Shown: positions 1 to 64,000 of the stretch, in pieces
How positions within the stretch are numbered: the stretch's first letter is position 1
Layout: every line of letters starts with the position of its first letter
Source: a virus
Length of the DNA: 64,000 nt
Virus record (IMG/VR): IMGVR_UViG_3300025110_000007
Span: 26,221 to 90,220 of that record
Direction: 5' to 3' (one strand)
The notes under the pieces: generated by a model
Databases searched by the model: none
Seen by the model: the letters and a program-made list of their open reading frames with translations, nothing else
Told to the model about the DNA's origin: nothing
Program-made: the position numbers and the translations under genes

Positions 1-2
1 TC

Positions 3-416
3 GACGACGCATTGGGCGTGGTCTGCCTTGCTTTCAACAGCGAGCGCATCGTCAGAGGAGGAGGCTCGTCTTACATGAACGCCGCCCTCAACCTGCGCTC
101 CCGTGCCGCTGAAATCGGCGGTCGGGCACAGATGGCTATCGAAGCCTTTGCCAACGCCTTGGAGAGCATCCCTGCTACCATTGCGCAGAACGCAGGTCAC
201 GACCCGCTGGACACCATCCTTGAGTTGAGGAACGAACATCTGCAAGGCAACTTTGATTACGGCCCCGATATTTACAACGGCGGTACAATCTCAATGGAAG
301 GGGCGAATGTATGGGAACCGTACGAACTTGTGAAGCAGGCTATTCAGTCAGCAAGCGAGGTCAGCATTAGCATCCTACGCATCGATGACATCATTGGACG
401 GAAGTCTGAGGATTGA
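3..416 (+). CDS. ths: Group II chaperonin (thermosome) subunit, C-terminal part, truncated by window start
   Basis: Open from base 3 (DDALGVV...). Contains GGG, 'AIEAFANALESIPATIAQNAGHDPLD' and 'VWEPYELVKQAIQSASEVSISILRIDDII', typical of a thermosome/TCP-1 C-terminus. Confidence 0.95.
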   Translation, partial: DDALGVVCLAFNSERIVRGGGSSYMNAALNLRSRAAEIGGRAQMAIEAFANALESIPATIAQNAGHDPLDTILELRNEHLQGNFDYGPDIYNGGTISMEGANVWEPYELVKQAIQSASEVSISILRIDDIIGRKSED

Positions 417-1371
417 CATCTCCTGCCGCTTGTTGCTCTTGGAGCATTTGTTCGTAGCGTATTTGGTCTTCCGATGGTCCGGCCATATGTAATTCTGAAA
501 TGTCGCTTCTGAGTTCAGGGTCTGGGTGGAAAAATTCAGCCCCTTGGTACATGGAGTCGCCCATGTCGTCAAGTCTTTGTTCGGGAGTCGTGAAACCAGT
601 TGGACTACTGCTGTCAGGTGTCAGACTGTAAGCGCCGAATTCGTGAGCCATTGAATGCAAGATAGGATAAGCACTTTGTGCTTGTTCGACATCCAAATCT
701 GTCAATAATTCAGGTATGATTGAGCCATGAGGGTCGACATTTACACCTGCTCTTACCAACACATCGGTTGCGGTCTTTGGTCTATTCCATCGCATCCTTG
801 GTCCACTGAACTTCCCTTGAGGGGGATATTGTTGGGTCAATCGTGCAATGTTCTCTTTCTGTTCTCGCTTCAATGCTTCGATGTTGCTTTGCTGTTTCGC
901 CCATTGTTCAACTTCATCCTCGATAAGAGAGTGTACATTTTCATGAGCACCGATGTTGGCTATTTTCTCAGCACCCTTGTCAAAGTCTTCTTCAAAAATT
1001 TTGCCTAATTCTGGGTACAAATGCGTACCAACATAAGAGCCATCCTCCCGCAATCGTGGCACTGAGCCTCCTCGGTAGTATCTTCCGTCTACACCATCTT
1101 CGGGCGCAGGGAAATTAGGCCTGTCCTTTGGCCCGGCCCGAAAAGTCAATTTCGTATTGAACGGTTTCTTTTCGTCTTCGGTCGCTGGACGGTCGCTCAA
1201 TTCTGGGAAATTAGCGACTCTTCCTCTGACATGCATTAAAGGTCTTTCATACATCGGACCAGCATATCCTGTCATGTCTTCGCCTGCTCTTGCGAAATGA
1301 CCGCCGTGTTTATATCCCAAATGAAAATCCGACTTGAGGATTGACCAAGCGACATCAAGTGGCCTGACCAT
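391..1371 (-). CDS. Tagged orphan protein, possible zinc metallopeptidase (HExxH)
   Basis: N-terminal tag MVRPLDVAWSILKS; AHENVH motif and a downstream AHEFGAY that could supply a third Glu ligand. Confidence 0.7.
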   Translation of the reverse strand: MVRPLDVAWSILKSDFHLGYKHGGHFARAGEDMTGYAGPMYERPLMHVRGRVANFPELSDRPATEDEKKPFNTKLTFRAGPKDRPNFPAPEDGVDGRYYRGGSVPRLREDGSYVGTHLYPELGKIFEEDFDKGAEKIANIGAHENVHSLIEDEVEQWAKQQSNIEALKREQKENIARLTQQYPPQGKFSGPRMRWNRPKTATDVLVRAGVNVDPHGSIIPELLTDLDVEQAQSAYPILHSMAHEFGAYSLTPDSSSPTGFTTPEQRLDDMGDSMYQGAEFFHPDPELRSDISELHMAGPSEDQIRYEQMLQEQQAAGDVNPQTSVQ

Positions 1372-1386
1372 GTACAGGCGTAGCCC

Positions 1387-2226
1387 TCAATGTCTAATCA
1401 AATTATCCTCTTGACCTTTGAGAATGTCCTTCACGACATCCAGAGCAGGGCGTAAGTCGGCTTCCTTAATGCCGCAGTTGAATCCCCATACATTGAGATG
1501 GCGCACCAAGGCTTCGGTCGATAGGTTAGCCCCACTGCCCTTGGCAAAGGGACAGCCGCCAAGACCACCGATGCTTGAGTCGAACTGCTTGATACCACTC
1601 ATCAGGCCGCTTCTGACAAGACTCAGGGCACTTGCTTCGTCACCCTTGTGGTGCAAGTGAAGAGCAGGGGTCAAACCCTCATCTTGGGCCATTTCAGCCC
1701 ACAGCGCCACTTCTTGACGAGTGCCACAGCCTACTGTGTCAGAAAATACAACAGTTGTCCCGAACATCTTAGCGTCCCGTAAGCACAGCCGCATCATTGA
1801 TGAAGAAACTTCACCACTGTGTGGCGAGCCAAATGCCATAGAAAGGTACACTCGTACTTTCTCCTTGGGTACCTTGTCCATGAATGTCTTGTACATCAGA
1901 ACAATCTCTGAGCGAGTCTTACCCATGTTTTGGATGTTGAATGTTTCACATGGACTGAACACGATGTTGATTTTATCGACGCCTGATTGCTGTGCACGAA
2001 GGAAGCCTCGCTTGTTCATGACAAGTCCAGCGCCTTTGTTGTACACGGCCTCTGCGTCAGCCATCTGTGGCAGAACCTTTGGGTGAGCAAATGAAACTTC
2101 TTCGATGTCGGTGATGCCAGAGGCGTACAGTTCCTTTATCAGAAGCCTTTTGGTTTTTGTACTGACCACAGTGCCCAAAGCCTGCAACCCATCTCTTGGT
2201 CCGACTTCATAGACACTAATGTTCAT
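1387..2226 (-). CDS. hmgL: Hydroxymethylglutaryl-CoA lyase (DRE-TIM family), auxiliary metabolic gene
   Basis: EVGPRDGLQ, SFAHPKVLPQMADAE, DTVG, HLHH metal site and GGLGGCPFA. Start moved to ATG 2226, which overlaps (ATGA) the stop of a small upstream ORF. Confidence 0.92.
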   Translation of the reverse strand: MNISVYEVGPRDGLQALGTVVSTKTKRLLIKELYASGITDIEEVSFAHPKVLPQMADAEAVYNKGAGLVMNKRGFLRAQQSGVDKINIVFSPCETFNIQNMGKTRSEIVLMYKTFMDKVPKEKVRVYLSMAFGSPHSGEVSSSMMRLCLRDAKMFGTTVVFSDTVGCGTRQEVALWAEMAQDEGLTPALHLHHKGDEASALSLVRSGLMSGIKQFDSSIGGLGGCPFAKGSGANLSTEALVRHLNVWGFNCGIKEADLRPALDVVKDILKGQEDNLIRH

Positions 2227-2378
2227 TGCTGACCCTTCCGCAACCCGTCCATACACATTTCTTGCAATTCAGCACTGTCAGTGAAGAATACAACATCGGA
2301 GCCTAAGTCATCTGTGACATACCAAGTGAACAAAAATCCGCAGATAAAACTCAAGATAAAAAACAGCCAAAGACCCAT
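2223..2378 (-). CDS. Small 51-aa membrane protein (not in ORF track)
   Basis: Translated by hand: MGLWLFFILSFICGFLFTWYVTDDLGSDVVFFTDSAELQEMCMDGLRKGQQ*. N-terminal TM helix; ATGA overlap with hmgL start. Confidence 0.7.
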   Translation of the reverse strand: MGLWLFFILSFICGFLFTWYVTDDLGSDVVFFTDSAELQEMCMDGLRKGQQ

Positions 2379-2395
2379 GTGCAGGGACAGCGCGG

Positions 2396-2411
2396 TGTAA
2401 AAATTAAATCT
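2396..2411. promoter_or_regulatory. Possible bidirectional archaeal TATA-like element
   Basis: TGTAAAAATTAAATC-like AT tract between divergent small ORFs starting at 2378(-) and 2432(+). Confidence 0.35.
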
Positions 2412-2431
2412 TCCGGTTCATACGGCCCACC

Positions 2432-2530
2432 ATGGACCGCTCCGACAAGGTCCTACTCCCACTCGCATTATTGGTTGTCATCGGCTGGGTCATCGGTCTG
2501 GTCATGCATCACGCATGGCTTGAGAAATGA
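2432..2530 (+). CDS. Small 32-aa single-TM peptide (not in ORF track)
   Basis: Translated by hand: MDRSDKVLLPLALLVVIGWVIGLVMHHAWLEK*. AT-rich TATA-like tract about 25 nt upstream. Confidence 0.5.
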   Translation: MDRSDKVLLPLALLVVIGWVIGLVMHHAWLEK

Positions 2531-2768
2531 GCATGCGGGACAGCGCCCCGTAGCGTTTGGCCTTCAACCGCTTCTTCGCTTTCTTGGCCGACTCCTTCTG
2601 CCCTAAAGGACCAAAGCCACCATGCTTGCGGACATAGCCACACTGAGGGCATTCGTGATACACCACATGCTTACCATTAGCGTACCGTCCGCTAACAGAC
2701 AAAGGTAGGGCTGTTGTACCACAGCACTCGCAGGTCTGCATCAAAGATTCGACAAGAGCGCCCATCAA
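2502..2768 (-). CDS. Zn-ribbon protein with basic C-terminus
   Basis: CECC...CPQCG; start overlaps the stop of the upstream gene. Confidence 0.7.
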   Translation of the reverse strand: MMGALVESLMQTCECCGTTALPLSVSGRYANGKHVVYHECPQCGYVRKHGGFGPLGQKESAKKAKKRLKAKRYGALSRMLISQAMRDA

Positions 2769-3895
2769 CTCACCGTGTGCAGGTCCAACTTAGCCCACGC
2801 TGAACCAGTGTACACGAACTTAGCATACTGGTTGATGGTCACATTTTGATTGAGCGTTCCTGAATCGAAGTGCAAGTTGTGTGACCCAGCCGCATGATAC
2901 ACCTCAACCGTATGGCCGTGTGGGAATGTACCTGTTGGATTGAGTGTGATTGCGGCTCCGGTTGTAATAATCCAAATGTTCGGTCCTGTGATGGTGACTG
3001 ATTGATTAGAACTGGTTGTTAGAACCTTGACTTCATTTGGAGCCAACCGCCATGTGGCACGGGCAGGACTACCACCAATGCTACGCACGGCGCTGTACAT
3101 AAGCACCGAATGTCCATCAGGGCTGTGTGTCTGCCACATACCTCCGAAGGGCGAAGCACCAAACCCACCTGCTGATGGTGATGAATAGATACCATCGATG
3201 TCGGAACTGTCGTCAAATGCGTTGGATGCTGTGACATTGCCCGCCGCTCCCTTTGTCATGTGATGCAGGTACAAAGGACTTGGACGAATGAAAGTACGCT
3301 TATCGTACACTGTTGGCGTGTTAAGAGAGGCAGTCAATGCACCTCCAGCAGATACCTCGTAAAGGAGGATTGCTAACACAGTTGTCTTTCTGTTATCTGG
3401 ACCCGGTAGGTTGAGGAAGGTATTGGGAACTTGAGGCGTTTCACTGGCCGTGTCGGCAAGGGTACCGAACTCATACTTGATGTTCGCCTTGCCACTGTCG
3501 GCCGCCACATAAATGACACAATAGGCTTTCTTTGCCACCGAACCATGAGGAGAAGGAAGACTACCGGAGTGATTACTGGTCGTACCGATAGTTGTGGCCG
3601 TGGAAGTCGCACCCGGACCACCTGCGAATTGATACACAATTCCGTCGAGGACAGCATAGCCTCCTGATACTGTGAGTCCACCACCTGAGCCAACAGCCAC
3701 ATGGCCTTCTGTTCCACTGCCCGTAGCGTTCCTCGTGCCACCATAGCCGCCGTCAGCCACTCTGAGAATGCCGTTGCCGTGTAGGGCCTCGTATGGGTTG
3801 GTAAGTGAGGGGCTTGTCAATCCGTCACCGTCACGCAGGCCTGTGGCACTGCTAAACCCTGTTGCGCTCGTATGTCCTGCTAATGGATTACTCAT
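2765..3895 (-). CDS. Tail fibre/virion structural protein
   Basis: G/S/T-rich beta-type composition; 'LTVSGGYAVLDG...LAIL...VYDKRTF' resembles fibre N-terminal domains; lies at end of tail module. Confidence 0.6.
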   Translation of the reverse strand: MSNPLAGHTSATGFSSATGLRDGDGLTSPSLTNPYEALHGNGILRVADGGYGGTRNATGSGTEGHVAVGSGGGLTVSGGYAVLDGIVYQFAGGPGATSTATTIGTTSNHSGSLPSPHGSVAKKAYCVIYVAADSGKANIKYEFGTLADTASETPQVPNTFLNLPGPDNRKTTVLAILLYEVSAGGALTASLNTPTVYDKRTFIRPSPLYLHHMTKGAAGNVTASNAFDDSSDIDGIYSSPSAGGFGASPFGGMWQTHSPDGHSVLMYSAVRSIGGSPARATWRLAPNEVKVLTTSSNQSVTITGPNIWIITTGAAITLNPTGTFPHGHTVEVYHAAGSHNLHFDSGTLNQNVTINQYAKFVYTGSAWAKLDLHTVS

Positions 3896-3896
3896 T

Positions 3897-4250
3897 TTAG
3901 TTCACCTCGATTATGGTTGCGAACCGGAGTTCGTTGTTGCTGGTCTTGCTGACCGATTGGAATGTGTACCTGAACAACACTGTTGTGTCAGTAGCGTCAG
4001 ATGGGTTTTGATATTGGATGCATACCTCACGCAGGGGCAATGTGAAGGTCGAAGACAATGGTAAGATGGCCTCGACATAGATAGTATGGTCGTCCACGAT
4101 ACGAGTCGTAGGTACGGCTGTGTAAGCAGGGCGTCCTGCTCCACCGTCCTCGGAAGTAGCAACCGTTCCATCGAAACCAAACACGACTTGATTGATTCGG
4201 CTATTTAATTGGTCGACCAAGAATCTGTTTCCGTCTGTTAGCAATGGCAT
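3897..4250 (-). CDS. Baseplate/tail-collar-like small structural protein
   Basis: Likely start MPLLTDGNRFL at 4250 after GAGG; 'LREVCI...LFRYTFQSVSKT' resembles fibre-collar domains. Confidence 0.55.
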   Translation of the reverse strand: MPLLTDGNRFLVDQLNSRINQVVFGFDGTVATSEDGGAGRPAYTAVPTTRIVDDHTIYVEAILPLSSTFTLPLREVCIQYQNPSDATDTTVLFRYTFQSVSKTSNNELRFATIIEVN

Positions 4251-4251
4251 G

Positions 4252-5661
4252 TCATCCTCTCCTTGTGATTGTTTCTTGACGCTTAGGGTTTTGAATCTTG
4301 AGTAAAGCCACTTGCTTGGCCTGAGCCTCACTTGCGTTGCCGCCGATAATACTGCGGGTACCGTGACCAATCAAAAAGCCAGCGGAGTCAACAATCGTAT
4401 TCCCAAGGTCCCATTTGGTTGAAATCTTGAATCGTGCGCTGGCTGAGAACTCTTTTGTTTCGATTTGTCGACTGTGCTCATCTCCTACCTCATCAAGTGA
4501 CACAATGTCACCTTGCTGGAACCTCTGGAGTAGGTCTTCAATTCCACTGTCGAGCGAACCTATCTTGAAATCAGTCATCTTCTCAATCAGATGGTGTCGG
4601 GCCTGCAACACATGGTAGATGTCATCATCTCCGTGCGCTTGGTAGCGTACCTTTTCAGCAGGCTGTAGTGAAGAAGACCTGACAACTTTGTTCAGTGTGA
4701 TTGAGCCAGTTGCATTAGCGGCACTGGATAAGAAACGCTGTCCGATTGCTTTGGCACTTGCTCGTGAAACAGCAGTGGGAGCGAATATGCCACCGGGTAC
4801 TTCTATGATACCGTTCTTTTGAGCATTGAGGTCGCCCACAACCACAGTATTGTCGTCGTTGTTTGCCCGAACTTTACCTCTTACAGTCACGCTGTTAGGC
4901 AAACTCTTACTCTTCGTACTGCTTTTGCCATCCGTGACCATCTGCCCTGTCAAATAATGCATTTTATTGCTTTGAAGTTGATGTTGATAAGACAAATTGC
5001 CAAACCTGTCTCCAACAAGGCGGTGACCGTCATGTCTGCTTACGAAACGCATGGCTGTGACCCCATCAACACCGTTGAAATCCTTCGCAACAAAGGTTCC
5101 ACTACCACGAGAGCGGGCAATCTCGACTGAGTTGAGTGAACTGGTCTGATTGTCGCCTATTCGGGCGGCAAGGTCGCTCGCACGGAGCCCAATACTTGCT
5201 TTCTGAGTGATTTGTACCTCTGTGCCATCAAAACCAAGGTCGGATAGCGATTTTCCCTTTAAATTAGGCAAAATAAACCGTGTTCCCTTGGTAGCAGACT
5301 CAATTTGGCTCATTGTAAGAGCCTGAGAGACATTATCTGCATTTACAAGCAGTGCAGGAGGCGAATCTCCTGCGCTAAGTGAGTCGTCCGAGTGAAATAG
5401 CGAACCGGTGTAGCGATGACTGTCTGTTTTCTTGTGCACCAGTTCAATTGTGTCTTCTTGCTCCACCAAAGTGTACCTACGGTCATGCGCAGGTGCAAAA
5501 TCTGATTGAACAGGCTTCGCTACCTGTCTTTTTGCTGATGTTTGGGTGTACACACCGTGCTTGACGCCATTATCAACAAACCGTGGCTTACGAACTCGCT
5601 TCATAATTGCACTTTGTGCCGCATCAGAACGACCAGTTGACAAATTCTTACCAAGCGCCAT
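4252..5661 (-). CDS. Baseplate hub / tail-tip protein (Tal/gp27-like, tentative)
   Basis: 'GVTAMRFVSRHDG..GDRFGNLSY', 'NSVTVRG' and 'SAKAIGQRFL' follow the hub-protein pattern; tail-module context. Confidence 0.5.
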   Translation of the reverse strand: MALGKNLSTGRSDAAQSAIMKRVRKPRFVDNGVKHGVYTQTSAKRQVAKPVQSDFAPAHDRRYTLVEQEDTIELVHKKTDSHRYTGSLFHSDDSLSAGDSPPALLVNADNVSQALTMSQIESATKGTRFILPNLKGKSLSDLGFDGTEVQITQKASIGLRASDLAARIGDNQTSSLNSVEIARSRGSGTFVAKDFNGVDGVTAMRFVSRHDGHRLVGDRFGNLSYQHQLQSNKMHYLTGQMVTDGKSSTKSKSLPNSVTVRGKVRANNDDNTVVVGDLNAQKNGIIEVPGGIFAPTAVSRASAKAIGQRFLSSAANATGSITLNKVVRSSSLQPAEKVRYQAHGDDDIYHVLQARHHLIEKMTDFKIGSLDSGIEDLLQRFQQGDIVSLDEVGDEHSRQIETKEFSASARFKISTKWDLGNTIVDSAGFLIGHGTRSIIGGNASEAQAKQVALLKIQNPKRQETITRRG

Positions 5662-5690
5662 CAGTCATTCCACCGTAGGTCTGCTTTTCA

Positions 5691-5930
5691 TCACAGTCCA
5701 TCCATGAGAACAACATCACCATGAGGTGAAATTTTTACATTGCCCATCTTGTCAATGATTTTCTTACACTCAGGCTTTGAGCGTTTGCAGGCTTTACAAC
5801 AATCCTCCAAAGAAGCCGCTCCACCTTCCTTTTTCAAACAAGCAATGATTTTTGCTTTCGCCTCTTCTAAATCTCCGTCATCCTCTTTTAGCAAATTCCA
5901 TGCTTCGTCCATTGGGTTCAACAGTTCCAC
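5691..5930 (-). CDS. Tagged small protein, possible winged-helix
   Basis: Tag NPMDEAWNLLKE followed by a helix-helix-helix-hairpin pattern. Confidence 0.7.
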   Translation of the reverse strand: MELLNPMDEAWNLLKEDDGDLEEAKAKIIACLKKEGGAASLEDCCKACKRSKPECKKIIDKMGNVKISPHGDVVLMDGL

Positions 5931-6235
5931 CTCTTTAATGACGCTCCCTTGGGCGTCAACTTGCCCTTCTTACTGGTTGGTCCTTTGACACCAGTCATAC
6001 GAGCACAGAATGATTTTCTTCGCTTGGCGGACTTACTACCCGGCTTCAATTTGCTGGGTTTTTTGGTCACAGGAGGCTTGAGATTAGCACCTGTTTTACG
6101 CTTAGCGGCGGCACGACCTTTAGCGTTCAGTCCGCCCTTTTTGTTGTGCTTGTTAGGATTGTACCCGTGAAACGGTTTGCTTTTCTTTTTCTTAGCGGCT
6201 TTTAATACAGCCCACGCTTCGTCCATAGGGTTCAT
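5918..6235 (-). CDS. Tagged highly basic protein (DUF6321-like)
   Basis: Tag MNPMDEAWAVLKA, then GGLNAKGRA..NLKPPV..RRKSFCARM..LKRWNC as recalled from marine phage DUF6321 proteins. Confidence 0.75.
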   Translation of the reverse strand: MNPMDEAWAVLKAAKKKKSKPFHGYNPNKHNKKGGLNAKGRAAAKRKTGANLKPPVTKKPSKLKPGSKSAKRRKSFCARMTGVKGPTSKKGKLTPKGASLKRWNC

Positions 6236-6450
6236 TCTTCACCCCTCCATGCATCACATGTGCACTTACTGTTGCACTCAAAATCGAATAACTTGCACTT
6301 GCCCATGCCTTCTCCTTTAGCGACCCAGTGTCGGCAGTTGCCACATCGTTCGTTTTGGTTATCTGCTGGACAACGATAATTTGGAGCGTCCTCCTTTGCT
6401 TTAAGTAGCGTCCAAGCCATGTTCAAAGCGTCGGCATCCATGTTGCTCAC
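6232..6450 (-). CDS. Tagged HiPIP-like Cys-rich protein
   Basis: Tag DALNMAWTLLKA, then Y..CGNC..W..GKCKLF..CDAW with HiPIP-like cysteine spacing. Confidence 0.65.
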   Translation of the reverse strand: MSNMDADALNMAWTLLKAKEDAPNYRCPADNQNERCGNCRHWVAKGEGMGKCKLFDFECNSKCTCDAWRGEE

Positions 6451-9400
6451 TCCGTGCTGTGGTCACCGCTATTAAAAGATGTATCGCCTTTACTGCCCTT
6501 TGGGTGTAATGTTTGACTGTGACGGGGCTCAACAGAGTAGTCTTCCTTTCTTGCGGCATCGCTTCTGAAATGCTCCAGTGTGTTCTCACTCATTGTGATA
6601 CGGGCTACTGGTTGCGTGATGTCAGTCTTGTCATAACCAGACACATCGACTCCGAGAATCTTAGGTCCTTGGCTCACTGCGGCACTGTTAGCAGGGTTGA
6701 CACTGTACACAGGTGCGTACGGTGGACTGCTTGGTGTACCTGTACGAGCAGAGGCCGCATCGCTGGTATAGATACCATACTTCCCACCTGCTGTGGCGGC
6801 GTAAAATGTACCGCCTGCTTGAGGTGCTCCTGACTTTACTGCCATGTTAGAACGGAACAACTGTACATGTGAGTTATCTAAAACAAAGGCTGGTCTAACC
6901 AAAAACTCAATTTCAGAGTCAGCGTGGTTTATGTTCTCAGTCACCGAAGTGTGATTACTATCTTGGTATGGATTGGAGGAAGAAGTTGCTCCGGCCTCGC
7001 CCCAGCCAGTCACATCGAGTGCACCTGCTCTGCGCTTCCAATTCATAACATAGGTACCACCAAGAGCCCAGAATGAGTGTGCATCAGACACCTTGATGAT
7101 GCCTTTTACAGGTTGCCCTGTCCAGTCCAGTGCAGTCATATCGAGGTGACCAAGTGTACGATTGCCGACATTCATGGCTCCTCTGAGTGTCGTTCGCTGA
7201 CCAACATCTCTGTTGCTGTGTAGGCTGTGCGCTTCTGTCGACATAACCACATACTCACGGCTCACACCGTCGTTGAGTTCTCCGAGTGTGTCAACATCCA
7301 ATCCAATCCGCACACCGTCACCGCCGACAGGCTCTGCAAGCATGGTGTCCGTGGTGATTGATTCAGTCGTTTCATTGACCATTGCAGTCGGCTTGAGAAG
7401 CCCATCATCGTCAGCGAGGTCGAGGCGTGCACTGATACCACGGTCTGTTTCACCGGCTTGCAATACATCGTTTCTCGGGCGAACTAAGCCCTTACCAACG
7501 GTAGGCTCAGCAGTCGGTTGAGACAGCACCAGCCCTGTCGGCTCAACGGTTTCAGAAATATCCATGAGGAGGCTTTCGTTGAAATGTGTAGGCCACCGTA
7601 CACCACGCCCATCCCCTCGGTCACCTACTCGCATAGCGTTCGTTGGGTTGAACCAATCCACGATAGCCATAGCCGCTACATCGTTATTGGCTGTGTTGGA
7701 ATTGCCACTCTGTCGGTCAGTACTGGTGGCAAAGAGGCCATTCGCTTCTGGTCGATTGCCACTGCCGCCGTCTTCGTATGCATCTTCTGGGTCCCACGCA
7801 GGAGAAATACCGAAGCCACGCACTGGGAAGCGACGGACATCTTCTCCACGAGTGTTGCCCCACCAGTCAACCATGTAGTAGCGGTGTGCTTGAGCAATCT
7901 CTGCAATTTCTAAGCCCGCCCTGTCACCTGCGTACATCCTTCGTACACTGGACGAGTTGCGGATTGTACGAACAGGACAGCCAAAAGCACGAGTCATTCT
8001 GCGTCCGTCGCTGTATCTGACTTGGCGGCCCAATTGGTCTTGATTGAGCAATGCACTAATTTGAGTAAGTCGTTCCAAAACACCCGTGTAAGTTGCAGGA
8101 TAATCAGTGCCGCCTACCCAACCGTCATCTTTGTTATCTTGCTGGATGAATGGTCCATGGTAATAACCAAGCAAAGCATTGGCGTTAGCCACTTCCAAGT
8201 AGCCTCGGACATAAGGCGACCAGCGTGGGCGATTGTACGGTTGACGCAAAGCAAAGCGATAGCCAAAGCAAGTATTTCGGGCATTATCAGATGCTGTCGT
8301 CATCTGTGCGTATGTTCGCTCTTCAAGACCAGTGTTGTCATGGAAACTCACACAGTCAACTCCGAATAACTTCCCACCCCATCCAATGAGTGTTTCAAGG
8401 AAACCATCTAAACGACTGGAGCCTGCTCCTCCTCTGGAACCACCCGGCCAATAGCCTGCGAAATTGTATTTGTCCGAACCAATAGTGCCTCCTTGATGCG
8501 AAAGATTACCGTCACCATCCATGTCAGCACCACTTTTAGTGGTACCAGTTCCACCTGTACCTGCCGCACCGGGCGGTATAATCCACCTCATTCCAAATGT
8601 GAACGGACCTTTAGAGGCCGCATAGAAGAAATCATTGTAGTGAATTGTTTCAAAGTGTTCAGGGACATTGTTGAGTCCTTTCTTGAGAACAGGTGTATCT
8701 GTTGCTCCGTTCTTGTCGTAAAAGCCTCTGCTGTTGTCATCGGAGTAGTAAGTGAAAGGACGGCCCAAGTTCGGATGCCACATACACAAATACGCATCAG
8801 CAAGATGTAGGCTGTTTGTATCACGAGTACCATTCATGGTTTGTGGCATAACCCGAGTTGTCATGCTGACAAGCGAATTAGTGAAAATTTCATCTGCCTT
8901 CCGGTTGTCATAAGGCCCGCTTAAACGAATAATTGTGTCATTGGTTAAGTTGTCAAAGAATAGAGGAGTGACTTCCGTGACACCTTGGAACTGTGTAGGC
9001 GTCCCAAGAGTAGCGTGGGCCAATGTTCCTGTTCGGTTTGTGTAGGTAGCCGTCTGCCTTTCCCCGTTAGCATCTGTGTATTCCAAAACCTCTCCGTAGT
9101 ATGCTTTGACTGGGAACAGTTCAGCATTATCCACATTGACTGTACTGCCTCCAGCAGATGAGGCTGTGACCTTAGCATTGGGGTTCAAAGAGCGAACACG
9201 ATAGTGCTCTGCGTAAATGTCAGGGTAGCATGTAGGATAACCAGCAAGTGTAATCTGAGCACCTACTGCGCCAAAGGTAGCCCTGTTCATCTGATAGTAG
9301 TGGTCAGGTGTATGCCACTCCAAATGTCTGAAATGTGTAGCGGCTGATGCAGTTGCTCCGTCCTTGTGCAACTGTGCCCACCACGGCACTGTGAGCGTAA

Positions 9401-12400
9401 ATCCGGGTGTAGTCTGAATGAACATGTTGGGGTGGTAGGGCAAGGTGCGTCTGCTAAATGCAGGTGATGTAGTCTCTTCTACACCAAGAGCGTTGTAGTT
9501 GGCCAATGGAGGCAGGTTTGTGAATTGGCTGGAGGCATCAGGCTCAAGGTCGAGCATAATTTCATTGAGCATAATTTCACAACCTCTGACATCCGCCATG
9601 GTTGCCTCTGCCAAAATCAAGGTATAGGCACCATTTGTGTTGCTCCCGTCATCGTGAGCGATGGCGACCACGGTGTTCACCTGTTGCCCTGTCAATTCTG
9701 TGACCTTAGTACCAGATTCGGATGGGGCCTTCACTGCGTCTGAATGGTTGCTGTGATAACCAGAGAATTGTTGCTTGAACACATTTGGCTGAATAATAAT
9801 CTGATATGCTCCGACTTCCATAGGGTCAGGGAAATGGTCGTTGAGAGTGTAGGAACCAGCCGCCTCTAACACAATGGAGTGGCCTCCCTGTGAATTAGTC
9901 GTGCCTGCACTACCTTTCGATGCGGCTATCCCGTAGCCGTCGAATTTGACTTTGGTTTCAGTCAAGAGAGTGAATGCCCCGCCGTGTATGTCAGAAGGTC
10001 CGTATGGTGCAGACGCACCTGAGAACCAAACCAGAGGGTCACGAGGATTAAGGCGTTCAAGTAAGTCGTTGCCGCTGTATTCAGCGGACATGTCCTCCTC
10101 AAAGGTTGATGATGTAGTAATTCGACTTGCTTGACCAAGATTGTAAAGTCGTTGATACGCAGGGTGAGCATAGTGCCCCGGCATCAAAGCCATTGTTGGT
10201 GTGACATAATGATGGCCCATGCGTGGAATAGGCATAGGCGTCATCTTGGGTGCACTCAGAGCAGTGTGTGGAGTCCCGTTGACGGCAGTCCAGTCAATGG
10301 TCTTCATGTCTGGGCTGGCCCCGCTGTATTCACTGTGGTCCCGCAACCGTCGAGAAGCAAAGAAACGAGTGCTACCAGCAGGCATGAAGTATGATGGTAC
10401 AACCTTGAGTCCGGTTTTACCAGTCACGAAAGAAACAAAGTCTGGACTGTACACAACGCCTGTGAATTTATTCGTCCCTGTGTTGGTGTAAGAGGCTAAA
10501 ACACCCTTGTTGGTCGTAGGGTCGTACACTCGTAAGAACCAGCGACCGCCGCTTGATTCTCCGTTATCTTTCCATGTGTCATCTTCCGGTGTACTACCAA
10601 CTGTGATTTCAGTACCTGAGTAGCCACTGTAAGTCAGTTCATCAACATCATAGCGGTGTGTCATTGTGACACCGACACGAGTCACATGGAATTGTAAAGA
10701 GCGGTCATGGGGTTCGTATGCTGTGTTCAAAGGAGCGTTGTCAGTGTGTGACTCCCAGCCCTTTGAAGAACTGGCAGGGAACGCCAAACGGTCATCAGAA
10801 AGGTCCGTACCGTCTTGCGACAGGTGTTCCCAACCATTGTTCTCCCAAGTAGGCCAAAGCCTCGGCCCATCGTAGGTTTCTTTGAATGTATCAGTTATAG
10901 ATGGCTGTGCTTGAGCAGGGTGCATCAAACCACCAGAGCCCATGGTTTCGTTTTGGTAAGCCTGTATTCGGTCAAAGCCCGGTCGAACAATGATGTTGCC
11001 GGGAATTTCATCAGCGTTTGGTAGTCGAATCTTCATGTTGGGTGATATACCAGACCCAGCGATAGCGGGGGACAAGCCCTCTATGTCACGGTCACTTACA
11101 TGTCTGAAATCCATGATGACTGTGCCCAAAGGACTGCCACCCTCAAGACGGTGTTCTTGGCCTGTGTCATCAACAACTTGCATGCTTTCAAATTGCAAGT
11201 GCTCGTTGGGTATAATCAGAGCGTTTTCCTTTTCGTTGATGTGCTTCTGTGCCAATTGAGGATGGCTCAGTTCCTGTGCTTGGATGATTGGGAACATAGC
11301 ACTGTTCGTCGACTCAAAAGAGAATCGACAATTGCCCAGAATCTTTTCCCCAACTGTCTTGTAAGACCCGCCGTCTTTGCGAACAGTCCAAGGTATCATA
11401 CCAAGGCCACGAGCATTTGATGCAGGCATGGTTAAGTTGCCTCCGTCCATTCGTTTCCATACTATGTGCTCTTCTGTAAAGTTGCGAGCCGCACTTTTTG
11501 TATCGTAGTACTTGTACAATCCTGCTGATGTTTCGTAGTATTCTGTACGAGAAGTGATTCCTGTGCACTCCTGTACCAAAGTATCTGCCAGAGTATGCAG
11601 TTGGTTGGTAGACATAATAGATTTGTCCCAAAACAAATCTCCTGTTGGGCTTTGACAGGGGTCTGCCCTGCTAACATGGCTGGTCGAGGTGACCCTTGCA
11701 TTTGGATAAGCAACTGTATCGACATTCGGATAGGCTGTGAAATCTGTGCTTGCTCTAATGTTTGCTTCGACATGAGGCCCTGCTGTGGCAGGAGCATTGT
11801 ACCGGCTCTTGTTGTGAACCTTGTTTATGCTCCAAGCCTGTGTACCTGCTCTCAAGATGTTGCCGTCTGCTTTGACAGAAAGCCAGTCACCAGATGCAAT
11901 GATGCCATCTCTGTCTGTTTTGGCTATGAGAGGTAGTTCACTTTCATGGCTGACTGCTACCAAGTGACGGCTGGATAAGCCATGTACACAAAAATCATTG
12001 GCTAACGATGAAGGCGTGTCTGTTATACCGATAGGTGGAGATGATGCCAAGCAGGTTTCAGCGGAGCCATAAGGAGCAAAGCCCAAGAACGGATGCCAAG
12101 CCCCGAGTCCAGCAGGGAATTTGGTTCCACCAATTGAGGTACCGTTGTAGGAATTCAGATACGAATATGCCTCTCCTGCCCACCCAACTGCCCCTATGGG
12201 TTTGGTACGGTCAACTGCGTCCATAAAGCCGTTGAAGTGCACCTGTGTCATGTGTTCACGAGATTGAGTCGTGTTGTTGTATTGATGTGTGCCCGCTTTA
12301 GTCCAAACATAAACGACAGCAGGTCCGTTGTCACCGTTCACTTGAGCGGCCGCTATTGCCGCTTTAGTTGTAGGGTCAACCAGATTCGTACTATTTGTGA

Positions 12401-15400
12401 TACCATTTTTACCAAGAGTAAATGTTGCACCAGTATAGGAAACATAAGGTGCAAAGGCCGATTTAGTGCCGTTGCTTATACGCAACCAACCGTATGCTGG
12501 TAGTGTAGTTGGTAGGGTTCCTGCGGCTTGCAAAGTAGCGGCGGCTCCATCTTCTGCGGTGTAGCCGTCTGGTTGCACATCGAGAGCCACCCAACCATAG
12601 CGGTCTTGCTTGCCTGCATGTTGCATAGTCGGCAAGAAAGTACCACCAATAGCCTTGAGGGGGTCTATACCGGGGAATGTGTTGATACCTGCGGCAAGTA
12701 CAGCGGCCAGTTCTTCTGCGTTCTGACAGCGTGTGGCGTCGATGACAAAGATATTGCCACCAATGTCTCCATTGGAATAGGCTTTGGCAAGTGCACTACT
12801 CACACGGAAAACGGATGGATTACGAGTATCTCCACTACCTGTTGCCAATCGATTGGTTGATGACGGGTTTTTTACATTGCGGATAATGTGGTTATCTAAG
12901 AAATGACCACCGGGGTGATAGCCTCCATCCATGTGCCAAAGGCTGTTAGACGCTCTGGTGTTGGCTATGGCTCCTATGAAAGTACCTGCGTAATTCTTGA
13001 ATACATCATCGAAAGGATGTGCGTATGCAACAGGACTACTTGGACCAAAGTGCGTATCATAATATCGCCCCTTTCCTGCCCCTTGTCCATAGAAGCGAGA
13101 ATTAGGCATACCCTTAGTCGGTTCCCAATTAAGAATCCAGTTGTAGCCTGATATGTTGCTGGCTTGATACTCTTTCGTAGGTGGTAGGTTAGCAGAGAAG
13201 CCGTAAAGCGTACTGCCGCCATGAGAAATTAGATTGGGTAGGAACGATTCTCCGGCAGGGTGAGTGCTCGGTACTGCGCTGTACCCGTTTCCTGTTGTGA
13301 CTATGTCAGACAACTGTGGTTCATACGATTGGAAGTTGTGAGGAACTGCTTGCCCCGGACCAAAAACCAGATATGTGGTAGCATCATTTGTGGCTGATGT
13401 GGTCGAGTAGCGTGCGTGAGGATGAGAAAAGCGCAGTACGATTGGGCTTGGGCGGTTGCAATTGACTGTCTTCCCACCGCCTGTGTATGTGACTCCTGTT
13501 GAAGAAGCGTTCGTGTTATTTCCAGCATCCAAGTCAGGACTCAGCATAGCGTCCTTGTTAAAGAAAGGCGGATAATGTTGTCCATTGTGTTGATTAAGAT
13601 ACGGTGTACCGGGGAACATAGCCAACATAGCGTTGGTATCGATGAGTGCATAGGAACCAGCGGCCTCACCTACATTCTGCATACCAGCAGAGCCAGTCGG
13701 CCCAGATGAGTATGGGTGAGTGTAAAATTCCTCATAATCGTTTTGTGTTCCATCGTTGATGTCAAGAGTGACTCCAGAGAAACCACCACCAAAGTACAGA
13801 GGTACCCACCTGTCAACACTGGAACGACCGCCACGGAAGTATAGGAATGGCTCCCCGTGATGGCTACCTGTTGTGCGAATACCGTCACAGTCATGGAATT
13901 TCAAAAGATTAGCGTGGGCTACAAGTATATCGTCAGCGGCAAGGTTGGTGACAAAGTCAGCCGAATGATTGAGCAAATCCAATTTGTTTTCAGCGGCTCC
14001 TGCTTTGCTGACTGCTCTGGCCCAGTCTGTGTCACCTCTCCAAAAGACAACCTCTTCGCTCCAAGCATTAGAGTCGTCAGATGCGGGAGTCATGGCGAGG
14101 TAAAGATACTCGTTAGATGGAAGCACCAAGTGGTCAGGTGTGGTGCTTGTATCTTTGGAAGCAATGTTGACCATCACAGTGTTGATGCACGGCGTGATTC
14201 GGTCACCGGGCAGGCGAATGTAAGTGTCTCCTCTGAGATTGTCACGCCACTGCTTGACATTGACAGAATCGTTAAGGCTGTCAACAAGTACAGGGGTTGC
14301 AGTGTTAGCGTTAGGTCCACGATACTTTGTAGTGATATGAAGAACAGTGGCAGGGATGTAGCCTACATCCAGTCTGACACCAGCCAAAATCTCTGCTTCG
14401 GTCAAACCGCCCAAGTGATTTGTCCCTGTTGCCAGATTGCTTGCCGCCGCTTGAATGCCCCAATCCTTGCCGACGGACGATTGGAATAGGTGTCGCAGAG
14501 GTGTGACTTTGTGTTTGGAACTGTGTGCCTTGATGCGTATAGCATCGGGCGCTACACCCCACTCTCCCAAAGTCTTCCCGTCTGGAGCCAAGTAAGATGT
14601 ACAGTCGAATGAAGTGGCACTCACATCTTCGGTGTTCGGGTCTTCCATGTTGATGGCATGATTGACTGCCGCCGCAATCACTTCGTCAGTGAGGAGCGAA
14701 GTGAAGTTGATACGAGGGCTAAAGATTCGTGTGACTGCGCTGGAATAATCTGAACTAATGTTCTTAACCCCGTACAGGTAATGAACACCAGAAGCACCAG
14801 CCTTGGCGTAATGAGAGCGGCTCGTGTAGTAGTATGTTTCTCCATTGTTTGCTGTGCCAGCAACATCGTTTAATTGGATAAGTCCACTGTCGGGTAGGCC
14901 AAGATAACCCAGAATATCAGTGTGTGCTAAATTGCTACCAGTGCCGTAAGGAGCGGCTAAAATAATTTTGAAATTGTCATTTGAGCCGTCTTTTTGGAAG
15001 GTAGCAGATATGCCCACAGCAGGTGAATTGTAAGTGTTCCAAAGATTGCCACGGAATGATTGTTTTGTACCACCAGTGTACTGGCCACAAACATCACCTT
15101 TGCCGCTGATGTGTTTTCCTATGGTAAAGCCACCCTGTCCGACATCACGGTCATCAAAGTGAATAATGACCTCGTTGTCCAATGTAGGCGGCAAACGAGT
15201 CAAAGAGTTGCCCAAAGCCTCACCATATTGCTTGTACGCCATTCTGATGGTGTGACTATCTCCCCTGTGGTCAACCATGCGAATGCCGTATAATTGCCCT
15301 GTACCCATCTTGTCAGGTCGAATGTCATCATCTGGTATGTAGCCACCGCCACTTTGGTTGACAAGACCGTGTTGCTTGGTACCAGCGGCTAAATCTTTGT

Positions 15401-18400
15401 CGCCGTAAATGTAATCGTAGCGGGTGGAAACACCATCTCTTCCCATTCCCCACTTACCAGCATCAGGTGCCCAACCCGGAATGCCTGCTTGCGTCAATCC
15501 GCCGAAGTTGATTCGGGCCTTTGCTTGTGTTCCTACTCGCAGACCTTCGACGAGAACCTTCCCATCTGACTTGGGCTCAAAACTGGAATTGAGGATAGTG
15601 TTGCTACTGCGACCAGTGGCGTGCTCATCTGTTGAGTGAGCATTGATTGCGCCCGAGCCATGTACTTCTGGACCAAAGTCAAGTGTGTTTTGATAATCCG
15701 CATCGACTTCCTCCATTGGGATGTATTCTCGGAGAGTAGTGATTGGAGCGAACGGCCGACCGAACTTGTTGATTGGCATTGGTGCAGGGTGCATGTTTTC
15801 GCCGTCCATCTCATCTGGCTGGCACCAGTAGTTGCGGAAGCGTCCTCCGTGACCAATAAGATACTCCGGTCTGTACGGAGCCTGTCCGTTGGAATTATCC
15901 ATCCATGCGCAGAAGTTGCGACCCGACGCACCGGGCACGGTTGAATGAACTACGATTGAGTAGCCTTTCTTGCCTTCTGCACTATTGACAACCCGGCCAA
16001 GGTGAGCACGCATGTACCCCATGTGCGTACCTCGGTCATGACTGCCGAAAGCCGTATCAGAATTCCAGAAGGGAGCAGGGTCGTGTGTCGAACCAGTAGC
16101 GGCAAAGTCTGCTTTTTGATGTGGGGCGGTAGGGTCTTTGCGAGGATTGGTGCTGGTTGCTGAATGACCTTTGCCAAAATCAAACCTGTCTGCCTCACCC
16201 AAAAATTGGTCAGCCGGTCGTCGAGCGTGAGTTCGACCTGTCTTTGCTCCAGCCTGATTGATACGGCGGACAACCTCTCTTGCGGCCGCTTCGATGTCAG
16301 TGATACCTTGGCGGACCCCTATTTCTCCAAAGTCAAGAGTGAGGCGGCGTACAAAATCCATTTGATTCCAATGTGGTAAATGTTGCAGGCGACTTTCTTC
16401 ATGTCCAGACAAATCAAGAGTCGAAGACCGAATACCTTTCATTGACAAAAAGGCAGGAACTACTCGTGTACCATCAGGAGTATCGAACAATGTTGATACC
16501 TCGTCAGAGGAGGAGTCAATTTGCAAGTGGGTGTCTTCTGGTGCACCGTATTCCGTGACTGCATCATTTGTTCTTCGCATAGTTGCAATGACATCGGGTA
16601 CATGATTATGATAACCTGTTGCATGTGTGGCAATTGTGACATTGAGTTGCCCTGAATTCATGTGCGCCATAGCCGCCTCCATAAATTCGGACTTAGCAGT
16701 TGAGGCCGTTTCTTTGTGCTGACTTGGAAAACCGTTAGCCACATCAACGGGTGTTTTGACCTCGGCTGTTGCGGGACTACTTTGAACTTGCATCCAAAGG
16801 TCTTGGAAAGCAATGAACTCACGGTCATGAGCGACATCGTAAAGCAACACACGGGCATAGTCTTCTGTACACTGATACGGGTCCAGATAAGCCACGGTAG
16901 GAGCCAAAGTAGCACTGAGCCCCAGTGCTTCGTAATTCAACTCAATCGTTTTGTTGATATGTTGTACGAAGTTGCGGCTCGTTTCTAAGCAAGAATTACC
17001 AATCAGGAAATTTTCCATGGGTATGCTCTCACGAGGCGTAGTTGCAAAATCACCTTCACCGCCAAGGAAACCTGACCAAACTTGACCTTCGTTCAAAGTA
17101 CCTCGGCTTTTACAGAAAAGTCCCTCCACTGAGTGCGGGTTGGTGTATTGCATGTTCATCCAAACAGTATCTCCATCCCTGAGTCCACCGGGGCAAAATG
17201 GGTTAGCCCATTTACTGTTGAGCAATTGTGTATCTAATGTAGTAGGTACGGTGGAACCAGTAGCACGGAAATCAACAAGCAAAATTTCAGTACCTGCACT
17301 CGGATTGAAACCGCTATCAATTGAAATCAGAGAAAGGACATTGCCAGTGCGTGTTTTGTAATGAGCGTATTTGTAAGCACTTGCAGTGTTATCGTAGTAC
17401 CGAACCCGATATGCATGTGTGCTGTGAGAGGTGGTTGCTGGCCATGTTTCGGATGATTCAAGAGTAAGATTCGGACTACTGAAAGCCTCAACAATGCCAC
17501 GGGCTCTTTTGTTTTGTACATGAGGTAGGTGTGGGTTTGTGGTTGGTCCTGAACGGAACTCAACAGCAGAGACATACTGTTTCAACCCATAATCTATGTT
17601 GCCACCCTGTGTCATTACATTTGCACGGTCGTAATAGAACTCAGAACGCTGTTCAAACCCTGCGCTTGATAGTGTTGGATTGTCAGCAATTGATGCGTAA
17701 TTCATGTTTTGAATGCCTTGAGCAGGGGAAATTCGACTGCCTACTTGGTAATCACGAAGGAAGTTAGAAGAGAACGCCCATGCATCATCCGCCGCCGCAT
17801 TGCCTGCAACGGTCAGATAATTGTTGGTTGTATCAATTGCGCTGTAAATCACCCACTCGCCATTCTTTGTAAAGGCAGAACGGAACCTGAGTGCGCCTCC
17901 GATGCCCCCTATGACAACAGGAGCGGCCGAGGGTATTGGGAAAAGGCTTGCGTCTTTCACATAGATGCGTCTGTTAGCACTGTCGTACTCAGCACTGATG
18001 GTTGTACCACGCTTGTGTTTCTTTTGAGATACAGGAAGAGAAAACGCACTGTTGACTTGTGGGTCTTCTGGTGCCACGCTCTTTGGTCTTCGACCAACAG
18101 GGTTAGGGGCCCATGTAGGGGCAGTGTAGGTTGCATCAAGATGCAACTTCATGCTGTTATCAGGACCGGGGAACACACCCGCATCAGGGTCATCGAAAAA
18201 GAAATCCTCAAACAGGGGGAACTCAATCATGGCTCGTGTACTGGCATACTGTGTGCCCAACTGATAATCGTGTTGTACAGTGTCCAGTGTTTGGAAAAGT
18301 CTGTCGTTGACGGTCGTGCCATCAGGAGCAATGGACTCTGCGTTAAATTTGTCATCCACCTGCAAATAGCCACCGATTGCAATTGCTGTCCCTGTCTTCC

Positions 18401-21400
18401 AATCTGCAAACGAGGCGGCTTCTGTACCATCAAAGAGAATGAATTTACCTGAGCCTAAATGCGTTGAGCCAGAAGCAAATGTGAATACGCTTCCTGTCTT
18501 TGATGCGTATTCGGCTGAGGCAAACAACTGATTGTCTGCCCCTTCGATTCCGGGCTTTTGCAGGAAGATTTTTCCTATCTTTGGAAAGCAGTAAGTTCCC
18601 CACGATGCAAGGTCAGTGGCGTTATTATTGAGCGGTACGACTGTAATGGTTGTGCTACCAAGCGCACTTACCTTCGTCGTACAGTCCCGACGAGTCGACC
18701 AGCCAACACGGGCTGTTGGACTCGGGTCCCAAGTCGGCTTAGTATTGACCGCTCCTTGCCCTACTCCACCCATAGTCATCGTGACTACTGGGCTACCGGG
18801 CATAATTTCCTTGACAATGTGTGAATCAGGAGCACCGTCACCCTTGACATTGACAGAATTGGATAAAGCGTCTGCAACCAAACCGTGTGCTCGCAGGACT
18901 GTGTCGCTCTCACCATTGCTGTCGAAGTCAATGACCTTCCCACGACCGACAACATACTGGACAATGACCGTGTTGGGTTCTGAATCGTCTTTGTTTGTCA
19001 GCATCTTTGTCAGTTGGCTGAACCTACGACGGTCAGATGGCTGTACGACAACACGGGTTCGACCGCTCTTTGTACGATGACCTATGATGTCAAACACTTC
19101 ATTGACAGCAGTACTTTGATTTGTTGAACTGACGGCCTGCATTAGAGGTTGATGAAACAATTCCTCATTATCTGCTACTGTTCCGGCAATACCTGCGCTG
19201 ATACCAATGGCTGTGGAAGATATGCTTGTAATTGCACCAAGCAACAAGCCCTTTTGAGTGTACACATTGAGTCCTACTCCAAATTTGGTAGTAGCGTCAA
19301 CACCATCGACTGTGATTGAAGTAGCACTTGCCGAATAACCTCCGCCATTGTTGACGAGTACGCCTGTACGAGGACGCATGTCTTTCTTGAACTCCGCTTG
19401 GAAGTTTCCAGATGCTTCTAAATTTGGCGTGATTTGTTCATTATCCGATGCTGAAATTAGCAATTTATGGAAAAATGATTTGTGGACGGTGTTATCGTAA
19501 AGCGCAGATGCAATCACCTGCGGTGCTTTTTGTACAGAATCAGACGAATGTAGTGGAAGGTAGTTGTCAGGGGTTAGAGACACATCTAATTGCGTTTCTG
19601 CGATAGTACCTTCCGAATCATCGCCTACAAGCCCGCCGTCCTCGATGTAAAATGATGAATCAGATTCAAATTCCAACACGCCGCCCGGTGCATAGAGAAC
19701 TGCTGTTCCAGCAGATATGTCTGAATGAATGAGGTCAACCATCTTAACGCCTGATGCCAACTGCGTGTTGCCGCTTGGAATTGTTTTTTCGACTAAAAGA
19801 ACACTGCCACGCAACGACACATTGACAATTGCCCCCGTGACTGCGGCAGTTTGGAATGCCGATGTAGGAGCAGAGGAAAATGTCAGCGTCTTTGCGCTGT
19901 GGTCGAGTGTGGCCGTAATAGACGAGGCACCTGCCACCTCTCCTGCTATGCTGATGTAATCAGCACGAATGGTAGTGCCTGTTTTGCCAAAGGCTTCTGT
20001 GCTTTGAAATTTAATTACATTGGAAGAATAATTGTGAGTCAGTCGTCCTGTGGCGGCATGTTTCATACCCGTACCTGCAAAGTCGATTGCATTGTAATGT
20101 ACCTGTACGAATGGAGCGTAGTCGTATGTTGAAAGGCTGGGCACATTAAGAATCGCCACCCTTGACTCAGTAGACGGAGTCATGTGACGAGTGTGTGCAT
20201 CACCCGTGGGAGAAGTGTCGCCCATGTTTCTCAAAGCAAATGGCTCTGCGTCAAAACCATCCCCACCTATGGCAAGAAGGGCTCGCTGAGTATCGTCGAT
20301 GCCAGCCATTCCGTTTTCAACAGCCTGAGTTGGAACAGAGGAAAAGGTCAATCCTGAAACATCGTATGGTCCAAACAAGTCATTGAACACAACAGGACTA
20401 CCGGGTGGGACAGAGTCTGACAAATCAGCGTACTGTGCGGCAAAAGATGCTTCCATTACCTGCGCAACAGCGTCAACACTCTGCTCAACATAAGCGGCCT
20501 TGGGCGTTGGCATCGTACCCATGAACGGGTGACCGGGGATATGATTGAGTGTGTGTCGACCTGTGTGGCCTATGAGGAAATTGTCGGCCATACGAGTGGT
20601 TGCAGAGAACTTTGAATAGCCGTTATCTGTTGTTGCCATTGTTAGGGCAAACAGCAATCCGTGATTTTCAAAGTCACTTTCGTCGATGAGAACTTGTCCT
20701 TGGCGATGAGAGAACTGTGTGCCTGTACCAGCAATCTGATACGGCTCTCCTGTACCTCCATCAACCAAGCAATCGCCTGTGACAATGGCTCCAATGCCTG
20801 CACCGTGTGCCATAAGCAGACCTCTGCGGCCTGTACTGGCGTTGCTTGCATAATCCAAGTGAATACTTTCGACGGTCATTGTACCAGCAGACGCATCCAC
20901 TGCGGTGATTCGTACACGCTCAGGTGCTTCTCGGTTGGGAATGCCTGTGCTTTGATTGTACCCAAGTGGATTGATGAGCAGGTTGAATGGTACATGTGGT
21001 ACACTGACAGTTGTCGATGACCCGCTGGTAAAGCGTTTAACACTGTACGAGCCGTTTGATTGGGGAGATGTGGTCAGGTCCACCGAAGTCAGACCGCTTT
21101 GTCCAGTGAACTCGTCGACCAAGGTCTGTGCCAATGTGGTACCGATTGAAATGGATGATGATGCTCCTGTCGAAGCCGATAAAGAAGGTAGCGTAATACT
21201 GGTAGCAATGGGTTCAACAGGTTCTTCAAATCTCCAAAGACCAAGAGTTGAGTCGTTCTTGACAGGCAAAGACAAATCGTGACCAGCATCGGATGCTCCT
21301 CTGCTCCAGTGCACGGCCTCGATAGTGCCACGATATTCCCCTCCTGTACCACCAATGCTGAGTTGCGTAGGATGAAGAGCCAGTTCGTGTTCTTCGTCAA

Positions 21401-21953
21401 GCGTTTTCGATGCGATGACATCTCCGTTGATGTGGAGCGAAAGTATTGTGCGGTCAAAAGTCAGTGTCACTTGAAGCAGTTCCCGGTGCCCGAGGTTAAG
21501 CCCGGTCAGGTCATTCTTGCTGTCGTCCTGTGCGTTGAATGTATCGTGTACATCGAGGCCAGCACGAGGGAAGGTGACACCATCCCAGTAAGCAACATCG
21601 CCATCCAAACCAGAAACGGCTTGTGCACTGCTCAATGTGAATGTGTTTTCAGCATCGTTGGCTATGTTGCGCAACTTGACTTGAGCGTGTGCAGGTCCGG
21701 GGCTCGATGGGCTCCCTACGATGATGCGACAGACATTTTCCTGTTCCCACACTATGCCCCCAGAGTCTGGAATAATCCAAGCCTCGATAGTAAAGGCAGA
21801 CAACGCAGATGGTGTTTTTTGATGCGTCAAGTCACTACCTGTGTGTAGTTCTCCAAAGTTGTTCTTGAATGTCATCTGAGGAACAATGACACCATCGGTA
21901 ATACCATTGAAGAAAAGGGCGTGACTTGGTTCGATTGATACAGTCATACTCAC
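6447..21953 (-). CDS. Giant 5168-aa virion tail/adhesin protein with N-terminal LamG/concanavalin-A-like domain
   Basis: Uninterrupted 15.5-kb ORF in the tail module. N-terminus has FTIEAWI...TLTFD...LHING...IGG...RGTI...GLWRFEE; G/S/T/D-rich repeats follow. Confidence 0.8.
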   Translation of the reverse strand: MSMTVSIEPSHALFFNGITDGVIVPQMTFKNNFGELHTGSDLTHQKTPSALSAFTIEAWIIPDSGGIVWEQENVCRIIVGSPSSPGPAHAQVKLRNIANDAENTFTLSSAQAVSGLDGDVAYWDGVTFPRAGLDVHDTFNAQDDSKNDLTGLNLGHRELLQVTLTFDRTILSLHINGDVIASKTLDEEHELALHPTQLSIGGTGGEYRGTIEAVHWSRGASDAGHDLSLPVKNDSTLGLWRFEEPVEPIATSITLPSLSASTGASSSISIGTTLAQTLVDEFTGQSGLTSVDLTTSPQSNGSYSVKRFTSGSSTTVSVPHVPFNLLINPLGYNQSTGIPNREAPERVRITAVDASAGTMTVESIHLDYASNASTGRRGLLMAHGAGIGAIVTGDCLVDGGTGEPYQIAGTGTQFSHRQGQVLIDESDFENHGLLFALTMATTDNGYSKFSATTRMADNFLIGHTGRHTLNHIPGHPFMGTMPTPKAAYVEQSVDAVAQVMEASFAAQYADLSDSVPPGSPVVFNDLFGPYDVSGLTFSSVPTQAVENGMAGIDDTQRALLAIGGDGFDAEPFALRNMGDTSPTGDAHTRHMTPSTESRVAILNVPSLSTYDYAPFVQVHYNAIDFAGTGMKHAATGRLTHNYSSNVIKFQSTEAFGKTGTTIRADYISIAGEVAGASSITATLDHSAKTLTFSSAPTSAFQTAAVTGAIVNVSLRGSVLLVEKTIPSGNTQLASGVKMVDLIHSDISAGTAVLYAPGGVLEFESDSSFYIEDGGLVGDDSEGTIAETQLDVSLTPDNYLPLHSSDSVQKAPQVIASALYDNTVHKSFFHKLLISASDNEQITPNLEASGNFQAEFKKDMRPRTGVLVNNGGGYSASATSITVDGVDATTKFGVGLNVYTQKGLLLGAITSISSTAIGISAGIAGTVADNEELFHQPLMQAVSSTNQSTAVNEVFDIIGHRTKSGRTRVVVQPSDRRRFSQLTKMLTNKDDSEPNTVIVQYVVGRGKVIDFDSNGESDTVLRAHGLVADALSNSVNVKGDGAPDSHIVKEIMPGSPVVTMTMGGVGQGAVNTKPTWDPSPTARVGWSTRRDCTTKVSALGSTTITVVPLNNNATDLASWGTYCFPKIGKIFLQKPGIEGADNQLFASAEYASKTGSVFTFASGSTHLGSGKFILFDGTEAASFADWKTGTAIAIGGYLQVDDKFNAESIAPDGTTVNDRLFQTLDTVQHDYQLGTQYASTRAMIEFPLFEDFFFDDPDAGVFPGPDNSMKLHLDATYTAPTWAPNPVGRRPKSVAPEDPQVNSAFSLPVSQKKHKRGTTISAEYDSANRRIYVKDASLFPIPSAAPVVIGGIGGALRFRSAFTKNGEWVIYSAIDTTNNYLTVAGNAAADDAWAFSSNFLRDYQVGSRISPAQGIQNMNYASIADNPTLSSAGFEQRSEFYYDRANVMTQGGNIDYGLKQYVSAVEFRSGPTTNPHLPHVQNKRARGIVEAFSSPNLTLESSETWPATTSHSTHAYRVRYYDNTASAYKYAHYKTRTGNVLSLISIDSGFNPSAGTEILLVDFRATGSTVPTTLDTQLLNSKWANPFCPGGLRDGDTVWMNMQYTNPHSVEGLFCKSRGTLNEGQVWSGFLGGEGDFATTPRESIPMENFLIGNSCLETSRNFVQHINKTIELNYEALGLSATLAPTVAYLDPYQCTEDYARVLLYDVAHDREFIAFQDLWMQVQSSPATAEVKTPVDVANGFPSQHKETASTAKSEFMEAAMAHMNSGQLNVTIATHATGYHNHVPDVIATMRRTNDAVTEYGAPEDTHLQIDSSSDEVSTLFDTPDGTRVVPAFLSMKGIRSSTLDLSGHEESRLQHLPHWNQMDFVRRLTLDFGEIGVRQGITDIEAAAREVVRRINQAGAKTGRTHARRPADQFLGEADRFDFGKGHSATSTNPRKDPTAPHQKADFAATGSTHDPAPFWNSDTAFGSHDRGTHMGYMRAHLGRVVNSAEGKKGYSIVVHSTVPGASGRNFCAWMDNSNGQAPYRPEYLIGHGGRFRNYWCQPDEMDGENMHPAPMPINKFGRPFAPITTLREYIPMEEVDADYQNTLDFGPEVHGSGAINAHSTDEHATGRSSNTILNSSFEPKSDGKVLVEGLRVGTQAKARINFGGLTQAGIPGWAPDAGKWGMGRDGVSTRYDYIYGDKDLAAGTKQHGLVNQSGGGYIPDDDIRPDKMGTGQLYGIRMVDHRGDSHTIRMAYKQYGEALGNSLTRLPPTLDNEVIIHFDDRDVGQGGFTIGKHISGKGDVCGQYTGGTKQSFRGNLWNTYNSPAVGISATFQKDGSNDNFKIILAAPYGTGSNLAHTDILGYLGLPDSGLIQLNDVAGTANNGETYYYTSRSHYAKAGASGVHYLYGVKNISSDYSSAVTRIFSPRINFTSLLTDEVIAAAVNHAINMEDPNTEDVSATSFDCTSYLAPDGKTLGEWGVAPDAIRIKAHSSKHKVTPLRHLFQSSVGKDWGIQAAASNLATGTNHLGGLTEAEILAGVRLDVGYIPATVLHITTKYRGPNANTATPVLVDSLNDSVNVKQWRDNLRGDTYIRLPGDRITPCINTVMVNIASKDTSTTPDHLVLPSNEYLYLAMTPASDDSNAWSEEVVFWRGDTDWARAVSKAGAAENKLDLLNHSADFVTNLAADDILVAHANLLKFHDCDGIRTTGSHHGEPFLYFRGGRSSVDRWVPLYFGGGFSGVTLDINDGTQNDYEEFYTHPYSSGPTGSAGMQNVGEAAGSYALIDTNAMLAMFPGTPYLNQHNGQHYPPFFNKDAMLSPDLDAGNNTNASSTGVTYTGGGKTVNCNRPSPIVLRFSHPHARYSTTSATNDATTYLVFGPGQAVPHNFQSYEPQLSDIVTTGNGYSAVPSTHPAGESFLPNLISHGGSTLYGFSANLPPTKEYQASNISGYNWILNWEPTKGMPNSRFYGQGAGKGRYYDTHFGPSSPVAYAHPFDDVFKNYAGTFIGAIANTRASNSLWHMDGGYHPGGHFLDNHIIRNVKNPSSTNRLATGSGDTRNPSVFRVSSALAKAYSNGDIGGNIFVIDATRCQNAEELAAVLAAGINTFPGIDPLKAIGGTFLPTMQHAGKQDRYGWVALDVQPDGYTAEDGAAATLQAAGTLPTTLPAYGWLRISNGTKSAFAPYVSYTGATFTLGKNGITNSTNLVDPTTKAAIAAAQVNGDNGPAVVYVWTKAGTHQYNNTTQSREHMTQVHFNGFMDAVDRTKPIGAVGWAGEAYSYLNSYNGTSIGGTKFPAGLGAWHPFLGFAPYGSAETCLASSPPIGITDTPSSLANDFCVHGLSSRHLVAVSHESELPLIAKTDRDGIIASGDWLSVKADGNILRAGTQAWSINKVHNKSRYNAPATAGPHVEANIRASTDFTAYPNVDTVAYPNARVTSTSHVSRADPCQSPTGDLFWDKSIMSTNQLHTLADTLVQECTGITSRTEYYETSAGLYKYYDTKSAARNFTEEHIVWKRMDGGNLTMPASNARGLGMIPWTVRKDGGSYKTVGEKILGNCRFSFESTNSAMFPIIQAQELSHPQLAQKHINEKENALIIPNEHLQFESMQVVDDTGQEHRLEGGSPLGTVIMDFRHVSDRDIEGLSPAIAGSGISPNMKIRLPNADEIPGNIIVRPGFDRIQAYQNETMGSGGLMHPAQAQPSITDTFKETYDGPRLWPTWENNGWEHLSQDGTDLSDDRLAFPASSSKGWESHTDNAPLNTAYEPHDRSLQFHVTRVGVTMTHRYDVDELTYSGYSGTEITVGSTPEDDTWKDNGESSGGRWFLRVYDPTTNKGVLASYTNTGTNKFTGVVYSPDFVSFVTGKTGLKVVPSYFMPAGSTRFFASRRLRDHSEYSGASPDMKTIDWTAVNGTPHTALSAPKMTPMPIPRMGHHYVTPTMALMPGHYAHPAYQRLYNLGQASRITTSSTFEEDMSAEYSGNDLLERLNPRDPLVWFSGASAPYGPSDIHGGAFTLLTETKVKFDGYGIAASKGSAGTTNSQGGHSIVLEAAGSYTLNDHFPDPMEVGAYQIIIQPNVFKQQFSGYHSNHSDAVKAPSESGTKVTELTGQQVNTVVAIAHDDGSNTNGAYTLILAEATMADVRGCEIMLNEIMLDLEPDASSQFTNLPPLANYNALGVEETTSPAFSRRTLPYHPNMFIQTTPGFTLTVPWWAQLHKDGATASAATHFRHLEWHTPDHYYQMNRATFGAVGAQITLAGYPTCYPDIYAEHYRVRSLNPNAKVTASSAGGSTVNVDNAELFPVKAYYGEVLEYTDANGERQTATYTNRTGTLAHATLGTPTQFQGVTEVTPLFFDNLTNDTIIRLSGPYDNRKADEIFTNSLVSMTTRVMPQTMNGTRDTNSLHLADAYLCMWHPNLGRPFTYYSDDNSRGFYDKNGATDTPVLKKGLNNVPEHFETIHYNDFFYAASKGPFTFGMRWIIPPGAAGTGGTGTTKSGADMDGDGNLSHQGGTIGSDKYNFAGYWPGGSRGGAGSSRLDGFLETLIGWGGKLFGVDCVSFHDNTGLEERTYAQMTTASDNARNTCFGYRFALRQPYNRPRWSPYVRGYLEVANANALLGYYHGPFIQQDNKDDGWVGGTDYPATYTGVLERLTQISALLNQDQLGRQVRYSDGRRMTRAFGCPVRTIRNSSSVRRMYAGDRAGLEIAEIAQAHRYYMVDWWGNTRGEDVRRFPVRGFGISPAWDPEDAYEDGGSGNRPEANGLFATSTDRQSGNSNTANNDVAAMAIVDWFNPTNAMRVGDRGDGRGVRWPTHFNESLLMDISETVEPTGLVLSQPTAEPTVGKGLVRPRNDVLQAGETDRGISARLDLADDDGLLKPTAMVNETTESITTDTMLAEPVGGDGVRIGLDVDTLGELNDGVSREYVVMSTEAHSLHSNRDVGQRTTLRGAMNVGNRTLGHLDMTALDWTGQPVKGIIKVSDAHSFWALGGTYVMNWKRRAGALDVTGWGEAGATSSSNPYQDSNHTSVTENINHADSEIEFLVRPAFVLDNSHVQLFRSNMAVKSGAPQAGGTFYAATAGGKYGIYTSDAASARTGTPSSPPYAPVYSVNPANSAAVSQGPKILGVDVSGYDKTDITQPVARITMSENTLEHFRSDAARKEDYSVEPRHSQTLHPKGSKGDTSFNSGDHSTE

Positions 21954-23197
21954 ACCCCTATGACATGGTCAGCACTCATCAGTTGTAAATCATATCGGTA
22001 GGTACCATCGGCTCCTTCCTTCTTGATGTGTAATTTGGTAGGTACAACCGACAGACCGCCTTGATTGCCGACTGCGCTTTTACCTGCAAGTGTAGCCCAT
22101 GCCTCTCCAAAATAATCTATCAGTCCGTCAACAAGATTTGAGAGCAGACCTGTTGAGCGACCATCTTCATCCTCACCGACTGTGTTTGAAACCCGCATAG
22201 GCAAGGTAGCAGGTCGAGAGTTATTACGGGAATCCTTTTCAGCAGGCGTCAATTTACCATAGGTCAAGAACAGATTACGCACAACAGGAGTGATGTCGTT
22301 CGACTGTACGAGTGAGTGGTAAGGGATTTGTATTCCCCGTAGCAGGTCAGACTCTTTACGAGAATTGGAAATTAAACCCAGTAGGTCTTGTGCCTTGTCG
22401 CCTGCACTCTTACCAAAAGAGTAGCGAGAAGGCAGACCGGATGACAAAATCGACGGGGAAAAATCATTGTTGAAATCAGGGTCAAGAGGAGTTCTTGCAT
22501 AATTTTCGTTTTGGAATTTATCTTCAATGCGTACAATTTGTTGACCGTTGGCATGCTGTGATGTCGTCACAGTGAACGCATCTGCGACACGCTTTGCACC
22601 CGGAACACCAAAGTGTCCATTTGCTGTGATATTGGTTGTCAGTTCAAGTGCGTCTTTAATGATGAGGGCCAGTGTTGAGGCAGGGTTGCCATTTGTAGCA
22701 CCTGCCTCCACATTCCCAATGGGTACATCAATGTGCACATCACCCAGTTCAGCCCACTGCTTTGTTCCAACAACAGTAGGTACAGCCGAACCTCCGGCCC
22801 TGTTTGAAACAGTTGAGTTGAAATCAAGAACAATGAAGGTGAAATTACCACGAGGTGAATTATTTCGCCAATACATAGGCAGGAATCGAATTGATTTACC
22901 CGCCAAGAGATTGGTTGCTGGGCCAGCCTCTATGGTCGATGCAACCCAATTGCTGGTTATAATTTCTCTATACGCAAGACGAGGCGACTGTACAACTCCA
23001 GCATCATCATCGTCTTCCAAAAGACCAGAGATGTTCATTGTGACTTGCGGCAAGTTTGTGTCAACACCTACTCGCTGTGATGAAATCGGTAGTGGGAAAA
23101 CAGTGACTCCACGAGAAACGGCGACCGCTATGTCTGTCGCACTCGTATTGATTGTGAAGTTATTCCCCTCACCAAAAACAAATCGAACAGGAATCAT
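21950..23197 (-). CDS. Distal-tail (Dit)-like protein, paralog 2
   Basis: Shares KSAGDK.QD, G.QIPY.S.V, RN.FLT.GK and the C-terminal strand with 23207..24865; GAGGTGA SD. Confidence 0.55.
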   Translation of the reverse strand: MIPVRFVFGEGNNFTINTSATDIAVAVSRGVTVFPLPISSQRVGVDTNLPQVTMNISGLLEDDDDAGVVQSPRLAYREIITSNWVASTIEAGPATNLLAGKSIRFLPMYWRNNSPRGNFTFIVLDFNSTVSNRAGGSAVPTVVGTKQWAELGDVHIDVPIGNVEAGATNGNPASTLALIIKDALELTTNITANGHFGVPGAKRVADAFTVTTSQHANGQQIVRIEDKFQNENYARTPLDPDFNNDFSPSILSSGLPSRYSFGKSAGDKAQDLLGLISNSRKESDLLRGIQIPYHSLVQSNDITPVVRNLFLTYGKLTPAEKDSRNNSRPATLPMRVSNTVGEDEDGRSTGLLSNLVDGLIDYFGEAWATLAGKSAVGNQGGLSVVPTKLHIKKEGADGTYRYDLQLMSADHVIGV

Positions 23198-23206
23198 AGC
23201 ATCACC

Positions 23207-24865
23207 TCATAGAATAGCGTCGACCGCTAACATTTTCATGGTAAAATCGTACACATTGGATTGGCCGCTGTGCTCAAATTCAAAGTCTGTGACGATGGCC
23301 TTAATACCGCTTTTTCTATAATCTGAGAAAAACGGTTGGAATTTGGCATGGGCTGGTGTGGTGTTAATGACTGACATCTTTTGATTTGTTGAAACCTTGC
23401 CAGTGGTCAAGAAAAAATTGCGTTGGGCGAATGTTTCAGAAGAACTCTTACTGACAGTCGAATCATACGGTATCTGAACGCCGTAAATGTAGTCGCCTGC
23501 ATTGTCCTGTGTGTAGCCTCTTAGCCCACTTAAATTCTGTATGAGTGTACCAACGGCTCCTTGCAATGCGTTTGGGTTGGCGTAGTTAGAGGCAAAGTTC
23601 TGGCTATTGCCTACGATGCCAAATATGTCTTGCACCTTGTCACCAGCAGATTTGACTTTGTTTCCAGCCCTGCCCCCGGTGAAACCTGTAAATTCATACT
23701 GAACTTGAGAAGGTAAAGTCGTATTCACAGCACCGCTGATTGCGCCAAGTTCTATGTCGGTCAACTGTGTGACAGTGACTAATGTTTGTTGAGTTCCCTT
23801 TCCTGTGGAAATGACGGTGGAAAAAACACTCGACAACTCCGTGGAATCACCACTGTTGAATCCACGAGAAGATACACCACCGACAGGGTCGGGCGTGACG
23901 CTGGTCAGAGCCTTACTTACAATGTAAGCCAAAATCTCAGATGGGCTCGTTGCCGTGCCGACATCCCGTGAAGCACCGTTAGTGTGAGTAGGTTGTGTTT
24001 GGTCGAGCATGTGGCGAATAGGAATCCCAATCACAGGGCCAGTCGAATAACCATCACTGTACGACAGGGGGGTATTGTGAAGTTCAACCACATCATGCTG
24101 TGCAGGAGTCGTGGAGACAGAATACAGAGTGATTGAATCTGATGTGACTGCCTTGACCTGACCGTAGGTGCCTTCGTTGAACTTACCTACGACTGGTGCA
24201 TAATTTTGTTCAGCAGTCAGTTCAATCCACTCTCTTGGGTCTGCTCCGCTTACAGTGATTGTTTTGGTCGAAGCATTGAACGATGCCACGACCATATTGG
24301 TTTCTCGCTTACGGTTAGCATAGGCATGCGGCTCTTTGACGGAGCCTCCTCGCTTAGCATCGAATATGAATTTGACATCCCTGCGTCCGTACGGCTCATC
24401 GGTCTTGTGCCAGTAAGCCACCGGCATTGTGAAATGTTTGTCATGAAGCGAGGCCAGAAACCGAGCGTTAGCGTTGGTTGGTGATGTTGGGGGTAAGGTA
24501 GGAAGTATTGAACCTCCTGCGTTCTGAAATTGGGAGAAGGCAAAGTTAGGACTGCTTGTATCTCCTTGAAAAATAGGGCCTCCGGGTGTACCGCCGGGGG
24601 GATTATTGAAAGGGGTTTCTGCACCAAAATCAAACTTAGCCGTGGAAAATTCAGCCTTTTCTTGGCCCCTGTCGTCGATGAAGGTGCCGCTCATCTCGAT
24701 AAGAACATGTGACATGTTGAGGTCAATGCTCCCTTTCAAACCGTCAGTAAAGGGTGTAGGCCATACAGAAGACTGCTTGTCGACAACTATCTCGACTGTG
24801 TGCGCTGTCAAGTCGATGGTTTCACCATCTTCTCGGACCAGTCGGATTGGGAGTCGGTCTGCCAT
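23207..24865 (-). CDS. Distal-tail (Dit)-like protein, paralog 1
   Basis: Directly follows the TMP-like gene; N- and C-terminal strands are tube/Dit-like around large insertions. Confidence 0.55.
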   Translation of the reverse strand: MADRLPIRLVREDGETIDLTAHTVEIVVDKQSSVWPTPFTDGLKGSIDLNMSHVLIEMSGTFIDDRGQEKAEFSTAKFDFGAETPFNNPPGGTPGGPIFQGDTSSPNFAFSQFQNAGGSILPTLPPTSPTNANARFLASLHDKHFTMPVAYWHKTDEPYGRRDVKFIFDAKRGGSVKEPHAYANRKRETNMVVASFNASTKTITVSGADPREWIELTAEQNYAPVVGKFNEGTYGQVKAVTSDSITLYSVSTTPAQHDVVELHNTPLSYSDGYSTGPVIGIPIRHMLDQTQPTHTNGASRDVGTATSPSEILAYIVSKALTSVTPDPVGGVSSRGFNSGDSTELSSVFSTVISTGKGTQQTLVTVTQLTDIELGAISGAVNTTLPSQVQYEFTGFTGGRAGNKVKSAGDKVQDIFGIVGNSQNFASNYANPNALQGAVGTLIQNLSGLRGYTQDNAGDYIYGVQIPYDSTVSKSSSETFAQRNFFLTTGKVSTNQKMSVINTTPAHAKFQPFFSDYRKSGIKAIVTDFEFEHSGQSNVYDFTMKMLAVDAIL

Positions 24866-24866
24866 T

Positions 24867-25331
24867 TCAAATTCCTCTGTTCATACCGCTGTTTTGCCTT
24901 GAGCCACCCATCTTTGTGCGCAACTCCTTGGACACCATGGCGCTGAGTTCCTTGGCTAATTTTTGCTTATCAGAGCGGTCGGTGACTCCACTCACATCAA
25001 TCTTGAGTGTACTGATGTTGACATTGTGGTTTGTGTCAGTAGGCGTGGCTGGTCGTGTTGGAGCAACAGGGTCAGGCTGTTGACTTGGTCGCATGGCTTC
25101 CATACGACTTTCTTCCAACGCACTCTGAACATTGCGCATTGGCTCTATATTCTGCATCTGGCGCAGGGATTCACGAAGGTCACGGGTGCGTGTATGTGAC
25201 ACATTCATGACCTTGTTGAATTCTCGGATTTGCTTTCTAAGCCCTTCCATATTTTTGTGAGCCGCCTCGGAATACTCTGAGAACTTCTTGACCGAGTCAA
25301 CAGTCCGAGGGTCAATGTTTTCGTCCACCAT
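24867..25331 (-). CDS. Very short tape-measure-like protein
   Basis: Occupies the TMP position (after chaperones, before Dit-like genes). Coiled-coil N-terminus; C-terminus 'VNISTLKIDVSG..DKQKLAKELSAMVSKEL' resembles TMP C-termini. Confidence 0.45.
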   Translation of the reverse strand: MVDENIDPRTVDSVKKFSEYSEAAHKNMEGLRKQIREFNKVMNVSHTRTRDLRESLRQMQNIEPMRNVQSALEESRMEAMRPSQQPDPVAPTRPATPTDTNHNVNISTLKIDVSGVTDRSDKQKLAKELSAMVSKELRTKMGGSRQNSGMNRGI

Positions 25332-25337
25332 GCTTCA

Positions 25338-25604
25338 TCACTCCAAGGGTGGGATATAATCGTACCCCAAGTACACAGAGTCGGTTTGAGTTGCCTTCTC
25401 CTTTTTGCGCATAGCCACAGCCCAAGCAATCAGTTGCCGAGCATCATCCGGTGTCAATTCTCTCACTTCATTCAGCCCCATGTTGTAGTGTGTCATCATC
25501 AGATATTCGTTCCCTTCTCTTTGTAAGCGAAGCCACTCGTCCGTCTGCTTTCCAGCGACGAACTCATTTATGCTGGCGACTTCGCCTCCCGAAAACTCAG
25601 CCAT
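25338..25604 (-). CDS. Tail assembly chaperone, T-like part (possible frameshift extension)
   Basis: 'YLMMTHYNMGLNEVRELTPDDARQLIAW' resembles gpT/gpE-type chaperone ends; overlaps the upstream ORF in the -1 frame. Confidence 0.55.
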   Translation of the reverse strand: MAEFSGGEVASINEFVAGKQTDEWLRLQREGNEYLMMTHYNMGLNEVRELTPDDARQLIAWAVAMRKKEKATQTDSVYLGYDYIPPLE

Positions 25605-25873
25605 TCTATGACCTGAACTGGGTCAGGTACAAATGATTGCAATTCGATACCTTCCTCAACACTGAGTTGGCTCAGGGCTATGGGTTCACTAAATTGAAGC
25701 CACTTGCCAAAGGCAACCATCCAGTATTCTGCTAAGTCGATGTCATCCCGTGCAAACAATGGGGCTAATCCTTGAACATCAAAAAAGGTCGGCGTAGCGA
25801 CCGTGACTTCAACTGACTTGCCCTGTATTTCCATATTATGTTTCTTCACCGGTTTGGGTGTCATCGTACTCAC
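25568..25873 (-). CDS. Tail assembly chaperone, G-like part
   Basis: Position after the tail tube gene, size about 100 aa, 37-nt overlap with the next ORF. Confidence 0.55.
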   Translation of the reverse strand: MSTMTPKPVKKHNMEIQGKSVEVTVATPTFFDVQGLAPLFARDDIDLAEYWMVAFGKWLQFSEPIALSQLSVEEGIELQSFVPDPVQVIEWLSFREAKSPA

Positions 25874-26090
25874 TCACTGTGTCGTTTGAGGTAGCCTCTT
25901 CTGAGGGGACCTCCGAAGCATCACCCTCTGGCTCCGAAGAGGCAGAGATGTGTTCTCCAAATGGGTTGTCTGAGGCTTTGCCAGCCTCTGGGTCGAATGT
26001 ATCTTTGAGAGGGGCCTTTTTCTTAGATGTTTTTGCCTTAACCACAACATCGCCTCGGGGGTGAAGTTGGGAAGGGGTCTTCATTGGCAT
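25836..26090 (-). CDS. Small hypothetical protein (basic N-terminus, acidic tail)
   Basis: GAGGCGA SD-like site upstream; fills the gap in the operon. Confidence 0.55.
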   Translation of the reverse strand: MPMKTPSQLHPRGDVVVKAKTSKKKAPLKDTFDPEAGKASDNPFGEHISASSEPEGDASEVPSEEATSNDTVSEYDDTQTGEET

Positions 26091-26099
26091 AGGCTCGCC

Positions 26100-28139
26100 T
26101 CAACAATGGAACAGGGTATCTGTGCTAATTACTTTTATGTGCTTTGGGTGCACCTTAATCTTGCTGTGGAGTAGTCCCTTATCATCAGGTACAGGGATGG
26201 GAGCCTGTGTGATGACATAGTCGTCAATCAACAACCGCATCTGCTGGGCTCCGTTGCTGGCAGATGTGCTGGGCTTAGTGAAGAGCATCTCGATGATTGA
26301 ACTGTCTGAGTTCACGGTGCCACTGACTTCACGATGTGTGCGGAGTTCATGCCATAGAAGCGGGTCACGAATAATGACATCCATTTCCAACTCAAATTCT
26401 TCACGGCCTTCACGAATGATGGAAGCGTTTCTGGTACCACCGTATGGGACTTGTTTGATGGACCGATTAGCAGAGTCAACGGTTTCTGGCACAGGCGTAC
26501 CACCTACAACATGGAACGGCTCAACACCTGTCTTACCTCTCAATTCAAACGAAGAGATGTAGCCGATGTCTTGGTCGTATGCTTTGATGCTACTGTTGTA
26601 AAACATGAATGGCTTCTCAGAACCCTTGGCTATGCCTGCTTCTTTGCGCCCCTTCGCATCTGTTGCTGTGTTTTGGAACAACCTGTGAGCGGTGTACCTG
26701 TCACCTGCGTTGCTACTTTCCAAACGACCTGTGTCGGTGTAGCAAGAAAGCGCATCGAAGATGCACCGGTACTTAACCTCAGCATCAGTAGTGGCCGTCA
26801 ATTCCCACTCAACAACTTTGCATCCACGGAAGATACGGGTCAGTTGCTTTGAATCAGTTGAGGAGCCGGGTGCGTTGCTGTTTTCTAAGGGGTACGAACC
26901 TACATCACGATTGCGAATGCTGTGCTCTATGCAGAAAGAAGGAACTGTTTCGGCAGAAAACAAGAGCCTACTGACGGGATTTTGGATGCGCCCTGCATCA
27001 TTTACATGAGGGCTTCCTGTGGAGTTATCAGAAGCAAATCTGAATGCATAGATACCGTCAGATGTAGTGTGTTCGTAATGAAGTGCATCATCAAGATAGC
27101 ACCGATAATCACTGCTCCCAAGGTCTTCAATAGCAAGCACCCTGCGTATTTCACTGGTGACTGTTTGGTCGAAATGATGGCTCTCACTTGTGATGCCTGA
27201 ACTGCCATGGGCAGGTGGCCAAAATTGCGAAGATGTCCCTTCGACACCCTTGTAATAGACAGTTGGTGCGAGAGTAGCATCTTGGAAAAGAATGTAGTCA
27301 CCCACTGCCAGAGTGTGACCATTGAAATCCAAACCATTGACATCAGCGTAGGTCTGTCCGGGGACGACTGTGGCTACCAATGTGTTGGCCTTGCTATACC
27401 CGTTGGCAAGCAATGAGGTGTCGTTGATGGTTTCTCTGCCGAGGCTGTAATACAACCAACGAGGATTGTGAAGAGGCATCTCTATTTGACCGCCTCTGTG
27501 ATGCACTCGTCCTGTTTGTTGCAGAGCCGCTTGTCGACCAAGACCTATGATGTGATGTCGAAGGAGTTCAACCTCAGTGTCGGGCAATTTCATGTGCGAA
27601 GCCAAGCCAATGAACTGGTCAATGGTCGATACCTCTTTGCTCGTAGTAGCGGCGCTGTTCATTGCAAAAGCAGTGTCTCCACTGTAAATCGAAGGCAGTC
27701 CCAACGAATGGATGAAGAGTGAGTCACCAGTGTTGCTGGACCGAGCACTTGTTGCGTGTTCCAGTGCAGGAACAATTTTGATTTGTGTTTCTGTACCAGA
27801 AAGCGTATGGTCCACAATTGAATACACCTTGCTGTCAAAACCGTCAGAATAAAAATCAACGAATTGCTGGGCTCCTCCTCCGACACCAGAGGGGTGGAAG
27901 GTCAACTTTTGACCAATAAGCATGCCAAGGGGTACCTTGAGGATGGTTTTTCCAGATTCAAAGATAGTGACATTGTCAGAGCCTACATTGGTCTTGAACG
28001 CCAGCGTAGTATAATCAGGAGTGCTGGCCGACCAAGTCGTCTGCCATGTACACGGTTGCCCTGACTGAATGTACAGTCCTGTTTCGTGTCCCATAAGGAC
28101 TTCCGACACATCACCCTTGTACGCTTGGCTGGCAGACAT
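26100..28139 (-). CDS. Major tail tube protein with insertion domains
   Basis: 'PSFCIE', 'RIFRGCKVVEWELTA', 'PFMFY', 'ISSFEL' and 'EGREEFELEMDV' are tube-fold patterns; start MSASQAYKG. Confidence 0.7.
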   Translation of the reverse strand: MSASQAYKGDVSEVLMGHETGLYIQSGQPCTWQTTWSASTPDYTTLAFKTNVGSDNVTIFESGKTILKVPLGMLIGQKLTFHPSGVGGGAQQFVDFYSDGFDSKVYSIVDHTLSGTETQIKIVPALEHATSARSSNTGDSLFIHSLGLPSIYSGDTAFAMNSAATTSKEVSTIDQFIGLASHMKLPDTEVELLRHHIIGLGRQAALQQTGRVHHRGGQIEMPLHNPRWLYYSLGRETINDTSLLANGYSKANTLVATVVPGQTYADVNGLDFNGHTLAVGDYILFQDATLAPTVYYKGVEGTSSQFWPPAHGSSGITSESHHFDQTVTSEIRRVLAIEDLGSSDYRCYLDDALHYEHTTSDGIYAFRFASDNSTGSPHVNDAGRIQNPVSRLLFSAETVPSFCIEHSIRNRDVGSYPLENSNAPGSSTDSKQLTRIFRGCKVVEWELTATTDAEVKYRCIFDALSCYTDTGRLESSNAGDRYTAHRLFQNTATDAKGRKEAGIAKGSEKPFMFYNSSIKAYDQDIGYISSFELRGKTGVEPFHVVGGTPVPETVDSANRSIKQVPYGGTRNASIIREGREEFELEMDVIIRDPLLWHELRTHREVSGTVNSDSSIIEMLFTKPSTSASNGAQQMRLLIDDYVITQAPIPVPDDKGLLHSKIKVHPKHIKVISTDTLFHC

Positions 28140-28143
28140 GTTA

Positions 28144-28584
28144 TCACGCACCCACTGGGTCAGCCAGTACTACGACCTCAACTTGAAAAGTGTGCCGGAA
28201 GAGTTTCTTCGTCCGGTCGCTCAAATCTGTTCTGGTCTTGAAAAGCATACGGTCAAAGTTGACGCCGTCGCCTTTCCTGTCAGCGTGTATCAAACGGCGC
28301 AGTTCATCTTCCATAAGGCGCAGGTGAGCACGGGACTTTGCTGTACGGATGTCAACAGTGATGTTGATACGGGTCATGACAAAATTGTACAGGAGGTCAG
28401 GCACATCTTCGTTGTGCGCTGTTTCGTACAGAAGAACGAAGTCCGAGCGTTGCAAGTCCTGTCGCTTACCTCGTTCAGGCGTAGCGTCAGCAATGTCGAG
28501 GATGACTGGCTTGATGTTTTTTGTGTTGGCCCTGTTCCACTTCTCAAGTGTTTCGATAACGAGGTCGAGTGCTTCCTTTGCCAT
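28144..28584 (-). CDS. Tail terminator/completion protein (tentative)
   Basis: 146 aa between adaptor and tube genes; 'INITVDIRT...EDELRRLI...RHTFQVEV' alpha/beta pattern. Confidence 0.55.
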   Translation of the reverse strand: MAKEALDLVIETLEKWNRANTKNIKPVILDIADATPERGKRQDLQRSDFVLLYETAHNEDVPDLLYNFVMTRINITVDIRTAKSRAHLRLMEDELRRLIHADRKGDGVNFDRMLFKTRTDLSDRTKKLFRHTFQVEVVVLADPVGA

Positions 28585-28593
28585 ACATAACCC

Positions 28594-30237
28594 TCACTCA
28601 AACACAACGACTTCTTTGTAGCGAGTCAAAATTGAATTGGCTTCCTTCTTCCACATCTCTGCCTTTTGTGCAAGCGTGATGTTCTGACTGCCTTCTGGGA
28701 TGAGTACGCTTCTGTCGTCAGCCATGATGAGGTCGACGGCGACGAGTTTAGTTGCCGCTTCTTCGATTGCCTTTTCCAAGTACCGCTCGCCATAGATGTA
28801 GGATGCTTTGATTGCGTTGAACTCAAAGAACGGGTACGAGTTGTTGAAGTAAATGATACCCATTTCGTGGTCGAGCCACCAGTCCTTGAGTCGACCTTGG
28901 TCACCACCAGCATCAGAAAACGCCCCAATGTCTGATTGGAATTTATGCTGTGTCCAATCAAAGGTGTCATCGTCACTGAATGTACCATGCAACAAAATAC
29001 CTTGGCTGAGCACTGTGCCGCTGTTAGCACGATAGCCGATGATGCAGACCCCTCCTTCGGGGTTCACTCCTCTGACTATACCATAGTCAAGGAAAGAGGA
29101 CGAGTCAGTAAATGTAATGGTAAAGGCACCTGCTCCCGGCGTAGCATCAATCGTTCCTGATGCTTCAACAGAAGTGGTCTGTGAAATCGCCAAATTAGTC
29201 GAGTCGCTCACAGCAATCGAAGCAGACTCACCTCCCTTGGTCTGGCGCATGCTTGTAATTTTCAACTTGCCGTTGCCGTAATCTGAGTTGGCTGTGGCTA
29301 AGAACTCATGATTGACAAACATACTGCGTGAGCCTGTTGATGTCGAAGCATCGGGGAGTGTGAAGGTCGTGCCGTCAGGACTTGCAAAGGACGCTGTTGT
29401 GTCAAATGCAACAGTGCCTCTTCCAGTGCGGTCCTCGTGGTTTATCAAATCCGCAAGATTCTGAGCGGCTGTGACTTTGTCGAATGTGGCATCCCATTGC
29501 TGGGTGCCTGTACCTACTGCCAACTTGGCAAAGCCTCCTCCTCCGGGTGACATGTACACAGCATCGCTTGCAAGTGCTGTGTAATCAACAATTTCAAGAC
29601 GGGCCTCTGCTGAACCAATCTCACGATAGTTCTCGCCCTGCCACATCTCAATGCGCAAGACTTGCTGAACATTGCGGAAGAGCAGTGGGGCTGTACCAAC
29701 ATAGTCAGTAAAGTACCGTCGACGGTACGGCTTGTAGGTGTCGAAGTTGATGTACTCGGCGGCCACAATATAGGGTCGCCAAGCATTGTGAGTGTAATTG
29801 TCGATACGGTCCTGTACTTCTTTGATACGCTGTTCGACATGTGCTTTGGTCACGCCACGGCGCTTGGCTGTGAATGACGCTGTGTTTTGTACATAGGTGT
29901 TCTTTGCCACTGTGTATGTAGCGGCAGTGACTGTGCCACTTTCAAAGGGCAACTTGACACCTGTGGTGTGCGAAGTAGGCGCAGATATTTTCTTTTCAAA
30001 ACCCAACGGGTCATCATCAGAATAGACGAAGATAGTATCACCTGCACTAAACCCGTGTTCACGGAAGTCATTACCTGTGACAAACACGCCGTCTGTTGCA
30101 GAGTCTGCGCCTACGAGAACAGCCTCTCCCGGTCCAACACCAAGAAGGTCTGCTACCTTCTGTGCGTTTGTGTACACAATCTCCTCTGGATGCAGAGGAC
30201 GGGTTTCGACCTCACCGGGACTGAATACTGCTGGCAT
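28594..30237 (-). CDS. Head-tail adaptor (gp6/gp15-like) with large insertions
   Basis: N-terminal 'YTNAQKVADLL..IKEVQDRIDNYT' and C-terminal 'ASYIYG..IEEAATKLVA..WKKEANSILTRY'. Confidence 0.65.
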   Translation of the reverse strand: MPAVFSPGEVETRPLHPEEIVYTNAQKVADLLGVGPGEAVLVGADSATDGVFVTGNDFREHGFSAGDTIFVYSDDDPLGFEKKISAPTSHTTGVKLPFESGTVTAATYTVAKNTYVQNTASFTAKRRGVTKAHVEQRIKEVQDRIDNYTHNAWRPYIVAAEYINFDTYKPYRRRYFTDYVGTAPLLFRNVQQVLRIEMWQGENYREIGSAEARLEIVDYTALASDAVYMSPGGGGFAKLAVGTGTQQWDATFDKVTAAQNLADLINHEDRTGRGTVAFDTTASFASPDGTTFTLPDASTSTGSRSMFVNHEFLATANSDYGNGKLKITSMRQTKGGESASIAVSDSTNLAISQTTSVEASGTIDATPGAGAFTITFTDSSSFLDYGIVRGVNPEGGVCIIGYRANSGTVLSQGILLHGTFSDDDTFDWTQHKFQSDIGAFSDAGGDQGRLKDWWLDHEMGIIYFNNSYPFFEFNAIKASYIYGERYLEKAIEEAATKLVAVDLIMADDRSVLIPEGSQNITLAQKAEMWKKEANSILTRYKEVVVFE

Positions 30238-30243
30238 CGAACA

Positions 30244-32670
30244 TCACACGCCCTTGTAGTACAAGTCGTGTTGGATTCCTTTTAGAAGTTGCGTTCCAAG
30301 TGACATTGGGAAACCTGTTTCAACATTATCAGGATTCATTGCTTCGTTGATGAGTCTTGCAATCCTTTCTTCGTCGGTTTCTGGCTCTGGCGGAGGTGGT
30401 GCATTTTGTCCTTGAGTAAAGTCGATGGCAGGAGTGTTTGCTTCATACTTTTCATCACGCCGTTGACCTCTTTCGTTGAGGCGTTGTATCTTTGCATCAG
30501 GTTGGACTGCTCCGACTCTGTCGAGTGTGCTGTCAAAGGCTCGTGCTTCTGCACTCTGCTCTGCCGTGACTGGCATGACTGCTCCACGAGCCTGACTTGG
30601 AAGACCTTGGATTGGTGCGTCCGGGTCGAATCCTCCACGCTTTGCTCCGGCTCTAAGTTCGGATGGTGCGTTTTCCATGTCCACAACATTACCTCGCTGG
30701 AAGTCCCGAGCAAGACCAGCAAGACCAGCAGTAGGTGCAGGAGTACCAGCCGCTCTGCGAGCACCCGACCTTCCTTCTATGATGGCTTGTAGTGACAATT
30801 CAGCAGTGTTTTTCTCCTGAATTTTTCGCTGTAAATCTGCTTCCATTCGTTCTTGCATGGGGTTCTTACGACCTCTCTGTCGCAGTTGTGCTGTTTTTTC
30901 GCCTTGTTCTGCAATCAGTTCGCGCTGAGCATTTACCGCTTCTCTCAATCGTTGAACCGTGCTCCTTGCCTCATCAATGTTCACTCCGCCTTCAAGTCCA
31001 GCACGGGATTGCATAGCCTCTTCGACTGTCCTGTCGTATTCACTTTGTACAATACCGGTTAGGTCATCAGGCCTTTCTGCCTCGGCTCTTTGGTGAATCA
31101 TCATAGCAGATTGAAGAGCGTCTTCAATAGGGTCGTCTGTTCGTTCTGTACCAAAACCGAATTGGGTGGCAGGGGTACCGAACATTTCATCAGCCTTATC
31201 TTGAGTCATCAAAGGTCGCTCTGCTCCGGCCTCATATCCTCCTTGCTCTTCAAATCTCTTCTCTTCTGATTCGGCAAATTCACGACGGGCCCTGTCATCA
31301 GCCAAATCAATTGCATCAAGCCGGTTTAAAGCGAAATTCCTGAATCGTTCAAATTCTTTTGGATTTGCCTGTGCCTTGTCTGCACCAAATGTGTTTAGGA
31401 TTCGTTGGTCCAACCGTGAAGACTGTGTTTCAGAATCAGGCTTGCGTTGAACTACACCTTGTACATCGACCTTTTCTCCTTGTCCTACGGTGAGTTCTTG
31501 GAGGTCTTCTGCACTCATTCCCAAATTAGGACTGCTTGCCTGTTGCATGAGTTCTCGCAACTGTTGTTCCATTCTTTGTTGAACAGGGTTTTCAGCCCCT
31601 TGTCGACCTAATTCAGCAGTTCTTTCTTTTTCTGCTTCTATGCCTTCTTGTAATTGACGAATTCGCGGGCCAAGGTCTTGTTGCACCATATCGTCATCAT
31701 CACTCATTCGGTCTATTTCTCCAAACGCCGTCGCTAAGGTAGGATTTCCTTCGGGAATAGCATCGGGGAAATGCTCCCGCATCATTTCCACAGCAAGTTG
31801 TTCTTGCTGACTTGGGACAGTGACTTGAGGGAAATTGCGCTTTACTTGTGCAAGTGCTTCCTCGGGTGTTGTTGGTATGCTCTTGTCTGTGACAGCCAGC
31901 CCTTGTGAGTTGATGATATGAGCCAGTACTTCAGGGTCTTCCCGCATAGAATGCAAAGCCATGGCAACTTCCATGAATTCTCTTTGTTGCTTATCCTCTT
32001 CGGTCGTAATACCTGTACGCTCCATCAGACGGGTATAACCAAAAAGTTGAGCGGCCCTATCAGGGTTTGCATTAATATATCTACGAAGTAATCTACTCAT
32101 AGGTATTGTATCTCGTGGCCCATTTTTTGAACGGAATAAATCATTTGTACCCGACGGGTCCTGTACAAGCATGTTGTGGCTAATGCCTGCGCCTTCTGCT
32201 CCTCCCTCTTGATTTTCGATAACGATTCTTTTCAATTTACCGTTTTCGGTCAGCACCTTACGAGCCTTTGCTCCAAGGCCGTACTTGAAGCCGGGTGGGA
32301 TAGCAACAGACTCGGCGTCTGGTTGCATTGATGCAGACGGTTGTGCTTCGGTAGGAGGAGATGCCGAAGTACCACTAAGAGCAATGTTTGGTAGTACTTC
32401 CTCAGTGAACTTCTTTCCTTCACGGATGTTGGCAGTCTGCTGTCTGCGCTTCTTTTCGGTTTCTCTTGCAACTTCTTCACCCAACTCCGCCGCCCTTTGT
32501 TCGGGAGTTTTCTTTGCCTGTTCGGCTAAAGATTCTGGTGTTATACCCATGCGGTCAAGAATATCTTGTTTAATCCGCTCTCTTTCTTCCTTGCTACTAC
32601 TGCCTGAAAAATTACGCATAGCCTCATCGTCTTTGTCGCCCATTCCTTTGCGTACAAGTATTCTGCTCAT
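30244..32670 (-). CDS. Helical Glu/Gln/Arg-rich protein, putative internal virion protein
   Basis: Coiled-coil composition with an internal repeat (LGRQGAENPVQQRME / LRQRGRKNPMQERME); tag-like TGFPMSLGTQLLKG near the C-terminus. Confidence 0.7.
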   Translation of the reverse strand: MSRILVRKGMGDKDDEAMRNFSGSSSKEERERIKQDILDRMGITPESLAEQAKKTPEQRAAELGEEVARETEKKRRQQTANIREGKKFTEEVLPNIALSGTSASPPTEAQPSASMQPDAESVAIPPGFKYGLGAKARKVLTENGKLKRIVIENQEGGAEGAGISHNMLVQDPSGTNDLFRSKNGPRDTIPMSRLLRRYINANPDRAAQLFGYTRLMERTGITTEEDKQQREFMEVAMALHSMREDPEVLAHIINSQGLAVTDKSIPTTPEEALAQVKRNFPQVTVPSQQEQLAVEMMREHFPDAIPEGNPTLATAFGEIDRMSDDDDMVQQDLGPRIRQLQEGIEAEKERTAELGRQGAENPVQQRMEQQLRELMQQASSPNLGMSAEDLQELTVGQGEKVDVQGVVQRKPDSETQSSRLDQRILNTFGADKAQANPKEFERFRNFALNRLDAIDLADDRARREFAESEEKRFEEQGGYEAGAERPLMTQDKADEMFGTPATQFGFGTERTDDPIEDALQSAMMIHQRAEAERPDDLTGIVQSEYDRTVEEAMQSRAGLEGGVNIDEARSTVQRLREAVNAQRELIAEQGEKTAQLRQRGRKNPMQERMEADLQRKIQEKNTAELSLQAIIEGRSGARRAAGTPAPTAGLAGLARDFQRGNVVDMENAPSELRAGAKRGGFDPDAPIQGLPSQARGAVMPVTAEQSAEARAFDSTLDRVGAVQPDAKIQRLNERGQRRDEKYEANTPAIDFTQGQNAPPPPEPETDEERIARLINEAMNPDNVETGFPMSLGTQLLKGIQHDLYYKGV

Positions 32671-32675
32671 TCATG

Positions 32676-32969
32676 TCACGCTCCAGATTCATCGTGTGTT
32701 CCAAGGTTGAAGTCCATTTTTTGACCACAGGTTCGACATTTGTCGACCCAACAGAAGTACAGCATGCCGCACGCCTTACACCGTGTACCTGAGCCAATGT
32801 TCATAACATCTGCGGCTTTACTGGTACGAACCCGTTGCTTTTGGGTGATGCCCTCTAACGGACGCTCTGTGTTAAACACTGAGCCACTGCCGTAAGATTC
32901 TGCAAGGCGGATGCCACGCTTCTGCAAGCGTTCGATTTCTTCCAAGCCAAGGTTGTTTTGTGACTCCAT
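32676..32969 (-). CDS. Zn-ribbon protein
   Basis: CKACG...CRTCG. Confidence 0.7.
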   Translation of the reverse strand: MESQNNLGLEEIERLQKRGIRLAESYGSGSVFNTERPLEGITQKQRVRTSKAADVMNIGSGTRCKACGMLYFCWVDKCRTCGQKMDFNLGTHDESGA

Positions 32970-32978
32970 TCAATCGCC

Positions 32979-33197
32979 TCAGACTGTGTAGGTGAGGAGG
33001 AAGTAATGGTTGCCAAGTGACATGAAAGGCTCGATAGTGACAAGAGCGGTAGTGTTTGCGGCGGCTACACCAAGAGCACCTGTGCCACCAGTGGCACGAA
33101 TGTCTGCTTGGATGAGCGCAGTTGCCGTACCATCAGCCATAGCACGAGGGCTATAAGGGCCGATGACTCGGGTTCCATATCCACTGAGTACTGCCAT
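32979..33197 (-). CDS. Small structural protein (possible capsid decoration)
   Basis: GAGGTGA SD; lies downstream of MCP. Confidence 0.55.
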   Translation of the reverse strand: MAVLSGYGTRVIGPYSPRAMADGTATALIQADIRATGGTGALGVAAANTTALVTIEPFMSLGNHYFLLTYTV

Positions 33198-33208
33198 CGT
33201 TGGTCACC

Positions 33209-33517
33209 TCAAGAGCGGCGACCAATTGCAATGAATGTACCTGCGGCTGTGCCGCCGCCACCTGTTTGAAGTGGGTCCAGAATTGTAATCGTGGTTCCAC
33301 TAACAGCGATTTGGTTGTTCATGTTGAGCACAATTTCTGCGGCACTGTTTCCCGCTTCGGGTAAAGAAACGCTAATTGCGGCACTGTTTGTGCCAGCAAA
33401 GTCAATGCTTGAGAGTTGAGAACTCAAATTGATAGTCGTATCACCTGCTTCATAAGAACCTGTGATTACCATTCGGTCACCGAAAACGGTTGGTCGGGGG
33501 TCAATTGTAATAGCCAT
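33209..33517 (-). CDS. Small beta-rich structural protein (possible capsid decoration)
   Basis: T/A/G-rich; translationally coupled to its neighbour. Confidence 0.6.
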   Translation of the reverse strand: MAITIDPRPTVFGDRMVITGSYEAGDTTINLSSQLSSIDFAGTNSAAISVSLPEAGNSAAEIVLNMNNQIAVSGTTITILDPLQTGGGGTAAGTFIAIGRRS

Positions 33518-33936
33518 TATTGTTCATCTCCTGTTGTTGATTCTGGTTGTGCCTCTGCGGGTTCTTCTGCGACTGGCGCAGGTTCTTCCGGCTCTGGTAC
33601 AGGCTCTGGTGCGGGTTCTGGGTTAAGAACATTTTCGACCATGCCAAGGAGGGTTGCTTTGGTTGCATACTTGCCAACCGTTGCACCGTTGTCCTTTAGC
33701 CAAGCCGTGATGTCCTTTCGTGTCCATCCCTCATCAGGTAAGCCATCTTCACCGAGGTCTGTGGTCACAGGTTCTGGATTGTCGCCTTCGATTCTCCACC
33801 ATTTGGCAGAGAACCGGTGACGGTATTGATTCAAGAACTCCTGTGTCACTTCCAAGGGTTGGTGACGGATTGCCACCAATCGTGTACAAGGAACCCTTCG
33901 TTCATAGAAGGGGCCAAGTGAAGTCACCGTAGGCAA
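33517..33936 (-). CDS. HeH/LEM(Rho-N)-like domain protein
   Basis: 'WTRKDITAWLKDNG....ATKATLL' helix-extended-helix, followed by a PE-rich tail. Confidence 0.6.
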   Translation of the reverse strand: MPTVTSLGPFYERRVPCTRLVAIRHQPLEVTQEFLNQYRHRFSAKWWRIEGDNPEPVTTDLGEDGLPDEGWTRKDITAWLKDNGATVGKYATKATLLGMVENVLNPEPAPEPVPEPEEPAPVAEEPAEAQPESTTGDEQ

Positions 33937-33945
33937 TTAACCACC

Positions 33946-34338
33946 TCAGTTATACATCACCAAAACGCTCGATGTGTTAGCCGAGCCACTTAGGTATTGT
34001 AGAGTAATGGTTAGGCTTGATACGCTTGCGCCCACTGATACAGCGGCAGTGCCGGTATCGGTTGTAAATGCACCCAAGATGGAAGTAATTCCACCTGATA
34101 GGATGATTGTTTCGCCGTCTGCTCCGCCAGTGACGCTGATAAGTGCCATCTTTGGTGCTGGGTCGTAGCCGTTTGCTCCATCGCTGTTAGAAGCGTTGAA
34201 GGTTCCCGGTCCACCGCCGGGGTATGCGACATCTGCCGCTCCGTCTAACCACTCTGTGGTGCTTTGAGAGCCTGCTCGTAGTTCCCATGCTCCAACGAGT
34301 GTTGCTGTTGCTGTTCCTGCTAATGATAATTCTTGCAT
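33946..34338 (-). CDS. Capsid decoration/cement-like protein
   Basis: Immediately after MCP; A/G/S/T-rich beta composition. Confidence 0.55.
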   Translation of the reverse strand: MQELSLAGTATATLVGAWELRAGSQSTTEWLDGAADVAYPGGGPGTFNASNSDGANGYDPAPKMALISVTGGADGETIILSGGITSILGAFTTDTGTAAVSVGASVSSLTITLQYLSGSANTSSVLVMYN

Positions 34339-34375
34339 AATTTTTCATCTCCATGTTGTTTGTTCACCATCAATC

Positions 34376-35560
34376 TCAAGACAAGTCTCGGATTGAACCA
34401 TGACCTCCAAAGAAAGTTGTCCAGACTTCACCCATTGTTCGGTAAAGTCCCTCTTGACCGAGGCGGTTAATGGCGAATGGGTCACCGGTTTCAATACCAG
34501 ACTCGTAGTACTGAGTTGGTTTTGCAACACTAAAGTGAAGGTAGTCAGTGTCCAAGAAGTACATTCGGCTGATGCCGTCTGCTGAAACATCCTTAGATGG
34601 AATGATTGGGACGCCGTTGTAGGTAGCGACGATGAATCCGGCTTCGATACCGGGAACACCCTTGACGCCACCCATGGTTGGGGTCACACGCTTTTCTTCC
34701 ATGAACCGCTGTTGGCTCTGGAGGAGTTGTTGCAGGCGCATCAAAGTGTCATATCCTGTGAGGATGACCTTTGGATTGCCACCACGGACCCAAATCTTCT
34801 GGAAGATGTCGTCGATGTGGTCGAGGCTGAGAACACGCTCAGTCAATCCAGCGTCGGAAGCGACATTGACTTCTGCGTCGGACCAAGTGTTTGCACTTCG
34901 GTCGATGCTGTAAATGTCAAGGTCAGATGCGGCGCTCACATGCGCAGTGTGAGTAGTGGAAGAGCCACCGCTCACGGTTGCGGCATATCCAGTACCGGTG
35001 CTGTCCATGGTGCTTGCGGCGGTGATTCGGTCCAAGGACTCGTAATCGTTGCCAGCAGGAGTGTCAACATCTTGCAAAAGCATCTTGTTGATTTCCTCTG
35101 CGTGGTGCTTGCCCATTTCCTCTTTGAGGACGGAGCGGATGTCACCAAGACCGTCATCCTTGTCGTTAAGGAAGATTGCAACTTCGCTCATGTCGAAGGT
35201 GTGTGCAATGGTCTTTGGCTTTGCGGCAATGTGTTGGAAGGTAGGCTTGGTGGTTTCTGGAAGTGTTCCATTCTCAGCAATGCCGCCACCCTTGGTTGAG
35301 TCAGGGCGAGCGGTCACGACACGCCATCCAGAGCGGTCCCAAGGCTTCTTGGGCAAGATGCTGAATGCGTTGAATTCTTGGTTGAGTTGGGACCACACTT
35401 TGCGTCCGTAGATTGCTTGGTAGGTACCAGCAGTCGTCGAGAGCATTGGTGCGTCAGCCTTCAGAAGTTCGCTACCGGAGTATGCGTAGCCCATGTTTGA
35501 GCCTGCACCGTAGTAGTAGCGTTCCATATCGTTAATTGTTCGTAGGTAATTTCGTGCCAT
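34376..35560 (-). CDS. Major capsid protein (HK97 fold)
   Basis: Follows the protease; GAGGAGG SD; 'GGIAENGTLPET', 'KPKTIAHTFDMSE', 'TYNGVPIIPS', 'MYFLDTDYL' and 'LYRTMGE'. Confidence 0.9.
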   Translation of the reverse strand: MARNYLRTINDMERYYYGAGSNMGYAYSGSELLKADAPMLSTTAGTYQAIYGRKVWSQLNQEFNAFSILPKKPWDRSGWRVVTARPDSTKGGGIAENGTLPETTKPTFQHIAAKPKTIAHTFDMSEVAIFLNDKDDGLGDIRSVLKEEMGKHHAEEINKMLLQDVDTPAGNDYESLDRITAASTMDSTGTGYAATVSGGSSTTHTAHVSAASDLDIYSIDRSANTWSDAEVNVASDAGLTERVLSLDHIDDIFQKIWVRGGNPKVILTGYDTLMRLQQLLQSQQRFMEEKRVTPTMGGVKGVPGIEAGFIVATYNGVPIIPSKDVSADGISRMYFLDTDYLHFSVAKPTQYYESGIETGDPFAINRLGQEGLYRTMGEVWTTFFGGHGSIRDLS

Positions 35561-35573
35561 ATATTATTCCTCC

Positions 35574-36968
35574 TCATTCAAATGCTTTCCCCGCAAGACT
35601 GTGGACTTCGTCCCAAGACATGTTTGCGAGGTCTTCGGTTGAAGGGACATTGATGGTTGGTGCGGCGGCCGACTTGCGGATGCTTGCACCTTCGGCGGAG
35701 CCGAGGTTGTCGATGCGACTGCTCAAGGAGGCGATTGCCTTCTCGATAGAAGCAAGTGGTTGGCGTGCGTCAAATTCTTGAGCACGGCGGGATTCGACCT
35801 CTGCGGTCTGTTCCTTGGCGAGTCGGTCAGCGAACACAGTTCCAAGAGAGGACTTGAGTTGCTTTTCGATGGATGCGGCCTTGTAGGCTTCGTATGCCAT
35901 CTCGACTTGAGCGGAGGTAAGGTCGGCTGGGTGAAGGTAGCCCTTTGCAACATCTGCTTTGGAGCCACTGTTCAAGGCGGAGATTGCACCAGTCGATGGG
36001 TTGCCACCTTCTTGGGCACGGCCTTTGACTTGTCCAGCGAAGTATTCAGCACCGTCAACGGACGATGGGTTGTCGAAGCCACCAAGTTGTGCCTTCTCCA
36101 AGTTGTCGAAATGAGAGCGTGCCCCAGCGGTATCAACACCAGCAGATTTGAGGGTGTTTTCCATCCAGTTGAGGTAGTCAGATGAGATGACATCGCTGTA
36201 TTCGGATTTTGCGGCCATGTCGTGGTCGCCACCGTACATTTTGTCTTCCTTGTCCTTGTCTTCGGACATTTCTTTGCCCTTGTCTTCGGAAGGTTTATCT
36301 TCATCTTTTTCTTCTTTCTTATCATCCTTCATGGCTTCAAATGGGTTTTCGCCCTTCTCCATTCCATCAAGTCGCATGTTGATTCTGTCCAGTACGGACG
36401 ATAGTTCATTCATTGTTGTGTCTTCTGTCATATTCGTGTCCTCCTTTAGAATTCTAAAGGTTGCTTCTGGGTTGATTCCCTTTTCGCAAATCGTCACTTC
36501 GTGGAGTTCTAACTTGGAGATTTCAGTGTAATCTCCATGCTTTGAATCGGATTTGTTGACACGCTTGAAAGCCTGTCCTCCGATACTGAACCCCCGTAGG
36601 GCACCCTTGCGAATTTCATTGGCCACTTCTCGGGCCTTTTCGATGTCATCACGAAGTTTGATGACAACAAAGAGTCCGGCATCATCAACGCCGGATTTCC
36701 AAAGTCGTCCACTGCTATCAGTGTAAGAGTCGATAACCGACCCGACTTGGATGTTGGAATGTGCGAGTTGCACATTGCGGAAGTCTTCTGCTTTCATGAA
36801 CCCGCCAAATGCATCCTTTAGTGCATCACGGGTGATGAGGTCGCCTTGCTTGTCGACCATTTCGACGGAAGCATATCCTGCGACAACAAGGTCTTGACCG
36901 CTCTTCAAAATAGAAATACTACCTTCTTGGGAGAAGGGAGTGGTTCTGAGTGAAGTCGCCATGACCAT
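35574..36968 (-). CDS. HK97-type prohead protease fused to scaffold-like C-terminal region
   Basis: 'VAGYASVEMVDKQGDLI', His in 'LAHSN', 'GFSIGG' and 'LHEVTICEKGINPEATF'; charged helical tail. Confidence 0.9.
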   Translation of the reverse strand: MVMATSLRTTPFSQEGSISILKSGQDLVVAGYASVEMVDKQGDLITRDALKDAFGGFMKAEDFRNVQLAHSNIQVGSVIDSYTDSSGRLWKSGVDDAGLFVVIKLRDDIEKAREVANEIRKGALRGFSIGGQAFKRVNKSDSKHGDYTEISKLELHEVTICEKGINPEATFRILKEDTNMTEDTTMNELSSVLDRINMRLDGMEKGENPFEAMKDDKKEEKDEDKPSEDKGKEMSEDKDKEDKMYGGDHDMAAKSEYSDVISSDYLNWMENTLKSAGVDTAGARSHFDNLEKAQLGGFDNPSSVDGAEYFAGQVKGRAQEGGNPSTGAISALNSGSKADVAKGYLHPADLTSAQVEMAYEAYKAASIEKQLKSSLGTVFADRLAKEQTAEVESRRAQEFDARQPLASIEKAIASLSSRIDNLGSAEGASIRKSAAAPTINVPSTEDLANMSWDEVHSLAGKAFE

Positions 36969-36996
36969 TACCCCACGATAGACCTGTCATACTATA

Positions 36997-39900
36997 TCAA
37001 GAGGTATGATACACGGCTTTCTCGTCTGTGAGTTCTAAATCGGGGCTCAGTGTGCCGTTTTCCTTGACTTCTTTTTTGTCTTCGGCCTCCTCCTTCTTAT
37101 CTCGCTCGACATCACGCACATCGTAATCGGGCATGGTTTTGTTATCGGTGATGTTCGTAGGGCCACTGGGTGACTCGATAGGTGTGGCGTAATCGATACC
37201 AAGTCCTTTCGTACCAGAATTAGATGCGCCCACTGCACCTACACCGCTCTTAGCGAGCAAACGCATGGCGACCTCAAGTCCCTTGACCATGACTGCTTTC
37301 TTTTTCCAGTCGGTACCTTTGACCTTCTTTGGTTCAATCAGCGGCTCGGCATCATCTTCTGATTCGTGAACCTCTGCCTTCTCTTCGATTTCCATGTTGG
37401 CTTTCAACAAGATACCAACGATTGGTGACCAGAATGGTCGCTGACTTTCAGAAAGCCGAATCAAATAACCGTTATCACTGCGTGGTGTATGAACAGACCA
37501 GCCTGCTTGTGTCTGTGTGGCTTTGTACAGAACAGACCCTTGTTCCATCTGAATGTGAACATTGCTTCCCTTTCTGAAAATTTCAACGCCGTGCTGGTAT
37601 GGTTCGGCCTTAGCCAAAATTCCAAGAGAATCACTGCTGACCAGAGGCTCGCCTTCCGCCTCACCTTCAATCTTGGATGCGTGTACAGTGAACAACTTCT
37701 GCTGTTCTGACGCCTGTGTTTCTGTGACATTGGTCACATCGACCTTCACCAAGTCACCGACATTGTATTTGTCTTCGCTTTCAAAAGCCGCTCCTACATC
37801 CATGTAGTCGTCACCTTCGTACTTGACTCTGCGGTCACCCAAGTCTTCACCGTGCGCAACAGGCCCGGTTCCAAGTCGGTATGTGTAAGGCCCGTCACCT
37901 CGGCGGTCAAGGACCATGAGTACAACTTCTGTACCGCTTTGCAACATGACCCACTTTGGATGACGAGGTTCGCCCTTCATGTAGGCTGACTTGGCGTCAC
38001 GCATGAGAATGCGGTCAGTGTCAAGAGCCTTGACTGCGGAAGCAAGTCCGTCGTCATCAGTGAGTTTTGTGTCGGATGCGCTTGGTACATGCACCATCTC
38101 ATGACTTTCCATGGCTCCACGGAGAATCTTGATGCGCTCTTGTACCGGCATTTCAAATGCGTTTTCGTCATCGTATTCTATGACATCGAAGATGTGCAAC
38201 ACATCCTTGCCACGAATGACATCGACAATGTATTGTTTGTCGCTCACCTTCTTGAAAGCGTCTTTCTCCTCTTCCGACAGGGTTGCCTTGGAGAAAATCT
38301 CACCTTCTTTGTGACCAACGAAAAACCGCTCACCTTCTGGGAATGCACTGACAATCCAGTCGCCAGTGAAACCACGCAAGTGCTCCAAGTCATCCAGTTC
38401 AAAGATACGGTGCATGGGCTGTAAAGACGGCAAGCCCTCTGGCATGTCCTTCCTGATGACATCAGGATTTGTGAGCGAGGCAAGAAGCGAAGGACCGTCC
38501 ATCTTGTTGTGAACTGAGGAGGCATCACTATTATGTGTTCGCCTTGAAGAATTGATTCGCATAGAATGAGGCATACTGTCCAGACTGTGAGCACCCTCGT
38601 GCACTGGACCGAATGCAGAATGATGTTCTGGTGGAGCAAGGGCCAGCACCGAGGGCAATGTCGGAGTAATCAATTGCATCTTTTCTGGGTTGTCCTTCTC
38701 GTACGCTGTCATTTCTCCTGTGGCATGGTCGATGTGAAGACCAAGTGGTACGGTGTGGTTGCGGCTACCCTCATGGTATCTGAGCGAAGGAGAATTGTAA
38801 ATGGCCATGGCGGCATTTGTGTCGTGGCTACCAAGCGGACCTATACTTTGTCGTTCTAACACATGGTCTTCTTGCATACTGTGAGTCTTTCGCTCGTGTT
38901 GTTCATCAACTGGTCGAGCAAGAAAGCCGTCGAGTGCAGAAAGATATTTGCTGACGATTCTCTTGTCATGCTTAGTTCGCTTATCAGACATAGTGTAAGA
39001 AGCAGGAGTGCCCAATTCTGGTTCACCTACATTTCTGCGGCGTTTGTTTTCTCTTTCAATGGATTGTCGAGAAAGCGGATGGTCTGAGGCAGGGAGAGGA
39101 TGGTAAGAAATAAAGTGGTCATCCATCGCTTGCTTATTGCCTACAAGCCCGAAAAACCTCGACATTGTTTGGAAAATTTTACTTCTTCGGTTATGTCTGT
39201 CTGTCCAACCTTCGTGTTGTGCATGAAGCGGGTGAATTTCTTTTCCAAACCTATGAGGGCCTAAAAGTTGAAGGTTTTCCAAGGGTACTTTGTCATTAGG
39301 GGTGTTTGGATAATGCGACCTATTGACAACTCCATCACTTGTCATGCGGAAACTCAATTCGTCTTTCAGATAAGTCGCCAGACTGTCACCGAACTTTTGA
39401 CCGTACACTTCATCCGACATTCCACCCATTCTTCGTATGGTTTCGTCGACTGGGCTGACGATAAATCTCCTGCCAATCTTGTTGTCTTCCTTATTTTTTC
39501 TCATAAGTTGCTTTTTGAGGCGCTTTGCATGCGCTATGATGCTGTCGTCAACCATGTTTGTACGAACCATCAACCCGTCCTCGTTCTCCATCATTTCTGT
39601 CAAGCCCAAATTTTCAAGCCATGTGCCCTCATCAACAGAAGGGTCCACTCTGTACTTTGCTGAGTGCAACATATTGACAAGTAAGTTCTCATGGGACACG
39701 CCTGCACCCGGATTTTTTTCTGCTCTTTGCCCAACAACGGGCATCATGGCCCCAATTTTGTGACTTCCATGTGGAGCAACATTGAGGAAGGTATTCCCTT
39801 GCATCATCAACCAAGCGACCGCTGTGTCAGGTCGTGGGTTTCCAAATTCATCCTTGAACATTTCAAAGGGGTCAAAACCTTGCTCACGACATTTCTGCAA

Positions 39901-42759
39901 GACATGCATAGCCGCTTGTTCAATAGCCTCAATGTGACTGTTGACTCTTGTTTGAAAATTACTTTCACTGTCCAGATGTGTATTACGAGATTTGATTTCT
40001 TTACCACGCTTGTCATAACGCTTTTGAAGTTCGTCCTCAGTCACAATACCAAGTTCGTTCTCAATGTTGAGCAAATCTTGCTCGTGATGGTGTATTTCCT
40101 CTTTCAATTCATTCATAGATTCGATTTGTACCGCATCAGGGTTAGGCAAATCTTGAAGTTCATGCAATTTTTCTCGGGCCTCATGAAGTTGGATTGACAC
40201 GGCATCGTGGTCATCATGACTATGTTGTTCAGATTCAGTTTCTTCAACTTCATCGACACTCTCAGGCAGTTCGCCTGATTGCCGTGCCTCAAGATAACGC
40301 TTGAGGCCAGCGAGGTCCCCTTCAACAAGCGATTCGCCTCCGTAAATCTCATCATGGCGTTGTCTTGCCAATTCTTTTTGCGTTTGAAGGCTTTGCAAGC
40401 CTTGTTCGACATTCCGAACTGTTGCCTCGGGAATAAGAGGGTTTGCCTTTACTTGTTGCAGAGAACTGAGGTACTGTTGAAGCAACTCTTCTTTCTCAAA
40501 AACGAACTCAGGACTACCCAAAGGAAGCGGTCCCGCTTCTTTTTTCATACGCTTTCTGTACAGCAACCGCTCATAATCTTCTCTTGACCCAGTACTAAAT
40601 TGAGCGGCAGGGGCATCGACTGGTATTTGCCGAGCATCGTGGGCTCTGACTGCTTGGGGGTTCGTCGAGGGCAAACCTGCCCCTATGACTGTGGCTATCT
40701 TGTGGTGAGGAAGTGCTCTTTGCTCTTCCTTGAATGCGGAAGTGTTTCTTTCAATGACACCTTTGCTGGCTCCCAAAAATGGATTGTGTGGCACATGCAG
40801 AGGTGCAAGCGATGAATTAAACCGTTTATTTTTGATTCGTTCTGCTGTTTTGATGTCACCCGCTGACATAGCATTGTTGAACAGAGTGTGTCCTTCATTA
40901 GCATGTAGTCCAGCGAATGTCGATTGTGTACGGGTGGTGTGGTTATTACCATGGCCTATGTTGAAAACAGGACCCGGATTAAGTCCTGTATGTATTGGAT
41001 TGGCTGGTTGAAAAATAAAGGTTTCAGGTCCAAATTTACCGAACCTCATAGGTTCAACTGCCCTATCAGGCATACCAAAACCAGACCGCAGACTATCTGT
41101 CCGAAGATAAGCATATCCACCTTGGTCGAACACAGGCCCTTTGAGAGATGCGATGTCGGTTTCATCAGGTCGGCTGTTGTCACCAAAGTGACTTGCTGTT
41201 TCACCTTCAACCAAATTCGTTGCATGCTCGATGTGTTTTCTGGTTTCATGAGCCTTGCCCATGCCACCTGTTTTCATGTGCGCCTGCGACCAATGATGGC
41301 TCAGTGATTCAGGCTCATTCATTGTGTACTCTTCTGCGTGTGCACCTTCACCTTCGTGCGCAACATGAGGCTGGGAGTGAAAGGCAAAAGCATTTCTTGC
41401 GGCATGGTCCTTGGTGAATTTACTTATTTCATCCTCAAACCTAAGCAAGTATTGTTTGATTTCATCTGGAGTCCAATCAACTGAATTAGGGTTCCACAGT
41501 TCCCCGTACAACGGATGCTGTCCTTGCTCATAGAACTTGTAAGAATCCCCTCTTCTCCGGGTTGAAGCAGGGTCAATACCTGCCGCTAAAAGCATATCAT
41601 TTCTTCCAAATCGAGTTGGGGCTGGACTCTTTGCTGTATTTCTTGGTCGCAATTGACCACCCGTTGGGAGATGATACCCGTGTTTGTGAGGTTGTTTGAA
41701 GTTAGCCCTTTCGGCGTTGTAATTAGTGAGGCGTTGGTGTAAATCAAAAGCCCGTTCTTTGAATTGCGAGAGGAAATACTCATTGTTGTATCTCAAATTA
41801 GGCGTCTTAATCAACTTTGCAAACACTGGGTTAGCGGCATAATTCGGGTGCCCTGTCCAATGTTGAAAGATGGGGGAATAACGCTGTACGAAATTACGCT
41901 TGGCTCGGGGTATGGAGTAATTCTCTAAACCCGGTATGGTTTGATGCTCAAGACTATCCATATCATTGTCGGCCATGTGCTGATACACTTGTACACGCTG
42001 TGCAGGCGTAAGCCATTCCATTCCGTACAAATAGTCCTCTTCACCCATACCTATGCGTCTTCCGCTCTCTTCGTCAATCTCGTCGCTTTGCCAACTCTTG
42101 ACGGCCTGCTTCATGTGTTCTTCTCGCAATGTTTTCTCAAGGGCTTCGCCTTTGGGGCTATTTAGAAAATCCAGTAAGCCCGGTTGTTTCTTCATCAATC
42201 CTTTGAGAAAATTGTAGTAATGAGCCTCATACAAATCGTGATTGCTCTGGTTTTGTGGCAACGCACCTAAACCATCAGGTTTTGTAATGTGTTGAGTGCC
42301 TTGATGCTCCTTTTCCCAAGCGTACTCTTTCTCTTTGTGCTTTTTGGAAACACCATCTGTGAAAAAGGATTCAAGCAGACGAACCCACATAGGTGCAATA
42401 TCGAGTTCTGGATGGGCCTCATGCAAGGGGTCAAAATCAAGCGGTGACACATCTGGAAAGTGCTCTGCGCCCGTACCACGAAGTTCTTCCTTACGACCGA
42501 TTGGAAGGTCGTTGAAGTTTTGAATGCGGTCTTTGGGCCAATGACTACCTCTGTGGACAGGGTCTTCCAAAGGCATTATTCGTTCTGCGTGAGGGTGGGC
42601 ACCCAGCATCGTTTGCTGAAAATCGCCCGGAGTTTCTGCCGCAGATGTTTCAGGTGGCTGACCGTCAAAAAGGGTATCTCTTTGTTCTTCTGTCTGACCA
42701 ACCGACACTGCTTGGTTAGCCTCATCTTCTGCATCTTTCAGCAGAATATCTTCGGACAA
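36997..42759 (-). CDS. 1920-aa head-module protein with degenerate ATP-dependent DNA ligase (NTase+OB) domain near C-terminus
   Basis: 'WIVSAFPEGERFF', 'HIFDVIEYDD..PVQERIKIL', 'ILMRDAKSAYMKGEPRHPKW' and an OB-like 'GDLVKVDV'; GGCGGTGA SD; TTG start. Confidence 0.75.
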   Translation of the reverse strand: MSEDILLKDAEDEANQAVSVGQTEEQRDTLFDGQPPETSAAETPGDFQQTMLGAHPHAERIMPLEDPVHRGSHWPKDRIQNFNDLPIGRKEELRGTGAEHFPDVSPLDFDPLHEAHPELDIAPMWVRLLESFFTDGVSKKHKEKEYAWEKEHQGTQHITKPDGLGALPQNQSNHDLYEAHYYNFLKGLMKKQPGLLDFLNSPKGEALEKTLREEHMKQAVKSWQSDEIDEESGRRIGMGEEDYLYGMEWLTPAQRVQVYQHMADNDMDSLEHQTIPGLENYSIPRAKRNFVQRYSPIFQHWTGHPNYAANPVFAKLIKTPNLRYNNEYFLSQFKERAFDLHQRLTNYNAERANFKQPHKHGYHLPTGGQLRPRNTAKSPAPTRFGRNDMLLAAGIDPASTRRRGDSYKFYEQGQHPLYGELWNPNSVDWTPDEIKQYLLRFEDEISKFTKDHAARNAFAFHSQPHVAHEGEGAHAEEYTMNEPESLSHHWSQAHMKTGGMGKAHETRKHIEHATNLVEGETASHFGDNSRPDETDIASLKGPVFDQGGYAYLRTDSLRSGFGMPDRAVEPMRFGKFGPETFIFQPANPIHTGLNPGPVFNIGHGNNHTTRTQSTFAGLHANEGHTLFNNAMSAGDIKTAERIKNKRFNSSLAPLHVPHNPFLGASKGVIERNTSAFKEEQRALPHHKIATVIGAGLPSTNPQAVRAHDARQIPVDAPAAQFSTGSREDYERLLYRKRMKKEAGPLPLGSPEFVFEKEELLQQYLSSLQQVKANPLIPEATVRNVEQGLQSLQTQKELARQRHDEIYGGESLVEGDLAGLKRYLEARQSGELPESVDEVEETESEQHSHDDHDAVSIQLHEAREKLHELQDLPNPDAVQIESMNELKEEIHHHEQDLLNIENELGIVTEDELQKRYDKRGKEIKSRNTHLDSESNFQTRVNSHIEAIEQAAMHVLQKCREQGFDPFEMFKDEFGNPRPDTAVAWLMMQGNTFLNVAPHGSHKIGAMMPVVGQRAEKNPGAGVSHENLLVNMLHSAKYRVDPSVDEGTWLENLGLTEMMENEDGLMVRTNMVDDSIIAHAKRLKKQLMRKNKEDNKIGRRFIVSPVDETIRRMGGMSDEVYGQKFGDSLATYLKDELSFRMTSDGVVNRSHYPNTPNDKVPLENLQLLGPHRFGKEIHPLHAQHEGWTDRHNRRSKIFQTMSRFFGLVGNKQAMDDHFISYHPLPASDHPLSRQSIERENKRRRNVGEPELGTPASYTMSDKRTKHDKRIVSKYLSALDGFLARPVDEQHERKTHSMQEDHVLERQSIGPLGSHDTNAAMAIYNSPSLRYHEGSRNHTVPLGLHIDHATGEMTAYEKDNPEKMQLITPTLPSVLALAPPEHHSAFGPVHEGAHSLDSMPHSMRINSSRRTHNSDASSVHNKMDGPSLLASLTNPDVIRKDMPEGLPSLQPMHRIFELDDLEHLRGFTGDWIVSAFPEGERFFVGHKEGEIFSKATLSEEEKDAFKKVSDKQYIVDVIRGKDVLHIFDVIEYDDENAFEMPVQERIKILRGAMESHEMVHVPSASDTKLTDDDGLASAVKALDTDRILMRDAKSAYMKGEPRHPKWVMLQSGTEVVLMVLDRRGDGPYTYRLGTGPVAHGEDLGDRRVKYEGDDYMDVGAAFESEDKYNVGDLVKVDVTNVTETQASEQQKLFTVHASKIEGEAEGEPLVSSDSLGILAKAEPYQHGVEIFRKGSNVHIQMEQGSVLYKATQTQAGWSVHTPRSDNGYLIRLSESQRPFWSPIVGILLKANMEIEEKAEVHESEDDAEPLIEPKKVKGTDWKKKAVMVKGLEVAMRLLAKSGVGAVGASNSGTKGLGIDYATPIESPSGPTNITDNKTMPDYDVRDVERDKKEEAEDKKEVKENGTLSPDLELTDEKAVYHTS

Positions 42760-42771
42760 ACGCTCACCGCC

Positions 42772-43122
42772 TCAAGAGCGGTCGTTTGCTTTCTTGTCGC
42801 CGCCGTCGGTCAAGTGCCCTGCGAGCGTTGAGATTGCAGTAGGGTAGTGAGGATTCTTATCGAGAACATTTGATTTCTCAGAGATAGCGCCCTTGTTGGC
42901 AATATCTTCGACAGCGATAGTTCGCTGATTGGTGCTGAAATACTGATTCTGTACACCTGTGTCGCCACCGACTTGAGTATGGAATTGAACATCGTTAAGG
43001 TCAGTTCCTTCTTTCTGTGCGAAAGGAACGCCTTGTTCTTTGAGCAAACGCTGTTCAACATCTTTAGCGGCTTTCAACAGTTGGTCAACTTTAGGGTCAC
43101 GAGGTTCGTATCTTGGTCGCAT
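42772..43122 (-). CDS. Hypothetical head-module protein
   Basis: Likely start MRPRYEP at 43122 after GGAGTGA; contains QLLKAA and RLLKEQ. Confidence 0.65.
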   Translation of the reverse strand: MRPRYEPRDPKVDQLLKAAKDVEQRLLKEQGVPFAQKEGTDLNDVQFHTQVGGDTGVQNQYFSTNQRTIAVEDIANKGAISEKSNVLDKNPHYPTAISTLAGHLTDGGDKKANDRS

Positions 43123-43126
43123 GTTA

Positions 43127-43504
43127 TCACTCCATTCCTGAATTGTTGCCGACTGCGCCTTGGCTCTTGGCTTCGGCGGCAAGTCGATGAATATCTCCCC
43201 AGTCCATTTCGTGGAACTCTTGGTTCGATGCTGGCATGTGGATGCCGTCGACGACTGCGTCAGACTTGAGGAGGTCGTTATGTGAATCTCCTCGGAACAA
43301 ATCTGGCATAACATCAGCAGGCATTGCGCTTCGTCGTGACACAAATCCTGCCTTCTTCAACAAAGCCGCAGGGTCTTGCATCAAACCCTTGAGCACTTCA
43401 TTTTCTGCTTTCAATATCTGCAAGTTGCTGTCCATGGTTTCCATTTTGGAAATCAATGCACTCATCAACTTCTCAGCGACATTTTCCTCTCCTTGGTCGC
43501 TCAT
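43127..43504 (-). CDS. Hypothetical head-module protein (coiled coil)
   Basis: Contains DLLKSD; C-terminal 'EFHEMDWGDIHRLA' resembles the protease/scaffold C-terminus 'DLANMSWDEVHSLA'. Confidence 0.7.
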   Translation of the reverse strand: MSDQGEENVAEKLMSALISKMETMDSNLQILKAENEVLKGLMQDPAALLKKAGFVSRRSAMPADVMPDLFRGDSHNDLLKSDAVVDGIHMPASNQEFHEMDWGDIHRLAAEAKSQGAVGNNSGME

Positions 43505-43513
43505 TTAAATCAC

Positions 43514-43864
43514 TCACAGCGTACGGTTGTTGCGGCCTTGCATAATCGGACCACGACGGTTTGTTCGGATGGTACCGGGCAAAACACGAGTGGTTGCCTC
43601 GTGAACGCCTTGTACCTTGTTGAATTTGCGCACAGGTACTCCTCCGACATAGATGTCGTTGACGCCCTGTGGTGTGACGCTGTTATCCGACTTGGTAATG
43701 GCAGAGTGTACATCGTTTGAAAGGTATTCTGCATACTTCAAGACTTCACTAATGTGAGTACCTGCGTTATACGAATCTTGTTCTTCAAGTGCCTTGTAAA
43801 AAGCGTCAACATGACCTCGCAATTTGCGAGCCATTGGGTCCAATTTCTTTAGGTCCATGTCCAT
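43514..43864 (-). CDS. Hypothetical protein downstream of portal
   Basis: Likely start MDMDLKK after a GGGAG SD. Confidence 0.65.
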   Translation of the reverse strand: MDMDLKKLDPMARKLRGHVDAFYKALEEQDSYNAGTHISEVLKYAEYLSNDVHSAITKSDNSVTPQGVNDIYVGGVPVRKFNKVQGVHEATTRVLPGTIRTNRRGPIMQGRNNRTL

Positions 43865-43893
43865 GCGATTACTCCCTTTGTCTTTAAGTTTGC

Positions 43894-45612
43894 TCAAAAA
43901 CCACTGGTACTGTCACGGGCTTGTTGAAGTGGTGAGGCGGGTGGGCCTCGTTGCTGAACACTTCCTATTGGTGAGCCTGAGCCCGCTGTTTGGAAGTTTT
44001 GAGGGCTGGCTGGTCCACGGTTGCGAAGACCTACACCTTGTCCTCCGGGGTTCATTGCGGCCATACCTGCATTCGCTTGTCCTGCCAACGCCCCTGCGAG
44101 TTGTGGAGGAATGTTTCGTGTAGGTAAGGCACCGGGCTGACCCATACCGCCCATTGGGGGGCCTCCGCCTTGAGGAGCGCCGGGTGGCATTTCCTGCTTC
44201 TTGTAGATGAATCGGATGTCACGGCCGCCCTCTTCAATGAGTTCAGCCTGATAACCAAGTTGAGCCATACGCTGTGCAATGTTGACTTCCATCTCATCAC
44301 GACGCAAGCGTGTGACTTCGTCTTCCTCTTCGTTGGGATAAAGCGTGAGTTTCCAATCGTGAACATCCATCTCTTCCATCAAACGAGGGAACAGGTTCTC
44401 AGTGTACACTTTGTGTCCGAACTCAACAGCACGGTTGGTGACAAGGACTTGAAGTCCTTCGTTGTTCAATCCGCCAGATTTACCAGTGTCCATCATGAAC
44501 ACATTGGACACACCATAGAAAGCGGCCAGACGAGTTCTCATCTCATCACGCACAGAGATGTATTGCATCTCTTCCAGCGTGTCCATGAACTTAACCCAAT
44601 TGACACCGCCTCGGCCACCTTGGCTTTCGACAGCAATCTTAGGAATGTAGTGCGGGTCACGCTCAAGTTTCTCATCAACGCCTTTCCAGAACGACTTCAT
44701 TGATTCAACATTGTCAGTCGTAATCGAAATAAGACCTCTTGGGACACGGCGTTTGGAATATGCAGTGTACATGTAATTGTCCATAGCCGTAAGTGTCATT
44801 GCCTGACGCCACAGTGTGGCAACAGGGCTACGGCCGTACAACTTTGAAGGCTGGTACTTGCTTACATGCAACACTTCGCCTTCCAAATAATACTGTGACT
44901 TACCTGCGCCTGCTGTGTTGACATGGTGAACATCTTCCAACTCATGGCCACATGTTTCACAATTCTTATCCTGTTCCGAATATCCTCGGACTTGGTCACG
45001 GTGGAGGGGGCACACCTTGTACCGTCCACCACGAACACCACGCTTGTCAGCAACAATACGCATGAAGATAGGGTCACCTCGCAGAAGTTCTTTGATTCTG
45101 TAAAATTGAACTTCGTTGGTTTCTGGGTCAACATAGTACTCTTTGACCATGATAAGGAACGCATCATCAACAATGTTGAGGTCGTACTCAATCTCACGCA
45201 GAACATCCATGAAACGCTGTTCCATTGAATTTCGTTGGTCGATAAGCCACTTAGGGTACACAAGATTGTTAGGGTCGGGTTTTGACAAATCCATGGATTC
45301 ACAATCAACACACTGTTCAACATCATGTTGGTGCTCTTTGTCACACACATTGCACTTCATGTGATACGCCTTCTCCCAATAGTAGCCTCTGCGGAAAATT
45401 TCCTGCTGGAGGGTTGTGATAACTGTGCGGAGAATGACATTTTCTGATGCTACTGAATACAAAGCGGGGATGGTGATGCCCTGTGCGATGACTGGCTCTT
45501 GAATACCGGTGGTCCACAGCGGCATCTGTGGCTCAGGGGTACGACGGCGTCGGAACCTCTCGGATAAATTACTCAATGCTGTACGGACTCTGCCTTTTTC
45601 TTCTGCCATCAT
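43894..45612 (-). CDS. Portal protein with two Zn-ribbon insertions
   Basis: 'EVLHVSKYQPSKLYGRSPV', 'EMQY..RDEMRTRLAAFYGVSNVFM'; CNVC..CVDC and CPLH..CETC inserts. Confidence 0.88.
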   Translation of the reverse strand: MMAEEKGRVRTALSNLSERFRRRRTPEPQMPLWTTGIQEPVIAQGITIPALYSVASENVILRTVITTLQQEIFRRGYYWEKAYHMKCNVCDKEHQHDVEQCVDCESMDLSKPDPNNLVYPKWLIDQRNSMEQRFMDVLREIEYDLNIVDDAFLIMVKEYYVDPETNEVQFYRIKELLRGDPIFMRIVADKRGVRGGRYKVCPLHRDQVRGYSEQDKNCETCGHELEDVHHVNTAGAGKSQYYLEGEVLHVSKYQPSKLYGRSPVATLWRQAMTLTAMDNYMYTAYSKRRVPRGLISITTDNVESMKSFWKGVDEKLERDPHYIPKIAVESQGGRGGVNWVKFMDTLEEMQYISVRDEMRTRLAAFYGVSNVFMMDTGKSGGLNNEGLQVLVTNRAVEFGHKVYTENLFPRLMEEMDVHDWKLTLYPNEEEDEVTRLRRDEMEVNIAQRMAQLGYQAELIEEGGRDIRFIYKKQEMPPGAPQGGGPPMGGMGQPGALPTRNIPPQLAGALAGQANAGMAAMNPGGQGVGLRNRGPASPQNFQTAGSGSPIGSVQQRGPPASPLQQARDSTSGF

Positions 45613-46922
45613 AGCACCTCTTTCCAACTCATGACTGTTTCTTTGTCAATGGTCCAGTCGCCCATTTTTTTATCGAGTTTTTCAGGGTCATCCTTCCAAT
45701 TCTCATGCTGAACAAACAACCGCAGTTGCTCCTTGTGAATAGAACTATCCTCTTCTAAGCACCGCAAAGCGGCTTTTGCTTGAAGTTCTTTCAATTGTAA
45801 GTGAGGAAGGACTCCGTTGAGTACTTTTCGCACATCGGCCTTGGACTGAAAGTTGAGTCTGTGTACCTTACGCTTGCTGTTTTTACCAACGGTTTCATCG
45901 AGGCTTAGAGTGCCACAGCCCAATGTTTTCTGCAAACGCTCACAGTGGTAGCGACCTCTGTCACCAGTGGCCACGGCTGATGCCCGTACTTCGCCACGCT
46001 TGGTGATGAAGATAGAACCATCAGCATCGAAGAAACCAGCGGCATAGGCCCATGGGTCTTTGACAATGATGCCGTCTGTGGACAAGACAACATATTCGCC
46101 CCTGCGAGGTGCCTTGATGATGTCGACTTCTTCACCGTACATGCTGAGGAGTTTGGACATGCGGTTAGAATCAACTCGGCTTGCTCCCTTCTCAATCATG
46201 TTTGATGTGATGTCACGGGCACGCATGTGTCCCTTTTCTGACAACTCTTGCTTGGCCATTTCAAGCCAGCCCTTCTGTTCCTTTGTGAGCGTGTCGATTT
46301 GATGAAGGCCACTGCGCCACATTTTCTTAGCGTCTTGCCGCTGTTCCATTGCTGTGACCCAAGCGTTTTGCTCTTCTGGTCCCCAAACATCTTCAAATTC
46401 ATCAAGCATCTTGAGAGCATCGTCAGCAGATTCCCAAAGCATACAGGCCCTGCGCAATGTGCTTTCTCTTGACTTACCAAAAAGCCGAAGCGATTTGAGA
46501 TTCCTGTCGCTCAAGCCAAGGTTTCGTATGGTATCATGATGATGATGTGCCCAAGGGACAGCGTCAAGTGTTTTCTGTACTTCTTTGGATTTGAGTTCTC
46601 TGACACTATCGATGGCTTTGTCGATGTCATCTTTCATATCTTTCATGTGCCTTCTGGCTCGCTTGAAATTCTTGACGACTTCTTCTGCTCCCTTGCCAAA
46701 GTGACTGATGAACCACGAGTCGCCATTGGCTGGGAAATCGTAGTTCTCAACAAAGATTTCAGGCTCAGGTTGAGGAAGAGTCTGCTTTGCGATGGTAATA
46801 GCATCGATTGGCTGGTGCTTTAGCAGAGGATGTGCTGTCAATGCTGATGCGACAAGGCTGGTCAATTCATCACCGACATCCAACTGATAATAGGATGAGC
46901 CGACTGACAGCGAAGACCACAT
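45609..46922 (-). CDS. Protein with C-terminal single LAGLIDADG domain preceded by a wHTH-like segment
   Basis: 'AYAAGFFDADGSIFI...LQKTLGCG...VLPHLQLKELQA'. Confidence 0.8.
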   Translation of the reverse strand: MWSSLSVGSSYYQLDVGDELTSLVASALTAHPLLKHQPIDAITIAKQTLPQPEPEIFVENYDFPANGDSWFISHFGKGAEEVVKNFKRARRHMKDMKDDIDKAIDSVRELKSKEVQKTLDAVPWAHHHHDTIRNLGLSDRNLKSLRLFGKSRESTLRRACMLWESADDALKMLDEFEDVWGPEEQNAWVTAMEQRQDAKKMWRSGLHQIDTLTKEQKGWLEMAKQELSEKGHMRARDITSNMIEKGASRVDSNRMSKLLSMYGEEVDIIKAPRRGEYVVLSTDGIIVKDPWAYAAGFFDADGSIFITKRGEVRASAVATGDRGRYHCERLQKTLGCGTLSLDETVGKNSKRKVHRLNFQSKADVRKVLNGVLPHLQLKELQAKAALRCLEEDSSIHKEQLRLFVQHENWKDDPEKLDKKMGDWTIDKETVMSWKEVL

Positions 46923-46973
46923 AATTTTCACTCCTGCGTTAGTACTTTATCAGCATTTGGGTCCCTAATTCGA

Positions 46974-48479
46974 CTACGCAACAAAAATGTCATCTCCACC
47001 AAAAGTCGGGTTCGGCATGCTCGGGGCTCCGAGCATCCAAGAATCAAATCCGGGCATGTCGTCTTCCTCAAGCAACACAATGTTGCCACGGAATTCTTTG
47101 GTACCCCAGTTAGCAAGAGCGAGGCCCATAGCCAAGTCATCGTGAGAACCGACCGATTCTAATCGACCGGCATTGGTCATACCAAATCGACTGAGTTGGG
47201 TTTCTAACATACGGGTATGCTCCCTGCTCTTCTCGTCGCCCCAAGGTGTTTTGATTTGCCCTTGTTCAAGAGCAAGAAGCAACGACATGAACATGCTTTC
47301 CTTGCGCTGACGAGTGGTCATGAAGGTTTTGATTGGAATATCATCACGCATGTCTTTGAGTTCAGCCTCAAACATACGCTGGAAGTTGTTGCCTTCAAGT
47401 TCGATGAGGTCTGGTTGGAACCTGTTGTTGAGAAGGAGCATGCGCTTTTTCTGTGCCATACCTCCGAGTCCCTTTTCGTTGACCACATGCACGATTTGCT
47501 TGGTGTTGTCACCGGGGACGACACGCAGAACAACCATAGCGGTGTAGTCAGCGTTCTTGTCGGAAGCAATTGCAGGGTCCCAGCCAATGAAATGCTGACC
47601 GAAGATACCAGTGGACTCGCCGTTTTCATCGTACTCGTGCTCGGCATAGTCGAGCAGGGACAGGTTTTCGTCACGAGCGGACTCAAGCAACGACATTGGG
47701 AACATACTGGATGTATCGTGGATAGGTTCGCAGAGATACTCACGAGCGAACCTGATAGCAGGCATTGAGTTCTCACGCATCTTAAGTGCGTCTAAATCCC
47801 AACGCTCAGGCCAAAGGGCTTCGCCTTTGTCGTTGATAGCGGGGTATGTTTCGACTTGGAAGGTTTCTTTCTGTTCCAGTTCAGAGTACAGGTCATCGTA
47901 CGAAAACGGTGTACCGACCATCATCATGCGACCAGTGTGGTGCAGAACAGGGAGCAGGACAGTATAGAACCAGTCAGCGGCACGCTGGAGTTCGCCTGCG
48001 GTCGTACCCCAGAGAATATCGTCACAGACAACCACATCAGGGTGGAAACCACGAGTAGCACCACCAACGGACTTTGCCATCATACGGCTACCGTTGGTGA
48101 ACTCAAAGTAAGATTTAGCCCAAGGCTTGCCAGTAGGCTTGAGATGCTTGAGGATTTCAGTGCCCTCGATGTTGCCTCTAATGAAACGCATGTGTTCCAG
48201 CGTCTGTTCAAGAGAGTGTGAGAAAATCATGATGTGTGTCTTAGGTTGGAATGCGGCAATCCAAAGCGCATAGGACATGAAGAACACAGACTTGCCGTGG
48301 TCACGGGACGCTTTGACACAGTAGTACTTGTTGCCATTCAGTCCCTGTTCCCATGATTGGTGATGGTGGGAATAGTCGAAGCCGAGCATTTCTGTAAAGA
48401 AGTACTTGAACGACTTGGCTGACATCTCCCTGTCGATTTGAAGGACAAGGTCTTGCACGGCTCCCGGTTCGTCAGACAT
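46974..48479 (-). CDS. terL: Terminase large subunit
   Basis: Walker A ASRDHGKS, Walker B VVVCDD, GTP coupling motif, RNase H 'IGWDPA..DYTA' and 'HDDLAMGLALA'. Confidence 0.95.
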   Translation of the reverse strand: MSDEPGAVQDLVLQIDREMSAKSFKYFFTEMLGFDYSHHHQSWEQGLNGNKYYCVKASRDHGKSVFFMSYALWIAAFQPKTHIMIFSHSLEQTLEHMRFIRGNIEGTEILKHLKPTGKPWAKSYFEFTNGSRMMAKSVGGATRGFHPDVVVCDDILWGTTAGELQRAADWFYTVLLPVLHHTGRMMMVGTPFSYDDLYSELEQKETFQVETYPAINDKGEALWPERWDLDALKMRENSMPAIRFAREYLCEPIHDTSSMFPMSLLESARDENLSLLDYAEHEYDENGESTGIFGQHFIGWDPAIASDKNADYTAMVVLRVVPGDNTKQIVHVVNEKGLGGMAQKKRMLLLNNRFQPDLIELEGNNFQRMFEAELKDMRDDIPIKTFMTTRQRKESMFMSLLLALEQGQIKTPWGDEKSREHTRMLETQLSRFGMTNAGRLESVGSHDDLAMGLALANWGTKEFRGNIVLLEEDDMPGFDSWMLGAPSMPNPTFGGDDIFVA

Positions 48480-48483
48480 GGTA

Positions 48484-49434
48484 TCACGACCCTTGAACTT
48501 CGCTTTGATTCATAATTTGATTGAGTTGTCCCGCCGTTTCTTGACCTTGGTTCATCGTAGCAAATAATTCCTTGACATTCTCAGGTTGAACCTGAGTCCC
48601 TCCGTCTTGATGGATGCCCATTTCATGGTCAGATACACCTTGGTGTAGGAGAGGTTGGTCGCCTTGAGTAATTTGCTTATTAGTCTCAGGACTCAATGGT
48701 GCTACTGACCCCATCGAGCCGAGTGTTGGTGATTTATTAGGGCCGAGAGCATTGAATCCGCTGGCGGCGTTGACCTTTGCTGATGCACCGGGGGCTTGGA
48801 TAAATTCGCCCAACTGAGCGGACATTTCGGGGTTGCCTTGAAGTTGTTCCACAAGAGCAGGATGTGTCCTTGCAAGTTGCAACCCGAGTTTCTGTGCTTC
48901 CTTAGCCTCTAATTCCGCTTGTGCCTGTGCTTGTAAATCTGCTCTTTCACGGTCGGCCATGAATTTTGCTCTTTTACTGGGGCGGAAGCCCCCAAAGTTA
49001 GGATTTTCCCCTGCACCGTACAAGCCACTTTCGTCACTAAACATGACAGGACTGTAAGAACCTCCTGCTTCGACCCTGCCCATTCTCTTTTGTCGCTGTG
49101 CGGCGAGTTGGGCATTCTCTTGTTTTTCACCCTCATCGAGTTTGGCACGGGCTCTGCGTGTGCGACTAACTGTCGAGCCAGCAAGTCCTCGCCCAGCGGC
49201 ACTACCTTGCATTCCGCCAGCGTACATTGAACCCGCAAGTCCACCAAGTGAACGGTGAGAGCCTGTCAATGCTCCGAGTACGCCAACTGCGCCACCCAAT
49301 TTACCGCCTACATACTCTCGCTTTGTAGGCCCACGATTCTCACCGCTTTGTTTTCCGCCGACATCCATTACATAGGACATGTTGCCTTTGGTGTCCATCT
49401 GCATTGCCTTACGCACTCCGATTTTCTTACTCAT
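48484..49434 (-). CDS. Gly-zipper/Gln-rich protein, putative DNA-ejection/pilot protein
   Basis: Start MSKKIGVRKA (ATGA overlap); GxxxG-rich hydrophobic stretch, then a Q-rich tail. Confidence 0.6.
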   Translation of the reverse strand: MSKKIGVRKAMQMDTKGNMSYVMDVGGKQSGENRGPTKREYVGGKLGGAVGVLGALTGSHRSLGGLAGSMYAGGMQGSAAGRGLAGSTVSRTRRARAKLDEGEKQENAQLAAQRQKRMGRVEAGGSYSPVMFSDESGLYGAGENPNFGGFRPSKRAKFMADRERADLQAQAQAELEAKEAQKLGLQLARTHPALVEQLQGNPEMSAQLGEFIQAPGASAKVNAASGFNALGPNKSPTLGSMGSVAPLSPETNKQITQGDQPLLHQGVSDHEMGIHQDGGTQVQPENVKELFATMNQGQETAGQLNQIMNQSEVQGS

Positions 49435-51527
49435 GCGTCCACGCTCCCGAATGTTGCCTTGATGACTTTGACTGTGCTGAGGTCGACTGACCAATCTTTG
49501 GCCACCCGCTCCCAGTCGCCTTGTGAGTGGTAAATGCCGTGAATGTCCATGTTAGCAAGGCTGAGTTGCTTAGCAATGACACCGACATGCGTTGAGTTGG
49601 AAAGAGAATAGGATTGGCTGGGCGTAATGGATTTGACAAAGGTGTCATTGACTGCGTCGTGCATCTGCACACGCTCCATGGTTTTGAGGAGGTCGCTGAC
49701 ATGTCGGTCGTTAGAAGTGGCAAACAAATTATCTTGTGCTTCTTTTAACCCTTGTTCATAGGAGTCTTGTTGTATCGACTGGTCAGGTCTATTCATAGCC
49801 TGTTGAAGTTGTGCATCAGCGGCCGCATGTGCGGCATCTGCCGTTTCTGATATTCTTGCACCTTTGGTGTGAATAAGTCCTCCCCAACCTTCACTCGGAA
49901 GGGAATGCTTAGCGTGGTCTGGGTGATTTCTGTGAGGTTCGACAAACATTTCTCCGGTTTCTCTGTGTTCTTCACCCGCATGTCCTTCTGTTTGTCTAAG
50001 TGCGTCTGCCAAATGCCGAACCTCTTCTTCGTGCTCGGGTGTAATTATGTGCTTGTGAGTCCCCCTGCCTCCACCGTACTGCCAGTCACTTTCTCTAAGT
50101 TCAGCAAAAGCCTGTTCGTTTGCTTCGTCTTTTGGAACTCCTTCTCTGACCTTGTTGAAAGCCATCATAAGAGGTATTGCCATAAGATGCCTTGCATGCG
50201 TCAAACGACCCTTTGTGGTCTTGCCACGAGTGCTGACCTGATTAAGCAGTTTTTTGTATTCATCACTTTCTGTATCAACGCCATGATGTGCGCCCAATGA
50301 TTGCATAGCCCTATGAAAGGGTCCATTGGAAACCCGGCCAATACTCATCAATCCATTCATGTAAATAGTGTGAGCCAGATTATCGAGGTTGTAAGGTTGA
50401 CCGTCTGGGAATTTTTCAGTGGGCTTTCCTACTGGTCTTATGCCCTTTGCTTTGAGTTCTCTTGCAAGATTTGCAGGCTTATTAGTGCCACCACCGGGGG
50501 TTGTATTGTAAGCGAACATACCCTGTGGCAACCAAGGCAAAGCATCCAACGGGTGGAAATTTTCGATAACGCCTGATTGTACTGAACCATCAACCATTTC
50601 ATGAGGAAGATGACCACTACCTTCAACGAATTCTTGGCCTTTACGCCTATTCATGGTTCGGATTTTCTGAAAAGTCATTATTTCCAAAGGAACCTTGATT
50701 GAGTTCATGTAAGACAATTTTCTGATGTCTGGTATGATGCTGGGGTCAACCGGCGGGGAACCAAAGAGTCCATCTCTTTCGATAGTGGCGTTGAAAAGTT
50801 CAGCCTGTCCTCTCGACTCTTCCCACATGTGATGCAGACCTGCATCAATCCAAGCACCTTTGTCCGAATGTTCCATGTCAACATTTCCTTGATTCAGTGA
50901 ATAGTTCAACAAAGGCAAAGTGCCATCTTCAAGCGGAGTTGCGCCACGAACCTGCCGCTCGTGTGCCTGCGAAACCTTGTCGTGGGGACCTATGTGGTTT
51001 CTTCGCCATTCTGCACTATTGATGTCAGGCAAATTAGTTCCGTATTTTTTGTTGTGTTTTCTAATTGCGTTAGAAAATATATTTTCGGCCACTAACATAC
51101 CCAGTTGTTTAGGATTCTTTCCTGCCAAACGCATATTCATTGACTTAAACATGTCACCATACTGGTTCCCCAAGTGACCAATCATCGCATCAAGAGGATG
51201 GGCCGTTTCTGGCCTACCCTGTGCTCGGCCTTTGTCCACATGCTCGCTAAGTTGACCTGTTTCAAAATCGTACCCAAACGGAGGATGATGGACATGGTTG
51301 CTACCGCTTTCATCTGCGTCGAACTGGTTATACCAACCGTGCAGAGGATGGGCAGGGTCTTGCGCTCCCGGCGGATTGTGCAAAAGGTCAGCAGGTCCCC
51401 AGTGACGGACAGGTGCATTTTTGTGATAGAGCCCAAACGACTTGCGAATAGGAGTAGGTTGATTGGTACTAAAACCAGCCCTGCGCTGACTCAGTTGCTC
51501 AGAAGAGTAGTGAATCTTGAACATCAA
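49431..51527 (-). CDS. His-rich hypothetical protein, putative internal virion protein
   Basis: 698-aa ORF coupled to both neighbours; PIRKSF and DLLKTM sites. Confidence 0.7.
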   Translation of the reverse strand: MMFKIHYSSEQLSQRRAGFSTNQPTPIRKSFGLYHKNAPVRHWGPADLLHNPPGAQDPAHPLHGWYNQFDADESGSNHVHHPPFGYDFETGQLSEHVDKGRAQGRPETAHPLDAMIGHLGNQYGDMFKSMNMRLAGKNPKQLGMLVAENIFSNAIRKHNKKYGTNLPDINSAEWRRNHIGPHDKVSQAHERQVRGATPLEDGTLPLLNYSLNQGNVDMEHSDKGAWIDAGLHHMWEESRGQAELFNATIERDGLFGSPPVDPSIIPDIRKLSYMNSIKVPLEIMTFQKIRTMNRRKGQEFVEGSGHLPHEMVDGSVQSGVIENFHPLDALPWLPQGMFAYNTTPGGGTNKPANLARELKAKGIRPVGKPTEKFPDGQPYNLDNLAHTIYMNGLMSIGRVSNGPFHRAMQSLGAHHGVDTESDEYKKLLNQVSTRGKTTKGRLTHARHLMAIPLMMAFNKVREGVPKDEANEQAFAELRESDWQYGGGRGTHKHIITPEHEEEVRHLADALRQTEGHAGEEHRETGEMFVEPHRNHPDHAKHSLPSEGWGGLIHTKGARISETADAAHAAADAQLQQAMNRPDQSIQQDSYEQGLKEAQDNLFATSNDRHVSDLLKTMERVQMHDAVNDTFVKSITPSQSYSLSNSTHVGVIAKQLSLANMDIHGIYHSQGDWERVAKDWSVDLSTVKVIKATFGSVDA

Positions 51528-52957
51528 GCGGTCCTCCCGCTACCTCGACTAACGAAAATATGACCGGACGCACCAGAGGACCTCATTTCATCGGCCTCTT
51601 TGTTGTCTGTGCCACCTTGTGGCTGAGTGGTTTCTCCGTCACGGTGACCCGCTTCGCCTTCCTTGGAACTGCCTTTGCCTGACGGTGGGGCTTTGTTTGT
51701 GCTGTCCTTGTTCTTGATAGCCCGCTTGAGGTCACGCAGAAGGTTGCGCAACTGGCTGATGTGCAGATAGTTCTCTGCGGACTTGAGGAGCATCCCCATG
51801 TCTTTGAGTTCAGACTTGGACAGTTCTCCTGCAAGTCGTGGCATTTTTCCTGCTCCCATAGGACCGGGAGCGACGGGTGTGCGCTGTTCGATGTTGTGAG
51901 TCTGATAGGGCATTGAGATGTTGCCTACATTTCTGCGAGCGGCACGCTGACCGAGGTTTTGTCGGTATTTACCGGGGAACAACTTGGATGGCTGTTTGGT
52001 TTTGTCACCCAAGTGAGACATTTCGACAGCCAATTCAGATTCAGTCAGGCCACCATGTTCAGTTCTTGGGCTCAAAGTGCGGGACTGTCGCTTGCTTCGC
52101 ATAGATGTAGCAAGGTCAGGTCGACGGCCGCCGGGTGGTCCTTGGAACACCGGGTTGTCGATGTCTTGTTGATTTCTTTTGAGCAACTGGTGAGCGATGT
52201 CGAGCGGCTCACTGCGAGTAAATCCTGTTGCAGGATTGAAAGGAATGCCTTGATTGGTGTAGGCAAAATCATCATCAAACGCCAAACCAACATCTCCTGC
52301 ACCGACAGTGCCTATGCCCTTACCAGTCACCACATTTGATTGGCGTTCATTTTGTCCGGGGTGAATCCTTTCGTCGATGTGCTTTCCTGTTCCCCCGCAA
52401 TGGTAGCAACTAACGGTTTGCGGAACTGTGATTGGTTCACCTGTCACTGGATGATATGTGTGTTGCATGCGTTCAATCATACCTTGCCCATTGCAAACAT
52501 CACAAATTTGGTCCTGCTTCAACAAACGGAACGCTAAGTCCATCGGCTCACCTGTGGCCAATGTATTCTGACCAAACGGTGACATGGCTTGAGCGCCAAC
52601 ACTGAAACCAACATCGGGGCTACCAGTTCCCACGGAACCGGTGATGTCACTAAGTTCCGCTTGATTCGCCATAGGCGTTTCTTCCATACCCTCCTCTTCC
52701 ATTTCTTCTGGTACAGGCATGTCTGGAGGCATTTCAGGTTCAGGTTCTTCAACGCTGACTTTGAGATGGGGATTGTCGCTGACTTTTGTTTCAGCATCCT
52801 TTTCTTGCATGCGCTTGTCTTTGAGTTCATCCACCTTCTCAGGAGAACCCTTGCCGTGCTTGTACGAATCTTCGTCATCAGCAGTGTACAGGTGGTCAGA
52901 CTCGGAGCGAGGAGAGTACATACGGGTGTCAGTTCCCGTTCCCATTCCTGCTGGCAT
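51524..52957 (-). CDS. Modular protein with two internal tags and a DnaJ-type Zn finger
   Basis: TGEPMDLAFRLLKQ followed by CDVCNGQG..CYHCGGTG; then SEPLDIAHQLLKR; also GMLLKSA. Confidence 0.75.
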   Translation of the reverse strand: MPAGMGTGTDTRMYSPRSESDHLYTADDEDSYKHGKGSPEKVDELKDKRMQEKDAETKVSDNPHLKVSVEEPEPEMPPDMPVPEEMEEEGMEETPMANQAELSDITGSVGTGSPDVGFSVGAQAMSPFGQNTLATGEPMDLAFRLLKQDQICDVCNGQGMIERMQHTYHPVTGEPITVPQTVSCYHCGGTGKHIDERIHPGQNERQSNVVTGKGIGTVGAGDVGLAFDDDFAYTNQGIPFNPATGFTRSEPLDIAHQLLKRNQQDIDNPVFQGPPGGRRPDLATSMRSKRQSRTLSPRTEHGGLTESELAVEMSHLGDKTKQPSKLFPGKYRQNLGQRAARRNVGNISMPYQTHNIEQRTPVAPGPMGAGKMPRLAGELSKSELKDMGMLLKSAENYLHISQLRNLLRDLKRAIKNKDSTNKAPPSGKGSSKEGEAGHRDGETTQPQGGTDNKEADEMRSSGASGHIFVSRGSGRTA

Positions 52958-52959
52958 GC

Positions 52960-53670
52960 TTAATCCTCCTGTGGTACAATGTCAGTCAAGTCGACATCCT
53001 CTTGGTTGAGGAGTGCGTTCTTGACTCGCATCCATGTTTCTGGACTTTCCTTAGCCATTTCAACTTTGAGGATGTTAATGGTGTTTGCGACCATTTTATC
53101 CTCGGGTTGAGTCCACTGGTTCTGGAAAGTGGTGAGGTCTTTGATTGATTCTCGGATTTCTTTACTGAGGCGCACCATGTCAGACACAGCACCGTCGTCG
53201 TGAATGCTCACTTCGTCCATGTACCTGCCCAATTTTTCATTGAGTCGCTCAGTATTGTGGCGCAGAACATTGACCTCTTCGCCCACCTTGATACTAACAA
53301 TAGCGGAAGCCCCTCGCTGTACGATTGGAGTGAAGTGTTCCTTCATGTGCTTGTACACAAGAGATTCAGAACAACCAATTTCCTCTGCGATTTCCTGAGT
53401 GGTCATACCCTCATCGAAATATGCCACTTCGTAAAGCGAACGGGAGTCATCTGTGCAGACAGCACATCTATGATTAGAGCCTTCAAGATTCTCACCTGCG
53501 TGATTGCGCATGTGTCGCTCAGAAGTGTTGGTTCTCCAGCCCTTATCACGGTCGAGAACACGCATATCGACAGTGCCTTGAGCAATCTGCAACTCAAGTT
53601 CGTCACGATTTTCATCCTGACAGAAAGAGCATGACATCTTCGTCTGCCGACCTGCCATAATGTTGGCCAT
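52960..53670 (-). CDS. Terminase small subunit candidate (tandem CxxC-HTH-HxxxH units plus coiled coil)
   Basis: CSFC..RHMRNH and CAVC..TQEIAEEIGCSESLVYKHMKEH, upstream of terL. Confidence 0.5.
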   Translation of the reverse strand: MANIMAGRQTKMSCSFCQDENRDELELQIAQGTVDMRVLDRDKGWRTNTSERHMRNHAGENLEGSNHRCAVCTDDSRSLYEVAYFDEGMTTQEIAEEIGCSESLVYKHMKEHFTPIVQRGASAIVSIKVGEEVNVLRHNTERLNEKLGRYMDEVSIHDDGAVSDMVRLSKEIRESIKDLTTFQNQWTQPEDKMVANTINILKVEMAKESPETWMRVKNALLNQEDVDLTDIVPQED

Positions 53671-53717
53671 GCCACACCATGCGATAAGGCTTTAGGACAT
53701 TGCACAGAGGATTGGCC

Positions 53718-53996
53718 ATGGGCAGAATCAAAAAGATACCCATCAAAGTGGCCGGAATCCCTGTTTCTAAAGACACGGCAGTGTCGTTAGCCAAAGCCAC
53801 CAGAGATGTGGTGCTGAGGCGCAATGTGCCAGAAGAAACAATGCAGAAAAGAATGGCTACCTGTCAAGAATGCCCAAGTTGGACAGGGTACCGTTGCTCT
53901 GAGTGTGGCTGTGTCATGAAGACAAAGGCAAAATTGGCATCATCAACATGCCCCTTGGGCAAATGGGACAATTACATTCCTGATATTCGGGAGTAA
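53718..53996 (+). CDS. Cys-rich protein (DUF6171-like)
   Basis: RMATCQECP..RCSECGC..KAKLASSTCPLGKW. Confidence 0.7.
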   Translation: MGRIKKIPIKVAGIPVSKDTAVSLAKATRDVVLRRNVPEETMQKRMATCQECPSWTGYRCSECGCVMKTKAKLASSTCPLGKWDNYIPDIRE

Positions 53997-54223
53997 ATGC
54001 CACCTGCCATGAGGACAGATACCATAAGTCCTGCCATCATGTAGGCAATGGTGTCAGAAGAAAGCGTCTGGCTTCCTGTAATGAGCACAAGACAGAGCGT
54101 CACCATGATGGCAAGGATTTGAACCATGACCATGTCAACAATGACTGTTTTCTTGGGTGCATAGATGTCACGAGTCGTCATTGCGATTGCATTTGAAAAG
54201 TAAAATTGTGGTGATGGATTCAT
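53972..54223 (-). CDS. Two-TM membrane protein (holin-like size)
   Basis: Two hydrophobic helices; likely start MNPSPQ after GGAGGT. Confidence 0.65.
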   Translation of the reverse strand: MNPSPQFYFSNAIAMTTRDIYAPKKTVIVDMVMVQILAIMVTLCLVLITGSQTLSSDTIAYMMAGLMVSVLMAGGIYSRISGM

Positions 54224-54224
54224 A

Positions 54225-54848
54225 TCAGCGACCTCCAATGAAACTACGAGCGAAGTTGCCCGTAGTGGAGCCTACTTTTTGCATGAATCCTTCATCAGCC
54301 ATAGCGGCGGCAAGAGCGCCGCCCATCATTGACTGCTGGGCCATGGCAAGAATCTGCTGTTGTTGCATTTCTGCCTGCTGAATGTTCTGTTGACTCTGCG
54401 ATTGAAGAGTAGTGAACTGCCCTGTGATGTTCTCTGCACTCATTGTTTGCAAGTTGCTGGGCAGGGAGGTAATGTCGAGACTCATTTTTCCAGAATCTTC
54501 GTCGACAGTGAAGGACGCATTCTTGAGTATCTCCAAAACAGAGAAACTCACAATGTCATTAAGCATCTGTATGAGGGTTGCCATCTGTGGACCAGCGACA
54601 AATCGGTCCATAGGTGCAATTGAACGCATCAAAGCGAGTTGAATTTCTGCCTCAGATGGGGGTGTGATAGGCTGTTGCATCATCTGCGGGTTAATTCCTG
54701 CGCCCTGCATGAACGAAGCACCCATTCCTCCCTGTGCAAAAGCAGTATTCTGTTGCTGTTGAGCAAAGCCATAGGGTTGAGGGCTCGTGTTTTGGGCTAC
54801 GCCAAGGTTAAGCGCACCTGTGTTTTGTTGATTATTGCCAAATAACAT
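54225..54848 (-). CDS. Gln/Met-rich hypothetical protein
   Basis: AGGTGA SD; operon-coupled. Confidence 0.7.
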   Translation of the reverse strand: MLFGNNQQNTGALNLGVAQNTSPQPYGFAQQQQNTAFAQGGMGASFMQGAGINPQMMQQPITPPSEAEIQLALMRSIAPMDRFVAGPQMATLIQMLNDIVSFSVLEILKNASFTVDEDSGKMSLDITSLPSNLQTMSAENITGQFTTLQSQSQQNIQQAEMQQQQILAMAQQSMMGGALAAAMADEGFMQKVGSTTGNFARSFIGGR

Positions 54849-54856
54849 GGTATCAC

Positions 54857-55849
54857 CTATTGTAGAGGAAGCCCCTGTGCAGTCTGAGGTACCATCTGCT
54901 CTTCAACCTGTTGGCTTACCAAGGGCTCTGCTTGTTTTATGCCCATCTGCCCAACAGCATCGAGAATTGAAGGTGTGTAATCAGGGGCCTGTTGCCCTAA
55001 TTCCTGCTGAAATATGCGTAAATCAAAGACAACCATGGTCACATCATTCATTTTCGATACCGGATTCTGGTAATGGAGGATGGAAATACCCTGTGTTTTC
55101 TTAGAATCACGCTCTAATTCAGCGAAAAAGGGCTCATATTTGGTCAAAAATTGGGGTGTATTGTCCTTCTTTTTGACCATTGAAATGGGTACTGCGACTG
55201 TACTAACGCCTTTTTTGACCATTTCCTTCATACCTGCTTTGGAAGTAAGGCGTACTTTGTCATCTTCGTCCTCCCATTTGCACAAAAGGTGGTACAAATG
55301 AAGATGTTCTGGGCAATATGTCCCTCTCATTTGGCGTCCGTCTGTGATATTTTCACGAGCGATGAACGCTTGTACCTCACCAGTGACGGGATTGGTCCAG
55401 TATTGGTCCCAAAGACTCTCGCCTGTTTCCTCATCACAGATTTTAGCGTACAGATTGTCGTATTTGATGAGGGACACGCAGTCACAGCCATCAACAACGC
55501 ACCGTTCGTGTAATTTGTTGTATCGATATTTCATACCTACCCACCTGAGAGGATTGAAAACGCTACGCTTACTGGGTTTCAGCAATTTACGAGCCTGTTT
55601 TATGTCTTTTTTACGGGCCTTTCTTGGGTCAGGGTGGCGACTGGGGTAAAAATTGACCTTGGGGACCTCGATGTTATTCTTCACGGCTACCTCTTTCATA
55701 CCTTGCTGGGCACCTTGCATCTCCAAAAGTTGTTCGTGGGTCAAGTTGCCCTGCTTTGAAAGCGCCATCATCTGAGTTTCGGTTAGCGTGTGTAGCCCAC
55801 CGTTGCCTTGCTGAGGCACCATTCCATATCCAAATCGTCTATTTTGCAT
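54857..55849 (-). CDS. Hypothetical protein with Cys/His cluster
   Basis: CVVDGCDC...YCPEH, a possible Zn site. Confidence 0.7.
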   Translation of the reverse strand: MQNRRFGYGMVPQQGNGGLHTLTETQMMALSKQGNLTHEQLLEMQGAQQGMKEVAVKNNIEVPKVNFYPSRHPDPRKARKKDIKQARKLLKPSKRSVFNPLRWVGMKYRYNKLHERCVVDGCDCVSLIKYDNLYAKICDEETGESLWDQYWTNPVTGEVQAFIARENITDGRQMRGTYCPEHLHLYHLLCKWEDEDDKVRLTSKAGMKEMVKKGVSTVAVPISMVKKKDNTPQFLTKYEPFFAELERDSKKTQGISILHYQNPVSKMNDVTMVVFDLRIFQQELGQQAPDYTPSILDAVGQMGIKQAEPLVSQQVEEQMVPQTAQGLPLQ

Positions 55850-55861
55850 GTTTCTTACTCC

Positions 55862-56578
55862 TTAACTCGACAACAGGTCCACCATGGTGTTTTCAACATT
55901 CCAGCCGATGCGAGTGGCCATCATGCCACGCCTTGTAGGTATGCCTGCTTTCTGCAACCGTATCAAATCTTCTCTGAACGGGTCGAAAATTTTGTGTTCA
56001 CCAAGTCGTTGTTGTTGCCAAAGCGTATTTGCTTGCTCGTCCCACCATGTATCGGCTTTGTTAGCAACAAGTAAAATGACTTTGGGACAGTATTTTTTAC
56101 CTTTGAGGCGGCTTCTTAGGTTGCGATAGCGGTATTGACGATAAATGAGTGCATCGACAAGATACTTGAATCCACCAACAGCCTCGATTGTTGTTTGCCC
56201 ACCGGCTGACGCCCTGTCATCGAACATGAAAACAACTGCTTCCACCTGCCTGTTGACCATATCATCCATCCACAGGTTCCAAAAACGCTCTTCGCCTGCC
56301 ACATCCGAAGAGTGAACTACACGGGTTTCTCCTTTCCACCTGACTCGCTTACGGCTGGGGGAAGGTAAGAGAAAACGACCAAGAATTTTTTTGTGAGTTG
56401 TGCGTTCTTCAACCGGTATGTGTTCCATCTCACCCGGAGTAGTCAAAAAACGGTCGAGCGTTGTCTTACCAACCATTGAAGGACCATACACTCCAACCTT
56501 TCTTGGAATCCAATAGTGGTACAATTCCTTAGCAAAGACAACACCACCGACCAAAGCCGAGCCTGCCGCCGCACTCAT
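55862..56578 (-). CDS. Ras/Arf/Rab-like small GTPase with N-terminal hydrophobic helix
   Basis: G1 GPSMVGKT, G2 Thr (RTT), G3 DVAGEERFWNLW, G4 NKAD, G5-like MAT. Confidence 0.88.
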   Translation of the reverse strand: MSAAAGSALVGGVVFAKELYHYWIPRKVGVYGPSMVGKTTLDRFLTTPGEMEHIPVEERTTHKKILGRFLLPSPSRKRVRWKGETRVVHSSDVAGEERFWNLWMDDMVNRQVEAVVFMFDDRASAGGQTTIEAVGGFKYLVDALIYRQYRYRNLRSRLKGKKYCPKVILLVANKADTWWDEQANTLWQQQRLGEHKIFDPFREDLIRLQKAGIPTRRGMMATRIGWNVENTMVDLLSS

Positions 56579-56820
56579 TCAAACCAACCCATAACTTTGA
56601 GGCGGGCCCAGTCCACTGTGTTTTCCCAAAGGCTGTATTCGCCATGGTACTCCAGTGCACTGATGACAAGAACACTAATGGCTGACATTAGGATGGCTTT
56701 GACCCATCCCCATGTACGCTCGTATGCATTATCCAATGTGTTTGCCACATGAATAGCACGAAGGGTTGACTCCGTTGCATCATCGCTTGGTGTTTTGAAC
56801 AGCCAGCCCACAGGCTTCAC
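56575..56820 (-). CDS. Single-TM membrane protein
   Basis: WGWVKAILMSAISVLVISAL; overlaps both neighbours by 4 nt. Confidence 0.65.
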   Translation of the reverse strand: MKPVGWLFKTPSDDATESTLRAIHVANTLDNAYERTWGWVKAILMSAISVLVISALEYHGEYSLWENTVDWARLKVMGWFE

Positions 56821-57389
56821 TCCTTCTTTTTCTTGAATTTGCCATCAGGGGCACGGCTGACCTTTTCTTCATCGAAGGACACACCTAATTTTAGTGACTC
56901 GCCTGTTGCTGGTTGAAAGTCTGTTGTGCCAGAAGAGAAAGTCTGAGCGGTATCATTCTGAGCAACCAGCGACTGTGGTCCGCCCGGAACACCCCAACTC
57001 GGCGGCATCTTGCCGGGGTTGGTTTCCATCCAACGAAGTTCGTTTTCCAACTGCGCTTCCTGCATACGGAGTTCCATGTCTTGTCGACGGCGCTCAAAGT
57101 TCTGTTCCATACCCCGGTATCGCATCCGGCGTTCTCTTTCCATTTCAGAAGTGCGTGCTTTTTCGTCCATGCCTTGCTGGAAGAACATTTTGAAGAAGTA
57201 GTAGGCAATACCTTGTACAAAGAAACCACCCATGGCGTAAGTGAACGCATTCAGCGACACGCTCTCTAAATCTATCCAGATGCCAGCGTCGAAAATAGCG
57301 ACAGCAAGTCCGATATTCAGCGATTGCATGAGGATTAACCCCATCAATCTGATTTCACTTTGGTCTGTGGGTTGACTTACGCTTGACAT
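56817..57389 (-). CDS. Two-TM protein with cytoplasmic coiled coil
   Basis: Two TM helices followed by an E/R/M-rich coiled coil. Confidence 0.7.
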   Translation of the reverse strand: MSSVSQPTDQSEIRLMGLILMQSLNIGLAVAIFDAGIWIDLESVSLNAFTYAMGGFFVQGIAYYFFKMFFQQGMDEKARTSEMERERRMRYRGMEQNFERRRQDMELRMQEAQLENELRWMETNPGKMPPSWGVPGGPQSLVAQNDTAQTFSSGTTDFQPATGESLKLGVSFDEEKVSRAPDGKFKKKKE

Positions 57390-57480
57390 AGGACCCTCTC
57401 ATAGTACCCCAAATTGCGAGAGAACATAAAGCCTTCTGAGGTGGGCCAAGAACAGAGAGGGTGCTCAAGGCCCTTGAAAA

Positions 57481-58716
57481 TCAATCTTTTTTCTTGTCAC
57501 GCTTGCCCTCAGTCGAGGGACCGGGGCCTGCTTTTCCAGACCCAATGACGATGACCATACCGTGAGCAGGCTTCTTTTTCTTATCTGATGACTTGTCTTC
57601 GGCTTTCTTTTCGCAACCACACATCTTTTGCATTTTACCGCAGGAAGGACACGATGCTTTGCGTTCCATGTCGTTAATTGCAGATTTGAGAAGGAATTCA
57701 CCGAGGTCCATGTACTCACCAGTTAGTTTCTGCGAGGAGGCTCGACTATTTGGGTCTTGCCATTGAACATCAGCGTACGGGTCTGGCTGTTGTTGGTTCC
57801 AATTGACATCGTTCCAAATGTCCTGTCGAGCACCTTGGCCCACACCGACATTCTGTACTCCGCCGATGCCTCCACCGGCTTGGTCCAATTGATAGCCGCC
57901 TGTGCCTGACGCACCTGCGCCTGCACCTGCGTAGCCGGGTGACATGCCTGTCATTTGTGGGGGGTCTGTGGGATTGTTTTGCAAAAGTGACCCGCCCGCC
58001 GCTAAAAGGGCAAGTGCTGGGTCCAATCCAGCATTTTGAAGAGCATAGACTCTTCCGATGTTTCTGGCATTATTAGCAACCGCCTGACTGCCTCGCAGTC
58101 CTGCTTGTGTACCTGCTCGCCCCAATGCTCCCGTTCTGCCTGCTTGCCGTGCGGCTTGTCTGCCCATGCTCAAAGCATAAGGGGATTGTTGGGCGGCCAA
58201 TCTAAATTGTGCTTGTCGTGTTGCGTTGCTACCTGCTCCTGTAAGACTCCCAAGAGTCGGGCTTGCTACGCCTGTTCGATTAAACATTCTTCGGGCGTTT
58301 GCGGCCGCTATTTGTCCTTCCGGTATAGTACCAATGGCTTTACCTGCGTTTCTTTCGGCGGCATAGCGTGCGGCATTTTGAGCGGCGGCTTGCTTTGCCG
58401 CTTGCTTTGCCGCTTTGCGACCAAAGATTTTAGCGCCGAGTTTGCCGCCTAATTTGGCAGTCGCACCCACTCCGCCACCTGTACCTTGAGCAAAACCGGT
58501 GCCGAATTCAAGAGCATTACTGGCGAAAGAATCATCGCCTTCTGTGCCTACTACTCCAAGAACGGGGTCAGTGACTCGATTGTCTTTGACATTCTTGTAG
58601 CCTTGATATGCACCATAAGCACCCATAAGAGCAGGAATAGCAAGTGCAGGTAAAATTTTCTCAACCCGATGTCCTTCTTGAAGAACATCCCAAGCGGCAT
58701 CGGTAGGAGAAGTCAT
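57481..58716 (-). CDS. Ala/Gly/Gln-rich tagged protein, putative DNA pilot/ejection protein
   Basis: N-terminal SPTDAAWDVLQE, hydrophobic ILPALAIPALMGAYGAY, AAKQ repeats; internal KLTGEYMDLGEFLLKS precedes a CPSCG..C module. Confidence 0.7.
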   Translation of the reverse strand: MTSPTDAAWDVLQEGHRVEKILPALAIPALMGAYGAYQGYKNVKDNRVTDPVLGVVGTEGDDSFASNALEFGTGFAQGTGGGVGATAKLGGKLGAKIFGRKAAKQAAKQAAAQNAARYAAERNAGKAIGTIPEGQIAAANARRMFNRTGVASPTLGSLTGAGSNATRQAQFRLAAQQSPYALSMGRQAARQAGRTGALGRAGTQAGLRGSQAVANNARNIGRVYALQNAGLDPALALLAAGGSLLQNNPTDPPQMTGMSPGYAGAGAGASGTGGYQLDQAGGGIGGVQNVGVGQGARQDIWNDVNWNQQQPDPYADVQWQDPNSRASSQKLTGEYMDLGEFLLKSAINDMERKASCPSCGKMQKMCGCEKKAEDKSSDKKKKPAHGMVIVIGSGKAGPGPSTEGKRDKKKD

Positions 58717-58970
58717 TCGGAACACTCCTTTCCATGACTCATCTGGACATAAGCGTTGCTCACCATACGATACTGCTCCTGTGCTTCGACAAGGTCGGTG
58801 ATAAGATGGGGGTATTCGTCACACGCTTCTTCCAAAATATCAACAACGGAAGCGAGGTGCCTACGCAGTTCCAAAAATAATTTGGCCATGAGGATTCGGG
58901 GTATGCCCTCGTAGTCCTCCTTGTCCGCAGAAAATCCCCACTCGTCAAAGGGGTACTTGGTGGCCGTCAT
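58713..58970 (-). CDS. Hypothetical helical protein
   Basis: ATGA overlaps on both sides. Confidence 0.65.
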   Translation of the reverse strand: MTATKYPFDEWGFSADKEDYEGIPRILMAKLFLELRRHLASVVDILEEACDEYPHLITDLVEAQEQYRMVSNAYVQMSHGKECSE

Positions 58971-60238
58971 TTCTTGCCCTCCACAGCCCGATACATCGGT
59001 TTGACTGATTTGCCACGAGGAGCGTGTTGCTTGCCTTTCTTGTGAGCGGCTCGCTTCGTTTTGTTCTCCGTTGCTTTTTGCGAAGGCGACATGCTGTCAG
59101 CCACAGACTTGGGAGCATACCTGCCACGCTTGTGACGGGGCTTCTTCATCTCCTTCTTGTCGTCACCGACGAACTCCCACTTTTCTTTGGTCCACTCCGT
59201 GAGTGATTCTTGGCCTTTTGACTTAGCCTTGAGCAACCGCATAGCGATGTCCATTGGTTCGCCTGTTAATTTTCGTCGAGTATCTTCGTCAATATCAAAT
59301 TGCTGAGGTTGGCGAGGTTCATTGGTGATGTTCTGTTCACACGCAGTACAGTACATATTTTCATCTGCACCTTTAGGAAATTGTCTTATGCTTTGTGGGT
59401 CAACTATCGGCTGTAATCTTTCTCCGTGAAGTTGACAGTGTGTGTCAGGGCTATCATATACATTTTCAGTTCGCTCATTAAACACCTCCATGGCAATTTC
59501 TTGAGGTGTTTGTACCTTGTTGCCCTCTTCTTCTTGACCAGCCGCTATTTCATCCCAAGTGGATTGAGGAATACCAAACGCACCAAGCGGGTCGGGGTCA
59601 ACATAATTCTTCCAATTTGGGTCCTGCCAATATGGGTTATCCGGGTCATAAGGTGGGTCATTAGAACCTTTGAGCAACCGCATAGCGATGTCCATTGGTT
59701 CGCCTCTCTTGAAATCACTACCGCCAAGACCTGTGATATTGAGTCCTCTATTGGTTGGCCGACCATCCCACTCACGAGTATAGACAGTAGGTAATCTGTG
59801 CCTCAATGCAGGATGTTCACTTTCTATGATTTCCTGCGGTGCAATGGGATGCGCAGTTTGTTTCATACGACCATCCCTTGAGAAGCCCGTTCGGTAAGGG
59901 TCCAATATCTCCCCATCACCATGTACCACCGCTTTGTTTCCATACGGCATTGCGTTTTCAACATCATATTCTTGACGGTGTTGCTCATCACGGCTGTCAA
60001 AAACAGTCGCCCCTACCGCACCTTGATTGTCTTGCCCCGGATGATGCGTTGGTTCAATTGTTCCATCACCTTGACATGTTATGCAAGTAATGTAGTCGTA
60101 GTCTGTACCACCTTCTCCATCAAAGGGACCTTCATAAAAGCCGCCTTGGCCTCCGCATTGAGGACATTTGTAATCAAGAGTGTCTTCTTGTTTCAGCAAC
60201 CGCATAGCAATGTCCACTGGTTCAGTCACGGTAGCCAC
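58967..60238 (-). CDS. Three-module putative polyprotein (tag x3): DnaJ-type Zn finger, CxxH..CxxC module, DUF5872 C-half-like basic module
   Basis: EPVDIAMRLLKQ, GEPMDIAMRLLKG and GEPMDIAMRLLKA each start a different module. Confidence 0.8.
   Translation of the reverse strand: MATVTEPVDIAMRLLKQEDTLDYKCPQCGGQGGFYEGPFDGEGGTDYDYITCITCQGDGTIEPTHHPGQDNQGAVGATVFDSRDEQHRQEYDVENAMPYGNKAVVHGDGEILDPYRTGFSRDGRMKQTAHPIAPQEIIESEHPALRHRLPTVYTREWDGRPTNRGLNITGLGGSDFKRGEPMDIAMRLLKGSNDPPYDPDNPYWQDPNWKNYVDPDPLGAFGIPQSTWDEIAAGQEEEGNKVQTPQEIAMEVFNERTENVYDSPDTHCQLHGERLQPIVDPQSIRQFPKGADENMYCTACEQNITNEPRQPQQFDIDEDTRRKLTGEPMDIAMRLLKAKSKGQESLTEWTKEKWEFVGDDKKEMKKPRHKRGRYAPKSVADSMSPSQKATENKTKRAAHKKGKQHAPRGKSVKPMYRAVEGKK
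59229..60223. repeat. Dispersed tag-coding direct repeat, three copies
   Basis: TTGAGCAACCGCATAGCGATGTCCATTGGTTCGCCT is identical at 59229-59264 and 59670-59705; a 32-nt copy with 3 mismatches lies at 60192-60223. Confidence 0.9.
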
Positions 60239-60665
60239 CGCCAGCCTTCTTGTACTTTACAGCCACAAGTTGTGCTTTGCGAGCAGACCACTGACCGGGC
60301 TTGCCGCCCTTAGAGCCTGCTTTGACACGGGCGACGATTTTCTTTCGCATACCGGGCTTGGTGTAGTTGCCAGCGGCGTTGACTTTCTTGAGAACAGGCA
60401 CCATTTTGAGGGTGCCTCGCTCTTTGAAGTGGCGGGCTCTGTTCGTATGAGGGTCTTCTGCTACGAGTGTGTGGTCTTTGGTGTGACTCATGTCTGGCCC
60501 ACCTTTGCCATCGATGCCTCGCTGACGGCGCTCACGCTTGAGGTCGGTGTGGTACTTGACTCTGTCAGGGCTGGTTTCGTAATCAGTATCGTACTCAGAT
60601 TTGTGCCGCTTCGCTTCTGGACTCGTGGCGTGCTTGAGAACTTCCCAAAAGTCGTCGTTGACCAT
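60222..60665 (-). CDS. Tagged basic two-module protein; C-terminal module DUF5872 N-half-like
   Basis: DDFWEVLKHA; second module after PVLKK reads YTKPGMRK..GSKGGKPGQWSARKAQL..YKKAGGGY. Confidence 0.75.
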   Translation of the reverse strand: MVNDDFWEVLKHATSPEAKRHKSEYDTDYETSPDRVKYHTDLKRERRQRGIDGKGGPDMSHTKDHTLVAEDPHTNRARHFKERGTLKMVPVLKKVNAAGNYTKPGMRKKIVARVKAGSKGGKPGQWSARKAQLVAVKYKKAGGGYRD

Positions 60666-60669
60666 GTTA

Positions 60670-61038
60670 TCACTCTTGGTTTTCTCTTAGGCTCTCCATG
60701 CTCAAGTCAAGAGGCTCGGTATCTGGAAGTGGAACGCCGGGAAGACGGCCCGAAGGATGGGCAAGATTAGCAATTGGATTGTTCCGTACCATGCTTTCTG
60801 CACTGTCCGCCATGTAATTTGAGATTTTAGGGGCTTGTTGTGCTTGAAGTCGCTTGCGTGCTTCTGCGTTGGCCGCTTCAATCTCCGCTCGTTTTTGTTC
60901 TTCTGCTTGTTGTGCTATCAGATTTCTGATATTGGATTGGTACCTTGCGTTCCTTTCTTCGGACGGCATGTCATTAGTGATGTCATGCATGTCCCTCTTC
61001 AACAAAGCCCATGCGCTGTCAAACGGTTCATCGGCCAT
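60670..61038 (-). CDS. Tagged orphan protein
   Basis: Likely start MADEPFDSAWALLKR at 61038. Confidence 0.7.
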   Translation of the reverse strand: MADEPFDSAWALLKRDMHDITNDMPSEERNARYQSNIRNLIAQQAEEQKRAEIEAANAEARKRLQAQQAPKISNYMADSAESMVRNNPIANLAHPSGRLPGVPLPDTEPLDLSMESLRENQE

Positions 61039-61210
61039 GGTGCGGCTATGACCGCTCCGCTCATGAATCTTTCCACATGCACTCGCATTGAGGACAGTGC
61101 CAAGCAACACTTCTCAAACTGCCGCCCGCTTTGGAGTACAGACGGTGAGTAGGTTGTTGCTTACAAAGGGGACAGGGAGGACTTTTTGTTCGGCCCATGT
61201 GAATCACTGT

Positions 61211-61310
61211 AAAAAGGTGGAGGGCAGGGGCTGAAACGGAAGGTGATATATACCTGCACTAAAAAAGCCCAAAAAGCGCAGAAACACAGAAAAGTACCCC
61301 GGCCCTCCAA
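61211..61310 (-). ncRNA. Candidate small structured RNA (about 100 nt)
   Basis: Intergenic; 12/13-bp terminal stem (61297-61309 with 61218-61230), TTTATA box about 25 nt upstream (61333-61338), T5 tract at the 3' end. Confidence 0.4.
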
Positions 61311-61346
61311 ACCTACCGACGAAGGTTAGGGGTATAAAGATTCGGG

Positions 61347-62372
61347 TCAGCGGCGACGGTTGCGACGACTGTTGGGCCCTCGGCCCCTACCGCCTCGGCG
61401 GGTGTTGAGTGCTCTGCGCTGTACAGGCTTTGGAACACGAGCGGCTTCCTCGGTCTTTCTATTACCAAGTGCCTGCATTGCGGCGTCCATTGGGCTGGCA
61501 GTGGATGGCTGTGCAGACTGTGCGGCCAATGACCTTGCTCGGTTGGCTTGTGCCTCGAATTGTCGTCGCCCAGCATCAGGGTCAGGCTGAACGCCCTCTG
61601 GGAATTCAGGGAAATCAGCAAGACTTTGGCCTAACTGTTGCATTTGTGGCATTGTTTCTGGCCTTGAGTCATCAGCGAATTCAGTATCGTCAACAGGTTC
61701 TTGTGTTTGAATCCTGTTTTTGAAAGAGAATGGGTCATAACTATGAGAACGGCCATAATTGCGAGGATTTTGGACGATAGGGCCATATTCTTCTCCGACA
61801 TTACCATAGTAGTCCCTGCGCCTGTTTCTTGCAGGTCCTCCCATTCGCATGTTAAAATCATAATTTTGTGCAAACCTTTTCTGTGCCTCCGGGTTGTCTG
61901 CTTGTAGGCCTTGCAGTGTCTTTGGGAAAAAGCCAGCGTCCATTGATGAAGTCACTTCGGGAGGCTGAACGGTCATTGGGTCAGGCATGCTGTCATCAAA
62001 AACCGGCAACTCAGGGTCATCATCATGGCGTACTTCGTCAATTAACATTTCATTTTTCACAGAGTCAGGAAGGTCCTTGTATGCCGCTGGGTCGTAGCCC
62101 TCTTCGTGTGGCTGTCCGAATTCGTTAAGCCTGCCCCGCTGTGCCGCCATTATTCGCTCAGCCATCGGCTGACCAGCGGTACCGCTCGTCTGACCATCAC
62201 CAAACCTTTGGAAAGGCTCAATCCCTGCGAGTGCCGCAGGAATACCGGAGCGACCACGGGCCGCTTGGATTCTCTCAGGTGTTGCAGGAAGCCCACCAGT
62301 GCGGGCCGCTTGGCGCAGGTCTTCCAGCGTCACTTCTTTGAGAAGCATCCAAGCGTTGTCAATAGGGTTCAA
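61347..62372 (-). CDS. Tagged low-complexity protein with Arg-rich C-terminus
   Basis: Likely TTG start at 62372 (MNPIDNAWMLLKE) just after the upstream stop; ends RRGGRGRGPNSRRNRRR. Confidence 0.7.
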   Translation of the reverse strand: MNPIDNAWMLLKEVTLEDLRQAARTGGLPATPERIQAARGRSGIPAALAGIEPFQRFGDGQTSGTAGQPMAERIMAAQRGRLNEFGQPHEEGYDPAAYKDLPDSVKNEMLIDEVRHDDDPELPVFDDSMPDPMTVQPPEVTSSMDAGFFPKTLQGLQADNPEAQKRFAQNYDFNMRMGGPARNRRRDYYGNVGEEYGPIVQNPRNYGRSHSYDPFSFKNRIQTQEPVDDTEFADDSRPETMPQMQQLGQSLADFPEFPEGVQPDPDAGRRQFEAQANRARSLAAQSAQPSTASPMDAAMQALGNRKTEEAARVPKPVQRRALNTRRGGRGRGPNSRRNRRR

Positions 62373-62376
62373 AAAA

Positions 62377-62766
62377 TCACATTCCGGGTTGTCGTTGCTG
62401 AGCAAGGTCTTGTCCAAGCATTCGCATGGCCTCTCTTTGAGCATCTTTCTTCTGGGCAACATTCATGCCCAAAGCAGAAGCATTGTCTGCTTCCAGTTCC
62501 TCTTCCTCGGGACTATCGAATTCAGAGTCAACTGGCTTTCGCTTAGCCCGTTCGGTTTCGTCAAAGACCATCCGACGCTCTGCTTGTCGCTGACCAGTAC
62601 GGCTTATGCCCCGAGCATCCCGTCGAGTCATATCTCCGTACGGCTGATTCGTAGGGTAGCCTGCCAAACCTGTGAACTGTGCCCTGTCACGGTCCATTCT
62701 ATCTTGACCTTTGAGTATTTGCCAAGCGATTCCTTCGGGGGTCATGGGCTTCCGAGGGAGGCTCAC
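62377..62766 (-). CDS. Tagged orphan protein
   Basis: PMTPEGIAWQILKG. Confidence 0.7.
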   Translation of the reverse strand: MSLPRKPMTPEGIAWQILKGQDRMDRDRAQFTGLAGYPTNQPYGDMTRRDARGISRTGQRQAERRMVFDETERAKRKPVDSEFDSPEEEELEADNASALGMNVAQKKDAQREAMRMLGQDLAQQRQPGM

Positions 62767-62785
62767 AACATAAGCGTGTCGGCTG

Positions 62786-63406
62786 TCAAAGAAGGTCTTC
62801 GTATGAGAACGGCTTACTCTCTATGACTTCTCCTTCTGGCTCAAAATCCGGGTTCCGAGCATCAAGCAAAGGTCCATGGAATTGCGGGTCGACATAACGC
62901 CTACCAGAAGGAATACCAGCGTCAGTCACCGGCAAACTTTGCATATACCGAGTGTCGTATGGAAGCCCACGCTTAGGATTTTTTCCGTAATTCAAATGCT
63001 CTCTTTTGTACCTTTCAACATTAAATTGCTTATCCTGATTGGTGTAGCCTTGAATGTTTCTGCGGGCTGTTCCGTCAGGGTCGAAAGTCAAGTAGCGTGC
63101 CGGGTAAATGGCACTTTGACCTGTGTGATGGTCAGTGCTTCCTTCCAAACCTTTTTCGTGAGCATCAAACATCAATTTCCCATCAGCGGTTCGATAACTG
63201 TTCTCTCTTGAAAAGCGAACAGGTACACCAACTGTACCACGCTCATGGTCAGCAATAGTCTGCATCATTGACTGTGCTTCGGCCCAAGACATCCCATCAG
63301 CAACGGGAGGGAACTGCGCATCAACAGCCTCTCGGAAGTCCTGCCTCCGCCTGCCAGCACCCCTCGCCTTAAGCAAGGACCATGCTACATCAAGCGGGCT
63401 GACCAT
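62786..63406 (-). CDS. Tagged orphan protein
   Basis: Likely start MVSPLDVAWSLLKA at 63406. Confidence 0.7.
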   Translation of the reverse strand: MVSPLDVAWSLLKARGAGRRRQDFREAVDAQFPPVADGMSWAEAQSMMQTIADHERGTVGVPVRFSRENSYRTADGKLMFDAHEKGLEGSTDHHTGQSAIYPARYLTFDPDGTARRNIQGYTNQDKQFNVERYKREHLNYGKNPKRGLPYDTRYMQSLPVTDAGIPSGRRYVDPQFHGPLLDARNPDFEPEGEVIESKPFSYEDLL

Positions 63407-63499
63407 GTGGTGACGAAGGCCACCAGCCATAAAAATTGTTTGTAAAATTTTAGGACCCTAAGTCGCTCACGAAATTTTGCTGGAGCGCCGTGTGTGGCT

Positions 63500-64000
63500 T
63501 AAGGAGTGCAAAGGGTCGGTGCAAAGGTATCTCTCCTTGTAGTGTAAAGGGTCAGTGTAAAGCCTCGCAGTGCATCGTTCTATAGACACACAGGGCCACC
63601 CCACACGAGGGCGGTCCTGTCGCACGCATGGGGGCAACCACCACGCAGTAGGCCGTTCTATAGACACACGGGAGAGCCGCCCTCGTGTACGGGGTAGAGC
63701 CGCCCCGCCGTGTGGTAGGGGGAGCCGCCCCACACGGGAAAGGGGCCGCAGTCACACGAATAGGGGAGCCCCCTCACACGCAGGGGCCACGCCACACGGG
63801 GGCCACGCCACGCCCAGCCGCCTGTCACGCCACGCCCGTAGGGGAGGGCCGCCCTATCGTGCGAAGGGCTCTCAGTCACACGAATAGGGGAGCCCCCTGT
63901 CATGTGAATGGGCTGTCCCTGTGGTGTGGTGCAAAGCCCACTCACGCACGCCACGCCACGCATGGGGTGAGCCGCTTGTGTGGGGGGCCAAGCCCCACAC
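63500..64000. repeat. GC-rich non-coding repeat region (possible genome end, pac site or origin)
   Basis: GTGYAAAG x4 (63506, 63519, 63542, 63555); CGTTCTATAGACACAC x2 (63576, 63654); CAGTCACACGAATAGGGGAGCCCCCT x2 (63749, 63873); GCCAC tandem runs. Confidence 0.8.

Follow-up and report, generated by a model that had tools for sequence, protein, structure and literature searches.

Six open reading frames (genes A to F) are packed on the minus strand of the window, the whole 64,000-nucleotide stretch of virus DNA that was analyzed (Table 1). The ORF list reproduced the six genes that a first-pass annotation had placed there, with their strand and coordinates, and its description of the GTPase gene (C) as tightly coupled to genes for three transmembrane (TM) proteins, a Cys/His protein, and a Gln-rich protein was borne out by junctions of -14 to +12 nt. 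Neighboring genes overlap or are separated by no more than 12 nt (A/B, B/C, C/D, D/E, and E/F, -4, -4, +12, +8, and -14 nt, respectively). The block lies directly upstream of the genes for an HTH protein and the large terminase, and the PxDxA..LLK tag present in flanking proteins of 477, 414, and 423 amino acids is absent from all six products, as the annotation had stated. The unit is bounded downstream by a convergent Cys-rich gene that shares its last 25 nt with the 3' end of F; the product resembles Pfam DUF6171 weakly (E, 1.1e-4; 22.9 bits, cut-off 27), and the gene occupies the same place on the opposite strand in 46/46 loci (34 to 96% identity) of lineage 1, one of four virus lineages compared here, among which GTPase identity falls to about 33%. 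From matches of the capsid protein and PolB and from the replication genes, we infer that the DNA comes from a magrovirus-type tailed virus that infects marine archaea.

Table 1. Features of the gene block, by position in the window
Feature	Coordinates	Strand	Description	Basis
Gene A	56817-57389	-	190 aa	ORF
Gene B	56575-56820	-	81 aa; 4-nt overlap with A and with C	ORF
Gene C, GTPase	55862-56578	-	238 aa	ORF
N-terminal helix of C	56510-56575	-	SAAAGSALVGGVVFAKELYHYW, residues 2-23, hydrophobic with Gly/Ala	AlphaFold2 model
G1/P-loop of C	56462-56485	-	GPSMVGKT, residues 32-39; G32, G37, and K38 nearly invariant	Family alignment
G3/switch II start of C	56291-56305	-	DVAGE, residues 92-96; D92 and G95 invariant	
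G4 of C	56051-56062	-	NKAD, residues 173-176; guanine specificity motif	Motif reading
Gene D	54857-55849	-	330 aa	ORF
Putative zinc site of D	55304-55501	-	C117, C122/C124, C179, H182 (RCVVDGCDC ... GTYCPEH)	Alignment
Gene E	54225-54848	-	207 aa	ORF
Gene F	53972-54238	-	88 aa; 14-nt overlap with E	ORF
Convergent small Cys-rich gene	53700-53996	+	98 aa (CQEC...CSECGC...CPLG)	ORF

Complete G1 to G4 motifs had been reported for the product of gene C; G1, G3, and G4 were found, whereas G2 is a candidate only (a conserved RTxH at residue 59 could be this motif). G1 occurred in 164/197 stored family proteins (fragments counted in), G4 reads NKAD in 132 family proteins, NKMD in 6, and NKSD, NKYD, and NKFD in 1 each, and C carries a G5-like MAT at residue 220. 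The AlphaFold2 model was confident (pLDDT, 87.3; pTM, 0.85), Foldseek returned at least 500 small-GTPase matches from the PDB at probability 1.0, and the motifs are kept in a family of 477 homologues. C is almost certainly a real GTPase of the Ras superfamily. The opposite view, that the motifs are accidental and the ORF does not encode a GTPase, would agree with the matches in Pfam, NCBIfam, and single-sequence PDB searches, all of them sub-threshold; it is contradicted by the model, the fold matches (Z up to 17.7), the profile match to a solved Arf protein described below, and motif conservation over the homologues, and was rejected with almost no credence left to it. Compared with canonical small GTPases, C has about 60 additional residues, contributed by an extended switch I (47-74) and by extra helices that follow alpha3 and G4; a search against 1.84 billion representatives gave 77 matches, with no close cellular relative.

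The catalytic Gln was said to be replaced by Glu, and E96 does directly follow DVAG, at the Ras/Arf catalytic Gln position. Among 149 motif-carrying family proteins, the residue after DxxG is E in 95, Q in just 27, D in 18, H in 7, N in 1, and A in 1, and such free variation (E/Q/D/H) suggests that hydrolysis is slow or partner supplied. The scarcity of Q could also point to a pseudo-GTPase, a noncycling nucleotide-binding scaffold locked in one state, with a module that works independently of GTP hydrolysis. We consider this improbable: G1, the G3 Asp and Gly, and NKxD are kept throughout the family, which argues for selection on guanine-nucleotide binding, and Q, E, D, and H are all polar and could still position water, unless catalysis comes from a partner. 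Established examples of partner-supplied catalysis are Rap with RapGAP and Sar1, which has His at the catalytic position.

Within the superfamily, C is probably Arf-like rather than Rab/Ras-like. The first-pass annotation had applied a joint Ras/Arf/Rab label and had called switch II eukaryote-like; the sequence that it quoted, DVAGEERFWNLW, is present, but the Rab-like ERF is confined to the window's own clade, and the family consensus, D[IVL]GG[EQD]xx[FY]WxxW, is nearer Arf. The Arf part of the label is favored by profile, structure, and ESM-Atlas matches, whereas Rab or Ras membership is disfavored because C has no C-terminal Cys for prenylation and because ERF is clade specific. Re-ranking with VIA-align placed Arf-family chains at all of ranks 1 to 7 for the model of C (Z, 16.3 to 17.7), with ARF6 at Z 17.7 (rmsd, 2.3 A over 159 residues), Arf1 and Arl8b at Z 17.5, and GerdArfR1 at Z 16.9; Rab5 came next at Z 15.2, and Rab and Ras scored about 15. 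The top PDB profile match of the family was Asgard GerdArfR1 (8oun_A; E, 1.7e-7), spanning the N-terminal half only (positions 13-121), with Arl8 and Arl5 next. Once the viral clusters of the family itself are set aside, the closest named ESM-Atlas clusters were bacterial, with Pfam Arf in 17 to 67% of members, which we treat as a lead only. Pfam Arf was touched by 6/18 family members at E up to 0.1 (best, 0.0048); with C itself, no Pfam GTPase model reached its cut-off (Roc, 16.2 bits against 27; Arf unlisted at E up to 1), and assignment to the Arf family is therefore tentative.

According to bioRxiv 10.1101/2024.02.28.582541, the Arf family is defined by an N-terminal amphipathic helix that is freed upon GTP binding, and ArfR proteins are almost exclusive to Asgard archaea. 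The proteins compared (Arf1, Arf6, Arl1, and Arl8, with Asgard GerdArfR1 [PDB 8OUN/8OUM] and HodArfR1 [8OUK]) resemble C in fold (rmsd, 2.2 to 2.7 A over 151 to 164 residues, at the Z scores of the top-ranked chains), in an N-terminal helix before the G domain, in NKxD, and in D120, an invariant viral residue after beta4 that aligns with Arf VMDS. C differs in having DVAGE where Arf has DxGGQ, in its extra length, switch I, and helices, in lying under every Pfam GTPase cut-off, and in a Gly/Ala-hydrophobic, weakly amphipathic helix; in contrast to the Asgard ArfR proteins, it comes from a virus whose presumed hosts lie outside the Asgard archaea. We take Arf DVGGQ...W to resemble the viral D[IVL]GG[EQD]...W and Arf CAT to resemble the G5-like MAT.

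The hydrophobic N-terminal helix claimed for C was recovered in the AlphaFold2 model, where residues 2-23 are helical, and is presumed to be a membrane anchor. Its mean Eisenberg hydrophobicity is 0.42 and its hydrophobic moment 0.22 (up to 0.5 in relatives), and it was not called as a TM segment at a KD19 threshold of >=1.5 (maximum, 1.25). With that moment, it could be a fixed anchor instead of a nucleotide-controlled one. Rab/Ras/Ran-type GTPases of giant viruses are likewise virus encoded and share the fold (mimivirus Rab, PDB 5XC5; Z, 14.6), and the best 50 of the 72 BFVD matches of C at E up to 0.001 were all of this type. Those viruses infect eukaryotes and their GTPases closely copy host Rab/Ras/Ran genes, whereas C belongs to a presumed archaeal tailed virus and sits in a dedicated membrane-protein cassette.

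The three TM proteins announced for the block are A, B, and F; C, D, and E have no TM segment by hydropathy. The product of gene A has a short N terminus, two hydrophobic segments (about 15-41 and 47-68; one hydropathy window, 15-33, passed the threshold, and the second segment was taken from the alignment), a long charged helix (ERERRMRYRG...QEAQLENELRWME), and a basic C-terminal tail, with E12, G17, W38, Y51, F56, Q59, R90, and Q110 invariant. A TM protein is encoded upstream of the GTPase gene in 122/122 testable loci of the four lineages (many of them near-identical contigs and thus not 122 independent observations), and in all 122 that gene is a homologue or positional analogue of A. In B, a conserved soluble motif at the N terminus, G[RW][IL]FKTPSDDATE.TLR..H.ANT.D.AYE, precedes a single TM segment (38-56); F8, D13, E17, T28, and Y33 are invariant, lineage-3 positional analogues included, and HMM matches were found in 41/41 lineage-1 and 10/11 lineage-2 testable loci. 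F has two TM segments by hydropathy (36-54 and 63-81) and was matched by tblastn in 46/46 lineage-1 loci and by HMM in 41/41 lineage-1 and 11/11 lineage-2 testable loci, with 0 matches in lineages 3 and 4.

The Cys/His protein of the first-pass annotation is D (6 Cys and 8 His), encoded directly downstream of the GTPase gene in 122/122 testable loci, and its Gln-rich protein is E (31 Gln). D is soluble (model pLDDT, 64.5) and runs from a Gln-rich N terminus through a conserved basic helix (PKVNFYPSRHPDPRKARKKDIKQARKLL.P.K), a Cys/His core, and a C-terminal beta-hairpin domain to a Gln-rich tail. C117 and C179 are invariant across the four-lineage alignment, H182 is nearly so, and C122/C124 is CxxC in lineage 4, a pattern from which we infer metal binding at this site. 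The 664 homologues of D are unnamed; D matched no fold in the PDB (best E, 0.73), no family above threshold in Pfam, PHROG, NCBIfam, or PADLOC, and had no detectable similarity to ArfGAP, ArvC, or other families. E is rich in Gln, Met, and Gly around a conserved central region, with HMM matches in 41/41 lineage-1 and 11/11 lineage-2 testable loci and no family match in Pfam, PHROG, or NCBIfam; a Gln-rich ORF (>=9% Q, 180 to 300 aa) lies downstream in 120/122 testable loci. Apart from the GTPase, none of the six proteins matched a known family.

In Haloferax, vesicles form through the action of ArvA, a small GTPase whose N terminus is an amphipathic helix, together with its operon partners ArvB and ArvC, the latter a Zn-ribbon protein and putative GAP (PMC10927574). 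ArvA-type genes were the sole matches of the viral profile in 401 Thermoplasmatota genomes (found in 155), which makes these operons the nearest cellular matches in the presumed host phylum, and hhalign paired the viral family with ArvA at 96.2% probability over 53 columns covering the N-terminal membrane helix, P-loop, and switch I. ArvA-ArvB-ArvC (OapA/B/C of Euryarchaeota) and the cassette are alike in combining a small GTPase, its N-terminal membrane helix, and an operon with a Zn-binding protein (putatively so in D), and ArvA acts on the archaeal cytoplasmic membrane, the site proposed for C. Together with the vesicle-budding Arf proteins, in their GTP form, at the top of the structural ranking, these likenesses raise vesiculation or internal membrane remodeling instead of lysis. 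C would bud vesicles or tubules as ArvA or Arf/Sar1 do, with A, B, and F as cargo or receptors and D and E as coat-like or regulatory factors; the products could be decoy or communication vesicles, a lipid supply, or a membrane-bound platform for assembly or replication. We hold this to be unlikely, as the ArvA similarity ends after the 53 columns, ArvA has a DTPG-type G3 (Pfam MMR_HSR1, its top match, and GTP_EFTU) where the viral family has D[IVL]GG[EQD], and ArvB (OapB; PF09846) and ArvC (OapC; PF09845) were not found in the virus genome at E up to 1. In addition, the ArvA operon encodes no equivalent of viral A, B, D, E, or F, the ArvA loci inspected contained no TM-protein genes, and the PDB fold search recognized no coat-like fold in D.

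Loss of synteny in relatives had been named beforehand as grounds for dropping the operon reading; the order proved to be kept in four virus lineages, as a core of 2-TM protein, small membrane protein, GTPase, Cys/His protein, and Gln-rich protein, and A-B-C-D-E-F is collinear in 45-46/46 lineage-1 loci. The cassette relocates as one block: it precedes the HTH and terminase genes here and lies between a major head protein (phrog_24667; E, 1.2e-25) and a minor tail protein (phrog_290) in lineage 4. The five-gene core very probably forms one functional unit. Its constant position within the structural (late) region, on the same strand and next to terminase or head and tail genes, would suit a morphogenesis helper that provides head, tail, or DNA-packaging assembly with a membrane-associated site or checkpoint, the GTPase timing assembly and the Gln-rich and Cys/His proteins serving as scaffolds or chaperones, and the lineage-4 site fits morphogenesis as well as release. 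Such a role is nevertheless quite unlikely. The six proteins lack the N-terminal tag of their neighbors (capsid targeting by this tag being a putative idea of the first-pass annotation), none matched a structural-protein family in Pfam or PHROG, and haloarchaeal tailed viruses with a capsid protein 32-35% identical have, within the phage collection, no homologue of the GTPase, which is therefore not a general requirement for assembling tailed viruses of this type. Portability among genome positions, and small membrane proteins beside a switch protein, are typical of modules for host takeover, superinfection exclusion, or membrane counter-defense, in which envelope functions (receptors, transport, and signaling) rather than shape would be altered. 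That role is less plausible still, given a strict five-gene order over four lineages where accessory or exclusion genes usually turn over fast, the late-region placement, and the failure of PADLOC models to match, save one chance-level match (E, 0.018).

Holin lysis cassettes of tailed phages share with the block small proteins with one or two TM segments, charged tails, and a compact, movable late cassette, and the lambda order, S-R-Rz before Nu1-A, recalls its position directly upstream of packaging genes. Searches of the six proteins against Pfam and PHROG matched no holin, endolysin, or spanin family, and for A, B, and F no holin family in particular; we know of no lysis cassette that contains a GTPase, and to our knowledge the presumed archaeal hosts have no peptidoglycan. 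Our overall reading, to which we give a rough probability of 0.45, is that the block is a GTP-switched, membrane-docked late-region cassette for membrane change, with release as a first guess. C would bind GTP via its intact G1, G3, and G4; in the GTP state, like Arf, Sar1, and archaeal ArvA, it would use its hydrophobic N-terminal helix to dock on the host cytoplasmic membrane and there encounter A and B (and F), the membrane proteins of the virus. No other gene of the block is linked as closely to C as that for D, which in some lineages is also translationally coupled to it, and D would therefore be the likeliest regulator or effector (GAP-like or GEF-like). Since D resembles nothing detectable, gene adjacency is the whole basis of that proposed role; a partner of this kind fits the free variation at the catalytic position. 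The output would be a change in the host membrane that is timed to late infection, with virion release through a membrane breach as first guess. Action at the membrane is the reasonably likely part of this scheme, egress or lysis as its purpose is doubtful, and late membrane remodeling or release is our best guess at function from sequence and models. No paper pairing a magrovirus with a GTPase was found in the searchable literature, and the Arf-type GTPase gene block is an undescribed candidate for the means by which such a virus may act on, or exit through, the membrane of its host.

Gene C, the small GTPase gene of a six-gene minus-strand cassette (genes A to F), encoded a G1 P-loop (GPSMVGKT, residues 32 to 39, fitting GxxxxGK[ST], with G32, G37, and K38 nearly invariant), a G3 motif (DVAG, residues 92 to 95, with D92 and G95 invariant) followed by Glu96, and a G4 motif (NKAD, residues 173 to 176, fitting [NT]KxD), together with a conserved RTxH within a long switch I and a G5-like MAT. 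An 18-row family alignment retained G32, G37, K38, D92, G95, D120, and R122. Searched alone, the protein matched Roc (E value, 0.013; 16.2 bits against a cut-off of 27) and Ras (E value, 0.15) in Pfam and small_GTP (E value, 0.0016) in NCBIfam; phmmer of the single sequence against the PDB returned nothing relevant. An alignment-based AlphaFold2 model (pLDDT, 87.3; pTM, 0.85) placed a helix at residues 2 to 23 ahead of the G domain and matched at least 500 small GTPases in the PDB (Foldseek; E value up to 0.001; probability, 1.0), with VIA-align Z scores of at least 8 for 999 of 1,000 re-aligned chains. Judged by motifs and predicted fold, the protein is a genuine Ras-superfamily (TRAFAC class) small GTPase. 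The first-pass annotation had described a complete-looking GTPase with an N-terminal hydrophobic helix; both descriptions held, with G1, G3, and G4 in place and kept among homologues (477 proteins at E values up to 1e-3). Its statement that the catalytic Gln is replaced by Glu was correct for this protein but did not extend to the family: in the 149 of 197 stored family proteins that showed the G3 pattern, the residue after DxxG was E (95), Q (27), D (18), H (7), N (1), or A (1). The catalytic position is thus free to take different polar residues, with the motifs that bind nucleotide held constant, a combination that would fit slow or partner-assisted hydrolysis.

Four lines of evidence pointed to an Arf-like GTPase. 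Against PDB sequences, the family profile found the Asgard Arf protein GerdArfR1 first (8oun_A; E value, 1.7e-7; positions 13 to 121), followed by Arl8A/B and Arl5, then Rab33B and KRas; RecA rows in the same search were P-loop-only matches. VIA-align, which re-orders Foldseek's own top 1,000 chains, gave the highest Z scores to ARF6 (17.7; rmsd, 2.3 Å over 159 residues), Arf1 (17.5), Arl8b (17.5), ARL1 (17.3), Arl10B (17.2), GerdArfR1 (16.9), and HodArfR1 (16.3). Ranks 1 to 7 and 9 to 11 were Arf, Arl, or ArfR chains (Z, 16.3 to 17.7) and rank 8 was an Arf1 complex; outside the Arf family, the best Rab was Rab5 (15.2), and KRas scored 14.9. The family G3 consensus was D[IVL]GG[EQD]xx[FY]WxxW, which resembles the Arf DVGGQ...W more than the Rab DTAGQERF. 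Finally, and as a lead only, an ESM-Atlas feature search listed bacterial clusters with Pfam Arf in 17 to 67% of their members, ranked below the viral clusters of the family itself.

A C-terminal Cys motif for prenylation (CAAX, CC, or CXC) defines the Rab, Ras, and Rho families. The viral protein ended in ...NTMVDLLSS, with its sole Cys internal, and so would not be prenylated in the Rab/Ras manner. The Rab-like ERF of switch II, noted in the first-pass annotation, proved to be confined to the clade of the window, and membership of Rab or Ras was rejected on both grounds. The Arf family hallmark, according to bioRxiv 10.1101/2024.02.28.582541, is an N-terminal amphipathic helix freed to the membrane on GTP binding; the hydrophobic moment of the N-terminal helix was 0.22 in GTPase C (weakly amphipathic) and up to 0.50 in relatives. 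Pfam Arf (PF00025) was not listed for GTPase C at E values up to 1, and 6 of 18 family members matched it at E values up to 0.1 (best, 0.0048); no Pfam GTPase model reached its cut-off. Since the four Arf-pointing lines stand against these sub-cut-off matches, a PDB profile match that spans only half of the protein, and weak helix amphipathicity, the original label of Ras/Arf/Rab-like was narrowed to Arf-like, with Arf family membership an unproven candidate.

Genes A to F were packed with overlaps of 4 and 4 nt, gaps of 12 and 8 nt, and an overlap of 14 nt (junctions in order from A to F), with a 91-nt gap 5′ of gene A. A Cys-rich open reading frame, the lone plus-strand gene amid a minus-strand region, converged on gene F; its place and orientation were kept in 46 of 46 related loci, and its match to DUF6171 in Pfam was weak (E value, 1.1e-4, under the cut-off). 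It may mark the cassette boundary, or may act on the cassette in an antisense or regulatory manner. We treat genes A to F as a bounded unit because of the tight junctions, the upstream gap, and this conserved convergent gene downstream. The helix-turn-helix (HTH) protein encoded next downstream (domain matches, E values of 9e-5 to 2e-4, under cut-offs) occupied that place in all 46 lineage-1 loci, the virus group to which the window belongs, and had a clear homologue in lineage 2; small terminase and late regulator are its candidate roles. Flanking proteins carried one to three copies each of the PxDxA..LLK peptide tag, which was absent from all six cassette proteins, as had been stated.

Features of the cassette and its surroundings (window coordinates)
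Feature	Position	Strand	Size	Remarks
Gene A	56817-57389	-	190 aa	Membrane protein
Gene B	56575-56820	-	81 aa	Membrane protein
Gene C	55862-56578	-	238 aa	Small GTPase
Gene D	54857-55849	-	330 aa	Cys/His protein
Gene E	54225-54848	-	207 aa	Gln-rich protein
Gene F	53972-54238	-	88 aa	Membrane protein
Cys-rich ORF	53700-53996	+	98 aa	CQEC...CSECGC...CPLG; converges on F with a 25-nt overlap
HTH protein	52960-53670	-	236 aa	N-terminal CxxC pairs; sigma-70 region-4/HTH_23-like helix-turn-helix
Flanking protein	51524-52957	-	477 aa	PxDxA..LLK copies
Flanking protein	57481-58725	-	414 aa	PxDxA..LLK copies
Flanking protein	58967-60238	-	423 aa	PxDxA..LLK copies
Capsid protein	34376-35560			
Giant ORF	6447-21953	-	5168 aa	Structural region
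Giant ORF	36997-42759	-	1920 aa	Structural region

The partners matched their earlier description as three transmembrane (TM) proteins, a Cys/His protein, and a Q-rich protein. Membrane segments were predicted from hydropathy for A, for B (one), and for F (two); C, D, and E lacked any. Protein A had two hydrophobic segments (the second read from the alignment), followed by a long helix rich in Arg and Glu and by a basic tail; B had a conserved soluble N-terminal motif and one TM segment; E was Gln/Met-rich with a conserved centre. The best-conserved partner was D (E value of 2.5e-40 to the lineage-3 protein), which kept a basic helix (K..L.P.K), C117, G121, G171, C179, and H182 in all four lineages carrying the cassette. 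Its lineage-4 form had a CxxC, which together with the conserved Cys/His residues makes a putative Cys3-His zinc site likely. The AlphaFold2 model of D was moderate (pLDDT, 64.5); Foldseek against the PDB gave nothing below an E value of 0.73, an ESM Atlas search gave no usable match, and a profile search gave 664 unnamed homologues, likewise marine, that were uninformative on function. Complex prediction of C with D (residues 55 to 290), GTP, and Mg (score, 0.00; mark, 0.32) was evidence neither way. Proteins A, B, D, E, and F had at most chance-level matches in Pfam, PHROGs, NCBIfam, and PADLOC. A role of the cassette in takeover or exclusion, the fourth-ranked of our readings, is one to which we give little credence. 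No holin, endolysin, or spanin family (Pfam, PHROG, NCBIfam) matched A, B, or F; because holins are very diverse, the missing family match leaves room for holin-like action of these proteins.

The gene order was conserved well beyond close relatives. By tblastn, C, D, E, F, and the HTH protein were found in 46 of 46 lineage-1 loci from IMG/VR (GTPases 64 to 95% identical), and A and B in 45, the exception being a locus that ended at a contig edge; cassette order was collinear. Three further lineages were reached via distant GTPases, namely P0129 (4 loci), P0125 (13 loci), and P0156 (at least 140 loci, 80 kept). Representatives of all lineages shared one gene order: a 2-TM protein, a small protein that in most cases had one TM segment, the GTPase, D, and a Gln-rich protein, with gene F in lineages 1 and 2 only. 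After 21 loci with too-short flanks were removed from 143, 122 testable loci remained, many near-identical to one another: D adjoined the GTPase gene and a TM protein of 120 to 290 aa lay upstream in all 122, a Gln-rich ORF lay downstream in 120, and a 60- to 100-aa ORF lay just upstream of the GTPase in 110. The lineage-1 shortfall in the last count arose from greedy ORF choice, as the B profile matched 41 of 41 there; lineage-3 matches to the A and B profiles came by construction, both profiles containing the two lineage-3 sequences. Synteny in relatives, named in the first-pass annotation as a check, was thus borne out, with the core order kept through four lineages and GTPase identity down to ~33%.

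The lineage-4 cassette sat between the major head protein (phrog_24667; E value, 1.2e-25) and tail genes (phrog_290), a different place from that in the window, where it sat upstream of the HTH protein and terminase. We rank morphogenesis third among the possible roles and hold it improbable. The cassette is conserved, compact, and mobile. In one lineage-3 relative (L050), a 511-aa thermosome-like chaperonin (4250 to 5785 of that locus, plus strand) was seen by eye and tblastn two genes upstream of the cassette; its tblastn matches (34 to 36% identity) were in Thermoplasmata MAGs and one MAG labelled Maricaulis.

The virus record (IMG/VR, linear, 90,220 bp, estimated 85% complete), of which the window spans bases 26,221 to 90,220, encoded a large terminase (Terminase_6N; E value, 1.6e-7), a portal-like protein, and, in its left arm, an SNF2 helicase, an RFC-like AAA+ protein, and PolB. 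All 10 capsid protein matches listed of 11 were tailed viruses of archaea, including HVTV-1, HCTV-1, and HCTV-5 (32 to 35% identical over 98%), with others assigned to Methanofastidiosa and Methanomassiliicoccales. The best 12 of 551 records matching PolB were haloarchaeal tailed viruses, most of the 551 being cyanophages. In the surface ocean, magrovirus-type viruses count among the most abundant. Philosof et al. describe magroviruses with this same replication set, SNF2 being named in group A (PMC5434244), and magroviruses are stated to be akin to Druskaviridae (PMC11706807). From these genes, together with the thermosome-like gene of L050, we infer a probable magrovirus whose host would belong to Marine Group II.

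The GTPase family came from marine metagenomes (JGI, ENA, Tara), on contigs of up to ~90 to 106 kb. Searched exhaustively with HMMER, 1.84 billion representatives gave only 77 matches at E values up to 1e-3, mostly fragments of the same family. One apparent relative, P0136 (2,180 aa; E value, 2.1e-30), consisted of ~23 near-identical 90-aa repeats and was rejected as a repeat-inflated false positive; it warns that repeat proteins can swell match counts. The GenBank phage collection, from which near-window records were possibly left out, held no match to GTPase C or the lineage-4 P0156. Viral-contig scans with the family proteins P0126 and P0193 gave no match, and a pattern scan of genome contigs with GTPase C gave 24 pattern matches and no relatives. 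All 50 BFVD matches listed of 72 (E value up to 0.001) were Rab/Ras/Ran-type proteins of giant eukaryotic viruses. Automatic annotation already flags some family members as GTPases: the JGI name "GTPase SAR1 family protein" stood on 2 of 120 entries listed of the 477 homologues.

A functional precedent is ArvA (OapA), a small GTPase that, as Mills et al. (PMC10927574) show, Haloferax needs to form extracellular vesicles. ArvA has an amphipathic N-terminal helix and shares its operon with ArvB (DUF2073/OapB) and the Zn-ribbon protein ArvC (DUF2072/OapC), a proposed GAP; vesicle output goes down in the ArvB knockout and up in the ArvC knockout. The viral family and ArvA shared the helix, P-loop, and start of switch I (hhalign probability, 96.2% over only 53 columns). 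OapB (PF09846) and OapC (PF09845) were absent from the whole virus record at E values up to 1, with positive search controls in Haloferax volcanii and Methanosarcina acetivorans. Among 401 Thermoplasmatota genomes, the viral profile matched weakly in 155 (best E value, 8.9e-6; 17 to 26 bits; model positions ~9 to 73 only) and strongly in none. Ten Thermoplasmatota loci (L057 to L066) were read: six held GTPase-OapB-OapC, one a GTPase and an OapB-domain protein, one an OapC-like gene only, and one a GTPase only, and one gave no clear reading. Every partner protein tested against Pfam was confirmed, three as OapB and two as OapC, and all five GTPases tested matched MMR_HSR1 best. ArvA-OapB-OapC operons seem common in Thermoplasmatota, with at least one ArvA-operon gene in 9 of 10 fetched loci; in L065, the OapB domain lay within a 338-aa protein. 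With OapB and OapC absent and the likeness stopping at 53 columns, the viral protein is not itself ArvA. Within the presumed host phylum, ArvA is its closest protein and sets a precedent in function. As the role of the cassette, vesiculation or membrane remodelling is unlikely; we place it directly after release.

We rank virion release first, tentatively (probability, about 0.3), because the cassette forms a portable block of the late region that encodes small TM proteins, and because no release genes are known for tailed archaeal viruses (PMC10791045). GTPase C would dock at the membrane in a GTP-dependent manner, D might act as its regulator or effector, and the output would be a late membrane event. 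For the exit of archaeal viruses, a review (PMC10791045) lists only virus-associated pyramids, budding, and undefined membrane disruption and speculates that viruses may exploit the host GTPase OapA. Among the papers searched, we found none pairing magroviruses with a GTPase (supplementary gene tables of magrovirus papers may list the gene), none on a virus-encoded Arf GTPase of an archaeal virus, and, judged by titles and the starts of abstracts, none on any prokaryotic virus with a GTPase gene. The main texts of PMC5434244, PMC11706807, PMC8651126, and PMC10160649 never use the word "GTPase".

In the broadest form of the proposal, magrovirus-type viruses would hold a true Arf/ArfR offshoot outside Asgard archaea and eukaryotes, accompanied by D as a zinc-finger regulator and by A and B as membrane receptors, together making a GTPase-driven membrane-breaching or budding machine; we think it doubtful that all of these parts hold together. 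ArfR proteins are nearly exclusive to Asgard archaea according to bioRxiv 10.1101/2024.02.28.582541, and an Arf-like switch in viruses of presumed non-Asgard hosts would therefore bear on the history of Arf-type membrane regulators. A virus lineage with its own membrane-type GTPase and dedicated partners offers five or six small genes that can be cloned together. If the proposal is true, this would be the first GTPase-driven membrane-breaching or budding machine known from a virus of prokaryotes, would solve how tailed archaeal viruses leave cells, and would make such viruses a possible reservoir or carrier of Arf-type membrane switches early in the history of these switches.

Follow-up and report, generated by a model that had tools for sequence, protein, structure and literature searches.

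The gene at 58967..60238 (minus strand) of the window, by which we mean the whole 64,000-nt stretch of viral DNA analysed here, was found to be an in-frame array of cassettes delimited by a short peptide tag. At the sequence level, comparison with related viruses showed that cassettes are gained, lost, moved to other positions and traded from one viral genome to another by homologous recombination inside the tag-coding DNA, with the frame left intact. On balance, we lean towards a reading in which the tag DNA of this array is a recombination handle and the tag itself would be both a capsid-targeting signal and a cleavage signal for the viral S78 prohead protease.

The array gene encodes 423 aa from a GTG start, in the order tag, module 1, tag, module 2, tag, module 3, as given by the ORF translation and 24 homologues. 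All features with coordinates in this and the next paragraph are on the minus strand. Tag 1, the N-terminal copy, reads TEPVDIAMRLLK (aa 5-16, 60192..60227). Tag 2 (aa 179-190, 59670..59705) and tag 3 (aa 326-337, 59229..59264) both read GEPMDIAMRLLK. Module 1 (aa 17-178, 59704..60190) has two CxxCxGxG-type zinc knuckles (CPQCGGQG...CITCQGDG) and a conserved HHPG...VENAMP...RDGRMKQT region. Module 2 (aa 191-325, 59264..59668) is a CQLH...CTAC module without a known family. Module 3 (aa 338-423, 58967..59227), a basic terminal "anchor", is rich in Lys and Arg and matched phrog_14910 (E 2.5e-9). The three modules fell into three separate BLASTP clusters and are mutually unrelated; together with the translation, this bore out the initial annotation, in which three tags split the ORF into unrelated modules.

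The gene start overlaps by 17 nt with an upstream neighbour of 147 aa (60222..60665; phrog_6437 and phrog_17747), whose N-terminal tag is degenerate (DDFWEVLK). The core of this neighbour, SPEAKRHK...NRARHFKERGTL, is a terminal module in other arrays (P0010, P0011, P0013, P0015, P0022-24, L005 and L008). No Pfam family was found in the array protein and its neighbours. Relatives of module 1 gave weak DnaJ_CXXCXGXG and Anti-TRAP matches below the cut-off, and a search with module 1 among 1.84 billion representatives returned 7 clusters, including a junk repeat protein (P0031), which was not enough to build a deep alignment. For module 2, the best ESM Atlas score was 0.81 and uninformative. Searches of more than 20 array proteins against Pfam, NCBIfam and PHROGs gave weak zinc-knuckle matches below the cut-off, plus PHROG matches on two terminal modules. 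By these searches, the internal cassettes are orphans. The idea that module 3 and the C-terminus of the neighbour are halves of a DUF5872-like protein found no support in Pfam, where no such match appeared even at E ≤ 5. An AlphaFold2 model of the whole ORF (19-row alignment) had a mean pLDDT of 39.5 and a pTM of 0.18, too poor for a fold search or for judging whether the modules fold separately.

The tag consensus spans 12 residues, [GST]-E-P-hydrophobic-D-I-A-[MFW]-[RQ]-L-L-K, and in the array gene (E)P[VM]DIAMRLLK precedes each of the three modules. The repeat search found one direct-repeat family with three copies in the gene (D1). The copies at 59229-59264 and 59670-59705 form an exact repeat (100% identity over 36 nt), and the copy at 60192-60227 was 81% identical to the reference copy over the same 36 nt, with 3 mismatches in a 32-nt core (90.6%). 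This agrees with the early observation of two tag DNAs identical over 36 bp, wobble positions included, and a third differing at 3 of 32 positions. The identical stretch of tags 2 and 3 holds 11 whole codons with all their wobble positions, and the two tags differ solely in the third position of the Lys codon (AAA/AAG). Given the codon usage of the window, the chance that the same 12 residues were independently encoded by identical codons is ~1e-5.

Such identity could come from codon selection, for example a translational pause at a rare CGG between domains, with the tags as mere domain linkers and no recombination. CGG is used in all three tags and makes up 8% of the Arg codons in the long ORFs counted. 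Among 40 copies of EPMDIAMRLLK from 36 viral stretches, which are not independent samples, CGG was kept in 25, TTG in 35, CCA in 31 and GCA in none, compared with a window usage of 8%, 28%, 29% and 37%, respectively. RNA folding of the three tags gave no significant structure (z 0.39, -0.91, 0.17); with no hairpin to explain the conservation, another constraint at the nucleotide level is conceivable. However, a second polyprotein of the same genome encodes nearly the same peptide with codons unlike those of the array gene, and three features of the related loci described below speak for crossovers: chimeric tags, block ends inside the tag, and cassettes more alike than the backbones around them. 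We judge codon selection distinctly improbable. Harder still to credit is an "operon inside an ORF", with each tag providing an internal ribosome-binding site and start codon for separate translation of the modules. The conserved ...GGC GAA CCA ATG... does place an ATG inside each internal tag, but the ATG position is occupied by V, L, I, F or T in other tags. Moreover, separate translation would not need the stop-free single frame found in every array (up to 1205 aa).

Module content varied among relatives. The 24 homologues and 9 related loci had the same flanks and differed in their modules. Module 3, the tail, occurred alone behind one tag (L010), with module 1 and without module 2 (L006, P0005), or with module 2 (P0008). 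Other loci had the order swapped, with module 2 first (L001, P0003), one extra module (L004, P0002) or foreign modules (L011, P0004, P0009). In the module catalogue, 30 array proteins had 27 orders and 32 module families, and module 3 was terminal in 15 of the 30. This catalogue omits L001 and L007 (same as P0003), L004 (same as P0002), and the more distant forms with module 3 first (L002, L003, L012-L020).

The breakpoints fell at the tags. All 18 blastn block ends inside the gene lay ≤ 4 nt from the three tag repeats of 36 nt each, together 8.5% of the gene; breakpoints were in tag 2 for L004, L006, L001, L005 and L008, and in tag 3 for L006, L010, L001 and L011. Gain and loss of modules among relatives with breakpoints in the tag repeat, the outcome proposed as a check in the initial annotation, was therefore found. 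Tags were chimeric, their first codons tracking the upstream module and their last two codons (CTG AAA, CTC AAA or CTC AAG) tracking the downstream one. One locus (L011) had a different cassette despite 99.7% identity over the 2310 nt upstream. Cassettes were 81-90% identical where the genome backbones were 66-73% identical, with edges at the tags. An independent contig from a 2025 seawater run joined 59672 to 60195, tag 1 to tag 2, omitting exactly 522 nt; for the contigs of such runs, uncovered parts of the stretch and joints with sides < 36 nt were excluded as evidence. Of the two processes first suggested for the tag, recombination is supported by the variable modules, the breakpoints and the chimeric tags. 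A recent duplication within the gene is not needed, because the tag DNA is common to many genomes. Contigs related to this virus number more than 597, and their tag DNA includes a DIAMRLLK-type and a DLAFRLLK-type family.

Short-read assembly could in principle produce the same picture by mis-joins at the 36-nt repeats. Logan contigs (k = 31) broke at all three tags and had many alternative continuations, a real ambiguity of the assembly graph. We nevertheless regard an artefact as highly improbable: the variants came from many projects and assemblers, held modules that are missing from the window genome and differed in divergence, and reads are longer than the 36-nt repeat. In addition, the joint between tags 1 and 2, whose sequences differ, was unambiguous in a 1093-nt contig.

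Tags were also found outside the array gene. In the window, the tag stood at the N-terminus of at least 8 other, unrelated stand-alone ORFs, with PxDxAWxLLK-type tags starting the ORFs at 63403, 62372, 61032, 58713, 6435, 6235, 5921 and 1368. All tags were on the late strand, which also carries the structural genes, and were restricted to structural gene regions; the 26-kb replication part had none. Within ±10 kb of 80 MCP genes almost no tags were found (4 weak regex matches), the tags lying elsewhere in the genome. The second tag-delimited polyprotein (477 aa, 51524..52957, minus strand) has internal tags GEPMDLAFRLLK (52517-52552) and SEPLDIAHQLLK (52178-52213) on either side of a zinc-knuckle module. 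It showed a weak DnaJ_CXXCXGXG match and a weak likeness to module 1 (E 6e-4). Complete genomes had 4-16 internal tags each, and tag polyproteins reached at least 1205 aa with 7 tags in one open frame.

The same units existed as separate genes and as parts of arrays. A stand-alone tagged basic protein of the window (5918..6235, minus strand) consists of MNPMDEAWAVLK and DUF6321 (E 1.2e-17); in other contigs this unit is fused through the tag behind module 3 (L002 form, E 1.3e-15). Likewise, the SPEAKRHK module stands alone in the window and is fused through tags elsewhere. A further stand-alone tagged protein, MADEPFDSAWALLK... (146 aa, 60670..61110, minus strand), has a longer orthologue in L001, with 293 aa, an extra module and the internal tag GESMDLAFRLLK. 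That some genomes encode such units as genes of their own and others as fusions suggests that they act separately. Four sequences (P0018, P0019, P0029 and L143) end in a tag followed by 2-4 residues, in P0018 and P0019 as "tag + NG + stop"; no loci related to P0018 were found among the viral contigs.

By its gene content, the window is part of the genome of a marine, magrovirus-like tailed archaeal virus. Magroviruses are tailed viruses assigned to Marine Group II/Poseidoniales archaea, with MCPs ~33% identical only to those of haloarchaeal siphoviruses, a chaperonin gene, a marine origin and genomes of 65-100 kb (PMC5434244). Here, the MCP was 32-35% identical to those of HCTV-5, HVTV-1 and HCTV-1, a thermosome gene was located at G000:C1:25185-26624, and all sequencing runs containing the region were marine or seawater metagenomes. 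The assignment is based on these traits and not on a tree. Magroviruses rank among the most abundant archaeal viruses of surface seawater, and their accessory genes almost all lack annotation (PMC5434244); the host is uncultured (Philosof 2017). In the cultured relative HVTV-1, a halovirus, the tag was absent from the 41-kb structural region, so proteomics from this virus is not transferable to the tagged proteins. Neither a literal motif search nor word searches of PMC5434244, PMC11706807, PMC10160649 and PMC8651126 yielded a mention of the tag or of magrovirus polyproteins, and supplementary tables (e.g. Table S13 of PMC11706807) might list the ORFs.

The tag ends in LLK, a hydrophobic-hydrophobic-Lys motif that matches those at the expected maturation sites of the MCP and the S78 protease. 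The MCP is of the HK97 type (34376..35560, minus strand), and its GSELLK/AD (aa 29-36) was invariant in all 78 loci containing the N-terminus, out of 80 loci taken. In the HVTV-1 capsid protein, the aligned position reads ...GGMSK followed by AD. The prohead protease, with a scaffold-like tail (35574..36968, minus strand), has its Peptidase_S78 domain at aa 28-180 (PF04586, E 2.9e-10, 41 bits, cut-off 21), also matches S78_2 and belongs to the head maturation proteases by PHROG. It carries SISILK/S at aa 22 and FRILK/ED at aa 175, the end of the S78 domain; both motifs were conserved in 66 relatives, and an alignment of 25 sequences showed no variation at K22 and F171-D177. At MCP aa 34 and at protease aa 22 and aa 175, [LI]LK with a break after it was conserved, while the surroundings varied. 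The weight of this invariance is limited by the closeness of the relatives compared (MCP 76-100% identity, protease 62-97%). LLK alone is also a weak definition of a site, as the following residue was unconstrained across 73 tag contexts and the MCP has another VLK inside its fold. In the type virus HK97, the capsid protein is cut at K103/S104 (PMC10275583). The S78 prohead protease is a candidate for the enzyme that cuts after LLK. The tag may then be a proteolytic linker, as first annotated, which would make the array a true polyprotein, a view further favoured by the many stand-alone proteins that start with this tag.

The tag could instead be a docking or oligomerisation helix, through which an intact beads-on-a-string protein is anchored to a shared partner (the capsid interior, a scaffold, a chaperonin or other tags) and is not cleaved. 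Tags are N-terminal, internal or at the extreme C-terminus, a position independence typical of a binding peptide, and those at the C-terminus fit docking better than a linker, because cutting there releases almost nothing. The unconstrained residue after LLK points the same way, as do the tags modelled as helices by AlphaFold2, with low confidence. On the other hand, the final [LI]LK matches the conserved motifs exactly at the expected MCP and protease cuts, and separate action of the units is suggested by their occurrence as separate genes. We consider docking without cleavage rather unlikely. A complex prediction with the MCP, the protease-scaffold and a 40-aa tag window, run without controls, scored 0.00 and speaks neither for nor against binding.

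A true polyprotein could also be cut by a host protease or another viral one, with no connection to the capsid, the array serving to co-express accessory proteins. One long ORF is kept through all module orders, and nothing places the tagged proteins in virions. Against this, Pfam found no second protease among the tagged ORFs tested, the tags occur only where structural genes lie and on their strand, and they share their motif with the MCP and S78 protease sites. Such processing is in our view improbable.

The ~33-36 nt of tag-coding DNA are kept nearly identical and serve as the site of homologous recombination. In the favoured reading, the tag would form a short amphipathic helix that draws its protein into the procapsid during assembly, and the viral S78 prohead protease would cut after the final Lys (LLK/). 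The polyprotein would thereby be freed as separate internal virion proteins, with the internal modules keeping the tag at their C-terminus. Like the internal proteins of T4, these may accompany the DNA when it enters the next host cell. DNA binding would fall to the basic terminal modules, and the variable orphan cassettes may be accessory or host-directed cargo. More tentatively, and with somewhat less confidence, the array can be seen as a "protein-level integron", in which one 33-36-nt sequence would be recombination site, capsid-loading peptide and protease site at once; any gene fragment could then be inserted in frame into an array by marine archaeal viruses, packaged, cut free and carried into the next host.

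The tag is a sequence handle that picks out a whole class of magrovirus proteins, and it may predict the destination and the release route of the proteins that carry it. The movement of domain-sized cassettes in frame, via a short conserved coding recombination site, is a rare form of gene-content evolution in DNA viruses, and cassette turnover was visible here between genomes 99.7% identical in the flank. If targeting is true, the tag would be a ready tool to load foreign proteins into archaeal virus capsids, and the cassettes would amount to a collection of candidate effectors delivered by the virus against an uncultured host. If the protein-level integron is true, a globally abundant group of viruses would draw on one common set of orphan effector cassettes, traded horizontally and marked out by the tag.

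Among known systems, the internal proteins of T-even phages are diverse defence proteins that share only a conserved CTS, which directs them into the scaffolding core (PMC3012670). In T4, the prohead protease removes this CTS. Here too, several unrelated small proteins of a tailed virus, which evolve fast and in some cases are very basic, begin with a short conserved peptide, and the tag ends in a short protease motif. However, the magrovirus tag also recurs within long ORFs, occurs at C-termini and bounds in-frame cassettes. The host is archaeal, and the protease is a Peptidase_S78 (HK97-like) and not of the T4 gp21 family, so the tag system would work like the CTS without belonging to it. 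The T-even CTS-coding DNA also serves recombination. In the giant phages phiKZ and SPN3US, many head proteins have propeptides and are processed by the prohead protease at a short motif common to them, in some proteins at several places (PMC5694885, PMC7411985, PMC10052503). Their cut sites are short motifs without a conserved 12-residue helix, and the abstracts of those reports describe no DNA repeat or cassette exchange at these sites. The prohead protease family of the giant phages differs from the S78 family found here.

In the Rhs and CdiA polymorphic toxins, a short conserved motif divides the constant part from variable domains and marks the point at which homologous recombination exchanges cassettes; the Rhs motif doubles as a self-cleavage site. 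Those are secreted bacterial toxins in which a single C-terminal domain varies and orphan cassettes lie apart, whereas here several cassettes stand in series in a viral gene. Pfam found no Rhs/YD or CdiA domain in the array protein (0 families), and no dedicated recombinase or Rhs/CdiA scaffold in the array protein and its neighbours; the tag DNA had no significant hairpin of the kind expected for attC-like sites. By these searches, the array differs from integrons, which have a site-specific recombinase and attC-like sites, and from the Rhs/CdiA scaffolds. In encapsulins, a short peptide on diverse cargo directs it into an HK97-fold shell. The shell protein here is likewise of the HK97 type, with putative tag-capsid binding, but encapsulin tags are neither cleavage sites nor repeated linkers.

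RNA-virus polyproteins and cyanobactin precursors share with the array the principle of one ORF with several products and repeated recognition sequences between them. The cores of cyanobactin precursors vary between recognition sequences whose DNA is conserved. As in polyproteins, the unrelated modules here also exist as separate genes (module 3 alone, L010), and as in cassette systems, gain, loss and exchange have their breakpoints in the conserved boundary. In contrast to the RNA viruses and cyanobactins, the array belongs to a dsDNA tailed virus, its modules measure 60-300 aa, and the number and order of its cassettes vary between near-identical genomes.

The initial annotation had described the gene at 58967-60238 (minus strand) as an apparent polyprotein in which three tags separate unrelated modules, and this tag-delimited array was confirmed. 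All 423 codons are open, with three copies of a 12-residue tag ending in LLK: TEPVDIAMRLLK at aa 5-16, and GEPMDIAMRLLK at aa 179-190 and again at aa 326-337. The modules delimited by the tags, a CxxCxGxG module (module 1), a CQLH...CTAC module (module 2) and a basic tail (module 3), had no mutual relationship. The two internal tag DNAs (59229-59264 and 59670-59705) were identical over 36 nt and the N-terminal copy (60192-60227) had three mismatches in a 32-nt core, both as described before. The chance of codon-identical independent encodings of 12 residues, computed from the codon usage of the genome, was ~1e-5. CGG is the rarest Arg codon (8%), yet it is found in all three tag copies. The 3' end of the upstream gene (60222-60665, minus strand) overlaps the array gene by 17 nt (60222-60238) in a different frame. 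Its N-terminus bears a degenerate tag (DDFWEVLK), and many other arrays end in its core module. No DUF5872-like match was found in Pfam for module 3 or the C-terminus of 60222-60665, even at E <= 5.

A homologue search retrieved 24 array proteins of 246-735 aa, many of them 84-100% identical over only 23-58% of the query. Their sequences, and the ORFs of nine related loci, showed that coverage was partial at high identity because the homologues are different cassette strings joined by the same tag. Locus L010 has only a tag and the basic tail. Module 1 and the tail form the array in L006 and in protein P0005 (98% identical), module 2 and the tail in P0008, module 2 followed by module 1 and the tail in L001/L007 and P0003, and module 1, an extra module, module 2 and the tail in L004 and P0002 (99% identical). 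Foreign modules replace those of the window in L011, P0004, P0006, P0007, P0009, P0014, P0016 and P0017, and another terminal module, the core of 60222-60665, occurs in P0010, P0011, P0013, P0015, P0022-24, L005 and L008. Splitting 30 array proteins at their tags and clustering the pieces gave 32 module families (14 with at least two members); this set left out L001/L007 (same as P0003), L004 (same as P0002), and L002, L003 and L012-L020, which are more distant and have module 3 first. Module content among relatives was far from invariant, with 27 module orders among the 30 proteins. In P0018, P0019, P0029 and the contig L143 (3-134), the array ends in a tag plus only 2-4 residues (NG, HG or RG) and a stop, and no frame continuing past the terminal tag was seen in L143. 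The very C-terminus is thus another position at which the tag functions or is at least retained.

Breakpoints were located by blastn of eight related loci against the window, with the tag repeats at gene-relative positions 12-47, 534-569 and 975-1010. Homology blocks ended or restarted at 571 and 536 in L004, 569 and 975 in L006, 32 and 979 in L010, 48, 538-1010, 16-569 and 975 in L001, 48 and 972 in L011, 16-573 in L005 and 16-570 in L008; in L009, homology ran off the contig end. All 18 block ends lay within 4 nt of a tag repeat, and tags make up 8.5% of the gene. Neighbouring blocks share up to 36 nt within the tag, an overlap which, judged from the alignments, is a signature of exchange between repeats. 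At the level of wobble bases, the last two tag codons are always CTG AAA before module 1, CTC AAA before module 2 and CTC AAG before the basic tail, and the first tag codons (ACT GAA CCA GTG or GGC GAA CCA ATG) track whatever module lies upstream. This chimeric pattern places the crossovers midway within the tag. Across 2310 nt upstream, L011 and the window are 99.7% identical, yet L011 has a different cassette, thus cassette turnover is fast relative to point substitution. One cassette was 90.1% identical between L004 and L114 over 395 nt, tag to tag, with flanks at 69-73%; the same cassette was 81% identical between L004 and L130 (flanks 66-68%), and L008 and L120 share another at 88.9% identity across 424 nt (flanks ~71%). 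By these identities, cassettes move between distant backbones.

Module shuffling could also be produced by misassembly at the tag repeats. Logan contigs (k = 31) from four marine runs broke at each of the three tags and continued from there in several ways, and summed depth was highest in the tag bins; the tag is therefore present in multiple copies, and graphs built with a short k become ambiguous at it. However, the module variants were drawn from many projects, include modules absent from this genome and are unequal in sequence divergence, which makes such an artefact unlikely. Moreover, in a 2025 seawater run, one contig of 1093 nt connects 59672 directly to 60195; the 522 nt left out are precisely those between tags 1 and 2, which differ from each other in sequence. 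The earlier proposal that recombination at the tag inserts and shuffles cassettes is upheld by the block ends at tags, the chimeric tags and the varied module content, and the comparison among relatives makes it highly probable.

The 64-kb window forms the right-hand part of an IMG/VR virus record of 90,220 bp, whose completeness CheckV puts at 85%. Its long genes are all on the minus strand, including the terminase large subunit (46974-48479), the portal (43894-45627), a Peptidase_S78 prohead protease fused to a scaffold-like tail (35574-36968) and an HK97-type major capsid protein (MCP, 34376-35560). The MCP shared 32-35% identity with its counterparts in the haloarchaeal siphoviruses HCTV-5, HVTV-1 and HCTV-1, and little else matched in the phage collection. 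The record encodes a full-length thermosome-type chaperonin (G000:C1:25185-26624; Cpn60_TCP1, E 1.2e-135), and all 24 runs holding the region were marine or seawater metagenomes. Because such MCP kinship, a chaperonin and marine origin are magrovirus features in the excerpted text of Philosof et al. 2017 (PMC5434244), the virus is treated as magrovirus-like, an assignment by gene features and marine origin. The chaperonin gene ends at the window start (1-404, plus strand), on the strand opposite to the late genes. Between portal and protease, a 1920-aa protein (36997-42759, minus strand) occupies the position of the very large HVTV-1 proteins (genes 113 and 115); its weak match to an ATP-dependent DNA ligase domain (E 3e-4) was under the cut-off. 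An HMGL-like gene (HMG-CoA lyase family; 1387-2256, minus strand) matched Pfam over the cut-off (E 7.1e-17). A single 5168-aa ORF (6447-21953, minus strand) lies downstream of the tail genes, with three small tagged ORFs (6435, 6235, 5921) directly after it.

Scanning the whole record in six frames with a regular expression gave 13 convincing tags, all in the window on the late strand; a single tag-like match in the 26-kb replication part is without Pro and Asp and looks like chance. Eight ORFs that are otherwise unrelated carry a tag behind their start codon, in the form M-x-P-x-D-x-A-W-x-L-L-K. The other five tags are internal (three in the array gene, two in a second polyprotein, 51524-52957), with [GS]-E-P in front and M, F or H instead of W. 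The tag itself is matched by phrog_9713, a PHROG profile of 23 positions. The back-translated pattern EPMDIAMRLLK had 40 exact matches, spread over 36 IMG/VR contig stretches and each within a long ORF; the largest of these ORFs were 1205 aa with seven tags (L108) and 1029 aa with six (L125). Codons in these copies were strongly skewed (CGG 25, CGC 11, AGR 0; TTG 35; CCA 31; GCT 27, GCC 13, GCA 0) against a window usage of 8% for CGG, 28% for TTG, 29% for CCA and 37% for GCA, a descriptive result only, as the copies are non-independent. The two tags of the second polyprotein have nearly the same peptide as the array gene in other codons, and resemble an internal tag in L001; therefore, the peptide does not force the tag DNA. 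At least two DNA families of tags seem to exist, and cassettes may form separate exchange pools accordingly. The second family, …GAC TTR GCG TTC CGT TTG TTG AAG (DLAFRLLK), occurs in 51524-52957 and in a cassette that has been inserted into a different L001 gene (L001:2079-2960).

A tag profile (47 windows, E <= 0.1) had six matches in the record and 16, 7 and 4 in three complete 107-116-kb relatives. In the complete relative G002 (G002:C1, 108,650 bp, CheckV 100%), a 1205-aa frame with at least eight tag matches starts at the first bases (1-3700) and a 360-aa tagged frame (107500-108650) runs to the last, so this polyprotein may continue across the contig ends and exceed 1500 aa. Among 185,579 prokaryote species genomes, the exact pattern had no match and a loosened one had six, with only L143 looking genuine. 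This 8.8-kb contig, binned in a Maricaulis MAG, has the tag, homologues of the window's membrane/GTPase operon and magrovirus-like genes, and is probably a mis-binned magrovirus-like contig. A literal motif search of the literature and word searches in the main text of four papers found no description of the tag or of polyproteins in magroviruses.

Module 1 contains two zinc knuckles of the CxxCxGxG type, and its C-terminal half is conserved; its relatives gave weak DnaJ central-domain / Anti-TRAP matches, and its family had only seven clusters among 1.84 billion representatives. Searches of Pfam, NCBIfam and PHROGs left module 2 and almost all other cassettes unmatched. PHROG families could be assigned to the two terminal modules only, 14910 (module 3, also present in marine bacteriophages) and 6437 (core of 60222-60665). 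Because nearly all cassettes are without a database match, calling them cargo or effectors, from context, is a guess.

The same unit can be stand-alone or fused. DUF6321 stands alone at 5918-6235 and is fused via the tag behind the basic module in L002, the SPEAKRHK module is its own gene in the window and a terminal cassette elsewhere, and the orthologue of 60670-61110 in L001 has gained an extra module and an internal tag. Tags are confined to the structural-gene strand, and several tagged proteins are very basic. The last tag residues, [LI]-L-K, recur at three places of expected maturation cuts. In the MCP, GSELLK|AD at aa 34 was invariant in all 78 loci holding the N-terminus, the four residues before it vary, and it aligns with ...GGMSK|AD of HVTV-1. 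In the protease, a hydrophobic-x-hydrophobic-hydrophobic-K|small motif at aa 22 was present in 66 of 66 sequences examined, in variable surroundings, and F[RS]ILK|ED at aa 175 lies exactly at the S78 domain end. The S78 domain spans aa 28-180 and is followed by a ~290-aa acidic, coiled tail, scaffold-like in look. HK97 is the type virus for the system to which this protease family belongs, and its capsid protein is cut at K103/S104 (excerpt of PMC10275583).

In the proposed mechanism, docking in the procapsid would fall to the upstream PxDxA[WMF] helix, and the S78 protease would make its cut after LLK. Counting against cleavage, the residue following LLK in tags is unconstrained, and cutting would leave internal modules with a C-terminal tag. 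The arrays ending in a tag plus 2-4 residues argue for docking rather than linking as its primary role. Structure and complex predictions gave nothing usable for docking or cleavage. Capsid targeting and cleavage by the tag is the best available mechanism, which we hold with about even confidence; the combination of recombination at the tag with capsid targeting and predicted cleavage we slightly favour.

In Rhs-type polymorphic toxin cassettes, one motif is both cleavage site and recombination boundary, to which the (predicted) dual use of the tag can be likened. The tag system also resembles encapsulin cargo peptides. In T4, the prohead protease removes the capsid targeting sequence (CTS) after loading. 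Diverse T4 internal proteins share only a short conserved tag, which loads them into the scaffolding core (PMC3012670, in excerpt). The likeness, known here from sequence, lies in a short tag on diverse proteins, some very basic as are the T4 internal proteins. In contrast to T4, the protease family here is Peptidase_S78, by profile match, and tags are found inside proteins and at C-termini as well. Giant-phage head proteins that are cut at several places (PMC5694885, PMC7411985, PMC10052503) are a further likeness, with cleavage here predicted. By analogy, the tag system works like T4 CTS tagging, of which it is a non-member.
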